From contig JBGPIA010000003.1 in assembly GCA_041484665.1 (NCBI GenBank), positions 10,229 through 74,228 of the forward strand: a stretch of 64,000 nt of DNA. Direction: 5' to 3'. Made by a program: the position numbers and the translations under genes. Every line of letters starts with the position of its first letter. The stretch's first letter is position 1. This document shows positions 1 through 64,000 of this stretch, one piece after another. Below the pieces are notes generated by a model. The model made no database searches and was not told where the DNA came from. It saw only the letters and a list, made by a program, of their open reading frames with translations. This stretch comes from Candidatus Krumholzibacteriia bacterium (lineage in GTDB: Bacteria; Krumholzibacteriota; Krumholzibacteriia; JAJRXK01).

Positions 1-1
1 G

Positions 2-436
2 ATGTTGGCGCTGGCCACGGCGATCTGCTGCGGTGCCGAAGAAGTGCTGATTCCCGAGCGTCCCTTCGACATGGACGAAATCTGCCGGCGGATCGAGAAG
101 GGCTACGATCGCGGAAAGCACCACGCGATCATCATCGTGGCCGAGGGGGCCAGCCGCGCCAGCCACGTCAGCTACGAGATCCGCGGCCGGCTCGACCGCG
201 AGGTGCGCATGGTCGTGCTCGGCCACATCCAGCGCGGCGGCAACCCCACAGCATTCGACCGCATTCTGGCCTCGCGCCTGGGTACGACCGCGGTGGAACG
301 GCTGGCGGCGGGCGAGCACGGCGTGATGGTGGGATTGGTCGCGGACACGGTGGCGACCTCGCCGCTGATGAAGGAGGACGCGCAGCCGCGCATTCCGCTG
401 GCCGAGTTCCTCCATATCCAGAGCTGGCTAAGCTGA
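2..436 (+). CDS. pfkA: 6-phosphofructokinase, C-terminal part (5' truncated by window)
   Basis: IIVAEG, LGHIQRGG.P...DRILASRLG motifs of ATP-dependent PFK. Confidence 0.93.
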   Translation: MLALATAICCGAEEVLIPERPFDMDEICRRIEKGYDRGKHHAIIIVAEGASRASHVSYEIRGRLDREVRMVVLGHIQRGGNPTAFDRILASRLGTTAVERLAAGEHGVMVGLVADTVATSPLMKEDAQPRIPLAEFLHIQSWLS

Positions 437-457
437 GGCGCTCGCCGGCTGGGCGCG

Positions 458-1507
458 CTACACGGAGAAGCGGAACTCGATCACGTCGCCGTCGGCCACG
501 ATGTAGTCCTTGCCCTCCAGCCGCACCGCACCGGCCGCACGCGCCGCCTTCATGTCTCCGTGGCGGCGCAGATCGTCGTAGGGGACCACCTCGGCCCGGA
601 TGAACCCGCGCTCCAGGTCGCTGTGGATGCAACCCGCTGCGGCCGGCGCGCTCGTCCCGCCCTGGACGGTCCAGGCGCGGCACTCGTCGGGCCCCACCGT
701 GAGGAACGAGATCAGCCCCAGGCTGGCGTAGGTGGCGCGCAAGAAGCGGTCGCGGGCCGGCTCCGTGAGCCCCAGGTGCTCCAGGAACGCCGCGCGCTCG
801 CTCTCGTCGAGGTGGGCCAGCTCGGTCTCGATGGGCAGAGCGCATGCGCACAGCTCGTGGCGCGCCCGCGCGCACGGGTCCGTGAGAACTGCGGGCGGCG
901 GCTGCCCGGCGGCGGCGTCGGCCAGATTGGCGAGCACCACCACGGGCTTGAGCGAGAGGAATTGGTAGCCGCGCAGCTGCCGCTGCTCCTCGGGGTGGAG
1001 CTCCAGGCTGCGTAGGGGTTGCTGTTGCTCAAGATGCGCGCACAGGCGCGCCAGCAGGGGCGCCTGTGACACGGCATCCTTGAGGCCCTTCTTGCGGTCG
1101 GCGGCGATGCGGGCGAGGCGCCGCTCCACCAGCTCCAGGTCGGCGAGCGCGGTGGCGAGCTCGAATTCCTCCAGGTCCCCCGCGCCGCCGTTGCGCTCCG
1201 CGCGGGTGGCGAAGCGCGGTAGCACCAGCGCCAGGGCGTCGCAGGTGCGCGCCTGTGGGAGAGCAAGCAGGCCGCTGAGATCGAGCCCGGCGCAGCGTGG
1301 ATCGCCGCCCAGATCGGCGAAGTCGAGGGTGGCCGGGGTCAACTTGCGCGGGCGGTAGAGCTGCGCCAGCCAGGTCAGGCGCGGGTCGGGGATGCTGACC
1401 ACGGCGTCGAACGGGGCCTTGCCCCGGCGCGCCCCTTCGCCGGCCAGCAGCAACGCGAGCAGCGTGCTCTTGCCCGACTGGGGCTCGCCCACGATCCCGA
1501 CCTGCAT
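458..1507 (-). CDS. ychF: YchF/Obg-like P-loop NTPase, divergent paralog with C-terminal TGS (DUF933-like) domain
   Basis: GIVGEPQSGKST P-loop; PDPRL; C-terminal AAGCIHSDLERGFIRAEV and GKDYIVADGDVIEFRF; GGAGG SD before ATG at 1507. Confidence 0.85.
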   Translation of the reverse strand: MQVGIVGEPQSGKSTLLALLLAGEGARRGKAPFDAVVSIPDPRLTWLAQLYRPRKLTPATLDFADLGGDPRCAGLDLSGLLALPQARTCDALALVLPRFATRAERNGGAGDLEEFELATALADLELVERRLARIAADRKKGLKDAVSQAPLLARLCAHLEQQQPLRSLELHPEEQRQLRGYQFLSLKPVVVLANLADAAAGQPPPAVLTDPCARARHELCACALPIETELAHLDESERAAFLEHLGLTEPARDRFLRATYASLGLISFLTVGPDECRAWTVQGGTSAPAAAGCIHSDLERGFIRAEVVPYDDLRRHGDMKAARAAGAVRLEGKDYIVADGDVIEFRFSV

Positions 1508-1525
1508 GATCGCACCCTCCGGAAA

Positions 1526-1562
1526 CGCACCCACCTCGCGGGACGCCCGCGAGGTGGGTGCG
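1526..1562. terminator. Perfect 17-bp inverted repeat (terminator-like hairpin) between the lipoprotein gene and ychF-like gene
   Basis: cgcacccacctcgcggg-acg-cccgcgaggtgggtgcg; only a short TTT follows on the minus strand. Confidence 0.6.
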
Positions 1563-1586
1563 GCAACGCTGATCAGAGCTTTCGGC

Positions 1587-2438
1587 TCAGGTACCCAGGT
1601 AGCGGTTGGCGTACTTGACCCAACCGATCTGCACGTGTCCGACGACCTTCGTCTTCTGCCGCATCTTCACCGGCAGGGGGTCGGTCAAGGTCATCGCCCC
1701 GATCAGAGGAAGGTTCTCCGCCTGGAGCAGATGCAGCACCCAGTCGAGCTCGGGCGTGACGTTGGCGACCTTGAAGGCGCTCTCGGAGGCCGCGGCCGAT
1801 GTGAGGAACCAGGCCAGCCGCGGCTCGCCCGGGGGCGCCGTTTGCGCTGCCGCCACCGTCGAGTCGGGCGGTTCGACGTCCGGCCGCTGCACCGCGCGCG
1901 CCACGGTCTGGAATTGGCTGTCCACGCGATCCAGGAGAGTCTTTGAGTCGGTGTCCCAGGTGAGCTTCTTGAGGTCGAACCCCGGGATCTCCAGGTTCAG
2001 CTCTTTCTCATTGAGCACCTTGGGGAGCACGGGATCCGGGACCGAGTCCAGCGGCGTGACCGTGGTGCCGTCACGGATCTGCTTGGCGATCAAGTAGACG
2101 AACGGCGAGAACGCCTTCTGGACTCCCAGCTTCTTGCCCGCCAACGTCGGCGCCCGGTTCTCCGCGTCGGGCAGCACGAGGACCTCCAGCAGATTCTTGT
2201 CGCGGATGAGCGCCGTGTTGCCATGGGCGTACACGAACTCCGGGGCATCGATCTCGAACAGGAAGCCCTTGCTCAGGACCGTCCCCCGCGTCACCGCGCG
2301 CAACGTCGCGTGCAGGTAGGGGTCCTTGACCTCTTTCGTCTTCTTGTTGCTTGCGCAGCCCGCCGCGACGAGAGCGACCAGCAGCAGCAGCGCCAGGCTG
2401 CCGACGATGCGCAGACCGTGGCGACGCTTGCAGGGCAT
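1587..2438 (-). CDS. Hypothetical lipoprotein
   Basis: GGAGG SD before ATG 2438; basic N-terminus, hydrophobic stretch, VAAG-C lipobox; Lys-rich composition unlike the shadow ORFs. Confidence 0.75.
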   Translation of the reverse strand: MPCKRRHGLRIVGSLALLLLVALVAAGCASNKKTKEVKDPYLHATLRAVTRGTVLSKGFLFEIDAPEFVYAHGNTALIRDKNLLEVLVLPDAENRAPTLAGKKLGVQKAFSPFVYLIAKQIRDGTTVTPLDSVPDPVLPKVLNEKELNLEIPGFDLKKLTWDTDSKTLLDRVDSQFQTVARAVQRPDVEPPDSTVAAAQTAPPGEPRLAWFLTSAAASESAFKVANVTPELDWVLHLLQAENLPLIGAMTLTDPLPVKMRQKTKVVGHVQIGWVKYANRYLGT

Positions 2439-2532
2439 AAGCACCTCCGTTGGTGATCGACGCCCGTCGGTGGGGTTGGGCGGTCGCGGGTCCGCCGGCG
2501 CTCCCGGAGCGCGGGGCACGTTGCGCGGCGAC

Positions 2533-2562
2533 AGAATAAGGACCTGCGCGCGGCGCTGTCAA
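2533..2562 (-). promoter_or_regulatory. Sigma70-type promoter for the lipoprotein gene
   Basis: TTGACA (2562-2557), 18 bp, TATTCT (2538-2533). Confidence 0.55.
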
Positions 2563-3056
2563 CTCCCACCGGGCGCGCCCGGTGGCAGAGCCGCGGCCGT
2601 CCGGCCGACCATCCGGCGGGCCACCAACGGATCTGCCTGGACCCACTGACCCGGGGGCCAGGCCGCCGTGCGCCCGGACTCCTCGCAACGCAACGATGGC
2701 ACCAGCCACGCCGGGGAGATCTCCAGGCCCGAGACGATCAGCGTGAAGCGCGCCGGCCCTGGGTGATCGGCGGGCAGCAGCGCCTCCAGCGGCAGCTCGA
2801 GGATCGAGGCAGGCTGCACTACGCACTCCTGCTGCCCCAGGCGGCTGCCCTTGGCATCCAGCGCGGTGAGCAGAACGCGGCGTGGCAGCATGTCGCTGGA
2901 CAAGAGAGATAGGATCAGTTCCTGGGCGTCGGGGCCGGGCGCCACGACCTCGGCGAGGCCCGGGGACGCCCAGATCCATACCGACCCGGCCGGGCCCGGG
3001 GCGGGCCGCCCTGCCTGCAACAATCCGGCCATCAGCAGGATCACGCCATGCGTCAT
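2559..3056 (-). CDS. Hypothetical protein, possible signal peptide
   Basis: ATGA overlap with the upstream gene's stop; starts MTHGVILLMAGLLQA; no family recognised. Confidence 0.55.
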   Translation of the reverse strand: MTHGVILLMAGLLQAGRPAPGPAGSVWIWASPGLAEVVAPGPDAQELILSLLSSDMLPRRVLLTALDAKGSRLGQQECVVQPASILELPLEALLPADHPGPARFTLIVSGLEISPAWLVPSLRCEESGRTAAWPPGQWVQADPLVARRMVGRTAAALPPGAPGGS

Positions 3057-3970
3057 CGCCGCTCCCCTTCTGCGCGCGGCGCCCAGGTCGCGACGCCCAG
3101 GCTCCATTGCACGCCGCGCAGCGTGTTCTCCCCACCCAACGGCAGCGACGCGCCGCCCACGAGCCACAGCGTGCCGCACACGCGCAGCGCGGCCTCCGGC
3201 GCCAGGCGCCAGCTACGCTCCGACGCGGACACGGCTCCGGCCGCCGCACCGGAGCAGCCGCCCCCGGCGGGAAGCACGGCGCGCAGCTCGACCTTCCAAA
3301 ACGCAGCGCCGCCGCTCGCGCCCGCCTCCAGCGCCCCCAGCCAGCTGTCGGCGAAGCCCGCGCCGCGCCCACGATACCCGAGCGTGGCGTTGGCATACAG
3401 TGGAAGCGGCCACAGCGACCGCCCCGCCAGGAGGAGCAGCTCCCCCTCGACGTGCCCGCTTCCCGCGGGCAGGTACTGCGTGCGCTGCGCCGGCGGTTTG
3501 CCGAGGTCGGACGCTGGGTAGGTGGGAACCCACAGGCTCGCCTGGGCTGCCCAGGGGCTGCGCCCCTCGTGGAGCGCCAGCCGCGCGCCGAGCTGCAAGT
3601 CCGCGGTCGAGCGCGTGCCGAAGCCCGGCGCGCCGTCGATCCGTTGGTCCTTGAACGCCCACGAGCCGACCAGCGCGAGGCGCGAGCGCACTCCGTACTC
3701 GCCGTACAGGAAGAGCTCCCGGTCCACGTAGTCGCCGCCGGAGGGATCGGCCGGAACGCGCCGACCGTCGCAGTCCACGCGCTCGCTCGCGCGCTGGGTC
3801 AGCAAGCTCAGCTTGAGGATGCCCCCGCCGGGCGGAGGCACCCAAGCGCCCGCCCGGGCGTCGCGGTCGTGCGGTGCCGCGCTCAGCGCCAGCAGCGAGG
3901 CTGCCGCCGCGATCCGCGGCGCACGCAACAGCCGCGCGATGCGCGGCGCGCGGAAGGAAAGCGATCGCAT
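3053..3970 (-). CDS. Putative outer-membrane beta-barrel / transporter-like protein
   Basis: Signal peptide ending ARA-GAW; alternating beta-strand pattern (LFLYGEYG, YANATLGYR, LVGGASLPL, WSLGVATW). Confidence 0.6.
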   Translation of the reverse strand: MRSLSFRAPRIARLLRAPRIAAAASLLALSAAPHDRDARAGAWVPPPGGGILKLSLLTQRASERVDCDGRRVPADPSGGDYVDRELFLYGEYGVRSRLALVGSWAFKDQRIDGAPGFGTRSTADLQLGARLALHEGRSPWAAQASLWVPTYPASDLGKPPAQRTQYLPAGSGHVEGELLLLAGRSLWPLPLYANATLGYRGRGAGFADSWLGALEAGASGGAAFWKVELRAVLPAGGGCSGAAAGAVSASERSWRLAPEAALRVCGTLWLVGGASLPLGGENTLRGVQWSLGVATWAPRAEGERR

Positions 3971-4032
3971 GGTGCCACGGTAGAGGGAACGCGCGGACCG
4001 GGCAAGGCTGCGGCCGACGCGCGCCGATCCGC

Positions 4033-4743
4033 TCAGCCGACCGCGCCGGTGTCGTCGTCGTGGCCCGGCGCCATCCCCGGCGCGCCGGCCCGGGGCAGCG
4101 GCCGCTCGCGCGGCAGGCGTTCGAGCGCAGCCTGCAGCCCGGCGTGCTCGGGATACTGGCCCTCCCACAGCTGGTGGAACGTGTTCCAGTGGCGCGGGAG
4201 CAGCAGCCCGCCGGTGGCGAACGTGCGGAAGAAGTGGCGCCGCCGCTCCGCCAGGCTCAGCCCGGGCTTGCGCCGAGCTTTCAGGCGGCCATCCGTCCAT
4301 ACGTCCCAGCAGGCCGCGAATCCGATGACACGATCGCGCGGCACGCGCGCGGGCAAGACCCGGTGGCGCAACAGGTCGTCCAGTTGCAGGAGGTTGCGGT
4401 GGATCCAGCGGTCGAGCAGGATGCGATCGACGTCGTGCGCCGGGATCTCCCCCAGCTGGTCGGTGGCCAGCGCCGCGCCCCGGCACCGCATCTCGGTCGA
4501 CGGCGTGAGCACGTCCAGTGGCGCGCCGTACAGCGACGCGTGCAGGCGGCCCGCAGCGTCGTGCTCGAAATGCCAGAACCCGCTGCCCTCGAACTCGGGC
4601 GCGTCGAAGGCGACGGTCACCCAAGGCAGCGAGCCATGCAATGGAAGGCTGCGAGCCACCGCGTGCACGAGCTCCGAGATCTCGGCTGCGCGGGGAAACT
4701 CTGGCGGAAACACGTCCACGAGCAGCTCGGCCGCCACGGTCAC
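4033..4743 (-). CDS. Hypothetical protein (start uncertain; GTG 4743 or ATG 4851)
   Basis: Aromatic-rich globular-looking sequence incl. RWIHRNLLQLDDLL and WDVWTDGRL. Confidence 0.65.
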   Translation of the reverse strand: MTVAAELLVDVFPPEFPRAAEISELVHAVARSLPLHGSLPWVTVAFDAPEFEGSGFWHFEHDAAGRLHASLYGAPLDVLTPSTEMRCRGAALATDQLGEIPAHDVDRILLDRWIHRNLLQLDDLLRHRVLPARVPRDRVIGFAACWDVWTDGRLKARRKPGLSLAERRRHFFRTFATGGLLLPRHWNTFHQLWEGQYPEHAGLQAALERLPRERPLPRAGAPGMAPGHDDDTGAVG

Positions 4744-4981
4744 CCACCTTCCCCCATGCGTGCGCGCCGCGGGCCACTGGCCGCGGGCGGCGGTCGGCCG
4801 CCCGCGGGCGCCACCTCCCCCATACTCGCGCAGCCGGCCAAAGGTTTCCATGGGATCCGTGCGGGCCGCAGCGGCGCGTCAGCGTGCTCGCCCGCGCAGC
4901 AGGCGCTGCCCACGCAGCGCGCGCCACGTGCGTCCGATCGCCCGCCGGCTTGGGCTGTGCGGCGCACGCTGATGGGAATTG

Positions 4982-5012
4982 GGAAGGCCCGGTCCACAGG
5001 ACCGGGCCTTCC
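4982..5012 (-). terminator. Perfect 14-bp hairpin downstream of the secreted-protein gene
   Basis: ggaaggcccggtcc-aca-ggaccgggccttcc; about 60 nt after the stop at 5075; weak U tract. Confidence 0.65.
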
Positions 5013-5074
5013 GGCGCGCGCCGGACCGCGGGACGACGCCCTGCGGTCCGACATCCCAGAAAGTGCGGGCGCCG

Positions 5075-5638
5075 CTACTCGCGGTAGAGCGCCTTGACCG
5101 CGCCGAAGCTAGCGGACTCCACCGGCACCGCGGTGGTCAGTGTCGCCGTCTGCGGAGTGAGGTCGACCAGCTGCGGATCGGGGGTTGGACAGGTGGAGAA
5201 ACGCGGAAGGGTCACGCCGGGCTGCGGCACCGGCCACTTGGACACGGTGATCGCGGCGTTGTTGACCGCCGAGAAGGCGAGCACCTGGAGCGTGGACACG
5301 ACCATCACGTCGGTGGAGTTCCACAGCAGCATGCAGTCGGCGAAGCCCATCTGCACGCCGCTCGCGCTGCCCTGCCCGTTCACGAAATTGCCGGCGAACG
5401 TCTCGCCGATCACGATCAGCTCGCTGGGCAGATTGACCTTGTACTCGACGGCCGTCATCTGGTTCTGCACGTCCGTCATGCAGACGTAGAGGTTGAACGG
5501 CGTCGAGGTTCCCTTGGTGGCCGTACTGGTCGTTGCCGCGCTGTCGAAGTAGACGCCGATGTTTCCGGCCTGGGCAGCCGGGGCGCCCAGCAACAGGGCG
5601 AGCGCAGCCAGGGCCGCGATCGTTCTCAAGGACTTCAT
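5075..5638 (-). CDS. Secreted beta-sandwich (cohesin-like?) protein with a C-terminal 'VESASFGAVKALYRE' tail
   Basis: AAGGAG SD; Sec signal MKSLRTIAALAALALLLGAPAAQA; beta-rich mature region with cysteines. Confidence 0.85.
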   Translation of the reverse strand: MKSLRTIAALAALALLLGAPAAQAGNIGVYFDSAATTSTATKGTSTPFNLYVCMTDVQNQMTAVEYKVNLPSELIVIGETFAGNFVNGQGSASGVQMGFADCMLLWNSTDVMVVSTLQVLAFSAVNNAAITVSKWPVPQPGVTLPRFSTCPTPDPQLVDLTPQTATLTTAVPVESASFGAVKALYRE

Positions 5639-5886
5639 GGCTGGATCCGCTCCTTGCGCTTCCGCTTGGGTCCGCGTCACGGGTGGTGCGGGGAGAAGGC
5701 GCCCGGCGTTTGCAAACTGCACGCGCGCGGAGCCGCCTCCCTTGGGTTCTGCGTCGCCACGACGGGGACCCGCGCCCCAGCCGTGACCAGCGTGGGCCGA
5801 GCGCATAACACATGCCGGGCGCGCTGCGGGCGGAAAGGCGGCAATTCCTTCCGGGTCGGTCCGCGCGCAGCTGCGCGGCGAAGCAG

Positions 5887-8800
5887 CTAGAGCAAGCCGG
5901 CGAAGGGGTCGACCTCGGAGTAGATGACGGTGAGCTGGTCGGCCGCACGCGACAGCACGCGGTAGTGCCGGTCGAGCGCCTCATGGCCGGTGCACAGGTG
6001 GATCACGTGGTCCAGCTCAGCGCCGGACAGCTCGCCGGGCTTCAGCAGCCACAGGTGGGCTCCCGGCCCCAGCGGATCGAGCAACGCGCGCGGATCCACC
6101 GCGCGCGCGCACGCACGCCACGAGCGCATCCGGTGCTCCGCGAGGTAGAGATCGAGGCGGCTCTGCGCGGCTCCACTGGCCTGCACGCCCGCCAGCAGGC
6201 GCGCGCGGCGCAGTAGGTCGGCGCCCTCCTGCAGCGACGTCCGCTCGCGCAGACGCGGACCCGCCTCGGCCAGCGCTAACAGCAGCGCGCCCGCACGAGA
6301 CGCGATGGCCACGGGCTCCCCCCGCTCGTGCGCGGCCAACCACTGCCCCAGGGTCTGGGGGTCCGGCGCGGCGAGCGGCTCGCCGGCCGACTGCAGCAGC
6401 AGCGACGCCAGGGCCCCGCGCGTCGCGTCGTCCAGACCGCGCTCCACGTCGTGCACCAGCAGGGCCGCGAGCAGCTCCCGAGGTCCGCTCGCCGCGCAGC
6501 GCGTCACCTCGCCCGCGAGCCAGACGGCCAAGCCCCGCTCGCGCAGTCCCGCGGCGAGCGCGGACAGATCCTCGTCGCTGCCCGCCACGATGCCGGTGCG
6601 CTGGCGCTGCGCGGCGGAATCGGCGAGCAGCTCGCCGATGATGTCGGCGCAAGCCTGGAGGCTGATCCCGCGGCGGCGCGTGAGTCGCCCTTTCTCCTTG
6701 CGGCGCGTTTGCAGCGCATTGCTGGCGTTGAGCTCGCGCACGAGCAGCGCGGAGCCCGCGCGCGCCAACTCGCGCGCGAGGCGGAAGCTCTGGCTCTGCC
6801 CACGTTCGTGGCGGCCGGTGTGCTGCGGGGGCAAGAGAGCCGGATCTGCGGCCGTCCAGCGCTGCGGCTGCGTGAAGAGCAGGTCGATGACGGCCAGCTC
6901 CTGCTCGTCGAAGGCGTCCGCATCGTCCACCAAGACCACGGGGTAGCGGTCGCGCCAGGCTGCGGCAACATCGGTCCGCTCCTCGATCCCTCGGCGCGCC
7001 AGCGCGCACAGTTCGCTGCGGGGGATGCGACCGGCCGCTTCCCGCGCCGCAGCGGCGCAGCGGCGCAGCAGCGGGAGGTCCACAGCGGCCGCGTCCTCGC
7101 CCGCCGCGGCGGCGAGCAGGACCTCGCCCCCCTCGACCACGCGGCGCAGCTCCACCAGATCGAGCGCCGGTGCGCGCCCGGCCGCCTGCGCGTAGCGCCG
7201 GCACGCGTCGGCGACCAGGCGCTTGCGGATCGACTCCCCTTCCGCGGTGGCCTGCGGGGGGAGCAACCGCGGCGACGCCCCAGCGTCGCGCGCGCCTGCG
7301 CGGTGGCGCAACAATGCCAGCGCGAGCTCCTCCCCCGTGGCGACCTCGGGCCGCGGCGCGGTCGCGCCCTGACGGCGCAGCAGCTCCTCGCAGCGCAGCA
7401 GGGAAACGCCGCCAGGGACCAGCAGCAGTGCTTCGCCGCCGCCGCCTGCCCCGCGCGCCGCGGAGAGCAGGCGCGTCGTCTTGCCCGATCCCGGAGCTCC
7501 CAGGATCCAGCCGGGCGGCGGCGTATCATCGTGGCGGTGTGTGGCGAACGCCCCCTGCTGCGGCGCCGCCGCCACGGGAGCGGCGCGGGGCACGGGCCAG
7601 GGCGGCAAGGGCAGGGGGATCTCCACCGCCGCGCCGCGCACCGCGGCGAGCCACTCCTCGCTCGCGCGCGCCGCGGGGCCGACGTCTGCATCGCCGGCGG
7701 CAGTGGGCGACGCGGCCGATTCCGGCGGCGCGTCCCCCGCGGCGAGCCCCTCGCGGCGCAGCCAGGCGAAGAGGGCGCGGCTCGCGCCCGCGGCCCACGG
7801 ATCCTCCTCGAGCTCATCGGGATCGAGGGAGATGGCAGCGGCGGCATCGAAGCGCATCCCCACGGCCTCGGCGCGCGTCACCACTGCCGCAGCGCGGCGC
7901 CGCGCCGTGGCGAGAGCCTCGGTGCGCGCAGCGCCCTCCAGGTCCTCCAGGCGGGCGCGCCGTCCGGTGCGCGGGGACGAGGCCCAAGCCTCCACCGCTG
8001 CCGCCAGCTGCGCCAGCGGCGGCGTGCGCGCCAAAGCGGCCTGCGGACCCAGGCCGCCCCCCACATCCGCAGGCGGTCCGGCCGACAGTGCGCGCTCCAG
8101 CGCGGCGAGCCCCTCGCGCACCCGGAAGTCGACCTCCAGGCGCGTAGCCGCCCAGCGCCAGGCTTCCGGCGTAGACGCGCTGCCGACCTCGTGCGGCGCA
8201 GCGCCCGCGGGCGCGCGCCGCGCCCACAGGAGCGGGTGGTCCAGCACCGTGAGCGCCCCGCCGGGCCGGCCGCTCGCCGCGAGCCGTTCGAGCGCCGCGC
8301 GCAGATACAGCGGATCCTCCGGCAGCGACGCCAGCACCAGCTCACCCTCTGGGATCGGCCCGGTCCAGAGGTCTGCCAGCGCCAGGATGCGCACCGAGAA
8401 GAGCGGCGTTTGGTGTGCATCTCCCGCCAGGAGCGGCGTGCCGACGAGCGCCGCCGCGTCCACGCCCAACAGCGATTGCAGCACCTCGCGCTGCGATCGC
8501 CCGGGCGCCAGCACCAGCCAGGAACCGCGGGTGGAGCGCTGGCCCAGCCAACGCGCCATCTGGCGCAGAAGCGTCGCGCGCTGCAGGTCCTCGTCGCGCG
8601 CGTCGCCCAGCAACGCCGTCCCGCACCGCACACACGCTGCGTAAGCGTTCGCCACCTGCGCCGGCACCGCGCACGCCGGGCAGCGCCAGGGCGGGTCCTG
8701 GAGCGCCACCCGCACGACGCGCCAGGCCTGCGTCACCGCGACCGCTGGCGCCACGCTGCGCACCTCGCCGTCCACGCTCGCCGCCAGCGCGTCGAGCGCG

Positions 8801-11800
8801 CGCGACTCCCCCTGCGCGTCGAGCAAGCACAACACCAGCGGACCGCGTTCGGCGGGCAGGCCACGCAGGAACGCCAGGGCGCTGCGCTGCGCCTCGTCGA
8901 ACGCCGGATGCCCGGGCAGCGCCCGATCGGCGTCGGGGACGACCCACGCGACCTGCGTGGCGCGCGCGGCCCAGGCGCGCACCAGCGGCAGAGCGAGCGC
9001 GCGGGCCGGCAGCGCGAGCACTGAAACAGCGCCGGTCTCCGCGTCCAGCAGCGCCCGCTCCAGCGCGCCAGCCGGATCGGGTAGGGCCAGCGCGCCGGCC
9101 GGCAGCTCGCACACTGCCAGGTCAGCCTCCTTCCGCAAGGCGGGCGGTTGATCGTGGACCCATAGCACGCAGCGCACCCCCAACGGTCCACCGTCGCCGG
9201 CCTCTTTGGCCAGCCGCGCCAGCAGGCCGCACAGCAGCACGCGCTCGGCATCGCTGGCACCGCCCAGCGCGACGCGCATCCCGCGCGTCAGGTCGTGCAG
9301 GGCGCGCGCGAGCGCGTGGAGGCGCTGTGGGTCGGGCGGGTCGGCCTGGGCCAGCAAACGCCACGTGGCCGTCAGACGCTGCGCGTCCACCGGACACCGC
9401 CAGCGCGGGAGCTTGCGTGCGCCCATGCCATCCAGCAGCCGCGAGCCGGTGGCGGCCCCCAGCGGATCCGTCGCTGGAGACTGCGCAGGCGCCAAGCGCG
9501 GCGCGCCGCCGACCAGGCGCGCCAGGCGCGGATCGACGCAGGCGACCATGCGCTGCGCGTGTGTGGCCGCCAGCGCCAACCGCAGCACCGCGACGCCGTC
9601 GGGGAGCGCTCCGGGTGCGCCCAGCAGGGGCACGACCACGACCTCCGCCGACGGCGTGGGAGCGGCTCCCGCAAGCGGCGCCGCCCGTGCGAGCTCGCCC
9701 AGCAACGCCTCGCCGTCGGCCAGCGGCGCAAGCCACAGGCGGGCCTGCTTCGTGCGGGACAACCAGGCGGCCGCGCGCAGGCGCGCCAGCACGAGCGCCT
9801 CCTCCGACACCAGCAGCGCGCCCGGCTCGAATCCCGGCGGGCAGAGCACGACGGCGGGCGCCGACGCGCCCCGCAGCGTCACCGTCCGCAGCGCGCGGCG
9901 CGAAGCGAGCACGATCGAGAGCTGCACGGCCAGCAGATCTCCGGCGGCGGCCGCGTCCGCGCACACCACGGCCGACGGCGCGGCGGCAATCCACCGCACC
10001 AGGTCCTCCCACGCGCTCCGCGCGCCGGCGTCGTCCTGCACCGCGATCCAGCGCGGCAGATCGTCCACCACGAGCGCGCGCCCGGTCGGCGCGAGCGTGG
10101 CGTGCGGGCCCACCTGGATCCAGATGCTGCCCGCCGCGGCCCGCTCGTGGAGCTGCGCGTCGAAGCATCCGCCCGCTTCGCGCAGCCGACAGGCGGGTGT
10201 GCAGCCCTTGTACGCCGCCGCCAGGGCCGACGCCACCTGATCGTCCTGCGTCCGGTCGCCGGAGCCCGGCAGCCAGCGCGCGAGATCGCCTTCCGGACAG
10301 GTGGCGAGCGCGTGGTAGAGACGCAGCACATCCACCGCCCGCGCCGGGGTCGCCAAGGCCTCCTGGATCCAGAGGTCCAGTAGCGCGAGCAGCGGCTCGG
10401 CGCAGCTCGGCGAGGTGGGCGCCAGCGTGACGTCGCGCGGTGCGGTCGCGCCAGCCGCCGCGGCGGCCACGGCCATGCCGCGCTCGGCGTTGCCGGCGAT
10501 CACTACGCAGGGGGCAGTGCGCACGGCGAGCGCGGCCAGCTGCTCGGGCGAGACCGCTCCGAGCAGGAGCGCGTCGCGGTCGGCGGTGGCAGGCACTGGC
10601 GCCAGCGCGCCGCGCTGCGGCCAGCGGCGCAGCGCCAGGTGCGGCCACGCGAGCGGGACGACCAGCTCCACACGCTGGAGCTCGTGCGCAGCGTGCGGCG
10701 GATCCGGCTGCTGTGCGCGGCCCAGGACGCGCAGCGCCGCAGCCAGGCCCGCCGCCGCGGCCAGCCCGGCGCGTCCCAGCGTCTCCAGGTTGGCGATCCC
10801 CCACGCGGACCCCAGCGGCTCGGCCTGCGCGAGTCCGCCCAGGCGCGGGCCCAGCGTCCGCGCGCTCTCGATCAGCGGCGCCCACGGCGCGACGAGCGCG
10901 TCGGCCGCCGTGAACGCGGGATGCGGCGCGACGGCCGGGGCGGGCGCCACCACCGACGGCGTGGCCAGCGCCGCCTCCAGCGCCCCCAGGGCCACCACCG
11001 CTCGGTCCCCCAGCAGCGATCGCAGGTCTTCGGGCGGCTCGGTGACGCACAGCACGACCGCGTCCGGGTCGAGCCAGCTGTCGATCTCACTGCGCGCGGC
11101 CACCGGCCCGAGCGCGAGCCCGGCAGCTCCGGCGCCGGGATCCGCGGCGACACCCGCGGCGGTGCGCTGCAGCAGCAAAGCGTCGCACGGAGCGGTGCGC
11201 TCCAGGCGGAGCAGCGCCAGGCGCCCCCCGTGGCCTTGGTCCCCGCCATTCCACGCGAGCGCGGCGAGCCCACCCTGGAGCGCGGGGGGACGCCGACGGC
11301 GCAGCAGCGCCTGGAGTTCCGCAGGCGGCCACGCGGCGCCGAGCCGGTGGGCCAGCGGGGCCAGCTGGCGCAGACGCTGCTCGCTCGCCGCCGGTACGGC
11401 CAGCCGGTCCTCGTTGCAGGACAGCCCCGCGACCCATCGCAGCATCGCCAGCGCCGCGTCCGATCCAGGCGCCTCCTGCAGCGCGAGAAGGCCCAGCGCC
11501 AGGGCGGCGGGAGCGCCATCGGCGCGCAGCAGGCTGAGCCGTGCCGCCAGGCCCAACGCCTGCCAGCGCTGCGGGTGACCCGCGGGCAGCCCCGGCTCCG
11601 TGAGCCGCGCGATGCACCACGGCGCCAGCGCCGTCAGGTCGGGCGCTGCCTCGTCCAGCCGGGAGCGAGCCCAGCTCGCCAGCCAGACCAGGTCCTCGGT
11701 CTGCTCCGGCCGCAGGTCGTGGAGCAGATCGGGATCGGCGGCCGTCAGATGGCGCCCGCAGGCGTGCAGGTACGCGCGAGCCATCGGCCAGGCCAGCGCG

Positions 11801-12183
11801 GCGGGCAGTCGGAAGCTGCTCCCGTGGCGGTGCAGCAACAGCAGCTGCGCGAGCCGCGCCAACTCATCGAGGCCCAGCGCGTCCCAGCGACCCCGGACGC
11901 GGGTCGTCGCCTCCTGCAGGCGCAGGTCGGTGGCCTGCTCGAGATCGGAGGCGAGCTGCGCTGCGCGGTAGCTGAACGCTGGCCCCGCCGGCTCCTCGCT
12001 GGGGCCGGTGACCAACCGGCGCGCCCAGCGCACCACGGGCTCCACGGCCTTCTCGGCGATCGCGGCGCGCAGGTGCGAGCGGTCGTGCTCGTGGTGCGCC
12101 CGCGCGAGGAGGCGCTCGGTGGCCAGCAGCTCACCGGCGGCGAGCCGGCGCCGCGCTTCCTCCAACAGCGACCAGTAGCTCAT
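5887..12183 (-). CDS. 2098-aa fusion: helical N-terminus + DEDDh-like pseudo-exonuclease + DinG-like + RecQ-like + UvrD-like helicase domains, mostly catalytically degenerate
   Basis: Uninterrupted ORF 33 nt after leuS; GAPGSGKT at aa1562; VLVDD at about aa1750; YRVLSRA near the C-terminus; DinG-like CTPAC..C..ERAAAGSIWIQVGPHATL..LVVDD; RecQ-like VVPDADRALPGHPAF. Domain calls by eye. Confidence 0.75.
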   Translation of the reverse strand: MSYWSLLEEARRRLAAGELLATERLLARAHHEHDRSHLRAAIAEKAVEPVVRWARRLVTGPSEEPAGPAFSYRAAQLASDLEQATDLRLQEATTRVRGRWDALGLDELARLAQLLLLHRHGSSFRLPAALAWPMARAYLHACGRHLTAADPDLLHDLRPEQTEDLVWLASWARSRLDEAAPDLTALAPWCIARLTEPGLPAGHPQRWQALGLAARLSLLRADGAPAALALGLLALQEAPGSDAALAMLRWVAGLSCNEDRLAVPAASEQRLRQLAPLAHRLGAAWPPAELQALLRRRRPPALQGGLAALAWNGGDQGHGGRLALLRLERTAPCDALLLQRTAAGVAADPGAGAAGLALGPVAARSEIDSWLDPDAVVLCVTEPPEDLRSLLGDRAVVALGALEAALATPSVVAPAPAVAPHPAFTAADALVAPWAPLIESARTLGPRLGGLAQAEPLGSAWGIANLETLGRAGLAAAAGLAAALRVLGRAQQPDPPHAAHELQRVELVVPLAWPHLALRRWPQRGALAPVPATADRDALLLGAVSPEQLAALAVRTAPCVVIAGNAERGMAVAAAAAGATAPRDVTLAPTSPSCAEPLLALLDLWIQEALATPARAVDVLRLYHALATCPEGDLARWLPGSGDRTQDDQVASALAAAYKGCTPACRLREAGGCFDAQLHERAAAGSIWIQVGPHATLAPTGRALVVDDLPRWIAVQDDAGARSAWEDLVRWIAAAPSAVVCADAAAAGDLLAVQLSIVLASRRALRTVTLRGASAPAVVLCPPGFEPGALLVSEEALVLARLRAAAWLSRTKQARLWLAPLADGEALLGELARAAPLAGAAPTPSAEVVVVPLLGAPGALPDGVAVLRLALAATHAQRMVACVDPRLARLVGGAPRLAPAQSPATDPLGAATGSRLLDGMGARKLPRWRCPVDAQRLTATWRLLAQADPPDPQRLHALARALHDLTRGMRVALGGASDAERVLLCGLLARLAKEAGDGGPLGVRCVLWVHDQPPALRKEADLAVCELPAGALALPDPAGALERALLDAETGAVSVLALPARALALPLVRAWAARATQVAWVVPDADRALPGHPAFDEAQRSALAFLRGLPAERGPLVLCLLDAQGESRALDALAASVDGEVRSVAPAVAVTQAWRVVRVALQDPPWRCPACAVPAQVANAYAACVRCGTALLGDARDEDLQRATLLRQMARWLGQRSTRGSWLVLAPGRSQREVLQSLLGVDAAALVGTPLLAGDAHQTPLFSVRILALADLWTGPIPEGELVLASLPEDPLYLRAALERLAASGRPGGALTVLDHPLLWARRAPAGAAPHEVGSASTPEAWRWAATRLEVDFRVREGLAALERALSAGPPADVGGGLGPQAALARTPPLAQLAAAVEAWASSPRTGRRARLEDLEGAARTEALATARRRAAAVVTRAEAVGMRFDAAAAISLDPDELEEDPWAAGASRALFAWLRREGLAAGDAPPESAASPTAAGDADVGPAARASEEWLAAVRGAAVEIPLPLPPWPVPRAAPVAAAPQQGAFATHRHDDTPPPGWILGAPGSGKTTRLLSAARGAGGGGEALLLVPGGVSLLRCEELLRRQGATAPRPEVATGEELALALLRHRAGARDAGASPRLLPPQATAEGESIRKRLVADACRRYAQAAGRAPALDLVELRRVVEGGEVLLAAAAGEDAAAVDLPLLRRCAAAAREAAGRIPRSELCALARRGIEERTDVAAAWRDRYPVVLVDDADAFDEQELAVIDLLFTQPQRWTAADPALLPPQHTGRHERGQSQSFRLARELARAGSALLVRELNASNALQTRRKEKGRLTRRRGISLQACADIIGELLADSAAQRQRTGIVAGSDEDLSALAAGLRERGLAVWLAGEVTRCAASGPRELLAALLVHDVERGLDDATRGALASLLLQSAGEPLAAPDPQTLGQWLAAHERGEPVAIASRAGALLLALAEAGPRLRERTSLQEGADLLRRARLLAGVQASGAAQSRLDLYLAEHRMRSWRACARAVDPRALLDPLGPGAHLWLLKPGELSGAELDHVIHLCTGHEALDRHYRVLSRAADQLTVIYSEVDPFAGLL

Positions 12184-12216
12184 CGCACGCCCCGACGACG
12201 AGCGCTCCCGCGAGCG

Positions 12217-14712
12217 CTACGCGACGACGATGTTGACCAACTTGTCGGGAACGACAACGACTTTGACCACCGCTTTGCCCGCGATCCAGGTGGGCACCTT
12301 GCCGTACGCGCGGGCGAGGGCGGCGAGCTGTTCGCGGTCGGTGCCACGCGCGACGTGCATCTGCTCGCGCACCTTGCCGTTGACCTGCACCACAACGGTC
12401 ACCTCGTCGCGCTGCAGCACCGCCTCGTCCCACGCGGGCCACGCTTCGTCGAACACACTGCCCGCGTGCCCCAGCATCTCCCACAGCTCCTCGCCCAGGT
12501 GTGGTGCGAAGGGCGCCAACACGCGCACCCAGTCCTGCACGATCTCCAGCGCCGCAGGACCCCATTGCTGCGGCGAGCGCTCCGCGGCACAAGCGTGAAG
12601 CTGGTTGGTGAGCTCCATGTGGCGCGCGATCGCCGTGTTGAACTGGAAGCGGTCGAGATCGAGCGTGCCGCCCTTCACGGAGCGGTGCCGAACGAAGCGC
12701 AGCTGTGCAAAGGTGGCGTCGGCCGCAGCATCGCGCCGCGTGCGCGCGCCGCGCAAACGCTCCTGATGCTCTTCCACGAAGCGGTGCACGCGCGCCAGGT
12801 AGCGGGCGATCCCGTGGATGCCCGAGTCGTCCCAGTCGCCGCCGTCGATGAACGCGAAGCCGAACATCAGGTACATCCGCAGGGCGTCGCTGCCGTAGGT
12901 GTCCAGGTACGCCTCGGGGCTGACTACATTGCCGCGGCTCTTGCTCATGCGGGCGCCCTGGTGCGTGATCACGCCCTGGTGACGCAGGCAGGCGAAAGGC
13001 TCGTCGAAGGACACGTGCCCCAGCCGGTGGAGCACCTTGGCAACGAAGCGGGCGTACAGCAGGTGCATTACGGCATGATCGGCGCCGCCCACGTACTGCG
13101 TCACGGGCAGCCAGGCGTCAGCCAGCGCACGGTCCCACGGAACGTCAGGGCGGTGCGGGGACAGGTAGCGCAGGTAATACCAGCTGGAGTCCACGAAGGT
13201 GTCCATGGTGTCGGTCTCGCGTTGTGCAGGGCCGCCGCAGCGCGGGCAATCCACCTTCGACCAGTTCGGGTGGCGACGCAGCGGGCTCTCGCCTGTGGGC
13301 ATGAACTCCGCGTCATCGGGCAGCAGCACCGGGAGCTGCTCCATCGGCACGGCCACCTCGCCGCACCGCGCGCAGTGCACGATGGGGATCGGTGCTCCCC
13401 AGTAGCGCTGCCGGCTCACCAGCCAGTCGCGGAGGCGGTAATTGACGGTGGCCCCTCCGTGCCCCCATTGGCGCAGGTACTCGACGACGCGCTCGCGGGC
13501 CACCGGCCCATCCAGCCCGTCAAACTCGCCGCTGTTGCACGTGGGCCCGTCCTGCGTCCACGCGACCGGCAACGGCTCCGTTGGATCGTCGCCCGGGCCG
13601 AGGATCACCCGGCGGATCGGCAGCCCGAACCGCGTGGCGAACTCGAAGTCGCGCTGGTCGTGGCCGGGGACGGCCATCACGGCCCCCGTGCCGTAGGTGG
13701 AGAGCACATAGTCGGCGATCCAGATGGGAATGCGTTCGCCGTTGACCGGGTTGAGGGCGTACGCGCCGGTGAAGACGCCCGACTTCTCCCGCGTGGTCGA
13801 GGTGCGGTCGATCTCGCTGAGGCGCGACGCCTGTTCCACGTAGCCCTGCACCTGCACGCGCTGCGACGCGGCGCCGAGCTGGGGCACCAGCGGGTGCTCG
13901 GGCGCCAGCACCATGTAGGTGACGCCGAAGATCGTGTCGGGACGGGTCGTGAAGATGGGCAGCGTGCGGTCCACGTCGGCGTCGGATGCTAGCGAATCCT
14001 CCGTCACGCTGAAGTTCACCAGCGCTCCCTCGCTGCGGCCGATCCAGTTGCGCTGCATGGTGACGGTCTTCTGGGGCCAATCGATGCGTGAGAGGCCCTC
14101 CAGCAGATCGTCGGCGAAGGCGGTGATACGGAAGAACCACTGGACCAGCTCGCGGCGTCGCACCGGGGTCGAGCAGCGCTCGCACAGCCCGTCGTGCACC
14201 TGCTCGTTGGCCAGCACCGTCTGGCAACTGTCGCACCAGTTGACGGGCGCCTGCTTGCGGTAGGCGTAGCCCGCCTCGTAGAGGACCAGGAACAGCCACT
14301 GGGTCCACCTGTAGTAGTCGGGCTTGTGGGTCTGCAGCTCATGGGACCAGTCGTACATGCCACCCAGGGTCTGCAGTTGCTTGCGCATGTACTCGATGTT
14401 CTTCTCGGTGTGCACCCGCGGGTGGACCTTCATCTTGATCGCGTAGTTCTCCGCCGGCAGACCGAAGCTGTCGAACCCCATCGGCTGGAAGACGTGGTCG
14501 CCGCGCATGCGCCGGTAGCGGGCCCAAGTGTCCGTGGGGGCGTAGTTGAACCAGTGCCCCAGGTGCAGCTTGTCGCCGGAGGGGTAGCTGAACATCACCA
14601 GGCAGTAACAGCGCCCGCCCCCCTCGTCGCGCAGCCGGGCCCGGTGCGCCCCGGATTGCTCCCAGCGCGCCTGCCACTTGCGCTCGAGGGAATGTGGCTG
14701 ATAGCCCCCCAT
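12217..14712 (-). CDS. leuS: Leucine--tRNA ligase
   Basis: MFSYPSGDKLHLGH (HIGH), KMSKS-type RMSKSRGNV, editing domain FTTRPDT and GTGAVMAVPGHDQRD. Confidence 0.98.
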   Translation of the reverse strand: MGGYQPHSLERKWQARWEQSGAHRARLRDEGGGRCYCLVMFSYPSGDKLHLGHWFNYAPTDTWARYRRMRGDHVFQPMGFDSFGLPAENYAIKMKVHPRVHTEKNIEYMRKQLQTLGGMYDWSHELQTHKPDYYRWTQWLFLVLYEAGYAYRKQAPVNWCDSCQTVLANEQVHDGLCERCSTPVRRRELVQWFFRITAFADDLLEGLSRIDWPQKTVTMQRNWIGRSEGALVNFSVTEDSLASDADVDRTLPIFTTRPDTIFGVTYMVLAPEHPLVPQLGAASQRVQVQGYVEQASRLSEIDRTSTTREKSGVFTGAYALNPVNGERIPIWIADYVLSTYGTGAVMAVPGHDQRDFEFATRFGLPIRRVILGPGDDPTEPLPVAWTQDGPTCNSGEFDGLDGPVARERVVEYLRQWGHGGATVNYRLRDWLVSRQRYWGAPIPIVHCARCGEVAVPMEQLPVLLPDDAEFMPTGESPLRRHPNWSKVDCPRCGGPAQRETDTMDTFVDSSWYYLRYLSPHRPDVPWDRALADAWLPVTQYVGGADHAVMHLLYARFVAKVLHRLGHVSFDEPFACLRHQGVITHQGARMSKSRGNVVSPEAYLDTYGSDALRMYLMFGFAFIDGGDWDDSGIHGIARYLARVHRFVEEHQERLRGARTRRDAAADATFAQLRFVRHRSVKGGTLDLDRFQFNTAIARHMELTNQLHACAAERSPQQWGPAALEIVQDWVRVLAPFAPHLGEELWEMLGHAGSVFDEAWPAWDEAVLQRDEVTVVVQVNGKVREQMHVARGTDREQLAALARAYGKVPTWIAGKAVVKVVVVPDKLVNIVVA

Positions 14713-14917
14713 GGAGATCCTTTTGCGACGCTGCGTCCGGCGACAGGGCGGGCTGCTGGGCCCTCCCCATAAAGGGCGCCCGCCGCTCTGGGAGAGTGGC
14801 GCCCGCCGCTCAAGGAGTGGAGCCGGACGGCCGATACCCACCGTGTGCCGCGCGCGCGGACGCCGCCGTGCGCGATCGAGGGGGTTTCACCCCCGTCCGG
14901 ATTCCTTGCGGGCGCCC

Positions 14918-14947
14918 AAGATAGCGCAAGCGTCGCGGCGCGCACAA
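14918..14947 (-). promoter_or_regulatory. Possible sigma70 promoter for leuS
   Basis: TTGTGC, 18 bp, TATCTT on the minus strand about 200 nt upstream of the ATG. Confidence 0.35.
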
Positions 14948-14963
14948 ACGAAAAGCCCACACC

Positions 14964-15896
14964 ATGCCCGACATCGATCTGAAGCACTACCTGGGGGGCG
15001 GCGGGCCCGGCCGGGGCGGCGCGGGAGGGCACCCCTCCGGGCGCACGGTGCGCCTGAGCGGCGCCGAGATCGCCCTGGCGGTCAAGCGGCTGCCGGCGCT
15101 GCCGGCCATCCTGCACGAGGTCATCCGTGACCTGAGCAACGTCAACGCCGATCTCGCCCGTCTGCAGGAGCGCATCAGCAGCGATCCCAGCTTGACCACG
15201 CGCCTGCTCAAGATGGCCAATAGCAGCTTCTACAACAGCAGCACCGAGATCTGCTCCATCGCGCGCGCGCTGACCACGCTGGGCTTCCGCACCGCCTGCA
15301 ACGTCGTGGTCGCCAGCGCTCTGCGTGCCGCCCTCTACCAGGGTGATGTGCCGGGCTTCTCCCGGCGGGGCCTGTTCCGGCACTCGCTGGGCAGCGCGGT
15401 GTGCTCCGCGCGCCTGGGGCGCATGGTGCCCACCCTGCGGTCGCATCAGGACCAGCTGTTCGTCGCCGGCCTGCTCCACGACGTGGGCATGGTGGCGCTG
15501 TCGACGGTCTACGCCCAGAATCACATCGAGACCGGGAGCGACTGCTGGTCGCGCGATCAGATCCTCGATGTCGAGCGCCAGCTGCTGGGCACTGACCACC
15601 TGGAGATCGGACTGCGGGTCTGGGAGCATTGGGGACTCCCGAGGGAACTGCTGGCGCCCATCACGCGGCACCACGAGCCGCTGGTACGCCTGCTGGACGA
15701 GCCGCTCACGCTGGCCGTCGCGGTGACGGAGCTGTACCTCGACCAGCTCGGCTTCGGGCGCCCCCGACCGGTAGCGACGCCCGAGGACGTGCAGGTGGCC
15801 ATCAAGCTCCTGGGCGCTGAGCCCGCCCTAGTCCTGCCCGCGCTGGAGGGGTTCGAGCAGGAAGTCGCAGCCATCCACGGAGCGCTGACGACATGA
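14964..15896 (+). CDS. HDOD domain signal transduction protein
   Basis: LPALP, ISSDPSLTTRLLKMANSSFY, HSLGSA, AGLLHDVG, HLEIG...WGLP..L...I..HHEP. Confidence 0.92.
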   Translation: MPDIDLKHYLGGGGPGRGGAGGHPSGRTVRLSGAEIALAVKRLPALPAILHEVIRDLSNVNADLARLQERISSDPSLTTRLLKMANSSFYNSSTEICSIARALTTLGFRTACNVVVASALRAALYQGDVPGFSRRGLFRHSLGSAVCSARLGRMVPTLRSHQDQLFVAGLLHDVGMVALSTVYAQNHIETGSDCWSRDQILDVERQLLGTDHLEIGLRVWEHWGLPRELLAPITRHHEPLVRLLDEPLTLAVAVTELYLDQLGFGRPRPVATPEDVQVAIKLLGAEPALVLPALEGFEQEVAAIHGALTT

Positions 15897-17539
15897 CCAC
15901 GCTCGCGCCGACGCCGCTCCTGGACGGGAGCCTGCTGGGGCTCCACCAGGCTTTGGTGCCCGCCGAGGCGTATGCGCTGCTGACCGAGATTCTCAAGGAC
16001 CGCTACGGGCACGCGCCGCGAGGCGCCTACGTGCGCGCGAGCAATGGCAGCTTCGCCCTGGACGCTCAGTGTCCCGCCGACGGCACGTTGCCCGACGGAT
16101 TCGAGCCGCAGACGCGGCCGCTGCCGGCACACCTGAAGGCTGTCGTCTACACCTACAATGGACTGCCGCTGGGTGCGCTGGCACTGGACCGCGCGGTCGC
16201 GGCGCCCGCAGGCGAGCTCGAGCAATTGCTCCAGGAGCATTTCGCGCCCGCCTTCTTCCGGACGTGCTATCTCGCGCAGACGTTGCGCGACAACGCCCTG
16301 GCCAACGAGCAGATCTATTTCCTCACCGAGATCGGCCGCCTGCTGGGGACTCTGGAGCTGCAGCCCCTGCTGCTGAACATCCTGGAGCTCACCAGCGGCT
16401 ACCTCGAGGCCGACGTCGGCTCGATCACCCTGCTATCACCCGTTGGCGAGCCTGCCACTGCCGTGGAATTCGGCCTGCCGCTCTCCGCCTTGCTCTCGTG
16501 GCAGGACGAGGCGGGCGACGCGGTGCTCCAGGCGGCGCTGCGGCGCGGCTCGCCGCTGCACCTGCGTCGCGAGCAGCTGCGCTTCAGCGATGCTGCCGCG
16601 CCGCGCCCCGACCAGCTGCTGATCCTGCCGCTGGTGAGCAGCAATAGCACCCTGGGCAGCATCAATCTCGTGGCCTCGACGGCGGCAGTCGGCTTCAGCA
16701 ACAAGCGCATGGAGGTCGTGCGGCCCGCGGTGGGCCTGGCAGCGGTGGCCGTGGAGAACGCCCTGCTGCTGCAGGTCAAGCTCGAGCGCGAGCGCGAGCA
16801 GCAGCAGCTGCTCGTCGCCCAGCAGATCCAGAGCCGGCTGCTGCCGCAGGTGCCGCCCCGCATCGCAGGAATCGATCTGGCGGGCACGTCGCTGCCGGCG
16901 ACCACCATCGGTGGCGATTACTACGATTTCTTCGCGCTGCGCGACGGCGCGCTGGGCATGGTGGTAGCCGATGTCGCGGGCAAGGGGGTCCCTGCGGGAC
17001 TCATCATGACCGCCACACGCGCCATGTTCCGCAGCGCGGCGCACCAGCACTCCCGGCCGGAGCGGGTGCTGGAACGGGTGAACCGCCTGTTGTGCGAGGA
17101 GGGATTCGGCCCCAACTTCGTCACGGCGGTCTGCGTCCGCGTGGAGCTCCCCTCGGGGAAGGTCACAATCGCATCCGCCGGACACGAGCCGGCCCTGCTG
17201 CTGCGGGCGCGCGACGGGCGCCTGGAGTCGACGTTGTTGCGCTCGCTCCCGATGGGCCTGCGCGACTCGACCCGCTATCCCGCTGCCCGGCTGCAGCTGC
17301 AGCCCGGCGATGCGTTGCTGCTCTACAGTGACGGAATCACCGAGGCGATGGACGCCGGCCGCGAGCAGTTCGGCCACCAGCGGCTGGAGGAGACCTTCGC
17401 CAAGGCCCCGCGCGATTCGGCGCGCGCCATCCTCGATCACGTCCTGGCCGCGATCGGGGCACACGTCCAGCAGGCCCGCCGTCACGACGACACGACGCTG
17501 ATCGTTGCGCGCATCGACCCCACGGCAGGCGGTCCCTGA
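15893..17539 (+). CDS. GAF domain + PP2C (SpoIIE/RsbU-type) Ser/Thr phosphatase
   Basis: AQQIQSRLLP, IGGDYYDF, VADVAGKGVPAGL, SAGHEP, LYSDGITEA, DDTT; ATGA overlap with the HDOD gene. Confidence 0.93.
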   Translation: MTTLAPTPLLDGSLLGLHQALVPAEAYALLTEILKDRYGHAPRGAYVRASNGSFALDAQCPADGTLPDGFEPQTRPLPAHLKAVVYTYNGLPLGALALDRAVAAPAGELEQLLQEHFAPAFFRTCYLAQTLRDNALANEQIYFLTEIGRLLGTLELQPLLLNILELTSGYLEADVGSITLLSPVGEPATAVEFGLPLSALLSWQDEAGDAVLQAALRRGSPLHLRREQLRFSDAAAPRPDQLLILPLVSSNSTLGSINLVASTAAVGFSNKRMEVVRPAVGLAAVAVENALLLQVKLEREREQQQLLVAQQIQSRLLPQVPPRIAGIDLAGTSLPATTIGGDYYDFFALRDGALGMVVADVAGKGVPAGLIMTATRAMFRSAAHQHSRPERVLERVNRLLCEEGFGPNFVTAVCVRVELPSGKVTIASAGHEPALLLRARDGRLESTLLRSLPMGLRDSTRYPAARLQLQPGDALLLYSDGITEAMDAGREQFGHQRLEETFAKAPRDSARAILDHVLAAIGAHVQQARRHDDTTLIVARIDPTAGGP

Positions 17540-17615
17540 GAACTGGCCCGCAATCTGCTCGAGGACCGGCGTGGCGGAGCGCCCGCGCACCGCCGCGACG
17601 CACAAGGAGGAACCC

Positions 17616-17969
17616 ATGGAGATCGAGATCAGCGAGCTCGCCGACGGGGTGGTGTTGGTGCTGCCCAACGACTCCATCGACACCGCCACCAGCGGAGCGC
17701 TGCGCGACTGCCTGACGGCCAAGCTCCAACAGGGGTCGCGCCGCGTGGTGGTGGACCTCTCCCGCGTGCGCTACATCGATAGCTCGGGGCTCTCGAGCCT
17801 GGTGGCGTCCGCCAATGCGTTCGCGGCGGAGAACGGGAGGCTGGTCCTGTGCAGCGCGCCGGCCGGCGTCCTGCGCATCCTGCAGCTGACCAAGCTCGAC
17901 GAGTACTTTCAGTTGGCCGGCGACCGCGGCAGCGCCCTGGAGCAGGCGCAGGTCGAGCCCGCCCGCTAG
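17616..17969 (+). CDS. STAS domain anti-sigma factor antagonist (RsbV-like)
   Basis: AAGGAGG SD; VVVDLSRVRYIDSSGLSSLV with the phosphoacceptor Ser. Confidence 0.92.
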   Translation: MEIEISELADGVVLVLPNDSIDTATSGALRDCLTAKLQQGSRRVVVDLSRVRYIDSSGLSSLVASANAFAAENGRLVLCSAPAGVLRILQLTKLDEYFQLAGDRGSALEQAQVEPAR

Positions 17970-18048
17970 CGGCGCGGCCCCACCGGGCCGCGGTTGTGCA
18001 AACGCCCGGTCTGCTCTACCCTGGCGCGGCCCAACAGCGCACCAGCGG

Positions 18049-18909
18049 GTGAACATGCACGCGGCAACCTCGGAACCCACCGGCATCGGCGTAGCCCTCT
18101 CGGGCGGCATCGCCAAGGTGATCGCCCATATCGGCGTGCTCAAGGCGCTGGAGGAGAACGGCCTGCGCCCGGCCGCCATCGCCGGCACCAGCGGCGGCAG
18201 TCTGATCGCCGTGCTCTACGCCTCCGGCATGACGCTGGACGACCTGGCCGACCTGGCGCGGGAGGTGACCTGGAAGCGTCTGGCCACGCTGCAGGTGCCG
18301 CGTCTCGGCCTACTCTCCAGCAGGCGTATCGAGGATTTCGTGGGGGAGGTGGTGGGGCACAGCCGCCGCCTCGAGGACCTTCAGATCCCGACCTACGTGG
18401 TCACCACCAACCTGCTCACCGGCGACAAGACCGTCTTCCATCGCGGGCGCGTCGCCCCCGTGGTGCGCGCGAGCTGCAGCATTCCGCAGATCTTCAGCCC
18501 CGTGGAGATCGATGGCGGGCTCTACGCCGACGGCGGCATGGTGGAGTCTCTGCCGGTCGAGACCGTACGGAGCGCCAACTGCCCGCTGAACGTGGCGGTG
18601 CATCTGGGCGCCTACCGCGACTTCAGCGATCCGCCCCGCAACTGGGTGGGCATGGTGCTGAGGGTCGTGGGCCTGGTCTCCAGTCGCAACGCCCGTGTGT
18701 CCGCGCGCTACGCCGACGTCGTGCTCAAGCCGGACCTGCGCCGTTTCGGAGGTTTCGACCTGGGACGGGCGCAGGAAATGATGGACGTGGGCTACCAGAC
18801 CGCCATGGTGGAAGTGCCCCGCATCCGCGAGCTGTTGCAGGAGCGCATCAGCTTCTGGGGACGCCTGAAGAGCCAGATCCGCCTCGCGCGCACGGGCGAG
18901 CCGGAGTGA
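18049..18909 (+). CDS. Patatin-like phospholipase (RssA/NTE family)
   Basis: LSGGIAK, HIGVLKALEE, GTSGG nucleophile elbow, ASCSIP, DGG. Confidence 0.92.
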   Translation: MNMHAATSEPTGIGVALSGGIAKVIAHIGVLKALEENGLRPAAIAGTSGGSLIAVLYASGMTLDDLADLAREVTWKRLATLQVPRLGLLSSRRIEDFVGEVVGHSRRLEDLQIPTYVVTTNLLTGDKTVFHRGRVAPVVRASCSIPQIFSPVEIDGGLYADGGMVESLPVETVRSANCPLNVAVHLGAYRDFSDPPRNWVGMVLRVVGLVSSRNARVSARYADVVLKPDLRRFGGFDLGRAQEMMDVGYQTAMVEVPRIRELLQERISFWGRLKSQIRLARTGEPE

Positions 18910-18987
18910 GCCCGCGCCGCGGCGGCGCTCCCCGAGCGCCCAGCGCCGTCGTGGCCCGCTCGGCGCACCACGGGCCGTCGTTGCGCA

Positions 18988-21900
18988 TCAGCGTAGCAGC
19001 GTGACCTTGGCGGTAGCGCGCTCCCCCGCCACTTCCACCACGAGCTGGTAGATTCCGCTCGCCAGCCCAACGCCGTGCCCATCCTGCGCCTGCAGCGGCT
19101 CGCGCCACGGGCCCTGCGCGCCGAGCGCGCGGTGCCACTGCCGCACCCTGCGTCCGCGCGCGTCGAGCAAGGTGAAGGCCGCCTCGCCCGCACCGGCATG
19201 TTCCAGCTCGATCTCCGCCCGCGGATTGAACGGGTTGGGCCGCACGCGCAGCACCAGAGCGGGGCGGGCCGACACGGGCGGCGTGCCGACCGGCGGGGGC
19301 GCCACGCACGCGTAGCACGCGTCCTGGGCGGCCGAGCCGCGGCCGCCCGTCCAGAAGTTCGCGGGCTCGGTGGGCTGGCGGCCCTGCTGCAGATAGAGCC
19401 GGTTGCCCCGCGCCACAATCAGATCGGCGCGCCCGTCGCCGTCCAGATCGGCCACCACCCCGGGCAGATGGGTGAGCGCCGGTTCGAATTGGTGGCCGTC
19501 TGCGGCATCCCACTGCAGCCTGGGGTCGGGCGCGCCGTCGGCGTAACCCAGCATCCGCACGACACTGCCGTAGCGGACCTGGGAGGTCCCCTCCAGCGTC
19601 TCCTCCCACGCCAGTTGCACCGGGAACCAACTCTCGGCGCCCGTCGCCGAGAGCACGTCGGCCACCACCGGCGTTCCCATGGCCACGCGCACGATGCGCG
19701 GCCCTGCCCCGGCGAATGCTGCGGACAAGAGCGGCACCGACAGCCACGGCGTGCTGCCGCCGGCCAAGGTCACGGCCTGCACGCGGGCACCGGTGCGCCC
19801 CTGGGCATCGGTGTACACCAGCGGCACCAGGAGCGCGATGGGCCCGCCCCGAACCAGGCGCGACGGCACCACCCCCGCCAGCGCGCGCACCACGGCGTCG
19901 CCACTCTCTCCCAGGGCGATGGGGAAGCCGGGTTGCAACGCGCCATCAGCACCCAACAGCAGCAGCCACACGCTGCCGTCGGCGCGCTGCTCGGTGAGTG
20001 CCACGCGAGCGCCGGACCCCGGATCGCCCACCAGCACGGGCGCCGAGAGCGTCACACCCGGCGGGCGCAACACCGGCCAGCCCGGCAGCAGGGCCGAGTC
20101 GGCCGCGCGGGCATGGATCTTCCCTTCCTGGGTGGCGATCACCACTTCGCTCACGCCATCGCCGTTGACGTCGCCGACGGCCGCGGGCCCGGCCGCCCCC
20201 GCGCCCAGCACCCAGCGATCCACCTCGGCGCCCGCGGCGTCGAGGATCGCAGCGCCATCGTCGGTGCCGACCACGAGGCGCGTCTGCCCCGCAGCGCTCC
20301 AGAGCGCGGGACCCGTGGTGGGCGTTCCGCTGGCCACTGTGGTCTGGAATTTCAGCACCCCGTCGAGGCCCACACCGTAGACGTCGCCGAACCCGGACCC
20401 GCACACGATGCGGATCCCCTGTCCCAGATCCCCTACCACCGGGGCGGTCAGCGCTCCGGTGCGATCGGAGGCGCTGAAGAACGTGCGGGGGAACGGCGCG
20501 AAGGCGTGGCCGTCCCCGCGGAAGACGTAGATGGTGTGCCCTGAGGCGTCGATGGACACGTTGTTGGGCGCGATGATCTCCGGCAGGCCGTCGCCATCGA
20601 GATCGTAGGTCGCCGGTGCCACCGTCATGGGGGCCGAGAGCTGCAGCGGCCACAGGCGGCCCTGGGCGGCGAGCTGGTCGGTCACCAGCGTTGCCGTGCC
20701 CTTGCCACTGATGCGCTTGACCACCAGCACGTACCAGCCCGCTGCGAGATTCGGCAGCTGCAGCGACTCCGGCGTGCCGGGCGCTGGTGAGCGGGAGGCC
20801 GCCTCCAGCACGACGTCGTCGCCGGTGTCGCGGTAGAGCATCAGGTCGAAGTCCGCCTGCGCGGGCACGCTCAGATCGGCTACCAACGACTGCGCGCCCA
20901 GCACCGGCAGGCGGGCGGACCACACGGCGCTGCCCGTGACCGGCGACTCCAACACGAAGGCCGCGCGGTCGCCCGGCCAGATCACCCGGCGCACGGCGTC
21001 CACAGCGCCGTCGACCTGCAGCAAACCGAAGCCCTCCGCCGGGTCTTGCCCCCCGCGGTCCAGACGCAAGCCCGGCGGCCGCGTCGACTCGTACTCCTGC
21101 GTCTCCACGGCGGTGGCTGCAAGCAGCGCAGTGAGCCAACGCACCTGCGCGGCGTCGGTGCGCCATACGCGCCCACCCTCCGCCAGCGCCTGCGAGATCA
21201 GGCTCACCGCCCCGGCAACGTGCGCAGCCGCGAGCGAGGTGCCGACGCGGCCGCGGTAGGAGTCGTTGGGCTCGTTGTCGCAGGTGACGATGGCACCGCT
21301 GGGATCGATGCTCCCGCCACCGGGCGCGACCAGGTCGGGGACGCGCAGCGCCAGATCGCCCGGGGTGTTGTACGCCGCGAGCCGTCCATCGGGATCGGTG
21401 GCCCCTACCGTGATGGCCTCGGGACAGCGCGCCGGGTACGCAAGCGGGGCGTGCGGGTCATTGCCGATAGGGCAGATCACCGCGATGCCGGCCTGGGTCA
21501 GCGCGCGCACCGCATCGGAAATCGCCAGATCGTCGGGCCAGGTCGCCCCGATCAGGCACGCACGCACGCGGTAGCTCTGCAGGTGCGCCAGCAGCCAGTC
21601 GATCCCCAGCAGCAGGTCGCTCGCCCACACCTCCCAGTGGCCCTCGAAGTTGTAGGTCTTGACGATCACCAGGCGCGCCTGGGGGGCAACTCCCGCCAGG
21701 CGCGGGTCGACGACCCCGCCCCCCGCGGCCACCCCCGCCAGCGCGGTGCCGTGGCGGTGGTAATCGTAGGGGCCCAGCGCGCCGGGCATATCGTCGGAGA
21801 CATCGTGCCAGCCCACCACGCGCAACGCGAGGTTTGCAGGGAAGCCAGCGCCTGCCGCGTCGCGCCAGTCGTCGGGGTCGCCGGCCGCGGCGGGCGGTAG

Positions 21901-22554
21901 GTCGGTGTTGTCGAAGTCGGGGTCGCCCAGGTCGTCGTGGGCCGTGTCGCAGCCGCTGTCGAGGATGGCGATGGAGCTTCCAGGATCTCCACGCAGGTTA
22001 AGAGTCTGCCACACGTAGGGGCGCACGCCCACCAGCGCAGTGGTGCGAATGAGGCACGGCGTCCCGCCCGCGTCGCGGCGCAGCTCGCCCAGCGCCGTCC
22101 AGGCCTGTTCCACGGCGCCCACGCTCTCGGCGGGAGCCTCCAGCACCCACAGGTCGCCAAAGCGCGCCAGCCGCGCCACCAGGGCCGCGCCGGCCGCGCC
22201 GAGGTGGGTCTGCGCCGCCACCGGGTCGTCCGGGCGCAGCACCCAGCGCGCGCGCAGCGACGTGTCGCCGTCGACCGCGCCCATCCAGCCGCCCGGATCC
22301 GCGGTTCCCTCGGGCGTCGCGGGCAACGCGGTGGCGCGGCCGGGGGCGGCGGGCAGCTGGGCCGCGAGCATCACCAACAGGACGACCGCTGGCGCCACGA
22401 ACCGCCGCGCGGGAGGCCTCCGTCCCTGCCACGCGGCCGCTGCACCCGCCGGCAGACAGCACGCGGGATCCTCCGCCGCGGGGGTGGGCGACGGCACGGA
22501 ACGCCGGAGATTCGGTGATGGGGTGGTTGTGGGGCTCACGGCACGCCAGGGCAC
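18988..22554 (-). CDS. Secreted S8 (subtilisin-like) serine peptidase with PPC-like domain, FG-GAP/VCBS repeats and a FlgD/T9SS-type C-terminal domain
   Basis: Triad ILDSG / HGT / GTSLAA; PIGND oxyanion Asn; DLDGDG, DVNGDG, DLDGDG; C-terminal PNPFNP...LASGIY...KVTLLR; start uncertain. Confidence 0.88.
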   Translation of the reverse strand: MPWRAVSPTTTPSPNLRRSVPSPTPAAEDPACCLPAGAAAAWQGRRPPARRFVAPAVVLLVMLAAQLPAAPGRATALPATPEGTADPGGWMGAVDGDTSLRARWVLRPDDPVAAQTHLGAAGAALVARLARFGDLWVLEAPAESVGAVEQAWTALGELRRDAGGTPCLIRTTALVGVRPYVWQTLNLRGDPGSSIAILDSGCDTAHDDLGDPDFDNTDLPPAAAGDPDDWRDAAGAGFPANLALRVVGWHDVSDDMPGALGPYDYHRHGTALAGVAAGGGVVDPRLAGVAPQARLVIVKTYNFEGHWEVWASDLLLGIDWLLAHLQSYRVRACLIGATWPDDLAISDAVRALTQAGIAVICPIGNDPHAPLAYPARCPEAITVGATDPDGRLAAYNTPGDLALRVPDLVAPGGGSIDPSGAIVTCDNEPNDSYRGRVGTSLAAAHVAGAVSLISQALAEGGRVWRTDAAQVRWLTALLAATAVETQEYESTRPPGLRLDRGGQDPAEGFGLLQVDGAVDAVRRVIWPGDRAAFVLESPVTGSAVWSARLPVLGAQSLVADLSVPAQADFDLMLYRDTGDDVVLEAASRSPAPGTPESLQLPNLAAGWYVLVVKRISGKGTATLVTDQLAAQGRLWPLQLSAPMTVAPATYDLDGDGLPEIIAPNNVSIDASGHTIYVFRGDGHAFAPFPRTFFSASDRTGALTAPVVGDLGQGIRIVCGSGFGDVYGVGLDGVLKFQTTVASGTPTTGPALWSAAGQTRLVVGTDDGAAILDAAGAEVDRWVLGAGAAGPAAVGDVNGDGVSEVVIATQEGKIHARAADSALLPGWPVLRPPGVTLSAPVLVGDPGSGARVALTEQRADGSVWLLLLGADGALQPGFPIALGESGDAVVRALAGVVPSRLVRGGPIALLVPLVYTDAQGRTGARVQAVTLAGGSTPWLSVPLLSAAFAGAGPRIVRVAMGTPVVADVLSATGAESWFPVQLAWEETLEGTSQVRYGSVVRMLGYADGAPDPRLQWDAADGHQFEPALTHLPGVVADLDGDGRADLIVARGNRLYLQQGRQPTEPANFWTGGRGSAAQDACYACVAPPPVGTPPVSARPALVLRVRPNPFNPRAEIELEHAGAGEAAFTLLDARGRRVRQWHRALGAQGPWREPLQAQDGHGVGLASGIYQLVVEVAGERATAKVTLLR

Positions 22555-22611
22555 GGGGAGCGGCCTGCGGAAGGGCGCGGCGCGCTCGCGCCCGGCGCGT
22601 GCCGCGTCAGC

Positions 22612-22641
22612 AAGTTAGGGACGGGCGACCCCCGCGGTCAA
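22612..22641 (-). promoter_or_regulatory. Sigma70-type promoter for the S8 gene
   Basis: TTGACC, 18 bp, TAACTT. Confidence 0.5.
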
Positions 22642-22711
22642 CGCGTCGCCGCCCCGACGCGAGCTGCCGCGCCGGCCCGCGTCGGGGCGGGGCTGCGCGC
22701 CCCCCGGCACT

Positions 22712-23137
22712 TCAGCCGTCCAGCCGCACCGCGCGCAGGTGGCTCAAGGCCAGCGCATCGGCCTGCAGATCGATCGTCACCACGTCGAAGCGGACGGTCC
22801 GCCCCGGCCAGCACAGGTCTTGGCGTCGCCTCAGGATACTCCGCGCGCACGCCCGCAGCCGGCGCCGCTTGTCGTGGCCGATGGATCCCGCGGCGCTGCT
22901 CCACGCCCCCGCCGAACGCAGACGCACCTCGACGAACACCAGCGCCGGCCCGTCGCGCGCCACGATATCCACCTCGCCCGCCTCACCGCGCAGGTTGCGC
23001 CCGAGAACCTGCAGCCCGGAAAGCTGCAGGAAGGCGGCGGCGATCTCTTCCCCGAGTGCGCCGCGGCGGGGGGCGATGCCGCCGTGGCGCGGCGCGCGCG
23101 CAGCGGAGCCCGGCGTCCGCAGCGGATCGCTCTGCAT
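22712..23137 (-). CDS. yraN: YraN family (UPF0102) nuclease-fold protein
   Basis: GALGEEIAAAFL, GEVDIVARDG..LVFVEVR, RFDVV. Confidence 0.92.
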   Translation of the reverse strand: MQSDPLRTPGSAARAPRHGGIAPRRGALGEEIAAAFLQLSGLQVLGRNLRGEAGEVDIVARDGPALVFVEVRLRSAGAWSSAAGSIGHDKRRRLRACARSILRRRQDLCWPGRTVRFDVVTIDLQADALALSHLRAVRLDG

Positions 23138-23214
23138 CGTGGGCCTCTCGCGGGAGGCAGCCGATTCGTGGTGGAAGGCGGTACAGAGGCAGCGGAGGCG
23201 ATGGAGCGCAGCGC

Positions 23215-23850
23215 TCAGAGCGCCAGCGGAAGCTGGGCGCAGACGGATCGGACCGGGGCGAAGGACCGGCGGTGCAACGGGCAAGCCCCGGCCCGTGCCA
23301 GCGCCTGCAGGTGGTGTGGCGTGGGGTAGCCCACGTTGGAGGCGAACCCGTAGACGGGATACCTGCGGTGCCAGGCGCGCATGAGACGGTCGCGGGCCAC
23401 CTTGGCCAGGATGCTCGCAGCAGCGATCGCCTGGCTGCGCCCGTCCCCGCGCACGATGGCGATCCCCGGCGCGGGCAGGCCTTCGGGCAGGTAGGGGCCA
23501 TCCACCAGCACGAGATCCGGCGGCACGCGCAAGCGCGCCACGGCGCGACGCATGCCCGAGAGGGTGGCACCCAGCACGTTGCGCGCGTCCACCTCGGATG
23601 CGGCAACTGCGACCGCCGCCCAGCAGACGGCAGCCGCGCGGATGACTCCGAACGCGGTCTCGCGCTGCCTACGGGTGAGGCGCTTGGAGTCGTCGACCCC
23701 GGGCAGCCGCAGTCCTGCCGGCAGGATGACGGCGGCGACGACGACCGGGCCCGCCAGACACCCGCGGCCGACCTCGTCGACGCCAGCCAGCCGGCACGCC
23801 CCACGCCGCGCCGCCACGCGCGCGTCGAAGCGAGCCAGGGCCGCGCTCAA
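23215..23850 (-). CDS. rnhB: Ribonuclease HII
   Basis: [48 protein letters not shown]; TTG start overlaps the rplS stop. Confidence 0.95.
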
Positions 23851-24290
23851 GCCTTCCCGTCCTCCGCGGCGGGCTCCGGCGGCGCCGCATCGGTGCCGGA
23901 TCCTGTGGCGATCGCGTCCGTCCCGGGCTCTCTGGCGACCGCCTCGGCCCCCTCCTGCTGCTGGATGCGGGCTCCCTTGCCCGAGCGGCCACGCAGGTAG
24001 TTCAGGCGCGCGCGGCGCACTCGCCCGCGGCGCGACACCTCGATGCTCACCACGTTGGGTGAGTGCAGGGGGAACACGCGCTCGACGGCGATCCCGGCGC
24101 TGATCTTGCGCACGGTGAACGACTCCTCGATCTGCCCTCCGCGGCGGTCGATGACCACCCCCTCGAAGAGCTGCGTGCGGGTCTTGTCCCCCTCGCGCAC
24201 GCGCACCGCCACGCGCACGGTGTCGCCGACGTGGAAGTCGGGCACGTCCTTGCGCAGCTGCTGCTGCCGGATCGAATCCATGATGTTCAT
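23847..24290 (-). CDS. rplS: 50S ribosomal protein L19 with acidic C-terminal extension
   Basis: [48 protein letters not shown]. Confidence 0.97.
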
Positions 24291-24296
24291 GGCTCT

Positions 24297-25007
24297 CTAC
24301 CTCCTGCCTCTCTCTTCGTCGCTGCGCGGCTCCGCCAGCAGATCGGGCCGCCGCGCCTGCGTGCGGGCGCGGCTGCTCGCCTGGCGCCACCGCGCGATCG
24401 CTGCGTGGTCGCCCGACATCAGCGCCTCCGGCACGCGCAGCCCGCGGTACTCCGCAGGCCTGGTGTAGTAGGCCGCATCGAGCAGCCCTTCGCGCCCGGC
24501 GCTGAAGCTATCCGTCTCGGCGGACTCCGCGCTGCCTAGCACGCCGGGCAGCCTGCGGATCACCGCGTCGACCACCACCAGCGCCGCCAGCTCCCCGCCC
24601 GAGAGCACGTAGTCGCCGATGGAGATCTCGTCCGTCACGACGAGCTCGCGAATCCGCTCGTCGATCCCCTTGTACCGCCCGCACACGAGCACCAGTTGCT
24701 CGTGCCGCGCGAGTTCGTCGGCGACGGGCTGGGAGAACACCCGCCCCGCGGGGCTCATCAGGATCACCGGCGCCCCCGGCAGGCGCACCGACTCCACTGC
24801 CTCCACCACGGGCGGCGCCTGCAGGATCATCCCGGCGCCCCCCCCGTAGGGCGCGTCATCGACGGTTCCGTGCCGGTCCACGGCGAAACGGCGCACGTCG
24901 GTGACCACCACCCGCACCCGGCCCGTCTCGACTGCGCGTCCGATCACTCCCGCCCCGAGCACCGCGCGGCACATCTCCGGCATCAGGGTCAGCAGGTCGA
25001 TGCGCAC
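24297..25007 (-). CDS. trmD: tRNA (guanine-37-N1)-methyltransferase
   Basis: [37 protein letters not shown]. Confidence 0.97.
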
Positions 25008-25069
25008 GCGGCCTCCCTCCGGCCGTCGTTATCTCCCCGCCGGCAGCTTGCGGCCTTTGCCGCCGGACT

Positions 25070-25606
25070 TCAGATCGGATTGCCGCCGTCGAGCAGCCCC
25101 GGCAGCGGCTCGATCGTCAGCGTGCCTCCCCGCCGATCCAGCGTCCGCAGCACCGGCGGGATCACTGGAATCAGCACCTCGTCCCCTCCGGGCTGCCGCA
25201 CGCTCAGCACCCAGTTCGCCGGCAACAGCAGGACATCGTCGACCACCCCGACCGTCTCGCCGGCCACCGTGCGTACCGTCAGCCCCAGGTACACGAACGG
25301 AAGCGGGTGCGCGGGCTTGGGGAAATCGTCGCGATCGTAGTCCTCCTCGAGGAAGCCCACCTGCTGTCCCACCGCCGCGCGCGCCGCATCCACCGCGTCG
25401 ATGCCGCGCAGTTTCAGCACCAGCGCGCGTCCCTGCCAGCGCCAGTGCTCCAGGCCGGCCGGTCCGACGCTGTCGCCCGGGCCACGGCGCCAGAGGAACC
25501 GCGAATCGAGCACCTCCTCGACCAGGTCGGCCAGGGGCGCCGCCTTGAGCTCTCCCCGCAGGCCCACCGGGCGTGTCAGTTCTGCCATGGCGATGAACAC
25601 GGCCAA
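25070..25606 (-). CDS. rimM: 16S rRNA processing protein RimM
   Basis: GLRGELK, PRC-barrel region ending EVLIP..I.PLPGLL; located between khpA and trmD. Confidence 0.9.
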   Translation of the reverse strand: MAVFIAMAELTRPVGLRGELKAAPLADLVEEVLDSRFLWRRGPGDSVGPAGLEHWRWQGRALVLKLRGIDAVDAARAAVGQQVGFLEEDYDRDDFPKPAHPLPFVYLGLTVRTVAGETVGVVDDVLLLPANWVLSVRQPGGDEVLIPVIPPVLRTLDRRGGTLTIEPLPGLLDGGNPI

Positions 25607-25630
25607 GTCCCCGCCGCCCGGTCGCGGGCC

Positions 25631-25861
25631 TCAGTCCAGGATCTCGATCTCCACGCGCAAACCGCGCCGCAGTGCGATCCCCGAGACAAGCGTGCGCAAC
25701 GCGTCCACGGTCGCCCCGGCCTTCCCGATCACGTGCCCCCGGTCGTCGGGATGCATGCGGAGCTGGTAGACCACGCGCCGACCCGTCTCGCGCTCCTCCA
25801 CCTCGACGTCCTCGGGATGGTCCACGATCCCGCGCACGATGGTGCCGATCAGCCCCTTCAC
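25631..25861 (-). CDS. khpA: KH-domain RNA-binding protein (KhpA/YlqC)
   Basis: IVDHPEDV, D.GHVIGKAG.T..ALR; follows rpsP. Confidence 0.92.
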   Translation of the reverse strand: MKGLIGTIVRGIVDHPEDVEVEERETGRRVVYQLRMHPDDRGHVIGKAGATVDALRTLVSGIALRRGLRVEIEILD

Positions 25862-26340
25862 GCGCTCGCGCCCGCGTCCGGCGCCGCGGGAGCCTCGTCC
25901 GCGGGGGGAGCGGCCTCCGCCTGCGCCTTCTTGCGCGCCGCGGCAGCGGCGGCCGCGACGGCCCGAGCCTTCTCATCGGCCTTGCGCCGCTTCTCCACGC
26001 GCACCACCTCGAACTTCTTGCGGCGTGCCGAGCGGAAGGCCTCGACCTGGCCGTCGATCTCCTCGGTGGGCACGCCCTGCTTCTCGAGGTGCCAGCGCAG
26101 GAGCACGCCCTCGTTGCGCAGCAGGCTGCGCGCCGTGTCGCTGAGGCCGGCGCCGAGCTTCAGCCACGCAATGGTCCCACCCGCGTCGATCTTACACTCG
26201 TACGGATCGGCGAATGGGTTGTAATAGCCCAGCTGCTCGGTAGCCGCCCCGTCACGGCGGTTGCGGGAATCGACCACGATCAGGCGGTAGAACGGTCGCT
26301 TCTTCTTGCCCAGGCGCGTCAGACGGATCGTCGTTGCCAT
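25858..26340 (-). CDS. rpsP: 30S ribosomal protein S16 with long C-terminal extension
   Basis: IRLTRLGKKKRPFYRLIVVDSR, LGYYNP, WLKLGAGLSDT. Confidence 0.97.
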   Translation of the reverse strand: MATTIRLTRLGKKKRPFYRLIVVDSRNRRDGAATEQLGYYNPFADPYECKIDAGGTIAWLKLGAGLSDTARSLLRNEGVLLRWHLEKQGVPTEEIDGQVEAFRSARRKKFEVVRVEKRRKADEKARAVAAAAAAARKKAQAEAAPPADEAPAAPDAGASA

Positions 26341-26392
26341 CGCTTTCCTCCGTTACGGTTCGAGCGGCGGACCCGCGCTCTCCAGCACGATC

Positions 26393-27742
26393 CTACATGC
26401 CGGCGAGGAAGCCCTTGCCGAGGCGGTCGATCGACCCTGCTTTCTTCAGGGCCCTCATCATCTTCTTCATGTCGCGGTACTGCTTCAGTACACGGTTCAC
26501 GTCCGCGACGTCCGTGCCGCTCCCGCGCGCGATGCGCTTGCGCCGGCTGCCGTTGAGGATCTCCGGGCGGCGGCGCTCATCCTTGGTCATGGAGCGGATG
26601 ATGGCCGTCACGCGATCGAGCTGCCGCTCGTCGATGGCGGCTCCTTTGAGCGCCTTGGCGTTCATGCCGGGCAACAGCCCCAGCACCTGCTTGAGTGGCC
26701 CCATCTTGCGCACCTGTTGGAGCTGCTCAAGCATGTCCTCGAAGGTGAACTCGGCGCGGCGCAGCTTGCGCTCGAGCTTCTGCGCCTGCTCCTCGTCGAT
26801 TCCCTCCTGGGCCTTTTCGATCAGGGACATCATGTCGCCCATGCCCAGGATGCGCCCGGCCATCCGGTCGGGATGGAAGGCGTCCAGGTCGGCGATCTTC
26901 TCGCCCACGCCCACCAGCTTGATGGGCTTGCCCGTCACCTGCACCAGCGACAGTGCCGCTCCCCCGCGCGCGTCGCCGTCGAGCTTGGTTAGCACCGAGC
27001 CCGTGATGCCGATGCGCTGGTCGAAGGTACGCGCGATGGACACGGCTTCCTGGCCGGTCATGGCATCGAGCACCAGCAGCTTCTCCGCCGGCCGCAGCGC
27101 CGTGGTGAGGCGCGCGAGCTCTCCCATCAGCGGCTCGTCGATCTGCAGGCGGCCGGCCGTGTCCACGATCAGCACGTCGCACAGGCGGGCGCGCGCAGCG
27201 GCCAGGGCGTTCTGCGCCACCGCCACCACGTCGCCCTTGCCCGGCTCGGAGCGCTCCGCGTGGCAGGGCACCTGGGCCTGGGCGGCGAGCACCTCGAGCT
27301 GATCGATGGCGGCCGGGCGCTGCAGGTCGCAGGCCACCAGCATCGGGCGCCGGCCCTTGCCCTTGAGCTGCAGGGCGAGCTTGGCGCAGAACGTCGTCTT
27401 GCCGCTGCCCTGCAGCCCCATGACCAGGATGGTCGCCGGAGGCGTGCCACCGAGCGCCAGCGGCTCCAGATGACCGCCCAACAGCTGCACCAGCTCGTCG
27501 TGGACGATCTTGACAACGTGCTGCTGGGGAGTGAGGCTGCGCAACACCTGCGAGTCGGGCGCGAGCGCCCGTTCCTTCACGCGGGCGACGAAGTCGCGAG
27601 CCACCGACACCTCGACGTCGGCCGCCAGCAACGCTCGGCGGATCTCCCGCAGCGCCTGCTCGAGGGACTCTGCACTGAGGCGTCCGCCGCCCTGCATGGC
27701 GCGGAACACCCCCGCAAGGCGCTCCTGCAGCTCCTGGAACAT
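26393..27742 (-). CDS. ffh: Signal recognition particle protein
   Basis: GLQGSGKTT, DLQRPAA, DTAGR, TKLDGDARGG, M domain RRKRIARGSG. Confidence 0.98.
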   Translation of the reverse strand: MFQELQERLAGVFRAMQGGGRLSAESLEQALREIRRALLAADVEVSVARDFVARVKERALAPDSQVLRSLTPQQHVVKIVHDELVQLLGGHLEPLALGGTPPATILVMGLQGSGKTTFCAKLALQLKGKGRRPMLVACDLQRPAAIDQLEVLAAQAQVPCHAERSEPGKGDVVAVAQNALAAARARLCDVLIVDTAGRLQIDEPLMGELARLTTALRPAEKLLVLDAMTGQEAVSIARTFDQRIGITGSVLTKLDGDARGGAALSLVQVTGKPIKLVGVGEKIADLDAFHPDRMAGRILGMGDMMSLIEKAQEGIDEEQAQKLERKLRRAEFTFEDMLEQLQQVRKMGPLKQVLGLLPGMNAKALKGAAIDERQLDRVTAIIRSMTKDERRRPEILNGSRRKRIARGSGTDVADVNRVLKQYRDMKKMMRALKKAGSIDRLGKGFLAGM

Positions 27743-27754
27743 CCATCACCGTCC

Positions 27755-27781
27755 AAAAAAAGGCCCGGGCCGGCCCCGGGC
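27755..27781 (-). terminator. Intrinsic terminator-like hairpin in the ffh leader
   Basis: Minus strand GCCCGGG-GCCGG-CCCGGGC-C-TTTTTTT, ending 12 nt before the ffh ATG. Confidence 0.6.
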
Positions 27782-27798
27782 GCAAACGCCGACCCGGG

Positions 27799-27827
27799 AG
27801 GATAGCAGACGGCTCGCCGTCTCGCAA
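27799..27827 (-). promoter_or_regulatory. Sigma70 promoter upstream of ffh
   Basis: TTGCGA, 17 bp, TATCCT with extended TG. Confidence 0.5.
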
Positions 27828-27967
27828 CTTCCTGAGGGCCAAGGGCAAGCGCGGCGGACGGGCAGGCGCAGGGGCACCGGCTGCGGATCGCTCCGGGCCC
27901 CAGCGCGGGCGCCTCGCGTGACCTCTGCGCCACGCCCGAGCGCGCGGCGGCGCGGCAACGGCGCCGC

Positions 27968-28618
27968 TCAGCCGTCGCCGCGCAGGCTGGCGATGGTGGT
28001 CCGGTAGTCGGAGCTGCGGAACAAGGCCGAGCCACAGACCAGGATGTCCGCCCCTGCCGCGCGAGCCGGCGCCGCGGTCTGCGGGTCGATCCCGCCATCG
28101 ATCTCCAGAGCGAACTCGAGCCCGTCCTCCTGCCGCCACTGCCGCAGGGTCGCCAGCTTGGACAGCACCGCGGGATCGAACCGCTGGCCGCCGTAGCCCG
28201 GCGGAACCGACATGACGAGGAAGAGATCGCACAGCGGCAGCAGGGGGCGCACGAGGCCGGTCAAGGGCGTCTGTGGGTTGATCACCAGTCCGCCGCGCAC
28301 GCCGGCCGCGCGCAACGCGCGCAGCAGCCCGGCGTGATCGACCTCCACCTCGAGATGGAAGCTCACCGAAACGCCTCCCGCCGCGGCGAAGCGTGGCGCG
28401 TAGCTGGCGGGGTCGGTGATCATCAAGTGACAGTCCAGCGGTAAGGCGCTGCCGCGGGCCACGGCCCGCGCCACGTGGGGACCGTAGGTCAGGTTGTCCA
28501 CGAAGTGGCCGTCCATCACGTCGAGGTGGATGAGGTCGGCGCCCGCGGTCTCGACCGCGCGCAGCTCATCACCCAGGCGGAGCACGTCCGCCGAGAGGAT
28601 CGACGGCGCGACGGCCAC
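27968..28618 (-). CDS. rpe: Ribulose-phosphate 3-epimerase
   Basis: APSILSAD, HLDVMDGHFV.NLT.G, DCHLM, MSVPPGYGGQ, EIDGG. Confidence 0.96.
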   Translation of the reverse strand: MAVAPSILSADVLRLGDELRAVETAGADLIHLDVMDGHFVDNLTYGPHVARAVARGSALPLDCHLMITDPASYAPRFAAAGGVSVSFHLEVEVDHAGLLRALRAAGVRGGLVINPQTPLTGLVRPLLPLCDLFLVMSVPPGYGGQRFDPAVLSKLATLRQWRQEDGLEFALEIDGGIDPQTAAPARAAGADILVCGSALFRSSDYRTTIASLRGDG

Positions 28619-28625
28619 GCCGCGC

Positions 28626-29351
28626 TCAGCCCGAGGACGCTGCCACCAGCTCAAGGCTGCCTCCCACCGGGATCCGGCTGCCCGCCGCCGGCGATTGCTC
28701 CAGGATCGTGCCCGGCGCGGCGCCGCGCTCGCGGCGGTACGTCGCGCGGCGGATCTTGAAGCCGGCGCGCAGCAGCTCCTCCTGCACGGTCTGCAGGCTG
28801 CGCCCCACCAGCGAGGGCACCTTGAAATAGATAGGCGCGTGCCCTTCGCGCAGCAGCACGTCGACCCTGCTGCCGCGCGCTGCACGCGCACCCGCCCGCG
28901 GGTGCTGCGCCACCACGCCGAGCCTGCCCTGGGGATCGAAGCTGCGCGCCACACTCCCCAGGTTGAGCCCCTCGCGCACGAGTGTGATCTCGCACTGGCG
29001 CAGCGTCATGCCCGAGAGGTCGGGCGCCTGGGCCAGCGACTCGCCCTTGCTGACCACTGCACGCAGCGGCCTTCCCTTGCGCACGGAACGCAAGGCACGG
29101 GGTTGCTGCTCGAGCACGACGCCCGGCGGCGTGCCCTCGCGGTAAACCTCCTCGCGCACCTCGAAGAGCAGGCCCAGGCGCTCGACCTGAGCGCGGGCGT
29201 CGTCGACTTTGACGCCGGTGAGGTCGGGAACGAGCACCTCCTGCTGGCGGTGGATGATGTGGGGGAGGACCAGGTAGTTCGCCAGCGCCACCCCCAGGGC
29301 GAACGCCCCGGCCACCAGCAGCACGAGCGTCACCAGCCGCTTGAGCGTCAC
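28626..29351 (-). CDS. Membrane-anchored PASTA-domain protein (3 PASTA repeats, no kinase domain)
   Basis: N-terminal TM helix then VPDLTG, APDLSG, VPSLVG repeats with G.V..Q.P.A motifs. Confidence 0.9.
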   Translation of the reverse strand: MTLKRLVTLVLLVAGAFALGVALANYLVLPHIIHRQQEVLVPDLTGVKVDDARAQVERLGLLFEVREEVYREGTPPGVVLEQQPRALRSVRKGRPLRAVVSKGESLAQAPDLSGMTLRQCEITLVREGLNLGSVARSFDPQGRLGVVAQHPRAGARAARGSRVDVLLREGHAPIYFKVPSLVGRSLQTVQEELLRAGFKIRRATYRRERGAAPGTILEQSPAAGSRIPVGGSLELVAASSG

Positions 29352-30724
29352 GGTGAGCCTCCCCGGCGCCGCAGCACCGCCGCGAACGACCCATCGGTCC
29401 CGTGGCGGTGCGGCCAGGTGCGCAGGCGCCCACCATCGACCACCGCCGAGGGGGCGAGCCCGTCGGCGCCCGTCTCCTCCACGTCGGAGCGCCGCGCCCG
29501 CAGCGCGTCCACCACGTCATCGTTCTCCTCCCGCTCCAACGAGCAGGTCGCGTACACGATCGTCCCCCCCGGGCGTGTCAGCTCGACGGCCGCCTCGAGC
29601 AGCGCCAGCTGCAAGCGCGGCAGCCGCAGCAGGTCCTCCGGCGTGCGTCGCCAGCGCGCTTCGTAGCGCCGGGAGAGCACGCCGGTCCCCGTGCACGGCG
29701 CGTCCACCAGCACGGCGTCATAGCCGCCGTGCAGCGGAGCCTGCCGGCCGTCGGCCGCCACCGCACAGATCGAGCGCGCCCCCATGCGGGCCGCGCCCGC
29801 GACCAGCCGGCGCAGCCGCCGCGGCGAGCGATCGAGGGCGACGATCAGGGCCGCGTCCGCCGTAAGCCCGGCCAGGTGCGTGCACTTGCCACCTGGAGCC
29901 GCGCAGAGGTCGAGGATCCGGTGCGGCTGCGCTGCGGTCAAGAGCGGCGCCACCAGCTGGGCCGCCTCGTCCTGGATGGCGGCGTCGCGCCCGGCCTGCT
30001 CCAGCGCCAGCGGTGCGGGTACGCGCGTCACGACCTCGAGCGCATCGGGACCCCACGGTAACAGCCGCGTTTCCCATTCGAGGGCGGCCAAGCGTCGGGC
30101 GACCTGCTCGCGCTTGGTGTGCGGGGCGCGCAGCGTGAGCGGCGCACGGTGGTTGTTCGTGTCGCACAGCGCCACCACCTCGGAGACCGGCAGCACGTGG
30201 GACCAGCGCTCCACGAGCCAGGCCGGATGGCTCAGCCAGAGGCGGGCGTGGCCCAGCGGATCGGCCTGCGGGTCGGGGAAGCCCGCGTGCACACCTTCGG
30301 AGGCGACCCTGCGCAGGAGCCCGTTGACGAAGCCCGCGGCGTGGGCCGCGCCCATCCGCCGCGCGCAGGCCACCGCCTGGTCCACCACGGCGTAGGCCGG
30401 CGCGTCGTGCTCGCAGAGCTCGTGGAGGGCAACCCACAGGATCGCGCGCACTCTGGGCTGGATCTCGGCCGGGCGGCGTGCGTAGCGCTGCAGGATGGCG
30501 TCATAGCGCCCGCGCAGCCGCACGGCGCCGAACACCAGCTCGCGCACGCGGCGGCGGCGCACGTAGGGCCAGCGAGCAGGCGAGGCGCCCGGGCCCGCCT
30601 CGAAGCCCGCCACCAGCCCGCCGACCGGCGCTGCGGACAGGGCCCACCGCGCCAGTAAGTGGGCGGCCGCCAGACGCGCAGGATCGACCTCCGCGCGGCC
30701 CGAGCGTCCCGGTGCCCCACTCAA
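29348..30724 (-). CDS. rsmB: 16S rRNA m5C967 methyltransferase (NusB-like + MTase domains)
   Basis: LWLSHPAWLVERW, IQDEAAQL, LDLCAAPGGK, LVDAPCTGTG, YATCSL..EEN, DG.FAA; start approximate. Confidence 0.93.
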   Translation of the reverse strand: MSGAPGRSGRAEVDPARLAAAHLLARWALSAAPVGGLVAGFEAGPGASPARWPYVRRRRVRELVFGAVRLRGRYDAILQRYARRPAEIQPRVRAILWVALHELCEHDAPAYAVVDQAVACARRMGAAHAAGFVNGLLRRVASEGVHAGFPDPQADPLGHARLWLSHPAWLVERWSHVLPVSEVVALCDTNNHRAPLTLRAPHTKREQVARRLAALEWETRLLPWGPDALEVVTRVPAPLALEQAGRDAAIQDEAAQLVAPLLTAAQPHRILDLCAAPGGKCTHLAGLTADAALIVALDRSPRRLRRLVAGAARMGARSICAVAADGRQAPLHGGYDAVLVDAPCTGTGVLSRRYEARWRRTPEDLLRLPRLQLALLEAAVELTRPGGTIVYATCSLEREENDDVVDALRARRSDVEETGADGLAPSAVVDGGRLRTWPHRHGTDGSFAAVLRRRGGSP

Positions 30725-31695
30725 CGCCACCCCTCCGACGAAGGCGGGAGCGGCCGCAGCACATCGCCCGGTTGCAGGCCGTGGCCGCGCGCGTAGCTGG
30801 CCGGGTCCATCCAGCGTCCGCCCTCCGGCTGCACCTGACCGATGCGCACAGACCCATCGCCGCAAGCGACGTCCATGCCTGCGGCGTCCAGCTGCAACAC
30901 GGTCCCCGGCGCTGCGTCTTGGCGCGACGGGGTGAGCGGTGCCCGCAGGCGGCGGGTGTGGGCCAGCCCCAGTCGGTGCACGCCGTGAAGCGCGGTGGCG
31001 CGCGGCCACGGATGCAGTGCGCGCACGGTGTCGTGCACGCGCTGTGCGCTCCAGGCGAAGTCGACGGTGCCCTCCGCCTTGCGCAGCGGCGGCGCATGCG
31101 TCACTCCCGCCTGGGACTGCGGCGTCGGCGCCAGGGTGCCCGCCGCCAGCCCCTCCAGCGTGCGGACCAACAGCAGCGCGCCCAGCGCGGCGAGCCGTTC
31201 GTTGAGCTCTCCCGCGGTCTCGTCCTCGCCGATGGGCGCTGGCTGCGCGAGGTAGATGGGACCGGTGTCCAGGCCGGCCTCCAGCCGCATGGTCGTCACG
31301 CCGGTGATGCGGTCCCCGGCCAGGATGGCGCGCTGGATCGGCGCGGCGCCGCGCCAGCGCGGCAGGAGCGAGGCGTGGACGTTCAGACAGCCCAGCGGCG
31401 GCGACGACAAGAGGGGCTCGCGCACCAGATGGCCGAACGCCACCACCACGACGCAGTCGGGCGCGAGCTCCAGGATGCGCTGATAGGTCGGCGTGCGGGC
31501 GCCGCGCTCCAGCATGGCGACGGGCAGGCCGCGCGCGGCGGCCAAGGCCTTCACCGGCGTGGGCGAGGGCTGCTGGCCCCGTCCGCGCGGTTTGTCCGGT
31601 TGGGTGACCACCAGCGCCAGTTCGTGTCCGGCTGCCAACAGCGCTCGCAGCGATGGGCAGGCGAACTCCGGAGTACCGAGCAACACCAGGCGCAC
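30721..31695 (-). CDS. fmt: Methionyl-tRNA formyltransferase
   Basis: GTPEFA, VTQPDKPRGRG, NVHASLLPRWRGAAPIQRAI, GLDTG. Confidence 0.97.
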   Translation of the reverse strand: MRLVLLGTPEFACPSLRALLAAGHELALVVTQPDKPRGRGQQPSPTPVKALAAARGLPVAMLERGARTPTYQRILELAPDCVVVVAFGHLVREPLLSSPPLGCLNVHASLLPRWRGAAPIQRAILAGDRITGVTTMRLEAGLDTGPIYLAQPAPIGEDETAGELNERLAALGALLLVRTLEGLAAGTLAPTPQSQAGVTHAPPLRKAEGTVDFAWSAQRVHDTVRALHPWPRATALHGVHRLGLAHTRRLRAPLTPSRQDAAPGTVLQLDAAGMDVACGDGSVRIGQVQPEGGRWMDPASYARGHGLQPGDVLRPLPPSSEGWR

Positions 31696-31706
31696 GGAAG
31701 CGCCGC

Positions 31707-32225
31707 TCAGGCCGGCTGGGCGCGGCGCGCCAGCTCCCGCAGCTTCTTGGCCAGGAGCTTGCGGCGGACCAGACCCAGGTGATCGACGAACAACACGCCG
31801 TCGAGATGGTCGGCCTCGTGCTGGACAATGCGGGCCAGCAGCCCGTCGTCGGCGAGCAGCTGCTCGCGCCCCTGCAGATCCTGGTAGCAGACGCGGACGC
31901 GCGCCGGCCTGTCGACGTCGGCCGTGATACCCGGCAAGCTCAGGCAGCCCTCGTTGAAGGTGGCGCGCTCGAGGCTGCGGAACACGATCTCGGGGTTCAC
32001 CAGCGGCAGCACCGTGGCCAACGGGCCGCGCCGGTCGCGCGCCACGATCAGGCGCAGGTCGTGCCCCACCTGGGGCGCCGCGAGGCCGATGCCGTTCTGG
32101 TGGGTCATGGCGGCGATCATGCCGTCGACCAGCTGCGACAGGACGCCGTCGAACTGCTCCACCGGCCGGCAGCGCACGCGCAGGCGCGGATCGCCGTAGA
32201 GGAGGATCTCGGGGTCGTCCGCCAT
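31707..32225 (-). CDS. def: Peptide deformylase
   Basis: GIGLAAPQVG, EGCLS, QHEADHLDG. Confidence 0.97.
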   Translation of the reverse strand: MADDPEILLYGDPRLRVRCRPVEQFDGVLSQLVDGMIAAMTHQNGIGLAAPQVGHDLRLIVARDRRGPLATVLPLVNPEIVFRSLERATFNEGCLSLPGITADVDRPARVRVCYQDLQGREQLLADDGLLARIVQHEADHLDGVLFVDHLGLVRRKLLAKKLRELARRAQPA

Positions 32226-32241
32226 GGGCCCTTGCCGCGGG

Positions 32242-32661
32242 CTACTCTTCCGCCGCCCGCACCTGCTCGGCGGCCGTGGCGCCGTTGCCCTTTCCCTGGC
32301 GCCTGGGCGCCTCGCCGCGCTTCTCGGGGGCGCCCGGCTTGCTGGTGTCCACGCGCGTCGCGACCGCCGACTTGGCCAGTTCGACCTTCACGCCGTCGGC
32401 GATGGTCGCCACGATCAGGTTGTCCTTCACGTTGAGGACGTTCGCGTACAGTCCGCCGCTGGTCAGGATGCGGTCCCCTTTCGTGAGGTTGTCGACCATC
32501 TTCTGGTGCTCGCGCTGCTTGCGGGCCTGAGGACGGATGAGCAGCAGGTAGAAGATCACCATGATCACGGCGATCTGAACCAGCAGCGATACCCCCGGGC
32601 TGATCAGGGCGGCCGGGAGGGCGACGAGGGACAGCGAGAGAGGGGAAGCCGCAGGGTTCAC
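32242..32661 (-). CDS. yajC: Preprotein translocase subunit YajC
   Basis: FYLLLIRPQ, L.KGDRILTSGGL; GGAGAG SD before GTG 32661. Confidence 0.93.
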   Translation of the reverse strand: MNPAASPLSLSLVALPAALISPGVSLLVQIAVIMVIFYLLLIRPQARKQREHQKMVDNLTKGDRILTSGGLYANVLNVKDNLIVATIADGVKVELAKSAVATRVDTSKPGAPEKRGEAPRRQGKGNGATAAEQVRAAEE

Positions 32662-32700
32662 GGATCTCTCCAGAAGTCGAGGGGACACCGGGTGCAGCCA

Positions 32701-32729
32701 GTCTAAACGCGCCGGCGAGCCCCAGCAAG
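32701..32729 (-). promoter_or_regulatory. Possible promoter for yajC-def-fmt
   Basis: TTGCTG, 17 bp, TAGACT. Confidence 0.4.
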
Positions 32730-32808
32730 GCCGGCCACAGCAACGCCGGCGCCGCGTGCAGGCCGCGCGCGGCTGGCGCCCGCGGCCAGACTCCAGGGTG
32801 GTTGCGGG

Positions 32809-33975
32809 CTATGCCCAAGGCGTGCTCCCGGCCGCCCACTTTGCGAGGAACTCCCGCGCGAACGCAGCCAGCTGCCGCTGCTCCACGGCCGCGCGGATCT
32901 CCGCCATCAGGTCCTGGTAGAACGTCACGTTGTGCACGGTGCACAGGACGCTGGCCAGGATCTCCCCCGCCATGACGAGGTGGCGCAGATAGGCGCGGGA
33001 GAAGCGGGCGCAGGCCTCGCACCGGCAGCGCGCATCGAGTGGGCGGGGATCGTCAGCGAAACGGCGGTTGCGCAGCGGGAGGCGGCCCTCGCGCGTCAGC
33101 GCGGTGCCATTGCGCGCCATGCGCGTGGGCAGGACGCAGTCGAACAGGTCCACGCCCGCCGCCACGGCCGCCAGGATGTCCTCGGGGAATCCCACGCCCA
33201 TCAGATAGCGGGGCTTGGCCTGCGGCAACAGTGGCGCCGTGATCGCCACGGCCCCCTGCATCTGCTCCTTCGTCTCGCCGACTGAGAGCCCGCCGATGGC
33301 GTAGCCGGGCAGATCCAGCTCGATCAGGGCCGCGGCGCTGCGGCTCCGCAGGGAGGCATCCAGGCCGCCCTGCACGATGCCGAACAGCACCTGCTCGTGG
33401 CCCGCGGGGTGGCGCCGGCGCGCGCCGAAGGCGTCGAGGCTGCGGCGTGCCCAGGCCGTGGTCCGCTCCACGGCGAGGGCGACCTCGCCCTGTGCGGCGG
33501 GCAGTGCCGGGCAGTGGTCGAACGCCATCACCACGTCGGCCCCCAGGGCGCGCTGCACCTCCATGGCCAGATCGGCGGTGAAGCGGTGGGTGCTGCCGTC
33601 GAGATGGCTGCGAAAGGTCACCCCCTCCTGGTCCAGCGTGCGCAGGTCCGCCAGCGAGAACACCTGGTAGCCCCCGCTATCGGTCAGCATCGCCCCGTCC
33701 CAACCCATGAACCGGTGCAGGCCACCCAGGCGCGCGATGCGCTCGTGGCCCGGGCGCAGGTACAGGTGGTAGGTGTTCGCGAGCACCATGCGCGCGCCGG
33801 TGGCCGCAACCTGGGCGGGCGTGAGCGCCTTGACCGCCGCGGCGGTGCCCACGGGCATGAAGGCGGGCGTGTCGATCACGCCGTGTCCGGTGACCAGCCG
33901 GCCCCGGCGCGCCGCGCCGTCCTCGCTGCGCACCTGGAAGGAGATCGCCTCCGCCGCCGCGTCGGTCATGGTCAC
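32809..33975 (-). CDS. tgt: Queuine tRNA-ribosyltransferase
   Basis: TPAFMPVGT, NTYHLYLRPG, LTDSGGYQV, FGIVQGG, GGLSVGE, PRYLMGVG, DCVLPTR, CRC..C zinc site. Confidence 0.97.
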   Translation of the reverse strand: MTMTDAAAEAISFQVRSEDGAARRGRLVTGHGVIDTPAFMPVGTAAAVKALTPAQVAATGARMVLANTYHLYLRPGHERIARLGGLHRFMGWDGAMLTDSGGYQVFSLADLRTLDQEGVTFRSHLDGSTHRFTADLAMEVQRALGADVVMAFDHCPALPAAQGEVALAVERTTAWARRSLDAFGARRRHPAGHEQVLFGIVQGGLDASLRSRSAAALIELDLPGYAIGGLSVGETKEQMQGAVAITAPLLPQAKPRYLMGVGFPEDILAAVAAGVDLFDCVLPTRMARNGTALTREGRLPLRNRRFADDPRPLDARCRCEACARFSRAYLRHLVMAGEILASVLCTVHNVTFYQDLMAEIRAAVEQRQLAAFAREFLAKWAAGSTPWA

Positions 33976-35024
33976 GCCTCCACCGCGGGCTCGATCCAGC
34001 TGGCGTCGCCGTAGCTGTAGAAGCGGTACGCGCCGGCCACGGCGTGGGCGTAGGCCGCACGCCAGCGCTCCCCGGCGAATGCCGCCACCAGCATCAAGAG
34101 CGAGCTGCGCGGGAGGTGGAAGTTGCTCACCAGCACGTCCACCGCGCGGAAGCGGTATCCCGGCCGGATGAACAGCGCCGTTTCGCCGCTCTGTTCGGAG
34201 TCGGCGTTCAGGTCCACCGATTCCAGCGCGCGACAGGTCGTCGTGCCGATCGCCACGACGCGCCCGCCGCGCGCCCGCCGCTCGCGGATCGCGCGCAGCA
34301 CTAAGGCGGCGACGGCGTAGCGCTCGGGGTGCAGCACGCCCTTGGTGAGCTGCTCTTCCTCCACCGGGCGGAACGTGCCGGGTCCCACGTGCAGGGTGAC
34401 CTTGGCCACGGCCGCGCCCGTCGACTCGATGCGTTGGAGCAGCGCCCCGTCCAAGTGCAGGCCCGCGGTCGGCGCGGCGATCGAGCCATCCTCACGGGCG
34501 TACACCGTCTGGTAACGGCTGCGGTCCTGCGCGTCGTCCGCGCGGCAGATGTATGGTGGCAGCGGCACGTGCCCATGGCGCCGGGCGTGCTCCAGCGGAT
34601 CCACGCCCGCAGGGAAACGCACCACGCGGTGGCCGTCGCGCAGCACCGCGGCGACCTCGATCTCCACGTCCCCTTCCAGCCGCGCGCGAGCCCCGGCACG
34701 CATCCGGCGGCCTGGGCGCACGAGCGCGCTCCAGGCGAGCGGGCCGGCGGCGTCGTGGGGCGCCACCAGCAGCACCTCCGCGCTAGCGCCCGAGGGCTGC
34801 GCGCGCCCGAGCAGCCGCGCCGGGAAAACACGCGTGTCGTTGACGACCAGCAGGTCGGCCGGCTGCAGCAGGCGCGGCAGATCGGCCACGGCGGCGTCGC
34901 GCAGGCCGCCGTTGGCGGCCCACACCAACAGCCGCGCGGCGCTGCGATCGGGGAGGGGGCGCTGCGCGATGAGCGCGGGCGGGAGTGCGTACTCGAAGGC
35001 GGATAGCGCGGCGGTGACGTCCAT
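33972..35024 (-). CDS. queA: S-adenosylmethionine:tRNA ribosyltransferase-isomerase
   Basis: LIAQRP, VVNDTRVFPARL, GHVPLPPYI, RYQTVYA, AAPTAGLH, TLHVGPGTF, YRFYSYGDA. Confidence 0.96.
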   Translation of the reverse strand: MDVTAALSAFEYALPPALIAQRPLPDRSAARLLVWAANGGLRDAAVADLPRLLQPADLLVVNDTRVFPARLLGRAQPSGASAEVLLVAPHDAAGPLAWSALVRPGRRMRAGARARLEGDVEIEVAAVLRDGHRVVRFPAGVDPLEHARRHGHVPLPPYICRADDAQDRSRYQTVYAREDGSIAAPTAGLHLDGALLQRIESTGAAVAKVTLHVGPGTFRPVEEEQLTKGVLHPERYAVAALVLRAIRERRARGGRVVAIGTTTCRALESVDLNADSEQSGETALFIRPGYRFRAVDVLVSNFHLPRSSLLMLVAAFAGERWRAAYAHAVAGAYRFYSYGDASWIEPAVEA

Positions 35025-36055
35025 CAAAGCAGGGGCGCTTGCAGGCTCGCAGGCCGCGGCAGCTCCAGGTGCTCGAAGGCGCGGCGCGTAGCCATCCGCC
35101 CCCGCGGCGTGCGCTGCACGAACCCCTCTTGGATGAGGTAGGGCTCGACGACGTCCTGCAGCGTGTCGGTCTCCTCGCCCAGGCTGGTCGCCAGGTTGGA
35201 GAGCCCCACCGGACCGCCGTCGAACGTTGCGGCAAGGCAGCGCAGGTAGGAGCGGTCCAGCGGCTCCAGCCCCAGCTCGTCCACCTCCAGCAGTTGCAGG
35301 GCGCGCCGCGTCACCACCAGATCGACGGCGGGTTGCCCCTCGACCTGTGCGACGTCGCGCACCCGGCGAAGCAGCCGGTTGGCCACGCGCGGTGTCCCGC
35401 GGCTGCGCTCGGCGATCTCGGTCGCGGCCGCCGGCGCGAGGTCCATGTCCATCAGCTGCGCGCTGCGCTTGACGATCATCGTCAGCTCGTCGGCCGGGTA
35501 GAAGTCCAGGTGGAGCACGATGCCGAAGCGACTGCGCAATGCCGGCGTCACCAGCCCCGCCCGCGTCGTCGCGCCGATGAGGGTGAACGGCTCGAGCTTG
35601 AGCTGGTAGTGGCGCGCGGCGGGTCCCTTGTCCACCACCAGCTCCACCCGCCAATCCTCCATCGCCGGATAGAGGTGCTCCTCCACCACGCGGCTGAGCC
35701 GGTGGATCTCGTCGATGAACAGGCACTGGTGCTGCTGGTCGCGCGCCAGGATCGATAGGAGCTGCGCGCCGTTCTGGAACGCCGGCCCGCTGGTCAGGCG
35801 CAGCTCCGCGTCCATCTCCCGCGCGACGATCGTCGCCAGCGTGGTCTTGCCCAGCCCCGGCGGGCCGTGGAGCAGCAGGTGGTCCAGCGGCTCGCCGCGC
35901 CCGCGCGCCGCCTGGATGAAGGTGGCCAACTGCCGCTTGATGCGGTTCTGTCCGATGAACTCCGCCAGCCGCCGCGGCCGCAGCGACCCTTCGTCGGCAG
36001 TCTCCACGGGGTCCGGGTCGGGCCGCGGGTCGGTGATGCGCTGGCGTGGATCCAT
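35024..36055 (-). CDS. ruvB: Holliday junction branch migration helicase RuvB
   Basis: LRP..LAEFIGQ, GPPGLGKTT, FIDEIHRL, GATTRAG, RGTPR, EPYLIQ.G...RTPRGR. Confidence 0.98.
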   Translation of the reverse strand: MDPRQRITDPRPDPDPVETADEGSLRPRRLAEFIGQNRIKRQLATFIQAARGRGEPLDHLLLHGPPGLGKTTLATIVAREMDAELRLTSGPAFQNGAQLLSILARDQQHQCLFIDEIHRLSRVVEEHLYPAMEDWRVELVVDKGPAARHYQLKLEPFTLIGATTRAGLVTPALRSRFGIVLHLDFYPADELTMIVKRSAQLMDMDLAPAAATEIAERSRGTPRVANRLLRRVRDVAQVEGQPAVDLVVTRRALQLLEVDELGLEPLDRSYLRCLAATFDGGPVGLSNLATSLGEETDTLQDVVEPYLIQEGFVQRTPRGRMATRRAFEHLELPRPASLQAPLL

Positions 36056-36119
36056 CAGCGGGCCCTTCCTGGCGATGGCGGCCGCGCGCGGCGCGCGCGG
36101 CCGTGGGAGATTGCGCGGT

Positions 36120-36710
36120 TCAGAATGGAATGCGCTGCAACGCCGCGCGCACGAGCTCCTCCACGCTGCCGTGCCGCTCTGCGCTTTCCAGTCCCGCGAT
36201 CGTAACGCGCGCGCGCTCCGGATCCACGCCCATGGCCGCCAGCGCCAGCGCCGCCTCCTCCTCAGGGCCCGCGGCGGCTGCCGTCACCGCCGCCCGTGGC
36301 ACCGGGAGCCAGGCGGAGGCTTTGTCGCGCAACTCGACGATCAGGCGCTCCGCGGTCTTGCGCCCGATACCCTTGATGCGGGTCAGCCGCGCCGGCTCGC
36401 CGGCGCGGATCGCCGCGAACGCGTCCTCGGCCTCCTCGTCCCCCAGGATCGACAGGGCGAGCTTGGGGCCGATGCCGCTGACGCCGATCAGCAAGCGGAA
36501 GAGCTCGCGCTCCTGCGCAATCGGAAAGCCGTAGAGGGAGAGCCCGTCCTCGCGCGAGATCAGGTGGGTGTACAGCCGCACCGGCGAGCCTATCGGCGGA
36601 AGGCGGCGGCGGGCGCGCTCGGGCACCCACAGCTCATAGCCCACCCCACCCGCCAGCACGATCGTGGGCGGTCCCGCATCCTCCAGCACGCCCTGGATCA
36701 GGGCGTACAC
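36120..36710 (-). CDS. ruvA: Holliday junction branch migration protein RuvA
   Basis: GGVGYE, LYGF, LIGVSGIGPKLA, IKGIGRKTAERLIVEL. Confidence 0.95.
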   Translation of the reverse strand: MYALIQGVLEDAGPPTIVLAGGVGYELWVPERARRRLPPIGSPVRLYTHLISREDGLSLYGFPIAQERELFRLLIGVSGIGPKLALSILGDEEAEDAFAAIRAGEPARLTRIKGIGRKTAERLIVELRDKASAWLPVPRAAVTAAAAGPEEEAALALAAMGVDPERARVTIAGLESAERHGSVEELVRAALQRIPF

Positions 36711-37267
36711 CGGCGCACCTCCCTGGGTTTGCGCGCCACGCGTGGCCGCCCGGCCGCCGGCAACTGTGGCGGTGGCTGCGCGAGCGCCAGCTGCCGGCGC
36801 CAGCCGCCGGCGTGGCAGATCGCTACCGCCAGCGCGTCGGTCGCATCCTGCGCCAGCCCCGCGACCGGCAGTCCCAGGATCCGGCCGACCATACCGGCCA
36901 CCTGCTGCTTGTCGCGGCGTCCGTGTCCGGTCACCGACATCTTCACCTCGGCGGGCGCGTACTCGGCAATCGGCAGACCGCGCTGTGCGAGCGCAAGCAG
37001 GATCACCCCTCGCGCGTGCGCCAGCACCAGGGCGGACGCGGCGTTGCGCGCGGTGAAGATCCGCTCGATCGCCGCTTCGTCGCACGGGTAGCGGTCGAGG
37101 ATCCCGCAAATCGCTCCGTAGAGGCGCTCCAGGCGCTGTGGCAGCGCCTCGCTACGCGGCAGGTCGCACGTCCCCTGCGCTATGGGACGCAGCACGCTCC
37201 CGCGCGCCTCGATCACTCCGAACCCAAGGTGGACGCTGCCCGGGTCGAGGCCGAGGACGATCGTCAT
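36698..37267 (-). CDS. ruvC: Crossover junction endodeoxyribonuclease RuvC
   Basis: LGLDPG, AIERIF, EYAPAEVK..VTG.G...KQQV, DATDALAVAICH. Confidence 0.96.
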   Translation of the reverse strand: MTIVLGLDPGSVHLGFGVIEARGSVLRPIAQGTCDLPRSEALPQRLERLYGAICGILDRYPCDEAAIERIFTARNAASALVLAHARGVILLALAQRGLPIAEYAPAEVKMSVTGHGRRDKQQVAGMVGRILGLPVAGLAQDATDALAVAICHAGGWRRQLALAQPPPQLPAAGRPRVARKPREVRRCTP

Positions 37268-38025
37268 CAGAGCTGGTCCTGCAACTGGGACAGCTCCTCC
37301 TCGGATATGTCGGGATTGGCACTCACCGAGGTGGCGTCGTCCATGTCGTCGAGGGCGTTGATCAGGCGCAGCACAGCCTCGGCGTCCTTGCCGGCGACCG
37401 CGACGGTGGTGTTGGGCAGGGACGTGAGCTCGGCCGACAGCGTGGCGATGCCGGCCAGCTGGAGGCTCTCCGCCACGTCGTGGAACGCCTCGCGCGGGGT
37501 GGTCACCTGGATCTCGCCCTGCTGCGTCTGTACGTCCTCCGCCCCGGCGTCGATCACGACCTCCATCACCCGCTCCTCGTCGGCGACCTGGGGGTCGATG
37601 GTGATCACCCCCTTGCTCTCGAAGAAGCGCGCCGCGCTGCCCGGGCGATCCGCCAGCTTGCCCAGGTAGCGCGACAGCACGTGGCGCACTTCGGCGGCCG
37701 TGCGGTTGGTGTTGTCCGTGACGCAACGGATCAGGATGGCGACGCCCGCGGGGCCGAATGCCTCATAGGTGACCTCGGCATAGGTGGCCCCCTCGATCTC
37801 GCCGGTGCCGCGCTTGATCGCCCGCTCGATGTTGTCCTTGGGCATGCTGCCGGCCTTGGCGTTCTCGATGGCCGTGCGCAGGCGGGGGTTGGCCCCCGGG
37901 TCGCCGCCGCCGTCGCGCGCCGCCAGCGAGATCTCCTTGCCTAGCCGCGTGAACAGCCGTCCGCGTTTGGCGTCCGCCGCGCCCTTCTTCCGCTTGATGG
38001 TCGCCCATTTCGAATGACCCGACAC
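37267..38025 (-). CDS. yebC: YebC/PmpR family protein
   Basis: SGHSKWATIKRKKG, NPRLR, MPKDNIERAI, TDNTNRT. Confidence 0.96.
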   Translation of the reverse strand: MSGHSKWATIKRKKGAADAKRGRLFTRLGKEISLAARDGGGDPGANPRLRTAIENAKAGSMPKDNIERAIKRGTGEIEGATYAEVTYEAFGPAGVAILIRCVTDNTNRTAAEVRHVLSRYLGKLADRPGSAARFFESKGVITIDPQVADEERVMEVVIDAGAEDVQTQQGEIQVTTPREAFHDVAESLQLAGIATLSAELTSLPNTTVAVAGKDAEAVLRLINALDDMDDATSVSANPDISEEELSQLQDQL

Positions 38026-38058
38026 GACAGAACCTCCCCACCGCATGAGCCGGTGCTC

Positions 38059-40137
38059 TCAGCCCTCCGCCGTCTCTTTCTTGGCTTCCTCGATGATCTT
38101 GGTCGCGAGCTCCGCGGGGACCTCTTGGTAATGGTCGAAGGTGATCGTGTGCGTGGCCCGCCCCTGGGTCATGGAGCGCAGCGTCGTGCTGTACTTCGAG
38201 AGCTCCGCGAGGGGCACCTGCGCCTTCACGATGGAGAACCGGCCGTCCGACTCGCTGCCCACGATGCGCCCCCGCCGTGACGAGAGGTCGCCCATGACGT
38301 CGCCCATCGCGGCCTCGGGGACCTTGACCTCGACCGTGTAGATTGGCTCCAGCAGGACGGCCTTGGCCTCCTCGAAGGCCGTCCGCAGCGCCAGCGCCGC
38401 GGCGGTCTTGAAGGCTGCCTCGCTGGAGTCGACGGCGTGGAACCCGCCGTCGTGGAGGGTCGCCCGGACGTCCACCACCTGGTTGCGGGCCAAGGGGCCC
38501 CGCTGCATCGACTCCCGCAGTCCCTTCTCGACCGCCGGGATGAACTTGTTGGGCACCACACCGCCCACGATTGCGTCGACGAACTCGAACCCTGCGCCGC
38601 GGGGCAGAGGCTCGAACTTGATGACGACATCGGCGAATTGTCCGCGCCCGCCGGTCTGTTTCTTGTGGCGCGCCGGCACGTCGACCACCGACTTGAGGGT
38701 CTCCAGATACGGGATGCGGGGATCGTGGCGGGTGACCTCGACGTGCGCCGTTTCCTTGAGCCGGTCCAGGAGCACGTCGAAATGCAACTCCCCCTGCCCC
38801 TCGAGCACCAGCTCGTGCGTCTGCGGGTCCAGCCTGGACTTGAAGGTGGGGTCCTCTTCGTGGATCTTGGTCAGCCCCTGGGCCACCTTGTCATCGTCCC
38901 CCTGGTGCACCGGACGGAGTGCCACGCGACTGTTGGGGCTGGGGTAGGGGATGGGCGGGAGCACGCCCGCTACGCCCCTGTCGCCCAGCGTGTCGCCGGC
39001 GTGGGTGCCCTTGAGCTTGACCGCCGCGGCGAAGTCGCCGGCGCCGGCCCGCTCGATCCGCTCGCGGTTCTTGCCCTCGAGGCTGAAGAGCCCGGAGATG
39101 CGCTCGGTCGAGCCGCGCGACAGGTTGGTGAGCTCGGCTCCCGTGGCAATGCTGCCGGCGAAGACGCGCAGCAATGCCAGCTCCCCCGCGTCCTTCTCGC
39201 TGGCGATCTTGAACACCCGAGCCACCGTGGGCGCCGCGGCGCCCGCGGGGATGGCGACCGTGGCACCCTTGCTGTTCACGCCTTGCAGCGCGGTGCGCAT
39301 TGCCGCCGCCGGCAGGTACTCCTTGACGCAGTGCAAGAGCGCCCCCATGCCGATGCCGCTCGCAGCGCTCACGGCGCATACGGGGAAGAAGGTGCGGTCG
39401 CGAACACCGATGCCGATGCCGTGGATCAGCTCCTCGTAGGTGAGACTGCCTTCTTCCAGAAACTTCTCCACCAGCGCATCGTCGTGCTCGGCGGCGGCGT
39501 TGAAAAGCTCCTCGCGCGCCGCCTCGTAGGCCGAATTCATGTCGGCCGGAATCTCCGCCTGCACCGCGTGCCCGGGTTTGTCCAGGATCCAGGCGACCCC
39601 CTGCGCCACGTCGACGACACCGCGGAACCCCTCTCCGCGGCCGATGGGCAGCTGGACGGGGATGGCCTTGGGTGTGAGGCGCTCGCGCACCTGCGCCATC
39701 GCCGCGCCGAAGTCGGCGTGCTCCTTGTCCATCCGGGACACAACGATGAGGGCAGGCAGCTGCGCCTGGCCCAGCCGCTCCCACAGCGCCTCCGTTGCGA
39801 CCTCAACGCCAGCGTCACCGCGCACGACGAGCAACCCACTCTCGACCACGCAGAGGGCGGCCGCGACCTCCCCCCTGAAGTCCTCGAACCCCGGGGTGTC
39901 GAGCAGGTTGAACTTGGTGCCCTCGTACTCGCAGGCGCCCAGCGCCAGGTAGATGCTGGTACGGCGATGGATCTCGTTGGGATGAAAGGCGAGGTTGCTC
40001 GTGCCCTCGTCGACACTTCCCATGCGCTGGATCGCCCCGGTCTGGAAGAGCACCGCCTCCGCGAGCGTGGTCTTGCCGCAGGCCTGATGGCCCAGGATCG
40101 CGACGTTGCGGATACTCGCGGGGTCGTAGCTCTTCAC
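38059..40137 (-). CDS. fusA: Elongation factor G paralog (EF-G2/FusA2-like)
   Basis: GHQACGKTT, DTPGFEDF, SRMDK, GQGELH, KKQTGGRGQFA, DSSEAAF, LEP..GDVMGDLSSRRG; AAGGAG SD before GTG. Confidence 0.9.
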   Translation of the reverse strand: MKSYDPASIRNVAILGHQACGKTTLAEAVLFQTGAIQRMGSVDEGTSNLAFHPNEIHRRTSIYLALGACEYEGTKFNLLDTPGFEDFRGEVAAALCVVESGLLVVRGDAGVEVATEALWERLGQAQLPALIVVSRMDKEHADFGAAMAQVRERLTPKAIPVQLPIGRGEGFRGVVDVAQGVAWILDKPGHAVQAEIPADMNSAYEAAREELFNAAAEHDDALVEKFLEEGSLTYEELIHGIGIGVRDRTFFPVCAVSAASGIGMGALLHCVKEYLPAAAMRTALQGVNSKGATVAIPAGAAAPTVARVFKIASEKDAGELALLRVFAGSIATGAELTNLSRGSTERISGLFSLEGKNRERIERAGAGDFAAAVKLKGTHAGDTLGDRGVAGVLPPIPYPSPNSRVALRPVHQGDDDKVAQGLTKIHEEDPTFKSRLDPQTHELVLEGQGELHFDVLLDRLKETAHVEVTRHDPRIPYLETLKSVVDVPARHKKQTGGRGQFADVVIKFEPLPRGAGFEFVDAIVGGVVPNKFIPAVEKGLRESMQRGPLARNQVVDVRATLHDGGFHAVDSSEAAFKTAAALALRTAFEEAKAVLLEPIYTVEVKVPEAAMGDVMGDLSSRRGRIVGSESDGRFSIVKAQVPLAELSKYSTTLRSMTQGRATHTITFDHYQEVPAELATKIIEEAKKETAEG

Positions 40138-40274
40138 GGACACGCTCCTTGCGGTTCGGCGGCTGCCGACGCGCCGCCCGGGTTGTCGAGGGCACCGGGA
40201 AAAATTGGCGGGCGGAGCCGCTGCGGGCGCCAACCCACCCGCGCGGGCGGGGGCGTACAGGCGCCAGACGGCCC

Positions 40275-40304
40275 AATCTATCACTGCGGCGAAAACAGTG
40301 TCAA
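40275..40304 (-). promoter_or_regulatory. Sigma70 promoter for the EF-G paralog / yebC-ruv operon
   Basis: TTGACA, 18 bp, TAGATT with extended TG. Confidence 0.6.
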
Positions 40305-40468
40305 CGCAGCGCCCCGCACGCGGCCGGCCCCGAGCTCTGGCGGGGGGGCCGAGCTGCCGCAGGCACCCCCCAGGCTGCTCAGGCCGCCGCAGCCGGACCT
40401 ACCGCCGGGCGCCCGGGCATCCTTATATTGTGCCGGCGGCGCGAGTCGGCAGCGCGCAGACTTTGGTT

Positions 40469-40498
40469 TTGACAGCGCGGCGGGGGCCGGCCTAGAGT
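40469..40498 (+). promoter_or_regulatory. Sigma70 promoter for the beta-barrel gene
   Basis: TTGACA, 18 bp, TAGAGT. Confidence 0.55.
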
Positions 40499-40635
40499 TT
40501 TGCGTTCACCCCACCGGTGGGCCTCACCCACGGACTCGCCCCTGCGCCGGGATCGTTCCTGCGCGCGGGCCGCCAGCGATCACCATCTCCGGCACGGCCA
40601 GCGCCGCGCCGGCCAGCCGGCGAGAGGAAGACCCG

Positions 40636-41538
40636 ATGGTCTCGACCTTACGCTCGACCGTGCGAGCCGCCTGCGGGGCGACGCTCCCGCTCAGCCTGGC
40701 GCTCACCCTGGCGATCATCGGCTGCCTGCTGGGAGCCCCCCCGGCCCGGGCGCAGTACGCGCCGCCCGCGAAGGACGCTCCGGCGACGCCGCCGGCGAAG
40801 GACGCCGGGCCCTCGCCGGCGGCCAAATCTGCCGCTGCGGCCCCCCCGGCAGAGGGCAAGCCGATCTTCCAGGTGCAGCGCATCGAGCTCTCGCTCTTCG
40901 CAGGCCCATTCTTCGGGGCGACGTATCTGCAGCTCCCGGACATCTTCGATGTGCAGCGCACGCGCGACCTCGGAGCGAGCGACATCCTGGATTTCAGCGG
41001 TCGGCCGCTGCGCGCTGCCGACAGTTCGCCGATCCGGGCCCCGCACAAGAAACTGGAGAACGGCACGCTGTTCGGGGGCGCAGCCACGTTCTACTTGAGC
41101 GACCGCTTCGGGCTTGAACTGCGCGGCGTCTACGGAAAGACCCAGGCCACGGTCACCGGCCACACCGACCGCAATCCGACGGTCTACGAGTGGGACCGCA
41201 GCAACGTGTCGGTCTACCAGGGCGGGGCGAACATGGTCTACCAGGTGTCCCGCGGCAAACTCCGTCCCTACTTCAACCTGGGGTTTGGCGGCATCCTCAA
41301 CAACTACCCCCGCACCCGGGACGTGGGGGCGCTCTACTTCCTGTGGGGCGGGGGGCTGCACTACCCGCTCTCGCCGCGGTTGTCCGCCCAGCTCTCGGTG
41401 GATGCCAGCCTGTACAGCTACAAGAACAATGAGATCATCTTCAACGAGACGATCACACTGCCCATGATCTCGGCGGGGCTGACCTGGCGCCACGACGTAC
41501 CCCCGGCGCCTGCGGTCGTGGAACCCGGCAACCCCTGA
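40636..41538 (+). CDS. Outer-membrane beta-barrel protein (OmpA/OmpW-like 8-strand)
   Basis: GAGGAAG SD; signal peptide ending PARA; Pro/Ala linker; strands ATFYL..RFGLEL, LRPYFNLGFGG, WGGGLHY, AGLTWR. Confidence 0.8.
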   Translation: MVSTLRSTVRAACGATLPLSLALTLAIIGCLLGAPPARAQYAPPAKDAPATPPAKDAGPSPAAKSAAAAPPAEGKPIFQVQRIELSLFAGPFFGATYLQLPDIFDVQRTRDLGASDILDFSGRPLRAADSSPIRAPHKKLENGTLFGGAATFYLSDRFGLELRGVYGKTQATVTGHTDRNPTVYEWDRSNVSVYQGGANMVYQVSRGKLRPYFNLGFGGILNNYPRTRDVGALYFLWGGGLHYPLSPRLSAQLSVDASLYSYKNNEIIFNETITLPMISAGLTWRHDVPPAPAVVEPGNP

Positions 41539-41586
41539 CCGATCGCGGCCGGTCCGCCGCGCTACCCCTTCTGGCCCATCAACGAC

Positions 41587-41615
41587 GAGGCGCCCTCCTT
41601 CTGGGAGGGCGCCTC
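41587..41615. terminator. Hairpin between convergent genes (probably bidirectional terminator)
   Basis: gaggcgccctcc-ttctg-ggagggcgcctc, perfect 12-bp stem. Confidence 0.65.
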
Positions 41616-41663
41616 TTAGTGCTGGCCCCGGGCCCGACGGTGACGGCGCCCGGGCGCAGGGCA

Positions 41664-41861
41664 CTACATCATCTTCTTGGTCGCGGACCGTTTCGCGGTC
41701 CGCTTGCGACGGGCGCGCCTCTTGCCGCCCGCCTTCTTGCGGGCGCCGCCCTTCTTTCGGGCGCCACCCTTCTTCTTGGCCGCGCCCTTCTTCTTCCGAC
41801 GCTTCTTGGCTCCCGCCTTCTTGCGGGCAGCCGCCAGCATTGTCAGCATTCCGTCTTCCAT
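41664..41861 (-). CDS. Small Lys/Arg/Ala/Gly-rich basic protein (histone H1/Hc1-like)
   Basis: ARKKAGAKKRRKKKGAAKKKGGARKKGGARKKAGG...; mostly AAG Lys codons; own promoter and downstream hairpin; start 41861, 41849 or 41840. Confidence 0.75.
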   Translation of the reverse strand: MEDGMLTMLAAARKKAGAKKRRKKKGAAKKKGGARKKGGARKKAGGKRRARRKRTAKRSATKKMM

Positions 41862-41974
41862 CTTTCGTACGCCTCGCTTGTTGAGTGCAGCCTTGACTTG
41901 GGGCAAAGCCCCGCGAGTCGACGTTCGAACCACAACGAGTCTGCAACTCTCGTTCCGGTTCGTCTGTCTTGCGC

Positions 41975-42003
41975 ATTATTGAAATCGCCCCAAAGGGTGT
42001 CAA
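41975..42003 (-). promoter_or_regulatory. Near-consensus sigma70 promoter for the basic protein
   Basis: TTGACA, 17 bp, AATAAT; T-rich UP-like tract (TTTTTTGT) immediately upstream. Confidence 0.7.
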
Positions 42004-42105
42004 ACAAAAAATGCACGCGCGAGGTGGCCGGCGGAGGGGGGCGGCGTCAGTCGGAGGGTCGCGGTCGCGCCGCATGCGGATGTCGCAGGAGGACGGGACC
42101 ACGAA

Positions 42106-43956
42106 ATCGGGATAGGGGGCAGCGGGGATCGCCCGCTGCTCCCCTCCCACACCACCGGACATGCGGGTCCGCATCCGGCGGTTCGAGGAGTTGAGGTCAT
42201 CCGGCCAGCCGGGGGACTCCCAGTTGGTCGAAGAGCGAGTTCGGCAGCGCGATGTGTAGCCCCATCGCGGAGTTCTTCCACCAGCGGCGGGCGTTGGCGG
42301 CGACCCGCCGCGCTACGGCGTCGGGTGTGTCCCGCCGTCGCAGCTCGCGGTAGATGGTCCGCCCTCGCTTCCACTGCTTCAGCTGAAGGCTCCGCAAACG
42401 GTGCCGGATCCACTGGTCCAGTTCCGCGAAGATCTTCGGGGTGTCGGCGAGCTGGAAGTACTCCTTCCAGCCCCGCAGGTACGCCCGTAGTTCCCCACAG
42501 ACCTGTTCCAGGCTCCGCCCTCCGTTCCGGCACGTGATCTGCCGGACACGGCCCTTCATCGCCTCAAGGGCTGGCTTGGCGACCCGGCGCCGCACCACTC
42601 CCCCCGGCGCCACCCAGAAGGCGAAGCCGAGGAACTTGCGGTCGCACGCCCAGGCCACCGCGCTCTTGTCCCGATTGATCCGAAGCCGAAGCCCCGCGTA
42701 CAGCCGCTCCAGCAGCCGCATCACTCGCTCCCCCGCCCGCTGTGACCGCACATACACGTTGCAGTCATCGGCGTACCGGCAGAACGTGTGTTCGCGCTTC
42801 TCCAGCTCCTTGTCCACCTCGTCCAAAAGCACGTTCGCCAAGAGCGGTGAAATCGGTCCGCCCTGCGGCGTCCCTTCCCACCGCTCCACCACCACCCCGT
42901 CGGCCAGCACTCCGGCCTCCAGGTAGCGGCGAATCAGTCGCAGCATCCTCCGATCCCCGATACGCTTGGCAAGCCTGCTCATCAACACATCGTGATTGAC
43001 GCGATCGAAGAAGCGCTCCAGATCCACGTCTACCACCCAACGGCGTCCCTCCTGGATGTACTGCTGTGCCCGACACACCGCGTCGTGTGCACGCCGTCCA
43101 GGCCGGAATCCGTAGCTGTGGTCAGAGAAGCTCGGGTCGAATCGAGGCTGCAGCACCTGCAGCAGGGCCTGCTGGATGAAACGGTCGAGCACCGTCGGGA
43201 TCCCGAGTTCTCGGGTCCCGCCGCCGTCCTTGGGGATCGCGTGCCGTCTCACCGGCTGGGGCTGGTACGTCCCCACGAGCAGCTGCTCGCGGATCCGTGT
43301 CCAGTGCTCCCGCAGATGCTCGGCCAGCTCTCCCACCGTCATCCCGTCGATGCCGGGACTGCCCTTGTTCTGCTTCACTCGCCGGAGGGCTGCCTGCAGA
43401 TTCTGGCGTTCCACCACCAGCTCCATCAGGCGCTCCTCCCCCAAGCGCCCGGTCCCGTTCACCGCCGCCTTGACTTCCCCGCTCCCTTTCCCCGCAAGGG
43501 CTTCACCCCTGCCGAGAAAGGGGAACTCCAGTTGCCCGGACATCTGGGGCGCTGTCGCAGCGAGGTTCACGTCCGTCTCGCTCTCCTTCTCGTTTGGCCC
43601 TTCGCCCCGCGCTGCCCGCGGCGGCTACTATGGCCTCGGCTGACTTCTCGCTCCACCCGAAGGCGTCGCCCTTTCAGGCGCAAGGCGAGATCTCCCCAGG
43701 TAAGGACGCTGACCTTCACTGCACGACCGCCGCGTTTACGTCGCCTGAGCCTCGGTCACCAGAGCTTCGCGGTGTCATGCCCGCTCGCCCTGCCCGGCGC
43801 CGCCTCGTACGCGGTTCTTGTCCATCGGCCCGCAGTTTCGTTCCCCGCTTCCTTCACGCCGGCCTCACGGACCGACGCTCTGCGGTTCCCTTCGGTCGCC
43901 GTGACCAGCTCCCGGAAGGACTTCCACCTTCAAGTCAGCGCCCATGCTGGGCGCAC
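42106..43956 (-). mobile_element. Group II intron, bacterial class C (IIC), apparently complete
   Basis: 5' GTGCGCCCAGCATGGGCG at 43956; domain V GAACCGCCGGATGCGGACCCGCATGTCCGGTGG with CGC triad; domain VI bulged A at 42113, 8 nt from the CCCGAT 3' end; inserted 5 nt after an 11-bp hairpin. Confidence 0.92.
42197..43570 (-). CDS. ltrA: Group II intron reverse transcriptase/maturase (no endonuclease domain)
   Basis: NKGSPGIDG, IPK..GG.R.LGIPTV.DR..QQA, SYGFRPGR, DLERFFD, GTPQGGPISPLLAN, RYADD, domain X LRGWKEYF; alternative ATG at 43543. Confidence 0.96.
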   Translation of the reverse strand: MNLAATAPQMSGQLEFPFLGRGEALAGKGSGEVKAAVNGTGRLGEERLMELVVERQNLQAALRRVKQNKGSPGIDGMTVGELAEHLREHWTRIREQLLVGTYQPQPVRRHAIPKDGGGTRELGIPTVLDRFIQQALLQVLQPRFDPSFSDHSYGFRPGRRAHDAVCRAQQYIQEGRRWVVDVDLERFFDRVNHDVLMSRLAKRIGDRRMLRLIRRYLEAGVLADGVVVERWEGTPQGGPISPLLANVLLDEVDKELEKREHTFCRYADDCNVYVRSQRAGERVMRLLERLYAGLRLRINRDKSAVAWACDRKFLGFAFWVAPGGVVRRRVAKPALEAMKGRVRQITCRNGGRSLEQVCGELRAYLRGWKEYFQLADTPKIFAELDQWIRHRLRSLQLKQWKRGRTIYRELRRRDTPDAVARRVAANARRWWKNSAMGLHIALPNSLFDQLGVPRLAG

Positions 43957-43961
43957 ATGAG

Positions 43962-43993
43962 CGAGGCCGCGCATCGGATGTCGCGCGGCCTCG
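43962..43993 (-). terminator. Hairpin after tRNA-Leu; insertion target of the intron
   Basis: CGAGGCCGCGC-10nt-GCGCGGCCTCG, then CTCAT|intron|TTCG. Confidence 0.7.
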
Positions 43994-44007
43994 GCGCTGC
44001 GGAGATG

Positions 44008-44092
44008 TGGTGCCCGGGGCGGGATTCGAACCCGCACAGCTTGCGCCACTGCCCCCTCAAGACAGCGTGTCTGCCAATTCCACCACCCGGGC
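44008..44092 (-). tRNA. tRNA-Leu (anticodon GAG), CCA encoded
   Basis: Acceptor GCCCGGG/CCCGGGC-A-CCA; D arm TGGTGGAATTGGCAGACA; anticodon arm CTGTC-TTGAGGG-GGCAG; long variable arm; GGTTCGAATCC; the secG-tRNA-Leu(GAG) order matches E. coli secG-leuU. Confidence 0.97.
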
Positions 44093-44109
44093 ACGCGTTG
44101 GCGCGCGGC

Positions 44110-44556
44110 TCACTTTCCCTGGGGCTTCTGCTGGGTCGACGTTTCCGCACCTGCGGCCGGCGGTGCCGCGGGCGTCCCGGCCGGTGCCTGCACCGGTACC
44201 GCGGGAGCCGGCACCGCAGGCTGACCCTGCGCCGGCTCCGTCGTGGGCACCGCCGCGCCGCCCGTGACCGGCAGCTCTTCGAGTCCACGCCGGGCCTCCG
44301 CCTGGGGAGTGCGGTTGGCGCGGTTGGCCGTCATGACGACCAACAGGCCGCTGCAGAGCATGAAGCCCACCGCCAGGTAGATGGTGGCCTTATGCAGGAA
44401 GGTCGTGACCCCGTGGGTTCCGAACACGGCCTGCCCAGCCCCGCCGCCGAAGGCGCCCGCCAGCCCGTCGCCCTTGCTGGACTGCAGCAGGATCACGACG
44501 CAGAGCAGGAAACAGATCAGACCGTGGAGAGCAAACAGCAGGTAGTACATCGTCAT
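44110..44556 (-). CDS. secG: Preprotein translocase subunit SecG
   Basis: VILLQSSKGDGLAGAFGGG, two TM helices, Pro/Ala-rich tail. Confidence 0.95.
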   Translation of the reverse strand: MTMYYLLFALHGLICFLLCVVILLQSSKGDGLAGAFGGGAGQAVFGTHGVTTFLHKATIYLAVGFMLCSGLLVVMTANRANRTPQAEARRGLEELPVTGGAAVPTTEPAQGQPAVPAPAVPVQAPAGTPAAPPAAGAETSTQQKPQGK

Positions 44557-44619
44557 TCGCCTGGAGATCGAGGCCCGGTCGGGCCCCGGGAAAAGCGGTC
44601 GCCGCAGAACCGAACGGTC

Positions 44620-44648
44620 AAGCTAGCACGGGCGTTTGCGGGTGTCAA
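44620..44648 (-). promoter_or_regulatory. Sigma70 promoter for secG-tRNA-Leu
   Basis: TTGACA, 17 bp, TAGCTT with extended TG. Confidence 0.6.
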
Positions 44649-44724
44649 ACCGCGGGACGGCGGTGCGGCGAGAGCCCGCAGCGCCGGGCGGCGTGGACCG
44701 TCGAGCGATCCGGGCGACGCGGCG

Positions 44725-45495
44725 TCAGTGCCCGTCCTGGTAGCACACGATCTGCACGAACCGCTGGGCGTCGAGGCTGGCGCCACCCACCAGCGCACCG
44801 TCGATCTCCGGCGAGGACATGTAGGCGCGGATGTTCTCGGAGTTCACGCTGCCCCCGTACAGGATGCGGGTGGTCTGGGAGACCTTGTCCCCGCCACGCT
44901 CCCTTAGCAGACCGCGCACCAGGCGGTGCACGCGCTCGGCGTCGACCACCTCGGCGTTGCGTCCCGACCCGATGGCCCACACGGGCTCGTAGGCCATCAC
45001 CAGCGCCGCGATCTGCGGCGGGTCGAGCACGTCCAGCACCCGTGACACCTGGGCGATCACGTGCGCCTCGGTGCGCCCCGCCTCGCGGATCTCCAACGTC
45101 TCGCCGAAGCAGAAGACCGGCGTGATCCCCACGCGGAAGGCGGCGCGGATCTTGGCGGCGACCAGCTCATCGGTCTCGCCGAAGTTCTGCCGGCGCTCGC
45201 TGTGACCCAGGACGCAGCAGCGTACGCCGAGCTCCTTGAGCTGCTCGGCGCTCACGCCCCCCGTCACCGCTCCCGGCTCGTGGGGCACCAGATCCTGGGC
45301 CCCGACGCCGATAACGCTGCCCTCCAGGGCCTCCTTGACCGGGACGATGTGGGGGAACGACGGGCAGACTGCCACCTCCGGCCCGGCGTAGATGCCCGCC
45401 ACCTTGCGCTTGAGCTCCCGGGCGAGCGCCATCGCCCCGGAGTAGCTCAGGCTCATCTTCCAGTTGCCGATGATGAATGGACGGCGCATCGCCAC
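44725..45495 (-). CDS. tpiA: Triosephosphate isomerase
   Basis: GNWKM, GAVTGGVS, LGHSERR, AYEPVWAIGSG, YGGSV, LVGGASL. Confidence 0.97.
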   Translation of the reverse strand: MAMRRPFIIGNWKMSLSYSGAMALARELKRKVAGIYAGPEVAVCPSFPHIVPVKEALEGSVIGVGAQDLVPHEPGAVTGGVSAEQLKELGVRCCVLGHSERRQNFGETDELVAAKIRAAFRVGITPVFCFGETLEIREAGRTEAHVIAQVSRVLDVLDPPQIAALVMAYEPVWAIGSGRNAEVVDAERVHRLVRGLLRERGGDKVSQTTRILYGGSVNSENIRAYMSSPEIDGALVGGASLDAQRFVQIVCYQDGH

Positions 45496-45531
45496 GACCT
45501 ACCCCCGTGGATCCCGCCAGCAGAGGCGGCG

Positions 45532-46746
45532 TCAGACGCGCATGCTGCTGGCGTCGCTGAGGGCCTCCACGCCCGGCAGCGTCTTTCCCGCCAGGAATTC
45601 CAGCGAGGCCCCCCCACCGGTGGAGATATGGGTGATGCGGCTCGCGATATCCATCTCCGCCAGCGCCGCCACGGAATCGCCACCGCCGACCACCGTGCGC
45701 GCTCCCGTCTCGGTCGCCTGCGCCATGGCGCGCGCGATCCCCCGCGTGCCCTTGGCGAACGCCGGGATCTCGAAGACCCCCATGGGCCCGTTCCAGAAGA
45801 TGGTATTGGCCGACTCGATCACCTGGCTGTAGAGCTTGATCGTGCGCGAGCCGATGTCCAGACCCTGCCAGCTCTCGGGAATGTCGGTGACGAGGACCTC
45901 CTTGCGCTCCCCGTGCTCGCCGAACTCGCTGCTCACCACGCAGTCCTGGGGGAGCAGCAGCTGCGTCGTGGACCGCTTGGCTTTCAGCGTGATTCCGCGC
46001 ACGGTCTCCAGGAGATCGTTGTCCACGAGGCTGTTGCCCACCTCCAGCCCGTGGACCTTGAAGAAGGTGAAGGCCATCCCGCCACCCACGAGGATGGTGT
46101 CGACGCGGTCGAGGAGGTTCTCGATCACCTCGATCTTGCCGCTCACCTTGGCACCACCCAGCACCGCCACGAAGGGCCGGGTGGGATTCTCCAGCAGGGC
46201 GCCGAGATTCTCCAGCTCCTTGTCCATGAGCAGCCCAGAAACGCGCAGATCGAAGTAGCGCGTCACGCCCACCGTCGAGGCATGGGCGCGGTGGGCGGTC
46301 CCGAAGGCGTCGTTGACGTACAGATCACCGAGCTCGGAGAGCTGCCGGGCGAACCCGTCGTCGTTCTTCTCCTCCTCAGAGTAGAAACGGAGATTCTCCA
46401 GCAGAGCGACCTGGCCGGGCTGCAGTGCGTGCACGACCTTGCCCGCCGGCTCGCCGATGCAGTCGTCGGCGAACCGGATGGGGATGCTGGGGAGCAACTC
46501 GCTGAGCCGGTCGGCGACGGGGCGAAGGCTGAACTTCTCGCTGCGCTGCCCTTTGGGGCGGCCCAGGTGCGACATCAGGACGGGCATGCCGCCGTGCGCG
46601 ACGATGAACTGGATCGTCGAGATCGAGCCCCGCAAGCGCGTGTCGTCGGTGATCGCGCCGTTGGGGTCCATGGGCACGTTGAAATCGACACGCGTGAGCA
46701 CACGGCGGCCGTGGAGGTCGACGTCCTGCACGGAGAGCTTCTTCAT
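45532..46746 (-). CDS. pgk: Phosphoglycerate kinase
   Basis: RVDFNVP, SHLGRP, LLENLRF, NDAFGTAHRAHAS, GGAKVSGK, WNGPMGVFE, GGGDS, STGGGASLE. Confidence 0.98.
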   Translation of the reverse strand: MKKLSVQDVDLHGRRVLTRVDFNVPMDPNGAITDDTRLRGSISTIQFIVAHGGMPVLMSHLGRPKGQRSEKFSLRPVADRLSELLPSIPIRFADDCIGEPAGKVVHALQPGQVALLENLRFYSEEEKNDDGFARQLSELGDLYVNDAFGTAHRAHASTVGVTRYFDLRVSGLLMDKELENLGALLENPTRPFVAVLGGAKVSGKIEVIENLLDRVDTILVGGGMAFTFFKVHGLEVGNSLVDNDLLETVRGITLKAKRSTTQLLLPQDCVVSSEFGEHGERKEVLVTDIPESWQGLDIGSRTIKLYSQVIESANTIFWNGPMGVFEIPAFAKGTRGIARAMAQATETGARTVVGGGDSVAALAEMDIASRITHISTGGGASLEFLAGKTLPGVEALSDASSMRV

Positions 46747-46818
46747 GGGCCAACCGACTCCCGGTTCGGGAACGCAGCGGATGGCCGCGAGCACAGGGCC
46801 CGCGCGCTCAGCTGGGCT

Positions 46819-47664
46819 CTATGTGCTTGAATCACATGGAGTTAGAGACCAACCCCGCCGCAAACATTCTAGGGAGCCGCGCAACGGGGTGTCAAGGCCA
46901 ACTTCCCGCGGTGCGCGGCTCGCCCCGCCCAACGCAAGGCCCGCCACTGGGTTGCCGCGAGCGCCCAGGATCCTCAGCGCGGCCTGCGCGGTGGCCCCGG
47001 TGGTGATCTGATCCTCCACCAGCACCAAGGGACGGTCGCGCGGGATCTCCGCGAGATTGCCCGCGGAGAACATCCCATCGACGTTGCGCCAGCGCTGCAG
47101 CGGATCGCGCAGACGGGCCTGCGGCGGCGCCGCTCGCCTGCGGCGCAGCAGATCGCCGCGCAGCGGGCAGCCCGCGCGACGCGCCAGCGCCGACGCAATG
47201 AGGCGCGCGGGACTGAAGCCGCGCTCGCGCAGGCGCAACGGGTCGTCGGGTGCGGGCACCAACACGGCCTGGGCCGTGAGCCAGCCAGCGCGCACGCCGG
47301 CGTGGGCGAGCGTAACGGCGAGCTGCGTCAACAGCGCGCTGCGCCCGCCGTACTTCGCCGCGTGCAGCAGCGCGAAGAGCGCCGGGGAGTCGGCGTACGC
47401 CCAGCGCAGGGGAGCGCCCGCGTGCAGCGCCCGCGGCCACCCCGGCGCGAACGTGGCGCGTGGCAGCGCGCGCAGGCAGCATCGGTGCAGCAGCGGCGAC
47501 GGGGCCCGTCCCCGGCTGCACACCACCCCGGGCTGCCCCAGCTCGATCCACTGCTCGCACACGGGACACTGAGCGGGCCACAGCAGGTCCAGGGCCGTGC
47601 CGCCTAACGCCAGCGCCTGCGCGCGCAGCGCGCGCCAGCAGGGCGTGCGCCTGGCCATCAACAC
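46819..47664 (-). CDS. comF: ComF family phosphoribosyltransferase-like protein
   Basis: LDLLWPAQCPVC, AKYGG, RERGFSPA, LVLVEDQITTGAT. Confidence 0.85.
   Translation of the reverse strand: MLMARRTPCWRALRAQALALGGTALDLLWPAQCPVCEQWIELGQPGVVCSRGRAPSPLLHRCCLRALPRATFAPGWPRALHAGAPLRWAYADSPALFALLHAAKYGGRSALLTQLAVTLAHAGVRAGWLTAQAVLVPAPDDPLRLRERGFSPARLIASALARRAGCPLRGDLLRRRRAAPPQARLRDPLQRWRNVDGMFSAGNLAEIPRDRPLVLVEDQITTGATAQAALRILGARGNPVAGLALGGASRAPREVGLDTPLRGSLECLRRGWSLTPCDSST
46866..46895 (-). promoter_or_regulatory. Sigma70 promoter for pgk-tpiA, inside the comF 3' end
   Basis: TTGACA, 18 bp, TAGAAT. Confidence 0.65.
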
Positions 47665-47768
47665 ACCTCACGACGGGAGGCTGGACTCCAAGCGGCCAGC
47701 GCTGGCGGGCGCAACCGCGATCATCCAGCGCCGGGAGACACTGCTCCTTGCGTCCAGCCCCGGCCCAC

Positions 47769-48644
47769 TCAATCCCAGGAGCGGCCGAGGCTCGCGGCCA
47801 TGGCCTGCAACGGCGGCTCCCCACCCAGCCAGAGCGAGAAGGCGAGTGCCGCTTGCGCGATCAGCATCGGGATCCCATCCATCACCGGGCAGCCCCGCCG
47901 GGACGCCGCGCGCAGCAGCTGCGACGGGACCACACTGTAGGTGAGGTCCACGACCAGCGCCCCCGCGCGCAGCTGCGCCACGTCCACCGGTGACGGGTCG
48001 TCCACCCGCAATCCGAGCGGCGTCGCCTGGATGACAAGCGCCGCGTCGCGCAGCACCGGATCATCCAGCGGTCCCACGCGCGCGCCGCGCTGCGCGGCCC
48101 AGCCCGCCGCGTCGGGGCGGCGCGCCAGGACCGCGATCGAGTGCGCGTTCAGCTCCTGGAGCGCGGCCACCGCGGCGCGGGCCGCGCCGCCGGCTCCCAC
48201 CACGACCGCTGGCTGCGTCCGCGTGGGCGCGACCGCCGCCCACGGTGTCCGCCGCAGCGCCATCGCCAGGCCCGCTGCGTCGGTATTGTGCGCCCGCCAG
48301 CCGCCCTGCGCACGCGCCAACGTGTTGGCTGCGCCCACGACCTGCGCGCTGGCGTCACAGCCCACGGCCAGCGTCAGCGCGGCCAGTTTGTGCGGCACGG
48401 TGACGTTGAGGCCCAAGAGGCCAGCGGCGTGGGCGTGCGCAAGACATTCGGCCAGGTTGGCGGCAACAACCTGCACGGCGGCGTACGACGCGTCGTGACC
48501 GCGAGAGGCTAGCGCGGCGGCGAACAAGCGCGGGCTGAGACTGTGCGCGACCGGGTCCCCGAGCAACGCGAGCTTCGGCCACGGCGCATCGCGCCGGCCA
48601 TCGGCCGTCCGCAGTCGGCCCGCGCGATACTGCAGGGGTTTCAC
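47769..48644 (-). CDS. aroE: Shikimate dehydrogenase
   Basis: LLGDPVAHSLSP, GLNVTVPHK, GAANT, HNTD..G, GAGGAARA, DG..MLIAQA; GTGA overlap with the pmbA-like stop. Confidence 0.92.
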   Translation of the reverse strand: MKPLQYRAGRLRTADGRRDAPWPKLALLGDPVAHSLSPRLFAAALASRGHDASYAAVQVVAANLAECLAHAHAAGLLGLNVTVPHKLAALTLAVGCDASAQVVGAANTLARAQGGWRAHNTDAAGLAMALRRTPWAAVAPTRTQPAVVVGAGGAARAAVAALQELNAHSIAVLARRPDAAGWAAQRGARVGPLDDPVLRDAALVIQATPLGLRVDDPSPVDVAQLRAGALVVDLTYSVVPSQLLRAASRRGCPVMDGIPMLIAQAALAFSLWLGGEPPLQAMAASLGRSWD

Positions 48645-49978
48645 CGCCCGCTGACGGTGAGGCCGTCCACCAGCAGGCTGGGGCAACCGACGTTGGCGTC
48701 GAACCAGAGGTCGCTGCCCACCTCCACGATACGCTGCAGCAGCTCCAGCAGGTTGCCCGCGACGGTCATCTCCCCCACCGGGTACGCGCGCCGACCACCC
48801 TCGATCCAATGACCGACCAGGCCCAGGCTGAAATCCAGGGTGACCGCGTTGGCCGTGTGCAGCCCCATCAGGTCCTGGATCTCAAACCCGCGCGCGATCT
48901 GCGTGCGCAGCGCGTCCAGGGCGCGGCGTCCCGGCAGCAGCACGAGGTTGGTGGGGGCGACGCGCACGGCGGCGGCGAAGTCGTCGCGCGCGGCGTTGGC
49001 GGTGACGGCGACCCCCATGCGTCGCGCGGAGTAGCTGCTGTGGAGCAGGCTGCGCAGCTCGCCGTCCTCGACCAGGGGCGTGGCCCGGGCGGGCACGCCC
49101 TCCGCGTCGAAGGGCATCCCGCCGATCCCGCCCGCGTGGAACGGATCGTCAACGATGCGCACGAGGGGCGCGGCGACCCGTTGTCCCACACGCCCGGCCA
49201 GCGGGCTGCTCCCCAGCAGGCACTCCTCCGCCGACAACGGCACGGCCAACAGGGAGAGCAGCGCCGTGGCGGCCACCGGGTCCAACAGCACCGGTCCCTT
49301 GAAAGTCTCTGCCTGCCGGCTGCCCAGCAACTCGACGGCGTGGCGCGCCGCTGCGCGCCCGACCCCCAAGGCATCGAGTCCGCCCGCTCCGCGCGCGTGC
49401 GCCGCGTGGTGCCCGGTGCGCTCATCGCCACCGCCCGCCGCCACGACCTCCACGGCCAACGACGCCGCGCTCGCCTCCCCGGCCGCGCGCACTCCCCGGC
49501 TGTTCACCACGACCTGCGCCGCCAGCACGTCCTCGTAGGTCGCCGCCTCGCACTTGGCGACGCGTGGATCGGCCGCGAATGCAGCCTCCTCCGCCGCGCG
49601 TGCCAGCGCCACGCGTCGCACGTCGGGCAGATCGCGCAGGGCGGCCTCGCAAAACGCGCCGTCGGGCGGAAGCTGGGGCGCGGGCTCGGCCAGCACCGAG
49701 GCCTCCCGCGGCTCGGCGACGGCCGCCACGGCGGCAGCCCGCTGCAGAGCCGCAGCGATCCCGGCCTCGCTCAGGTCGGTGGTGAAGGCCGTCCCGACGC
49801 GGCCGCCACGCTCCAGACGCAGACCCAGCCCGCGCCGCACCGCGCGCGAGAACGACTCCACCTCGCCTCGATGCACCTGCACGCGCGTCTGCTCCGTGCG
49901 CTGCAGGAAGGCTTCCGCGCCGTAGCTCTGCGCCTGCGCGCCGCGCACGGCCGTCTCGGCGATCTGCAGATCGTCCAT
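48641..49978 (-). CDS. pmbA: TldD/PmbA family protein (PmbA/TldE type)
   Basis: GLGLRL, DDP...G....PFDAEG, LVEDGEL..LLH, TNL.L.PG, DFS, PV.E.T+AGN; no HExxxH motif. Confidence 0.88.
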   Translation of the reverse strand: MDDLQIAETAVRGAQAQSYGAEAFLQRTEQTRVQVHRGEVESFSRAVRRGLGLRLERGGRVGTAFTTDLSEAGIAAALQRAAAVAAVAEPREASVLAEPAPQLPPDGAFCEAALRDLPDVRRVALARAAEEAAFAADPRVAKCEAATYEDVLAAQVVVNSRGVRAAGEASAASLAVEVVAAGGGDERTGHHAAHARGAGGLDALGVGRAAARHAVELLGSRQAETFKGPVLLDPVAATALLSLLAVPLSAEECLLGSSPLAGRVGQRVAAPLVRIVDDPFHAGGIGGMPFDAEGVPARATPLVEDGELRSLLHSSYSARRMGVAVTANAARDDFAAAVRVAPTNLVLLPGRRALDALRTQIARGFEIQDLMGLHTANAVTLDFSLGLVGHWIEGGRRAYPVGEMTVAGNLLELLQRIVEVGSDLWFDANVGCPSLLVDGLTVSGR

Positions 49979-50035
49979 CGTCCTCCCACTCCGGACGGCG
50001 TGGAGGAGGCTCGCACGTCGCCCGCGCCGGGCGAC

Positions 50036-51307
50036 TCAGACCTCCGACCAGCGTGCCGACACGTTCAAGAGCAGCCCCATCATGATGCAGCTGGAGAGCA
50101 TGGAGCTGCCCCCGTAGCTGATCAACGGCAACGGCATGCCCGTGATGGGCAACAGCCCCGCCGTGATGGAGATGTTCACGCACGACTGGAAGGCGAAGTA
50201 GGTGGCCACTCCCACCGCCAGCAGGCTGGCGAACGGCCGCTTGGCCTTCATGCCAATCTGCAGCGCCCGGTAGACCAGCAGCACGAACAGCGCGACCACC
50301 AGCAGCGCGCCGACCAGCCCCAGCTCCTCGCCCACCACCGAGAAGATGAAATCGGTGTGGCGCTCGGGCAAGAAGGCCAGCCCCTTCTGGCTCCCGTGGA
50401 GATACCCCTTGCCGAACAGCCCGCCGGAGCCGATGGCCACCTTGCTCTGGAAGATCTGGTAGCCGGAGCCCAGGCGGTCTGCCTCCTCCCCGGCCAGGAA
50501 GGTGAGCACGCGCTGCTGCTGGTACGGTTTGAGGTGTTCCCACACCAGCGGCACGCTGAGGCCGGTGACCAGATTGGAGAAGACCAGCACCAGGCTTTGC
50601 AGCATGTACAGCCGCGAGAAGAACACGGCCAGCAAGAGCAGTAGCACGTAGAGCACCCAGGGCCAGGTGCTGTGCAGGACGTTCTCGCCGTAGAACATCA
50701 CGACCGCCCCCAGCGCGGGCGAGATGATGGCCAAGAGCAGCAGCAAGCTGGCGCCGACCCACAGCAACATGGGAGCGGCCAGCGCCAGAAACACCAGAGA
50801 TGTCCCCAGATCGGGCTCCTTGAGCGTGAGCAGGAAGGGCGGCACCGTCAGCAGCAGCGCCCCGCCCACGAGCAGGATGGGGCGGCTGCCGCGCCGCATG
50901 GCCAGGAAGCGCGCCAGGGCGAAGATCGTCGCGGCCTTGGTGAACTCCGAGGGCTGCAGCGAGAAAAGCCCCAGATCGATCCAGCGGCGGCTGCCCAACC
51001 GCTCCACGCCGAACAGCAGCACCGCCAGCAGCGCCAGCAGCGCGAGCCCATAGAGCGGGAAGGCCAGGGTCTCGAAGAAGCGGAACGGCACCAACAGGCA
51101 CACCACTGCCGCGGCCACGCCGACGGCGACCCACAGCAGCTGATTGCGGAAGGTGCCGGGCCCCACGTTGCTGCGCAGCCCCTCCGATCCTCCGGGCAGC
51201 CCCACCGCGCAGCTGTAGACGATGGCCAGGCCGATGGCGATCAGCAGCAGCCACGCCAGGATCGCCGGCGCGTCGGTGCGGCCCAGGAGCTGCGTGAAGC
51301 GCCTCAT
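50036..51307 (-). CDS. rodA: Rod shape-determining protein RodA (SEDS)
   Basis: GSRRWI.LG..SLQPSEF, EPDLGT, YQQQR, GYQ..QSK.AIGSGG, LPERHTDFIFS, PLISYGGSS. Confidence 0.96.
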   Translation of the reverse strand: MRRFTQLLGRTDAPAILAWLLLIAIGLAIVYSCAVGLPGGSEGLRSNVGPGTFRNQLLWVAVGVAAAVVCLLVPFRFFETLAFPLYGLALLALLAVLLFGVERLGSRRWIDLGLFSLQPSEFTKAATIFALARFLAMRRGSRPILLVGGALLLTVPPFLLTLKEPDLGTSLVFLALAAPMLLWVGASLLLLLAIISPALGAVVMFYGENVLHSTWPWVLYVLLLLLAVFFSRLYMLQSLVLVFSNLVTGLSVPLVWEHLKPYQQQRVLTFLAGEEADRLGSGYQIFQSKVAIGSGGLFGKGYLHGSQKGLAFLPERHTDFIFSVVGEELGLVGALLVVALFVLLVYRALQIGMKAKRPFASLLAVGVATYFAFQSCVNISITAGLLPITGMPLPLISYGGSSMLSSCIMMGLLLNVSARWSEV

Positions 51308-53115
51308 CCCTTCACCCCCGTAGCACGGGCGAGCGAGTCGGCATGCGTGGCGGTCTGCCACGTGAAGTAGGTGGTGAGGAGCTTGCCCACGATCGGAGCG
51401 GCGACGGAGCCGCCGTGCCCGGCGTTCTCCACGATCACGGCCACGGCGACCTCGGGGTGCTCGCTGGGCGCGTAGGCGACGAACCAGGCGTGGTCCTGGC
51501 CGTGGGGATTCTGCGCCGTGCCGGTCTTCCCGGACACCTCGATCCCCTCCACGCGTGCGAGGCTGCCGGTGCCCTGTTCGCCGGCCACGGCCTGGCGCAT
51601 GGAGAGCTTGAGGAAATCGAGCACCTCCTGCGAGCAGACCGTCTCCGCCGACCGGCGTACCTGGCGTACCTCGCGCACGCCGAACACATTTTCGCGCGCG
51701 AGCACGATGTTGGGCCGGTAGAGATATCCGTCGCCGCCAACCGCGGCGTAGGTTCGCGCCAGCTGCAATGGAGTGACCAGCAGCTCGCCTTGCCCGATGG
51801 CGTTGTTGAGCATCACGCCGGGACCCCAGCCGCGCCGGCCCAGCTTCTCGTCGTAGTAGCTGGTGGTGGGCACCAGGCCGGGCGACTCCCCGGCGAGCTC
51901 GATCCCGGTGCGGGCGGCCAGCCCGAAGCGCGCCGCGGTCTCGGCCAGCTCGTCGGGGGTGAGCAGTTGGCCCACCTGGTAGAAGTACACGTCGCAACTC
52001 TGGGCGATGGCCCCCAGCAGGTCGAGGCTGCCGTGACCCTCCGGCTTCCAGCAACGGAAGAAGCGGTTGCCGAATTGCAGGCCCCCGTGGCACGGGTGCA
52101 TGCGCGTCAAGGGCGTGATGCGACGGCGCTCCAGCGCCGCGGCCGCCGTGATGAGCTTGTAAGTGCTACCGGGAGGGTAACCGCCCTGGAAGATGCGGTT
52201 GAACAGCGGGTGCTTGAGATCGTCGTTGAGGGCGACCCAGCGCGGCGCGCTGATCCCGCCGGTGAACTCGTTGGGGTCGAACGAGGGCGAACTCGCGGCG
52301 GCCAGGATGTCCCCCGTCGCAACCTCGATCACCACGCCGGCGCCCACTCGCCCCGCCAGCAGGTGCTCCAGCTCGGACTGCATGGGCTGGCTGATGGTGA
52401 GATAGAGGCGTACACCCGGGACCGATGGGATGTTCCCCTCGGGCAGCTCGCCCACCACGTGGCCGGCCGCGTTGACCTCCACGACCTTGCGCCCGTGGCG
52501 CCCGCGCAGCTGCTCCTCGGCCAAGGCTTCCACCCCGGCGCGGCCGATCATGTCCCCGGGGCCATAGAGGGCGTTGGCCCCCTCGCCCTGCGTCTCGTCG
52601 GAGCGCACCTCGCCCACGTAGCCCAGCAGGTGCGCCGCAAGCGGCCCGAAGCGATAGGTGCGTCGTGGCTGCACTTCCAGCTGTACGTCGGGGAGCATCG
52701 TGCGGTGCTCTTCCACCTTTGCGATCTGCACGGGATCTGCGTGCCGCACGATGGTGACGCGGCCGTCCTCCGCGCCCCGCTCGAGTCGCTCTACGATCTG
52801 GGCGTCGTCGAGCTCCAGTAGCTGCTGCAGCGACGAAAGCGTCGCATCGCCCACACGGGCGTGCCGGCGCGCGATGGTGACCCGGGCCTGGTACTCGTTC
52901 TCGGCCAGCGGCACGCCATTGCGGTCGCAGATCGCGCCCCGCGGCGCCAGCACCCGCGTGCGGTACTGGCGGTTCTCTCTGGCGAGGGAGGCGTAGCGCT
53001 CCCCCTCGACCAGCTGCAGAGAGATCAGGGCGATCACGATCAGCAGATACCAGGCGCCGATCACCCCCATCAGCACGCGGCGGCGCAGCGGGGGAATCTC
53101 CTCACTAACTGCCAA
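51304..53115 (-). CDS. mrdA: Penicillin-binding protein 2
   Basis: APRG.I.DRNG, GYVGE, YPPGSTYK (SxxK), SCDVYFY (SxD), SGKTGTAQ, HAWFVAYAP; start approximate (TTG 53115 or ATG 53070). Confidence 0.95.
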   Translation of the reverse strand: MAVSEEIPPLRRRVLMGVIGAWYLLIVIALISLQLVEGERYASLARENRQYRTRVLAPRGAICDRNGVPLAENEYQARVTIARRHARVGDATLSSLQQLLELDDAQIVERLERGAEDGRVTIVRHADPVQIAKVEEHRTMLPDVQLEVQPRRTYRFGPLAAHLLGYVGEVRSDETQGEGANALYGPGDMIGRAGVEALAEEQLRGRHGRKVVEVNAAGHVVGELPEGNIPSVPGVRLYLTISQPMQSELEHLLAGRVGAGVVIEVATGDILAAASSPSFDPNEFTGGISAPRWVALNDDLKHPLFNRIFQGGYPPGSTYKLITAAAALERRRITPLTRMHPCHGGLQFGNRFFRCWKPEGHGSLDLLGAIAQSCDVYFYQVGQLLTPDELAETAARFGLAARTGIELAGESPGLVPTTSYYDEKLGRRGWGPGVMLNNAIGQGELLVTPLQLARTYAAVGGDGYLYRPNIVLARENVFGVREVRQVRRSAETVCSQEVLDFLKLSMRQAVAGEQGTGSLARVEGIEVSGKTGTAQNPHGQDHAWFVAYAPSEHPEVAVAVIVENAGHGGSVAAPIVGKLLTTYFTWQTATHADSLARATGVKG

Positions 53116-53617
53116 GCCTGCCCTCCCGCCGGGCCATGAGCCCTCCGCCGCCCCCGATGGCCGAAGCGACCACGGCGATGAGCCCGCCGGCCAGCGCCGT
53201 GTAGATGGCCGTGGGGATGGCGATGGTGAAGTACATGGAGAAGAAACGGGGAAGCGACAGATGCGTGTAGGCCAACAAGAAAATCGCGTCGTGCACGAGC
53301 ACCGACAAGCCCAGCAGCACCGCCAACAGCACAAGGCTCTCGGCCACCAGCTGCTGGGAGAGCTTCCCGATCCCGAAGCCCAGCACTGACTTGGCCAGGC
53401 ACTGCATGCCCAACGTGTGGGGTTGCAGCAGCCCCTCGAGCAGGCCGATGCAGAAGCCCAGGACCGTACCGAAAACCGGGCCGCGGCGCTGGGCCAGGAA
53501 CACCAGTAGCAGCAGCGCCAGGTCGGGGCGGATGCCCCACAGATCGATGCGGTTGACCAGCGCCACTTGCGCGACGAGCGTCAGGAGCACGGCGAGCACC
53601 AGCCGGATGCCGCTCAT
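53105..53617 (-). CDS. mreD: Rod shape-determining protein MreD
   Basis: IRPDL.L, multi-TM; located between mreC and mrdA. Confidence 0.88.
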   Translation of the reverse strand: MSGIRLVLAVLLTLVAQVALVNRIDLWGIRPDLALLLLVFLAQRRGPVFGTVLGFCIGLLEGLLQPHTLGMQCLAKSVLGFGIGKLSQQLVAESLVLLAVLLGLSVLVHDAIFLLAYTHLSLPRFFSMYFTIAIPTAIYTALAGGLIAVVASAIGGGGGLMARREGRLGS

Positions 53618-54525
53618 GGGACGACACGCGGCGGAGGGTCCGTCCGGTCCGCCGCCGGCGACCGCGGCGTCGCGCTTTGCGCCTTCGAGGGCGGCGTGGC
53701 CCCCGACGCCCGCGGCTGTGGCTCGGCGGCGTACCAGGGCCCGGGCCGCGTCACCACGTAGACCTGCGACAGCGCACTGAAGCGCACGCCCGGCGAGACG
53801 ACCACTTGCTGGAAGAGCTCGGTGCTGGTGCTCCGCACGTCGAGCACCGCTCCGATGGGGATCCCCCGCGGGACGCTTCCGCCCAGCCCGCTGGTGACGA
53901 GCTCGTCGCCGGGGCGCAGCGGATCACCCTGGGGCACGTGGTCCAGGAGGAACTCGCGCCCGTCGTAGCGCAGGAGCCCCGTTACGCCGTTGCGCACGGC
54001 CTCGACGCTGATCCGCGACTCCTCGTCGGTGAGCAGCTGCACCAAGGCCAGATCGCGGCCGAGCACCTGGCGAACCCGGCCCACCAGCCCGGCCTCGGTC
54101 ACAACCGGTTGCCACACGCGCAGCGTGTCGTCGCCGGTGACGCGGATCTTGGCCTGTACCGGGATCCGGCTCACGATGACCTCCAGCACCACGGCGGGCG
54201 CCAGACGCCCGCGGTTGCGCTGGTAGAAGCCGGCACGGGCCTCCAGCTCCCCGAGACGCTGGCGCTGCGCCGCGATCTGGCGGCTGTCCAGCTCGAGGGC
54301 GGCCAGCCGGGCCTTGAGCTCCTGGTTCTCGGCGCGCAGGCTCGCCACCTTGTCCAGTACGCGCGCGCTCCACTCCACGGGGGTGGTGAGCCAGTGCGCC
54401 CAACGCGTCGCGTACTGAACCTTGGAGGTCTCGCCCATCGACAGGAGCGAGGCGGAGACCAGCACGCAGGCGGCCAGCACCAGCTTGTCCAGATAGCGGG
54501 CCAGGCCGTGCGGGACGCCCGCCAT
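53614..54525 (-). CDS. mreC: Rod shape-determining protein MreC
   Basis: L.AEN..LK coiled coil, GLVGRV, V.L+TD, GD.LVTSGLGG..P.GIPIG. Confidence 0.93.
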   Translation of the reverse strand: MAGVPHGLARYLDKLVLAACVLVSASLLSMGETSKVQYATRWAHWLTTPVEWSARVLDKVASLRAENQELKARLAALELDSRQIAAQRQRLGELEARAGFYQRNRGRLAPAVVLEVIVSRIPVQAKIRVTGDDTLRVWQPVVTEAGLVGRVRQVLGRDLALVQLLTDEESRISVEAVRNGVTGLLRYDGREFLLDHVPQGDPLRPGDELVTSGLGGSVPRGIPIGAVLDVRSTSTELFQQVVVSPGVRFSALSQVYVVTRPGPWYAAEPQPRASGATPPSKAQSATPRSPAADRTDPPPRVVP

Positions 54526-54527
54526 GG

Positions 54528-55568
54528 CTAGTCCCGGGCGCTCTGCATGATCACGTCCTCGTACGCGCCCACCTGATCGAGGATCTTGCCCGTGCCGAGC
54601 ACGACGCAGAAGGCGGGGTCGTCGACGGTGTTGATGGGCAGGTTGGTCGCCGAGCGCAGCAGAGCCGCCAGCCCCTTGAGCATGGAGCCGCCGCCGGTGG
54701 CGACGATTCCGCGATCGACGATGTCGGCGGCGAGCTCGGGAGGGGTCTGCTCGAGTGCCCGCTTGAGCGCCTCGACGATCTGCGCGAGGGGCTCCTGCAG
54801 CGCAGCCCGGATCTCGTCGGAGCTGATGCGAAGCGTCTTGGGGATGCCCGCCACCAGGTCGCGTCCCTTGACCTCCATCTCGAGCTCGGAGTCGAGCTTG
54901 AAGGCGCTGCCAATCTCCTTCTTGATGGCCTCCGCCGTCTGGTCGCCGATGAGCAGGTTGTAGTTCTTCTTGAGGTACTGGACAATCGCCTCATCCATCT
55001 CATCGCCTGCCACGCGGATGGAGGTGTCACAGACGATACCGTTGAGCGCGATCACCGCGATGTCGGTGGTGCCACCGCCGATGTCGATGATCATGTTGCC
55101 GCTGGGCTGATCGACGGGCAGCCCGACGCCGATCGCGGCGGCGATGGGCTGGGCCACCAGGAACACCTCGCGCGAGCCGGCGTGCCGCGCCGAATCGCGC
55201 ACAGCGCGCTTCTCCACCTCGGTGATGCGGCTGGGGACCGAGATGATGATGCGCGGCGCGATGAAGTGGCGCTTCTTCTGCGCCAGCTGGATGAACTCGC
55301 GCAGCATGTGCTGCGTAACCTCGAAGTCGGCAATCACGCCGTCCTTGAGGGGGCGGATCGCTTCGATCCGCTCGGGAGTCTTGCCCAGCATCGCCTTGGC
55401 CGCGCTGCCGACCGCGTGCACCTTGCGCGTCGTGCGGTCGACCGCGACCACACTGGGCTCGTTGAGCACGATCCCCTTGCCCTTGATGTACACCAGCGTC
55501 GTGGCGGTGCCCAGGTCGATCGCGATGTCGTTGGTGAAGAGGCCGTTCACCCGGTTCCAGATTCCCAT
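54528..55568 (-). CDS. mreB: Rod shape-determining protein MreB
   Basis: IDLGTATT, NEPSVVA, RPLKDGVIADF, DIGGGTT, TGGGSML. Confidence 0.98.
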   Translation of the reverse strand: MGIWNRVNGLFTNDIAIDLGTATTLVYIKGKGIVLNEPSVVAVDRTTRKVHAVGSAAKAMLGKTPERIEAIRPLKDGVIADFEVTQHMLREFIQLAQKKRHFIAPRIIISVPSRITEVEKRAVRDSARHAGSREVFLVAQPIAAAIGVGLPVDQPSGNMIIDIGGGTTDIAVIALNGIVCDTSIRVAGDEMDEAIVQYLKKNYNLLIGDQTAEAIKKEIGSAFKLDSELEMEVKGRDLVAGIPKTLRISSDEIRAALQEPLAQIVEALKRALEQTPPELAADIVDRGIVATGGGSMLKGLAALLRSATNLPINTVDDPAFCVVLGTGKILDQVGAYEDVIMQSARD

Positions 55569-55616
55569 GCCGGAATCCCCATTGCTTCGATTGCTTCTCA
55601 TTGGTCCGCCCGCCGG

Positions 55617-56291
55617 TCAGAAGGCGCCCCGCTCACGGAGGCTCGTGTAGGTCCCATCGCCGAGGACCAGGTGGTCAAGGAGCTTGATGCCCAACGTCTC
55701 GCCACAGGCCGCCAGGCGCCGGGTGAGCCGCACGTCGTCCTCGCTGGGCTCGGCACATCCGGAGGGGTGGTTGTGCGCCAGCACCAGCGCCGCAGCTCCC
55801 ACCGCGATCGCTCCGCGGAAGACCTCACGGGGTTCCACGCCTGCAGCGTTGAGCCCTCCCAGCGCGACGAGCGACATCCGCAGCACCTGATTGCGGGCAC
55901 CGAGGCAGAGCACCGCGACGGCCTCCTGCCCGAGCTCCTCCAACAGGGGTGCGAGAATGTGCGCGGCGTCCGCCGGTCCCTGCACGCACTCTTGCGCCGC
56001 CACTGGAGCGCGCGCCGCGCGCCGGCCCAACTCGAACGCTGCCGCCAGCGCCGTCGAACGCGCCGCGCCGACGCCCTTGACCGCGGCTAGCTCGTTGGCG
56101 TTCACCCGCGCCAGCGCCTTCAGGCTCCCGAACCGCTCCAGCAGAGCCTGGGCCAGCGCAAGCCCGCCCGCGCCCGGTCGACCTCCGCCGAGCAGAAGCG
56201 CCAGGAGCTCGCCCGCCGAAAGCGCGCCCGCGCCCAGGCGAAGGCACCGTTCGCGCGGACGCTCTCCCTCCGGTAGTCCCGCGATGCGCAT
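55617..56291 (-). CDS. radC: RadC family JAB-domain protein
   Basis: ERPRER, LS..ELLA, helix-hairpin-helix GVG.A, EPREVF, AHNHPSG..EPS..D, LLDH. Confidence 0.95.
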   Translation of the reverse strand: MRIAGLPEGERPRERCLRLGAGALSAGELLALLLGGGRPGAGGLALAQALLERFGSLKALARVNANELAAVKGVGAARSTALAAAFELGRRAARAPVAAQECVQGPADAAHILAPLLEELGQEAVAVLCLGARNQVLRMSLVALGGLNAAGVEPREVFRGAIAVGAAALVLAHNHPSGCAEPSEDDVRLTRRLAACGETLGIKLLDHLVLGDGTYTSLRERGAF

Positions 56292-56566
56292 GCAACATGG
56301 GGAGGGCGGGACGGGAGGGCCTCGGCGCCCCGGGCGGTCTGTCGCCGCAAGTTCTTGAGCGGCAATGACCTAGCCACCACGCGGTGGGGAACCTTAGCAG
56401 ACCCGACGGCGCGGGTTCAACAGTTATTTCTCCCGGCGGCCGCAGCAGATATGTTTACCGGCTGGATGCGGCGCGATCCTTGCCGCGCCCGGCCACGGGA
56501 CGCCCGGCCGGCCGCGGGCCCAAGCCCCGGCGAGGCGGACCACGAGTCGAGGGGGGGAGCAGGAGC

Positions 56567-57766
56567 GTGCAGCTGCGGGTTCTCAAGTTCGGTGGCTCGT
56601 CTCTCACCGGAATCGACCAGATCGAGACCGCTGCGCGCCGTGTGGCCGAGGCCGTGTCCCTCGGAGGCCACACCGTCGTGGTTGTCTCGGCGCTCGCCGG
56701 CGTCACCAATCGGCTCTTGTCCAGCGCACGGCGCCTGCACCCCGATCCGCCCGGCGAGGAGCTGGATCGCCTGCTGTCGACCGGCGAGTCGCAGGCGGCA
56801 GCGCTGCTCTGCCTCGCGCTGCGGCAGCTGGGGATCCCCGCGCGCTCCTTCGGCGGAGGCGCAGCGGGCCTGCAGACCGATGACTGCTTCGGGCGGGCCC
56901 GCATCATCAAGGTGCACACCGCGCCGTTGTCGGCTGCGCTGCAGGCCGGTGAGATCCCCGTGGTCGCGGGCTTCCAGGGCGTTACGCCCGACGGACGGAT
57001 CACGACGCTGGGTCGCGGCGGCTCCGATATCACCGCCGTCGCGCTGGCGGTCGCGCACATGGCCGACCGCGTCGTCTTCTTCCGCGACGTGGATGGCGTC
57101 CACTCCGCCGACCCCAAGCTGCTGTCCGCGACGCTGCGGCTGCCGCGTCTGGACTACGAGTCGCTGATCGACCTGGCCGAGGCCGGCGCGCCCATCCTCC
57201 ACCCGCAGGCGCTGGAGACCGCACGCGCGCACCGCCTCACCCTGGAGGTCCGCGGCGTCGCCGAGGGCTCGGGGGCCACGCTGATCTGCGGCGAGGCGCT
57301 TCCGGGAACCACGCCAGTGTGGAGCGTCTCGCTCTCACACGCGATCAGTCTGCTGACGGTGGAGGAGCTGCCCCAGGACGTCGGCGTCATCGCGCAGCTC
57401 CTGGCGCTGCTCGACCGGACCGACCTCCCGCTGGAGGGGGAGCTGGTGGCGAGCGACTCCCGGTCGCTGCGCCTCACGCTGCAGCTGCCCGACATCGAGG
57501 GTCCGGCCTTGCACTCACAGATCGCCGATTTCCTGCGCGAGGAGCGCTCGGTGCGCTTCGACCTGGAACGCCAGCGCCGCCGGGTCACACTGGTGGGCAA
57601 GGGCGTGGCCAGCCGGCGCGTCTCGCAGGCGGTGGAGCGCATCGGCGCGCAACTCGGCCCGCCCATGGCAACCTATCACGGTGAGCGCCACCGCGCGTTC
57701 GTCGTGCCCGAGCGCGACGGCAAGCTGTGGCTGACCGGGCTGCACCAAGCGTTGATCCGGGCCTGA
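56567..57766 (+). CDS. lysC: Aspartate kinase
   Basis: VLKFGGSS, VVSA..GVTN.L, GFQG, TLGRGGSD, DVDGV.SADP, GA.ILHP; GTG start after GGAG. Confidence 0.92.
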   Translation: MQLRVLKFGGSSLTGIDQIETAARRVAEAVSLGGHTVVVVSALAGVTNRLLSSARRLHPDPPGEELDRLLSTGESQAAALLCLALRQLGIPARSFGGGAAGLQTDDCFGRARIIKVHTAPLSAALQAGEIPVVAGFQGVTPDGRITTLGRGGSDITAVALAVAHMADRVVFFRDVDGVHSADPKLLSATLRLPRLDYESLIDLAEAGAPILHPQALETARAHRLTLEVRGVAEGSGATLICGEALPGTTPVWSVSLSHAISLLTVEELPQDVGVIAQLLALLDRTDLPLEGELVASDSRSLRLTLQLPDIEGPALHSQIADFLREERSVRFDLERQRRRVTLVGKGVASRRVSQAVERIGAQLGPPMATYHGERHRAFVVPERDGKLWLTGLHQALIRA

Positions 57767-57773
57767 CGCCGCG

Positions 57774-58997
57774 TCACCCCGACAGCGACCCTCCCAGGCG
57801 CGCGCGCTCCTGCTCGAGCATGTGCCGCCATGGGCTGCGCGGGTGCTCGTCGATGGCGCGCTCGAGCGCGGCCAGCCCCTCGTCGCGGTTCCCGACCCGC
57901 GTCAGCAGCAGGGTCGCCGCGCGCGCCATGGCGTGGTCGGCGCCTTCGCGCCCGCCATAGAAGCGGGCGTAGTCCAGATAGGCCGTGGCGGCCCACGCGA
58001 ACTGCGTCGATTTCTCCAGCCAGAAGGCAACGCGTCGCTGCCGTCGCGGCGATAAGATGAACGCAGCATTCGCCCGGCGCGCCTCGATGAAGACCTCGCA
58101 AGCGCCGGCCATGTCACTGCGCCGCATGCGCTGGGCTACCAGATCGCGGAACATACGCTGCGCCTCGCCCCGGTCGCCCTGGATGCACAGCAGGCGCGCC
58201 AGATCCAACTGCGATTCCTCGTCGTCGGGAACGTCGCGCAGATAGCGCTGCAGCAACCCGACGGCATCGTGGAGGTTGCCCACCTCGCGGGCGTGCCGCG
58301 CCTGCGCCAGTACGTGCTCCACGCGCCCCTTGCGCGAGAGTCCGAGGCTGATCGCCAGCAGCAGCCCCGTCAGCAGCCCGCCCAGATGCGCGCCGTAGGC
58401 GGTCCCGCCACCGCCCCCGCTCCCCAACGCGAGGGCAATCTGCAGGCCCACCCACAACAAGACACCCACCGCCGCCGGTACGTACGTCGTGCCGGTCCGA
58501 TTGATCCCCTGCAGCGGCAAGAATGCCCACCAGGCGAGCTTGATGCGGGCGAAGTAGTACCGCAGCAGGAAGAGGCCCAGAAGCCCGCTGAGCGCCCCGC
58601 TGGCACCCACGACCCCACCGTGGGCCGCGGCCGGAGCCCAGCGCATGACCAGCGCACCCTGCATGAGATTGCCCAGGTAGCCGCAAGTGCAGAACAGCCC
58701 AAACAGCCCGACGCTGCCCAGGGCGCGCTCCAGCGCGGGACCAAACACCCACAGGTAGATGAGGTTGCCCAGCAGGTGCATCCAGCCGGCGTGGAGGAAA
58801 CACGCGGTCAGCGGAGTGAGCAGCCCCGCCGTCGCCGGCCGGTAGGTCCACGCCCACCAGCTCACATCGTTGGTGGAGCGCAGCGGCACCGAGAGCACGA
58901 AGATGACCGTGAGGCCCAGCAGCAGAGCCCAGGTCATGACCGGCCGGCGCGCGCTGGGCACGTCGACGCCCACCGGGTAGTAGTAGAAGAAGTACAC
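57774..58997 (-). CDS. Rhomboid family intramembrane serine protease with C-terminal TPR-like region
   Basis: FLHAGWMHLLGN, GASGA, AYGAHLGG, followed by helical repeats. Confidence 0.9.
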   Translation of the reverse strand: MYFFYYYPVGVDVPSARRPVMTWALLLGLTVIFVLSVPLRSTNDVSWWAWTYRPATAGLLTPLTACFLHAGWMHLLGNLIYLWVFGPALERALGSVGLFGLFCTCGYLGNLMQGALVMRWAPAAAHGGVVGASGALSGLLGLFLLRYYFARIKLAWWAFLPLQGINRTGTTYVPAAVGVLLWVGLQIALALGSGGGGGTAYGAHLGGLLTGLLLAISLGLSRKGRVEHVLAQARHAREVGNLHDAVGLLQRYLRDVPDDEESQLDLARLLCIQGDRGEAQRMFRDLVAQRMRRSDMAGACEVFIEARRANAAFILSPRRQRRVAFWLEKSTQFAWAATAYLDYARFYGGREGADHAMARAATLLLTRVGNRDEGLAALERAIDEHPRSPWRHMLEQERARLGGSLSG

Positions 58998-59168
58998 GTC
59001 GGCCTCGTGCGTCCGTGGTCGCGGAAGCGGCAGGGATCGCGGCCGCAAGTTCCGTACCGGGGGCGTGCGCGGGGAGGCTGGGTTGAGCCACGCCGCGGGG
59101 GCTTCGCGGCGTGCTCGCAGAGGTGGCCAGCTGCGCGGTCGTGATCTGGGTCGCCGCTGCGGAACAGC

Positions 59169-60209
59169 TCAGCGAGCGACCGGTTGCGGCGGTACCGCCC
59201 AGAGCGTGGGCTCGCGGATCCAGTCCCGCGGGCCCAAGCGGCGGACGGCGCAAAGCCGCTGAGCGAGGTCTCCCAGCTGGGCGAAGCGATCGCGGCGTAC
59301 GCGGCCGCGGGCGTGGAGCAGGCAGCCCTCCCCTTCCCAGAGTGCCACGTGATCGGCGGTCCCCCCGGCCTCGCCGAAGAACAGCAGATCGCCGGGACGC
59401 CAGGCGCTCGGGTCCAGCTCCAGCGGGCCACCGCACTGCGCCTGCTGCGCAGCGTCGCGCGGCAGGGCGAAGCCGGCCAGCCCACAGACCAGTTGCACCA
59501 GCCCGCTGCAGTCCAATCCGGCGGGCGTGCGGCCGCCCCAGCGGTAGGCGGCGCCCAGCAGCCTGCGGGCGCGCTCCACGGCCTGCGCGGGCTCACCGCC
59601 GGGCGGCTGCGACTCGATCTGCGCCGCGTCGAGCACGCCGCGGCTGCCGTCGGGAAGCTCGACCTCGCCGCGACTCGACGTGGCGTCGCGCGGACGCAGC
59701 AACGGGACACCCATCCACAGAGTGCAGGCGGCGTCGCCGCTCGCGCGGGCCGACCAGAGCGTCCCCGTGGGATCGCGGAACCGCCCGCAGCGGCGCCGCA
59801 GGAGAGCATCCAGCTCGCCTGTGGCCAGCGGCCGCAGCGACCAGGCACGGGCCCAGCCGACGTAGCCGTCCTCGGCGGCGACCAGGCACCACCCCTGCGC
59901 CTCCAGCAGGAGCGTTACCCGCTCGCCCATGCGCAGTTCGCTGACGAGCCCGGCGACGTGGGCCGCAGCGGCGCGTAGGGGCTCGATGGGTGTGGCGACC
60001 ATCGACTCACCCAGCGAAGCGAGAGGTGCGACCGCCGCTGCCTGCGCAGCGACCTGCGCGGCCGCAGGCGGGAACGCCGCCCAGTCTGGACCGCTGGAGT
60101 CCCCCACGGTCTGTGGCGCGGGCGTGGGGCCGAGCCAGGCATTGCGCCAGTCCACCGCCAAGGCCATCAGGCGGGCCCGCAGGGCCTCCGGAACGCTGGG
60201 GTCGATCAT
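59169..60209 (-). CDS. NlpC/P60 (C40) peptidase with SH3-like domain (YkfC-like)
   Basis: SELRMGE, DGYVGW, LG..Y.WGG.T..GLDCSG, RDA.QQ, GDLLFF, HVAL. Confidence 0.9.
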   Translation of the reverse strand: MIDPSVPEALRARLMALAVDWRNAWLGPTPAPQTVGDSSGPDWAAFPPAAAQVAAQAAAVAPLASLGESMVATPIEPLRAAAAHVAGLVSELRMGERVTLLLEAQGWCLVAAEDGYVGWARAWSLRPLATGELDALLRRRCGRFRDPTGTLWSARASGDAACTLWMGVPLLRPRDATSSRGEVELPDGSRGVLDAAQIESQPPGGEPAQAVERARRLLGAAYRWGGRTPAGLDCSGLVQLVCGLAGFALPRDAAQQAQCGGPLELDPSAWRPGDLLFFGEAGGTADHVALWEGEGCLLHARGRVRRDRFAQLGDLAQRLCAVRRLGPRDWIREPTLWAVPPQPVAR

Positions 60210-60260
60210 CCCTCTCCCGCGCCTGCAACGAGCGCGCCGGCGGCGATGGCACCGCGGGAG

Positions 60261-61709
60261 CTAGCGCTGCTCGCTCCAGACCAGCCGGTAGTGCCCCAGG
60301 CCGTCGGCGTCGCGGAAGTAGAACGTCAGGCTCTGCTGGTAATAGTGCCACACCTCGAACGTCGCGCTGCTCGAGCTGAGCATCCCGTGGCTCTCGATCG
60401 ACTCGGGGGGCCCGTAGCGGATGTAGACGCGGCCGCGGTCGCTGAGCGCGCCATCGCGGAATCCGTCACGCAGCTCGCGACGCGCATACTCCACGCGGGC
60501 GAAGTGCAGCTCGAGGCGCGGATTGCCCGGCTCCTGCGGATCGGGATCGCGGCGCTGCCAGAAGGCTGCCCAGGCCGCCGCGCGCTGCTCGGGCGAAGTA
60601 CGGCGCAGCTCCTCGAGCTCGTGCTTGTCCCCCAGCGACTCGACCAGGTCGACGTTGGCCCGCCAGGAGGCATCGTCGTGCAGATCGAGGCCATAGTTCT
60701 CCACGGCCACCACCCGCGGCGCCTGAGGCGGGAGCACCACGCGCACGTCGTTCGTCCCGAACGCGAACGCGCGGGCGGGCAGGCGCACCAGCAGCCGCCC
60801 CATGGGCCGCCCCGCCGGCGGCGGCATCTTCGTCTCCCACAGCGGCGCGGTCGAGCCGTGTACCACGACCGCGACCTGCAGCTGCTGCGAGTCGGTCACG
60901 GCCGCCTCGCGCAGGTCGTACACGGCGATCATGAGCCAAGGAGGGCCCGTGGAGAGGTCGAACGTGTTCCCGTCGCGGCGCGAGAAGACGGACGGGTCGG
61001 GAACGCCGTCGATCTCGCGCACGGCCAGGGAGTCGGAGAGCGGCAGCGGGCTGGCTTCGCGGCGGGCGTAGAGGACGAGATCCCCCAGCGTCACGCCCCG
61101 GCGCTGGACGACGGCCGGGGAGACGGTGAGCAGGCGGCGGCCCTGCCGCTGCGTGCCCACCACCTCCACGAGCACCTCGAGCTGCACCGGGCCGGCCGCC
61201 GGCTGAGTGCGCGCTCCCTCCGCGCCCGCTTGGGCCGCCGCGCCGGCCAGGCGCAGCGTCGCCGTGCGGCGCACGGTCGACTGGGCACGCGTCTCCTCGT
61301 AGGTCGCCAACTCGACCTGGCCGTCCCACTCCTGCGCCGCCAGCGCTTGGCGGCCGTCGCGCTGCACCACGCGCAGTCGGTAGCGCGCCACAAAGGTGCT
61401 GCCCTCGCGGAAGAACACGAGATTGCGGTACGGCAGGGCGACGGTGACGGTCACCATGGACGCGCCCGTCGAGTCGACGCCGGCCTGCGCCTCCGCCGAG
61501 AACCAGCGGGCCCCCGAGGCGTCCATGCTCTCGGGTTGAGCACGCGCCCCCGGCGCGGCGCACGACAGCACGGCGGCCACCAGCAGCGGCAACGAGGGCC
61601 TGCGGGGCGGCAGCGCAAAGTGGTCCCACCTGGCGCGACGGCGGCGCAGAGCCGCGCGCGGAGCATTTGTGGCGCGACGCAGGCTGTCAGCCGCGCGCGA
61701 AGGGGCCAT
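60261..61709 (-). CDS. GWxTD-domain family protein (exported)
   Basis: FWQRRDPDP...GNP...[38 protein letters not shown]; start uncertain. Confidence 0.85.
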
Positions 61710-62373
61710 CGAACTCGATCGTCCCATCGCGCAGACGCACGCACCGCCGGCTGTGGGCCGCGATGTCCATCTCGTGGGTGACGAGGATGATGGTGTGCCC
61801 TTTGCGGCTGAGGACGTCGAGGATGCCCATGATCTCCTCGCTGGTGACCGTGTCGAGATTCCCGGTGGGCTCGTCCGCCAGCAGGATCGACGGGTGGTTG
61901 ACCAGCGCCCGGGCGATGGCCACGCGTTGCCGCTGGCCGCCGGAGAGCTCGTTGGGTTTGTGGTGCGCGCGGTCGGCAAGTCCGACCACCTCCAGCGCCT
62001 CCGCGGCGCGCCGGGCGCGCTCCCGCCGGGGCAGGCCCGCGTAGATCAGCGGTAGCTCGACGTTCTGCGCGGCCGTGGCACGCGGCAGTAGATTGAACGT
62101 CTGGAAGACGAACCCGATCTCGTGGTTGCGGATCTGCGCCAGCTCGTCGTCGGTCATGACGCTGACCTGCTTGCCGTTGAGAAGGTAGGTCCCCTCGGTG
62201 GGCGTGTCCAGACATCCCAGGATGTTCATGAACGTCGACTTGCCCGAGCCGGACGGGCCCATGATGGCCACGTATTCGCCCGCGTCGATCTGGAGGTTCA
62301 CCCCGCGCAGCGCGCGCACCTCCTCCTTGCCCACCACGTAGATCTTCTGGATTGCGTCGATCTCGATCAGCAC
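61687..62373 (-). CDS. ABC transporter ATP-binding protein (MacB/LolD-like)
   Basis: [48 protein letters not shown]. Confidence 0.96.
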
Positions 62374-62416
62374 GGTGTCGTCCCTGGTCGGAGGTCCTCG
62401 CGCGGTGCGGGCGCGA

Positions 62417-63940
62417 TCACGGCAGCGGGGTTCCGATCGCCCGGGCCAGCTGCGCCCGCGCGATCAGATAGAGCGTGACCGCATTGTTGGCGTCAGTGCG
62501 CGCCCGGGTCAGGTTGACCTGGGCGTTGATCACGTCGAGGGAGGTGCCGGCGCCGACGCGGAATCGCTCGTTGGCCAGTCGCAGGTCTTCCTGGGTCTGC
62601 TCAATGGTGCCCGACGCCACGTCGTACTGCTCCTTGGCCTCGATCAGGCTGATGCGCAGCTTCACGATCTCGTTGCGGGCGTCCAGCTCGGTCTGCTGCA
62701 GCATGTATTCGGACCGCCGGTACTCGGCCTCGCTGCGCTGCTTGACGAGCTTGGTCTGCCAGCGGTCGAATAGGTTCCAGCTCCCCGAGACCCCCCAGGC
62801 GATGCTCTGGTTGGACTGAGCGCCGAAGCGGTACGGCGTCTCGGACGTCGAGCGGGTGACCTGGCCGAACACGGCCACGTTGGGATAGTTGTTGGCGTTC
62901 GCCTGCGTCGTGCGCTGCTTGCCGGCGAGCACGTCGAAGCGGGCGGCCTTGAGGTCGCCGCGGCCCTCGTGCGCCTTGGCCACCAGGTCGTCCAGCGCCG
63001 GGATGTCGCCCTTGGCCGGGTCGATCTCCTCGGCCTGGACGTCGAAGTGCTGCGACGTCGGGATGTTCATGAGGTGACAGAGGTCGGCGAAGGCCTGCTC
63101 CTCGCCGTTGCGTGCGCGCACCGTATCCAGCCGCGTCTGCTCGTAGCGCACGCGGGCCTGCAGCACGTCGCTCTTGGTGGCGATGCCGAGGTCGAAGTAG
63201 GTCTGGCTGCGCTCGTACTCCTTCTTGGCCAGGTCCTCCGACTCATTGGCAACGATCACCTGGCGCTTGGCGCGCAGCAGGTTGTAGTAGGCCATCGACA
63301 CGTTCTGCGCGAGCACGTCCTTGCGGTACGCGAGGCTGGCCTCGCTGGAGCCCAGCGAGGCATCGGCCGCCTTGAGACCGGCGATGCGCGCGAAGCCGTC
63401 GAACACCAGGAGGTTGCTCTGCAGCGTGACAGTGCGGAAGGTCTGCAGCACCGTCTGGTCCGCCGTCCCGACCACCGTGGACCCGTAGACGTACGGGTCG
63501 TTGCCGCCGATCTGCAGCGGTGCGCCCGTGCTGGTGTAGATCGGCAGCGGCTCCAGCTGTACGCCGAAGATCGACTGGTCGTAGTCGGTGCGCTTGTTGC
63601 GCGTCCAGTCCGCCGACAGGTTCAAGTTGGGGAGCCATGCGCCGCGGCTGGCCAGCACCTCCTTGTTGGCCGTGCGGACGCTCTCCTCTGCAATCCCAAG
63701 CGCAGCCGAGCCGGCAACCGCGGCGTCGACGCATTCCCACAGGGTCACGGCGTGTCCGTCGTACAGGCGGGCCGTTGCCCCCTGCAATGCGGACAGCTTG
63801 TCGGAGAGCTGCGCGCTCGCTGCCGCCGGCAGCACCGACAGAGCGAGGCAAGTCACGACGGCGGTGCAGCCTTTCCTGGCGCGCCGCCGTGGCCCGCGGT
63901 CCACGGAACGATCCCCTCCCATCGAAGGCCCTCCTCGCAC
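62417..63940 (-). CDS. TolC family outer-membrane efflux protein
   Basis: Signal peptide; LPNLNL, Y.NLL.A, G......DVLQA, R.D+.[25 protein letters not shown]; start may be 63922. Confidence 0.92.
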
Positions 63941-63960
63941 GGTAGGAAAACGGTCGCGGG

Positions 63961-63990
63961 AAAGCTAAGCCGCCCCGCCGTAGGGTTCAA
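63961..63990 (-). promoter_or_regulatory. Possible promoter for the TolC operon
   Basis: TTGAAC, 17 bp, TAGCTT. Confidence 0.45.
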
Positions 63991-64000
63991 GCCAAGAAGC

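Follow-up and report, generated by a model that had tools for sequence, protein, structure and literature searches.

A short, undescribed C-terminal tag on exported proteins of a Krumholzibacteriia bacterium and its candidate PorU-like partner enzyme

C-terminal sorting signals, each with a dedicated enzyme, are a means by which bacteria decorate their surfaces, and every new pair of signal and enzyme (sortase, exosortase, T9SS) has opened a field. The type A C-terminal domain (CTD) of T9SS cargo is a C-terminal Ig-like β-sandwich of 70-100 residues. Gram-positive pilins are joined by sortase C through a lysine, and type V pilins of Bacteroidota are matured by Arg-gingipain, a C25 peptidase, so that the C-terminal segment of one subunit fills the groove of the next. 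The C25 enzymes also include a Lys-specific member. The window analysed here, a stretch of 64,000 nucleotides from a Candidatus Krumholzibacteriia genome, contains a gene for a small exported protein with a short amphipathic tail that the initial annotation singled out as a candidate sorting signal. Below, the tail and its genes are compared with these described systems.

The focal gene and its parts are listed in Table 1. Window positions 5075-5140 of the minus strand translate to LTTAVPVESASFGAVKALYRE, followed by the stop codon. The hairpin beyond this codon is likely a terminator, and the focal gene would therefore be monocistronic here; a consensus terminator scan returned nothing at the hairpin because it lacks a T-run. 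About 1.1 kb downstream, positions 3053-3940 (minus strand) form the inner part of a 624-aa ORF. This segment starts with a sequence resembling a signal peptide, MRSLSFRAPRIARLLRAPRIAAAASLLALSAAP, continues for about 290 aa after the start with an outer-membrane β-barrel-like sequence, and ends in VQWSLGVATW.

Table 1. Features of the focal gene and its surroundings in the window.
Feature	Window positions	Strand	Basis
Focal gene, 187-aa exported cohesin-like protein with C-terminal tail	5075..5638	-	ORF list and start mapping
Stop codon of the focal gene	5075-5077	-	
Sec (SPase I type) signal peptide MKSLRTIAALAALALLLGAPAAQA, predicted cleavage before GN	5567..5638	-	heuristic scan: n-region, h-region, AxA site
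Cohesin-like β-sandwich core, residues 25-169	5132..5566	-	AF2 model and Foldseek
Tag P172-V-E-S-A-S-F178-G179-A-V-K182-A-L-Y185-R-E187	5078..5125	-	strictly C-terminal motif
Ribosome-binding site AAGGAG, 11-16 nt 5' of the ATG	5650..5655	-	read from sequence
13-bp perfect GC-rich hairpin, 3' of the focal stop codon	4982..5012	no strand	sequence

The structure of the focal protein was modeled with AlphaFold2 from a 9-sequence family alignment. The core was predicted as a β-sandwich with strands across residues 26-169 (pLDDT ca. 72-94 per 10-residue block, pTM 0.71), while pLDDT was below 50 over most of residues 1-22 of the signal peptide. Tail residues 174-185 were placed as a detached helix with low confidence (pLDDT 51-56). 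A Foldseek search of the PDB assigned to the core the nine-stranded jelly-roll β-sandwich fold of cohesins: the top 18 matches were all cohesins, with a probability of 1.0 and target-normalised TM scores of 0.47-0.70, and cohesins made up most of the top 27. The cohesin fold of the focal family recalls the dockerin-cohesin pairs of cellulosomes, and the tail could be a small docking peptide. Unlike cohesins, the focal core gave no sequence-level match to the Pfam Cohesin model (PF00963), which was matched by another tail protein, o33107, at 3.6e-4. Dockerins, moreover, are duplicated Ca-binding helices of about 70 residues, whereas the tail, about 12 residues long, lacks a Ca-binding loop. No other Pfam model matched the focal protein, and NCBIfam gave one spurious weak match only.

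By exhaustive search the focal family comprises 1565 cluster representatives at E ≤ 1e-3; such a search was needed to establish the family size, since a word-indexed homologue search gave only three relatives. The tail is kept in homologues that are 60% and 34% identical to the focal protein. Among the best 150 of the 1565 representatives, 110 carry the strict tail and 5 a CTD instead.

The initial annotation had proposed that such tails recur on many unrelated secreted proteins, and would have abandoned the idea had the motif been confined to the focal family. All six-frame ORFs of the 5.45 Mb genome (69.5% GC) were searched. The core motif [WFY]G.[IVLM]K.[LMIV][YFW] occurred 29 times, in 28 cases within 5 residues of a stop codon. 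In residue-shuffled ORFs the same motif was found 0-2 times in total and about 0.05 times at the C-terminus. The relaxed motif P.{5}[WF]G.[VILMT]K..[YF] gave 49 occurrences, all within 10 residues of the stop, with no internal occurrence among the ORFs of this genome. An HMM widened the set to about 55 ORFs, beyond which there are weaker variants that have I, L or C instead of W. The roughly 55 ORFs fall into 37 core families that are unrelated by BLAST, the largest paralogue groups having 7, 4, 4 and 3 members. The recurrence claimed at the outset thus holds within this genome, where the tail is a real, undescribed C-terminal tag on about 55 exported proteins.

The tag follows the pattern [VA]-P-x5-[WF]-G-x-[VIL]-K-x-x-[YF], with 0-10 further residues before the stop; AVPVESASFGAVKALYRE is an example of a tail peptide. 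Among 39 unrelated tail proteins the positions of G179 and K182 are invariant, and that of P172, six residues before the W/F, nearly so. The codons for the glycine (GGC, GGG, GGT, GGA) and for the lysine (AAG, AAA) differ between copies, and the tail is therefore conserved as a protein and not as a DNA repeat, pointing to selection on the peptide. It is predicted to form an amphipathic helix (μH 0.42 for the focal tail, range 0.42-0.50) in which W1, V4 and Y8 share one face. The stretch before the tag has a composition of its own: among tail ORFs of loci L025-L144 and this genome, a cysteine lies 3-6 residues before the tag proline in 56%, compared with 23% expected, which suggests a disulfide closing the passenger domain just before the tail. 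By a crude heuristic of our own, as are the gene calls, signal peptides were found in 34/49 tail ORFs and in 31% of background ORFs (Fisher p = 6e-8), in line with the expected enrichment on exported proteins. The domains of the carriers (LTD, Laminin_G_3, phosphoesterase, CHRD, β-helix, CBM20, Calx-beta, DUF4114, alginate lyase, PPC and cohesin) are a typical repertoire of surface or extracellular cargo, and most of the 37 families are enzymes or binding domains scattered over the genome. No Pfam or NCBIfam model covers the tail in the focal protein or the 39 carriers, and a literature search with the motif strings returned no mention of it.

The tag is also widespread beyond this genome. Searching 101 genomes of its phylum with a tail-encoding DNA pattern gave 0-46 matches in each, against 0-1 for the reversed pattern that served as control. 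At least 120 stretches in GTDB species genomes matched. Among the matches listed, those with a label belonged mostly to 'Candidatus Eisenbacteria' and further to Latescibacterota and Krumholzibacteriia, many records having no phylum label; this agrees with the lineages named in the initial annotation as far as these three are concerned. Of the 135 listed matches, 127 end 0-6 residues before the stop; in 101, LY is followed by a single residue, in most cases R. Selected genomes of Eisenbacteria-, Latescibacterota- and Krumholzibacteriia-labelled lineages contain up to 60 tail matches each.

Other genomes carry the tail sparingly or in another position. In three family-f2 genomes with 1-2 tail matches each, one match lies in a conserved neighbourhood (L005:9779-9946, plus strand; L006; L009). 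There the tail gene adjoins a gene for a CTD protein of 306-311 aa and converges on another that encodes a repeat protein of about 800-1060 aa with a CTD; the tail ORF of L005 looks split from an upstream frame. Two CPR-labelled genomes of about 1 Mb, L031 (labelled Candidatus Kerfeldbacteria) and L120, lack SprA yet carry the tail peptide. There, L031:1247-1999 (minus strand) and two L120 genes (minus strand) encode P-x-x-R-S-[ST]-WGAIKALYR directly after the signal peptide, at the mature N-terminus. This peptide is exactly of the Eisenbacteria type, and 2 of the 3 exported carriers match Peptidase_M23. It may reflect mimicry by an episymbiont of a surface-docking tag of the host. An N-terminal peptide on M23 peptidases speaks more for a position-independent binding peptide than for a C-terminal signal that is cleaved off.

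Among described signals the T9SS type A CTD and its sortase PorU come closest. The tail, too, is found at the very end of surface or extracellular proteins that are exported by Sec, in FCB-group bacteria with a T9SS. The genome encodes T9SS machinery, with SprA recognized at 484 bits on a 2506-aa ORF and a canonical PorU at E = 2e-136. About 216 ORFs carry a FlgD_ig/T9SS-like CTD of some 80 aa, terminal in 203 of them; this corresponds to 4-5% of the genes and to an unusually large predicted T9SS secretome. Unlike a CTD, the tail has about 16 residues, no Ig-like fold and no HMM match, confirming that it is much shorter, as first noted. Neither the focal protein nor the 39 tail proteins matched the type A models TIGR04183 and PF18962, while the true CTDs of this genome match TIGR04183 and FlgD models weakly. 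The carriers are smaller as well, with a median of 232 aa against 774 aa for the 203 CTD proteins (p = 6e-21).

The two kinds of C-terminus are interchangeable on similar cores: cores of tail proteins are 57-82% identical to those of paralogues ending in a CTD. Such pairs in this genome are o1605/o45541 (74% identity), o21789/o31649 (63%) and o52079/o52060 (65%). In the first two the alignment extends through a common '..VP' and then diverges, one partner continuing with x4-[ST][WF]GxVKxLY and the stop, the other with a linker and NxPNPFNP...CTD, so that in those pairs the tail replaces the CTD. SprA was found in 14/14 tail-bearing genomes of other labels, and SprA with a canonical PorU in every tested genome with several C-terminal tails. 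SprA is, however, present in 101/101 genomes of the phylum sample, including those almost without tails, and its presence therefore does not discriminate tail-rich from tail-poor genomes. The tag is not independent of known machinery but sits within a T9SS setting. Tail proteins may be exported by the T9SS, a possibility on which this co-occurrence and the tail-CTD swap bear. To our knowledge there is no precedent for SprA export of so short a tail. PMC11285876 reports that the Ig-like CTD fold is essential for T9SS export, and this requirement counts against such export of a 16-residue tail. Two large CTD proteins, o55010 (C44:4995-6563, minus strand) and o48842 (C22:60154-64056, minus strand), include the cohesin-like domain of the focal protein as an internal segment, and o55010 also has a dockerin-like repeat, DMNGDGIVNSGDAVLILRR. 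This architecture hints at a surface assembly of the cohesin-dockerin type.

The initial annotation had suggested searching for a co-occurring processing enzyme or translocon. In neighbourhood screens of this genome and of 20 loci from low-count genomes, 'CTD proteins' were the only recurrent neighbours of tail genes, which are 2-3 times enriched near CTD genes. Hidden within this cluster because of its own CTD was a PorU-like enzyme, which surfaced when the neighbours were inspected one by one. In this genome four tandem focal-family tail genes (C5:2-3248) lie directly upstream of, and on the same strand as, a gene for a 1484-aa C25 peptidase with a CTD (C5:3591-8042, plus strand; locus L145) that matches the PorU model NF033707 at E = 1e-51. 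In another genome (G043), three such tail genes precede an enzyme 24% identical to this one; the genes downstream of the PorU-like gene are not conserved between the two genomes. The two NF033707 scores obtained for the operon partner, 175.8 and 171.2 bits, stay below the curated cut-off of 420 bits, although the matches span positions 7-760 and 5-737 of the 1095-position model, about 70% of it. Three PorU-type genes are present in this genome, a canonical one (C2:448329-452619) and two recent non-canonical duplicates (C5:3591-8042 and C2:743891-748532, minus strand). The tail-gene array is found upstream of the C5 copy only and is absent at the other non-canonical paralogue.

To examine the synteny, the 7.5 kb preceding the second PorU-like gene were taken from another 20 genomes. 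Nineteen of them have 1-5 tandem tail genes directly in front of this gene and in the same orientation, the exception being one genome of the phylum without an array (G078). At the canonical PorU the same test found tail genes in 0/20 (Fisher p = 3e-10). The array genes encode proteins of 185-275 aa that end in the tail or a near variant, and many are detectably of the focal family. Arrays also occur in genomes with genome-wide tail counts of 0-2, including some in which they are the only tail genes detected. The same adjacency was seen in G107, G112, G114, G116, G117 and G076, in the Eisenbacteria contig L100 and in L133. Three of these, the related and tail-rich genomes G114, G116 and G117 (loci L191, L192 and L190), have a conserved gene for a CxxCH (haem c) protein of about 405 aa between the array and the PorU-like gene. 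No tail gene was found in the 7 kb preceding any of 7 PorU-like loci from four Eisenbacteria genomes, each of which has 32-59 tail matches.

In a maximum-likelihood tree, read without five mis-picked longest-ORF rows on long branches, the canonical PorU sequences group together with 100/100 support, to the exclusion of the tail-linked enzymes, which thus differ from canonical PorU as a separate clade. The enzyme of this genome (G000_A) and the G043 paralogue contain QGH[AG] and GMGCH motifs 33 residues apart, a spacing that we take to be that of the gingipain His211-Cys244 dyad. These are putative catalytic residues, and on the motifs the operon partner is predicted to possess the His-Cys dyad of C25 enzymes. 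It also keeps a T9SS CTD, as recognized by an HMM built from the genome's own CTDs. The tail is genetically linked, like the CTD, to a PorU homologue with putative His and Cys motifs and a CTD of its own. Re-testing with a protein query detected the second PorU-like gene in 11/11 genomes, although a single PorU match had been seen before in ten of them; paralogue counts rest on this query, the family search with 6 scored candidates per genome being unreliable. Among the genomes examined none had tails but lacked the enzyme. Every sampled genome of the phylum has the gene, including those with almost no tails, and its presence alone therefore does not discriminate. A literature search on a second PorU gave nothing relevant. 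The link could also concern the cohesin-like domain of the array proteins and not the tail.

The tail resembles LPXTG/sortase, PEP-CTERM/exosortase, GlyGly-CTERM/rhombosortase and MYXO-CTERM signals in being a short conserved motif on many unrelated exported proteins. Its copy number varies similarly, from 0 to about 60 per genome, and genomes with few carriers have them beside the candidate enzyme. With PEP-CTERM it also shares cargo (DUF4114, CHRD, LTD, Calx-beta). Unlike these tripartite signals it lacks a TM helix and needs no basic cluster: the motif is followed by just 0-10 residues, most of them polar. Its candidate enzyme is a C25 peptidase predicted at the cell surface, not a membrane-embedded sortase. 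None of the NCBIfam sorting-signal models matched, apart from one weak match of a single member to a PEP-CTERM protein family (PepA). The distinction from LPXTG, PEP-CTERM and GlyGly-CTERM that was drawn from the focal sequence is thus borne out by the carriers.

The many unrelated carriers, the strict terminal position, the interchange with the CTD and the adjacency to an enzyme in genomes with few carriers lead us to propose that the tail is a new, short and modular tag for sorting or processing in a pathway associated with the T9SS, with the second PorU-like sortase as its reader. We give this proposal about an even chance of being correct. The tag would mark mostly small Sec-exported proteins of extracellular type in T9SS-bearing Krumholzibacteriota-, Latescibacterota- and Eisenbacteria-type bacteria. 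After Sec export and folding in the periplasm, carriers would cross the outer membrane in a T9SS-dependent manner, either by direct recognition of the tail or by hitch-hiking on a CTD-bearing partner. The PorU-like enzyme, which should sit on the cell surface since it carries its own CTD, would bind the short amphipathic peptide with its W/V/Y face, cleave it, possibly after the invariant lysine as in Lys-gingipain, and transfer the protein to a surface acceptor. A cut after this lysine, which is speculative, would release a peptide of only 3-6 residues. The focal protein would belong to the founding family of cohesin-like substrates that forms the operon arrays, as a member dispersed from them and standing alone. 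The distance of 0-10 residues between motif and terminus counts against a sorting tag. The suggestion of the initial annotation that the tail is a secretion or surface-anchoring signal came through each computational test, and a candidate enzyme of the kind it asked for adjoins the arrays; the export route, the cleavage, the anchoring, the recognition by the enzyme and the acceptor are what we infer.

The likeliest alternative is that the tail is a non-covalent docking peptide, a 'mini-dockerin' whose uncleaved helical motif binds a surface receptor, possibly cohesin-like modules of T9SS-anchored scaffolds or another conserved envelope protein; the PorU-like gene would then be linked to the cohesin-like family on other grounds. 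The cohesin fold of the largest tail-bearing family, the cohesin-like segments within the giant CTD proteins o48842 and o55010, the latter with its dockerin-like repeat, and the enrichment of tail genes near CTD genes, their sole recurrent neighbours, all suit docking. So do the predicted free helix with W1, V4 and Y8 on one face and the N-terminal position in the CPR M23 peptidases, and, because the motif is followed by a differing number of residues, a reading through the free carboxylate is less likely. We nevertheless consider docking unlikely. An HMM of the cohesin-like core had no members among 141 tail ORFs, a sample mostly from Eisenbacteria, and that domain is therefore unlikely to be a universal receptor. 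Strict C-terminal placement in hundreds of proteins is needless for a simple docking motif, and what the tail replaces is a secretion and sorting domain, not a binding domain. An in-plane amphipathic anchor that tethers exported proteins to a membrane leaflet or LPS, with no protein reader, would resemble the anchors of PBP5/6 and the MinD membrane-targeting sequence in length, amphipathicity and terminal position. The tail helix is rich in interfacial W, Y, K and R with μH of 0.42-0.50, variants such as WGRVKTLFGGGQ resemble what we take to be the MinD-type sequence KGFLKRLFGG, and the first neighbourhood screens gave no dedicated partner. PBP5/6 and MinD anchors, however, share no conserved sequence between unrelated proteins, nor is an enzyme linked to them. 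An invariant G and K, a P-x5-W spacing that does not vary and conservation across phyla, as seen in the tail, are atypical for lipid-binding helices. With a helix of only 10-12 residues and an operon link to a sortase-like enzyme that it does not account for, such an anchor seems improbable.

The operons also invite a reading as fibres or pili, in which the tandem cohesin-like tail proteins are subunits polymerised by the PorU-like enzyme, either by sortase C-like joining through the lysine or by maturation in the manner of type V pilins, with the C-terminal segment filling the groove of the next subunit; other tail proteins would be tip or decorating subunits. Gram-positive sortase pili and Bacteroidota type V pili are precedents for tandem genes of small β-sandwich proteins in an operon with a cysteine transpeptidase or peptidase, here 1-5 paralogues with a C25 peptidase/transpeptidase homologue, and for a conserved C-terminal element; the tail has an invariant Gly along with the invariant Lys. 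No pilin motif, lipobox or prodomain was recognized in the tail proteins, which sets them apart from both kinds of pili, and no pilin-like N-terminal prodomain was identified. The carriers have SPase I signals and not the lipoprotein signals of type V pilins: compared with FimA/Mfa1, they show AxA-type sites, with a lipobox-like Cys in 1 of about 55. The AF2 model has no docked tail, and the majority of the 37 carrier families, being enzymes or binding modules, are encoded outside the operon. Fibre assembly is thus improbable. That the tail is an artefact, by chance similarity or paralogy within a single family, deserves practically no credence. Some carriers are indeed paralogues, in groups of at most 7, 4, 4 and 3. 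We reject single-family paralogy on the 37 unrelated families, and chance similarity on the about 0.05 C-terminal occurrences in shuffled ORFs against 28 observed and on the 0-1 reversed-pattern matches per genome against up to 60 for the true pattern.

Returning to the tag read by a PorU-like sortase, a wider form of this proposal can be put forward as possible, if tentative. In Krumholzibacteriota-, Latescibacterota- and Eisenbacteria-type bacteria a second T9SS branch, reserved for the tail, would use an unfolded 16-residue tag in place of the folded 80-residue CTD, and the PorU-like sortase would cleave it, perhaps after the lysine, so that passengers become covalently attached or polymerised at the cell surface. 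Together with the cohesin-like arrays this would yield a T9SS-coupled, cellulosome- or pilus-like surface assembly, and CPR bacteria resembling episymbionts may mimic the tag, aiming M23 hydrolases at their hosts.

The tag is present on dozens of proteins per genome in several large, uncultured and environmentally abundant phyla, and it has no annotation in the databases. The finding supplies a concrete and testable candidate pair of enzyme and substrate. If the second PorU-like enzyme reads the tag, sorting by the T9SS would not depend strictly on a folded CTD, a very short tag would become available for surface display, and the surface proteomes of these phyla would become predictable from sequence.

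Follow-up and report, generated by a model that had tools for sequence, protein, structure and literature searches.

RecC and AddB retain an SF1 helicase fold while their ATPase motifs decay, and have a DNA-binding or scaffold role in RecBCD and AddAB. In the XPD/DinG helicases a cluster of four cysteines lies just ahead of a Walker-B-like motif, and a Walker B of the form hhhhDD is typical of STAND NTPases. The gene described here lies in a stretch of 64,000 nucleotides (the window) from a Candidatus Krumholzibacteriia genome, and its product is an undescribed, lineage-restricted orphan with a degenerate SF1 module (Table 1). By analogy, its family resembles RecC and AddB in apparently having selected for an SF1 fold with decaying ATPase motifs, and one member matches ADDB_N at E 0.02; it differs from them in being a single chain without a RecB-type nuclease domain, and that weak ADDB_N match is the one hint of a relationship in sequence. 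An earlier sequence-only reading had placed four enzyme families in order along the protein (exonuclease, DinG, RecQ and UvrD, with mostly dead catalytic sites). This four-enzyme fusion is mostly unsupported: a relationship to UvrD/Rep rose above chance only at residues ~1551–2098, and no known family was matched by residues ~1–1500.

Table 1. Features of the giant gene and its upstream neighbour, with positions numbered along the window
Feature	Residues	Position	Strand	Basis
Giant gene, 2098 aa + stop codon	1–2098	5887..12183	-	ORF list, translation, GC3 pattern, full-length homologues, dN/dS
All-alpha N-terminal domain	1–300	11284..12183	-	All helices in AF2 model; conservation profile
Orphan segment (proposed 'exonuclease')	301–536	10576..11283	-	No Pfam, PDB or hhalign match, including DnaQ
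Orphan alpha/beta segment (proposed 'DinG')	537–905	9469..10575	-	No Pfam, PDB or hhalign support
Four-cysteine cluster C594...C661-x3-C665-x7-C673, with Q677 and R681	594–681	10165..10404	-	20-sequence alignment
D707-D708 ending a hydrophobic strand (LVVDD), Walker-B-like	707–708	10060..10065	-	≥90% of 20 sequences
Orphan alpha/beta segment (proposed 'RecQ')	925–1335	8179..9411	-	Weak hhalign; no DEAD, Helicase_C or RQC match
Zinc ribbon CxxC-x12-CxxC	1168–1188	8620..8682	-	Cys conservation; weak Zn-ribbon matches
Least conserved helical or linker segment	1336–1550	7534..8178	-	Column entropy, dN/dS
UvrD/Rep-like SF1 helicase-type module, domains 1A, 1B, 2A, 2B	1551–2098	5890..7533	-	hhalign, PDB, weak Pfam
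Walker A GAPGSGKT	1562–1569	7477..7500	-	Intact in window copy
Motif II VLVDD (DD vs UvrD DE)	1750–1754	6922..6936	-	Aligned to UvrD ILVDEFQD
Motif VI-like YRVLSR	2074–2079	5947..5964	-	Aligned to UvrD YVGVTRA; conserved in family
leuS (leucyl-tRNA synthetase), context		12217..14841	-	Pfam tRNA-synt_1 and Anticodon_1 on an identical JGI contig

A genuine gene in a conserved neighbourhood

The reading frame runs through 2098 codons from ATG to TAG without interruption, as given by the ORF list and its translation. The GC content of 77%, at which long chance ORFs arise, and the two antisense ORFs overlapping the gene (898 and 1117 aa) would suit an open frame that is merely a product of high GC, or a pseudogene in decay. 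However, GC1, GC2 and GC3 of 0.83, 0.58 and 0.89, even across every 200-codon block, are the pattern of a coding frame and not of a high-GC chance frame. Further, at least nine full-length, intact homologues, at 28–51% identity, were found in related MAGs, none of the full-length homologues contains a frameshift, and the closest pairs gave dN/dS of 0.23 (L004/L005, below 0.35 in every segment) and 0.08 (L006/L007). A 20-sequence alignment shows near-invariant positions of W, C, G, P and D, and the start MSYWS(L/Q)LEE is common to the closer homologues, the divergent clade beginning with MSY. The spurious or pseudogene reading is refuted by the GC3 pattern, the homologues, the selection and the near-invariant positions, leaving it a practically negligible probability. 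Purifying selection thus acts on the ORF, which is a genuine gene, and the earlier claim of a real gene held open over 6.3 kb stood, with no decay.

Only 14 relatives of the same architecture emerged when 1.84 billion protein representatives were scanned exhaustively with HMMER, and all named hosts of homologues are Candidatus Krumholzibacteriota MAGs. The protein is restricted to this phylum and close uncultured sediment relatives, and is vertically inherited. No Pfam or NCBIfam family was matched above threshold, which together with the small number of relatives agrees with the earlier suggestion that the architecture was undescribed. The leuS gene is on the same strand 33 nt upstream, and directly upstream at every homologous locus that includes the upstream flank. 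The order leuS, giant gene, five orphan genes and ychF is conserved, and synteny among the neighbours leuS, ychF, pfk, rarA, cdd and deoC is kept across the lineage. Placement in a defence island, raised previously, was not borne out in this conserved housekeeping neighbourhood, and an anti-phage defence helicase (e.g. Gabija GajB) was likewise rejected, given the neighbourhood and a weak PADLOC match to GajB (E 0.028, 11 bits). No AddA or RecB partner gene adjoining the giant gene was seen at the window locus or at the homologous loci.

The UvrD/Rep-like module

Profiles of the family were built from 10 sequences and, at greater depth, from 20. The 10-sequence profile aligned by hhalign with E. 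coli UvrD (probability 86%, E 5.5e-6) over 498 collinear columns spanning UvrD 23–622, in which motifs I, Ia, II, V and VI line up; the E-value weakened to 0.0033 with the 20-sequence profile, in an unchanged register, and was 1e-4 for a whole-protein profile. The controls RecQ, DinG and DnaQ all gave E ≥ 0.12, against 5.5e-6 for UvrD. The top PDB sequence match of the protein was Rep (1uaa), and the further weak matches were all to SF1 proteins (Pfam UvrD-helicase, ADDB_N, AAA_30 and Viral_helicase1; PADLOC GajB; PDB Rep/UvrD1). PF00580, whose cut-off is 23 bits, was matched at E 0.001–0.02, with scores of 14.9 bits for the whole protein and 19.1 bits for the domain alone; the gathering scores of PF00580 and PF13361 were not reached, and UvrD Pfam matches occurred in only two of the 20 members. 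The UvrD/PcrA module proposed at residues ~1555–2098 was thus recovered by hhalign, though below the Pfam threshold.

The last 550 residues are collinear with the whole core of UvrD/Rep/PcrA, and the window copy shares with UvrD a Walker A GxGKT, the motif Ia Thr, an acidic motif II behind a hydrophobic strand and a motif VI-like Y-x-V-x-x-R. The spacing of ~185 aa between Walker A and motif II is UvrD-like and fits the 1B insert of UvrD rather than STAND or AAA+. The GxGKT, the DD and the arginines at motif IV- and VI-like positions are all present in the window copy, and in the family an invariant LCTGHE precedes YRVLSR. In contrast to UvrD, the GDxxQ of motif III and motif V are unrecognisable, scores remain below the Pfam cut-off, motif II is DD (DD, ED or DG across the family), the Walker A Lys is variable, and the ~1,550 residues ahead of the module have no counterpart in UvrD-family proteins. 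The motif III position reads AADPALLP, and the loss of its Gln is family-wide, including the window copy. In the 16 aligned sequences covering the Walker A Lys, it is K in six (the window copy included) and R in eight, with the P-loop lost in two (two or three in the family as a whole); the first Gly is missing too from P0007, one of the sequences with R. Between near-identical MAGs the residue switches, being R in L011 and L013 and K in L014. The earlier statement that catalytic sites were mostly dead holds for the SF1 module of the family, in which motif II, motif III and Walker A are eroded, and not for the intact Walker A of the window copy. The conservation peaks of the family fall outside the P-loop. 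Omega for the SF1 module is 0.08–0.22, and selection is strongest at its C-terminal end and in the 1B-like insert.

The N-terminal and middle segments

Two AF2 models, built from a 2-sequence alignment, had mean pLDDT of 36 and 41 and are unusable as structural evidence; the sole stretch at pLDDT 73–83 was residues ~190–290. Residues 1–300, for which Pfam gave no match, probably form a helical repeat, judging from the predicted helices, and residues 1–50 and 251–300 are two of the family's five conservation peaks. At the other end of the orphan region, residues 1336–1550 have the highest column entropy and highest dN/dS among segments.

Across the region proposed to hold the exonuclease, DinG and RecQ modules (residues 305–1320), a Pfam search of 20 members at E≤10 recovered none of the three, and hhalign against E. 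coli DnaQ, DinG and RecQ and a RecQ family profile stayed at chance level. Over residues 300–1340, NCBIfam gave no match, an HMM search of PDB sequences recovered no exonuclease, DinG or RecQ module, and the exhaustive HMMER scan of 1.84 billion proteins returned the family itself only. Profile searches thus missed the expected folds for three of the four modules, an outcome named beforehand as counting against them. An artefact of composition is excluded for this orphan middle, as neighbouring genes of equal GC match Pfam strongly. Relatives with intact motifs in residues 305–1320, bridging to a known family, were absent among the 20 members, and no internal repeat between the middle segments and the SF1 module was found by hhalign.

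A DEDDh/DnaQ-like 3'-5' exonuclease, earlier placed at residues ~305–470, was rejected: the proposed Exo I motif LAALAW has no acidic residue, conservation at 300–480 falls on W, L, P, C and H and a DEDD acidic set is missing, Pfam gave no match, and the comparison of residues 301–536 with DnaQ gave hhalign P 0.6–0.7. No nuclease motif was detected anywhere in the protein.

The segment at residues 537–905 alternates helix and strand in the low-confidence AF2 model, and contains the four-cysteine cluster. C673, Q677 and R681 do not vary in the 20-sequence alignment, where conservation of C594, C661 and C665 is ≥90%, forming a putative Fe-S or Zn site; the pattern of the following LVVDD suggests a Walker-B-like motif. 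The arrangement recalls E. coli DinG, with C-x66-C-x3-C-x7-C against C-x73-C-x4-C-x5-C, and hhhhD[DE] following the cysteines by 34 aa in the giant protein and 42 aa in DinG. The best local hhalign path (residues 655–715) sets C661/C665 on DinG C194/C199 and LVVDD on LVLDEGHH, reproducing the earlier match by eye, but at P = 0.34, which is chance level (0.23–0.8 over all runs). Unlike DinG/XPD, the segment has no Walker A, DEAH or other DExH motif and no Pfam match, including DEAD_2 and Helicase_C_2. The likeness appears to be a resemblance of pattern only, and a DinG/XPD helicase (SF2, Fe-S) module at residues ~540–900 was rejected.

The segment at residues 925–1335 includes a conserved DGGPL motif (997–1001) and a zinc ribbon with all four Cys kept in 16 of the 17 sequences covering it, where Zn-ribbon Pfam and PDB matches are weak. 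The best local path to RecQ sets residues 1042–1100 (VVPDADRALPGHPAF) on motif Ib–II of RecQ (VDEAHCISQWGHDF), with a Zn-binding-type Cys4 element nearby. The earlier motif II match by eye thus recurs, but at P = 0.012, weakening to 0.14 with the deeper profile, again chance level. In contrast to RecQ, the segment lacks motif I, motif VI and any Pfam match at E≤10 (DEAD, Helicase_C and RQC included), the HPA motif is missing from the divergent half of the family, and no Walker A GxGK[ST] or DExH occurs here in the 20 members. A RecQ helicase (SF2) module at residues ~955–1320 was consequently rejected.

Possible functions

The best explanation, held tentatively and with slightly less than even confidence, is a real cytoplasmic protein of ~2,100 residues with an orphan, metal-site middle and an SF1 module that serves as a nucleotide-gated clamp or docking module. 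Family membership suggests that this module would give nucleotide-dependent binding to single-stranded nucleic acid, and by analogy with the inactivated helicase domains of RecC/AddB it would most likely act as such a clamp or dock, which may deliver to DNA or RNA both the helical interaction domain and the orphan domains that bind metal. The change of DE to DD, loss of the motif III Gln, K/R switching and loss of the P-loop are tolerated and peak selection lies elsewhere, so processive unwinding is probably not the selected activity. The window copy, with its GxGKT, DD and both arginines, may retain a slow ATPase. The earlier proposal of a pseudo-enzyme rather than a motor fits the eroded SF1 motifs in a frame under purifying selection.

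That the protein works in this organism as a UvrD-type motor for repair or recombination, with long accessory domains specific to the lineage, is unlikely, though it deserves serious weight. It would possibly be a counterpart, in a single chain, of helicase-nuclease complexes, and the K-to-R change and P-loop loss of its relatives would be secondary. The GAPGSGKT, motif II acidic pair and motif IV- and VI-like arginines of the window copy are as expected of a motor, as are the canonical Walker A lysines of six of the 16 aligned members and of L014, the purifying selection on the SF1 module and the housekeeping neighbourhood. However, the change to DD and the missing motif III Gln are family-wide and extend to the window copy, the Walker A residue flips among near-identical MAGs, and a nuclease motif was detected nowhere. 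A further reading, rather improbable, is that the orphan middle of ~1,200 residues comprises two RecA-like helicase-derived modules whose ATP sites were lost before the family radiated. The first would retain an XPD/DinG-type Fe-S domain (the Cys4 cluster followed by LVVDD), and a zinc ribbon would be inserted in the second, an SF2-like core. Together with the eroding UvrD-like module they would line up three (pseudo)helicases in one chain, and the protein would serve anaerobic sediment bacteria as a nucleic-acid scaffold that senses redox state or metal.

The full ordered DEDDh exonuclease-DinG-RecQ-UvrD fusion, acting as a DNA-structure sensor or scaffold after loss of all catalytic residues, is very unlikely. 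Its UvrD module is real, residues 540–900 and 1000–1130 alternate strand and helix in a RecA/Rossmann-like manner in the low-confidence AF2 model, the best RecQ path, though non-significant, reproduces the motif II match, and the Cys4 cluster followed by LVVDD, parts of which fall on DinG counterparts in the chance-level path, has the XPD/DinG layout. Against this, these modules have no Pfam match across the 20 members, hhalign P spans 0.012–0.8, the HMMER scan yields the family alone, Walker A/DExH is missing from these segments in every member, the 'exonuclease' motif lacks acidic residues and the middle segments do not repeat the SF1 module. A remote alternative is that the protein does not act on nucleic acid at all but is a regulatory P-loop switch, STAND-like or of another kind, with a sensor domain of helical repeats; the UvrD similarity would then be generic P-loop resemblance. 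The hhhhDD Walker B and helical N-terminal domain (AF2) would suit it, and single members weakly match Pfam nSTAND_NTPase5, AAA_16, NACHT and TPR_12 at the P-loop or N-terminus. However, every STAND match is far below threshold, the Walker A–B spacing of 185 aa is UvrD-like and unlike STAND, and the UvrD alignment stays collinear through all 600 residues of the core and so takes in the motif V/VI region, far from the P-loop.

Significance

A new mechanism was not demonstrated, and the striking four-enzyme architecture was not borne out. For three quarters of the protein, no relative could be detected in the 1.84 billion representatives, and the conserved Cys4 cluster gives biochemistry a concrete point of entry, as Fe-S and Zn are distinguishable. 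If the clamp or docking reading is true, this would be a core protein, at the level of the phylum, in an uncultured lineage, conserved beside leuS at a coding cost of 6.3 kb, and its sole recognisable module would be a helicase in the midst of losing its motor, as indicated by the K/R flips between near-identical genomes. The family would then offer a natural series on what keeps an SF1 fold once ATP hydrolysis is dispensable.

Coding frame, composition and selection

The giant gene is an uninterrupted minus-strand frame of 2098 codons, running from an ATG at 12183 to a TAG at 5889-5887. GC content is approximately 72% in the window and 77% across the gene (window 6001-12000), against 69-72% in the flanking genes, and since chance open reading frames are frequent at the GC content of the window, the coding frame was checked directly. 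GC at codon positions 1, 2 and 3 was 0.83, 0.58 and 0.89, respectively, and even across all 200-codon blocks, which is the signature of a true high-GC coding frame. Two overlapping antisense or out-of-frame ORFs, at 6328-9024 (+, 898 aa) and 10639-13992 (+, 1117 aa), are high-GC artefacts, and antisense ORFs of this kind would misdirect gene callers based on ORF length. The encoded protein is rich in Ala (21%), Leu (15.5%) and Arg (10%), a composition that accounts for its striking appearance and for how readily short motifs can be matched to it by eye.

The ratio dN/dS was 0.23 for a pair of homologous loci at 72% identity (L004/L005; 0.17-0.33 in all segments) and 0.08 for a second pair (L006/L007), more distant pairs being saturated at synonymous sites. 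Trp, Cys, Gly, Pro and Asp columns were near-invariant over the full length of the family alignment, and the gene is not one in decay.

Relatives and host range

Sediment-metagenome contigs from JGI and Logan carry the identical protein, and a homologue of 2075 aa (P0001) aligns with it end to end at 51% identity with no frameshifts. Further intact, full-length copies (2046-2053 aa, 37-38% identity) came from JGI metagenomes and from a scan of GTDB species, each represented by one genome, and a genome scan with an alignment of the divergent clade found one metagenome-assembled genome (MAG). All taxonomically named hosts belong to Candidatus Krumholzibacteriota or Krumholzibacteriia. In an exhaustive HMMER search of 1.84 billion representatives, a profile of aa 300-1340 matched 14 proteins, all at E < 1e-30 with none between 1e-30 and 1e-3, and every match began at about residue 300, in a protein of approximately 1900-2050 aa or in a fragment. 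These results define a small family with a sharp boundary and an unvarying architecture. The word-indexed protein search, which returned only P0001 (twice) and no match with the 20-sequence profile, was saturated on low-complexity Ala/Leu/Arg words and is no measure of family size. The family is absent from Pfam and NCBIfam.

The C-terminal UvrD-like module

The sequence-only reading had proposed an ordered fusion of exonuclease, DinG, RecQ and UvrD modules with mostly dead active sites, of which only the last was recovered, as a collinear hhalign match to E. coli UvrD. A 10-sequence profile of aa 1551-2098 matched UvrD across 498 collinear columns that span its residues 23-622 (E 5.5e-6, probability 86%), whereas the same profile gave E >= 0.12 against RecQ, DinG and DnaQ, and a whole-family profile matched the stretch of UvrD between Walker A and motif II at E 1e-4. 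The segments in register were GAPGSGKT with UvrD GAGSGKT, VATGEELALALLR with VGTFHGLAHRLLR, RYPVVLVDD with RFTNILVDE, SGAELDHVIHL with KGLEFPQVFIV, and HYRVLSRAADQLTVIYSE with AYVGVTRAMQKLTLTYAE. Walker A and motif II lie approximately 185 residues apart, a spacing that agrees with the UvrD 1B insert, and the sub-threshold matches, namely Pfam UvrD-helicase (E 0.001-0.02), ADDB_N, AAA_30, Viral_helicase1, PADLOC GajB and PDB Rep/UvrD1, were all to SF1 proteins. HMM searches of PDB sequences, in which the query was the whole protein, a profile of its C-terminal part or the 20-sequence profile, found no match beyond Rep at E 0.09. On these alignments we accept a UvrD/Rep-like SF1 fold for aa 1551-2098, making the UvrD/Rep SF1 helicases the closest known kind for the last quarter of the protein only. 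The module lies outside the UvrD family in the strict sense, with matches below the Pfam cut-off, DD in place of DE, and GDxxQ absent.

The orphan body

Upstream of this module, no relative could be detected for the first 1,550 residues, and the exonuclease, DinG and RecQ modules proposed at aa 305-1320 were unrecovered by Pfam, NCBIfam, PADLOC, PDB sequences or hhalign. Segments of this region had no Pfam match at E<=10 in either the window protein or a lower-GC homologue, and whole-protein scans of 20 members at E<=1 gave only zinc-ribbon matches there, at aa 1168-1188; the EF-G, Ffh, PGK, TldD, subtilase, HDOD and SpoIIE proteins of the same window have strong Pfam matches, so composition does not account for the empty result. 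Searches of NCBIfam, PADLOC and PDB sequences likewise found nothing for aa 305-1320. Comparisons by hhalign with E. coli DnaQ, DinG and RecQ gave P = 0.1-0.9, the one exception being the segment at aa 925-1335 (S4) compared with RecQ, for which the 10-sequence profile gave 0.012 and the 20-sequence profile 0.14; an 80-sequence RecQ profile, consisting of Enterobacterales sequences only at 77-100% identity, did not improve the match (0.03-0.12). The proposed exonuclease motif lacks acidic residues, and neither Walker A nor DExH was found at a consistent position within aa 305-1320 in any member of the family, leaving no intact relative to bridge these segments to a known enzyme.

In a less likely reading, the middle of the protein would be made up of two pseudo-helicase modules of ancient origin, of which one would carry a Fe-S domain of the DinG type. 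C673, Q677 and R681 are invariant in the 20-sequence alignment, with C594, C661, C665, D707 and D708 conserved in >=90% of sequences, forming C-x66-C-x3-C-x7-C followed by a hydrophobic strand that ends in DD 34 residues on; E. coli DinG has C120-x73-C194-x4-C199-x5-C205 with LVLDEGHH 42 residues on. This resemblance may serve as a lead only, the alignment having P = 0.34, and the by-eye RecQ motif II and DinG matches did recur as hhalign best paths, but at chance level. We consider two such modules improbable. The protein is best described as a large orphan body, specific to its lineage, that carries a degenerate SF1 module, and the proposed four-enzyme pseudo-enzyme fusion is for the most part unsupported. 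Internal duplication, by which the middle segments would have arisen from the SF1 module or from one another and then diverged, was also considered and was unsupported by hhalign (best E in all-against-all comparison 0.015, for segments S1 and S6; best within the middle 0.063, for S3 and S4).

Conservation of the orphan body is uneven, with aa 1-50 and 251-300 among the best-conserved windows of the protein and aa 1336-1550 the least conserved. The AF2 model, built from a 2-sequence alignment, is entirely helical over residues 1-300, with a confident stretch only at aa ~190-290 (pLDDT 73-83). A DGGPL motif at aa 997-1001 is nearly invariant, and the zinc ribbon, CxxC-x12-CxxC, is retained in 16/17 sequences. 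The motif HPAF occurs twice, at aa 421-424 (window 10912-10923) and aa 1092-1095 (window 8899-8910), each copy preceded by a Pro/Ala-rich stretch; H421-P422 is conserved in >=90% of the family and H1092-P1093-A1094 in the closer clade only, with no repeat relationship between the two regions by hhalign.

Genomic neighbourhood

The same-strand leuS ends 33 nt upstream of the giant gene, which together with five consecutive orphan genes directly downstream (1587-5638) forms a block between leuS and ychF, followed by pfk, rarA/mgsA, cdd and deoC. The order leuS, giant gene, orphan block, ychF is retained in all related loci, including a divergent-clade locus (L017) whose giant protein is only about 30% identical. 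The 187-, 272- and 283-aa orphan products are present in every related locus with the downstream flank covered, the 305-aa gene in some, and the 165-aa gene in one (L001). The setting is one of vertically inherited housekeeping genes, neither a defence island nor a mobile element, and the gene context and PADLOC result led us to reject a defence-system reading. In the signalling pair, the start of the GAF-SpoIIE gene overlaps the stop of the HDOD/HD-domain gene.

Features of the window and of three homologous loci
Feature	Coordinates	Strand	Basis
Orphan gene, signal-peptide protein-like	5075-5638	-	N-terminus; no Pfam family
Orphan gene, apparently cytoplasmic protein	4033-4851	-	N-terminus; no Pfam family
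Orphan gene, outer-membrane-like (OMP-like) protein	3053-3970	-	N-terminus; no Pfam family
Orphan gene, small protein	2559-3056	-	N-terminus; no Pfam family
Orphan gene, lipobox lipoprotein-like	1587-2438	-	N-terminus; no Pfam family
Signalling pair divergent from leuS: HDOD/HD-domain protein, then GAF + SpoIIE (PP2C-type phosphatase) protein	14964-17539	+	
Second large gene, subtilase (Peptidase_S8) + FG-GAP repeats fusion, 1188 aa	18988-22554	-	
Giant gene, Walker A Lys/Arg difference	L011:5480-11626		
Giant gene, Walker A Lys/Arg difference	L013:5465-11611		
Giant gene, Walker A Lys/Arg difference	L014:5465-11611		

The giant-gene sequence is present in many sediment metagenome DNA runs, and no RNA runs with it were found. 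Promoter and terminator scans around the gene gave no match, and GC-rich hairpins in the leuS spacer (12184-12216, after the leuS stop) and past the giant gene's stop (5845-5886) did not exceed dinucleotide shuffles in stability (z -0.85 and -0.42, respectively) and lacked a T-tract.

Active-site erosion and inferred role

Three residues of SF1 helicases are required for hydrolysis, namely Lys in Walker A, Glu in motif II and Gln in motif III, and Lys-to-Arg mutants typically bind nucleotide with no hydrolysis. Walker A is GxxGxGK[ST] in 6/16 sequences, the window copy among them, and ends in GR[ST] in 8/16, including ALARTGRT in P0007, while it is unrecognisable in the other two homologues (P0008 and P0009). 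Motif II is DD, with ED once, DG twice and DE never, and the motif III Gln is missing in all members. The P-loop is not where conservation within the module is highest; the peaks are the 1B-like insert (aa 1651-1750) and the final 50 residues. Among closely related Krumholzibacteriota MAGs, L011 and L013 have GVPGSGRS where L014 has GVPGSGKS (residues ~1516-1523), a natural K/R polymorphism at a catalytic residue that is normally invariant.

Given the catalytic requirements of SF1 helicases, these eroded motifs suggest that motor activity is not what the family is selected for, although the window copy may retain a weak ATPase. The SF1 module would more likely act as a nucleotide-gated nucleic-acid-binding or docking module, a role resembling that of the helicase domains that have been inactivated in RecC and AddB.
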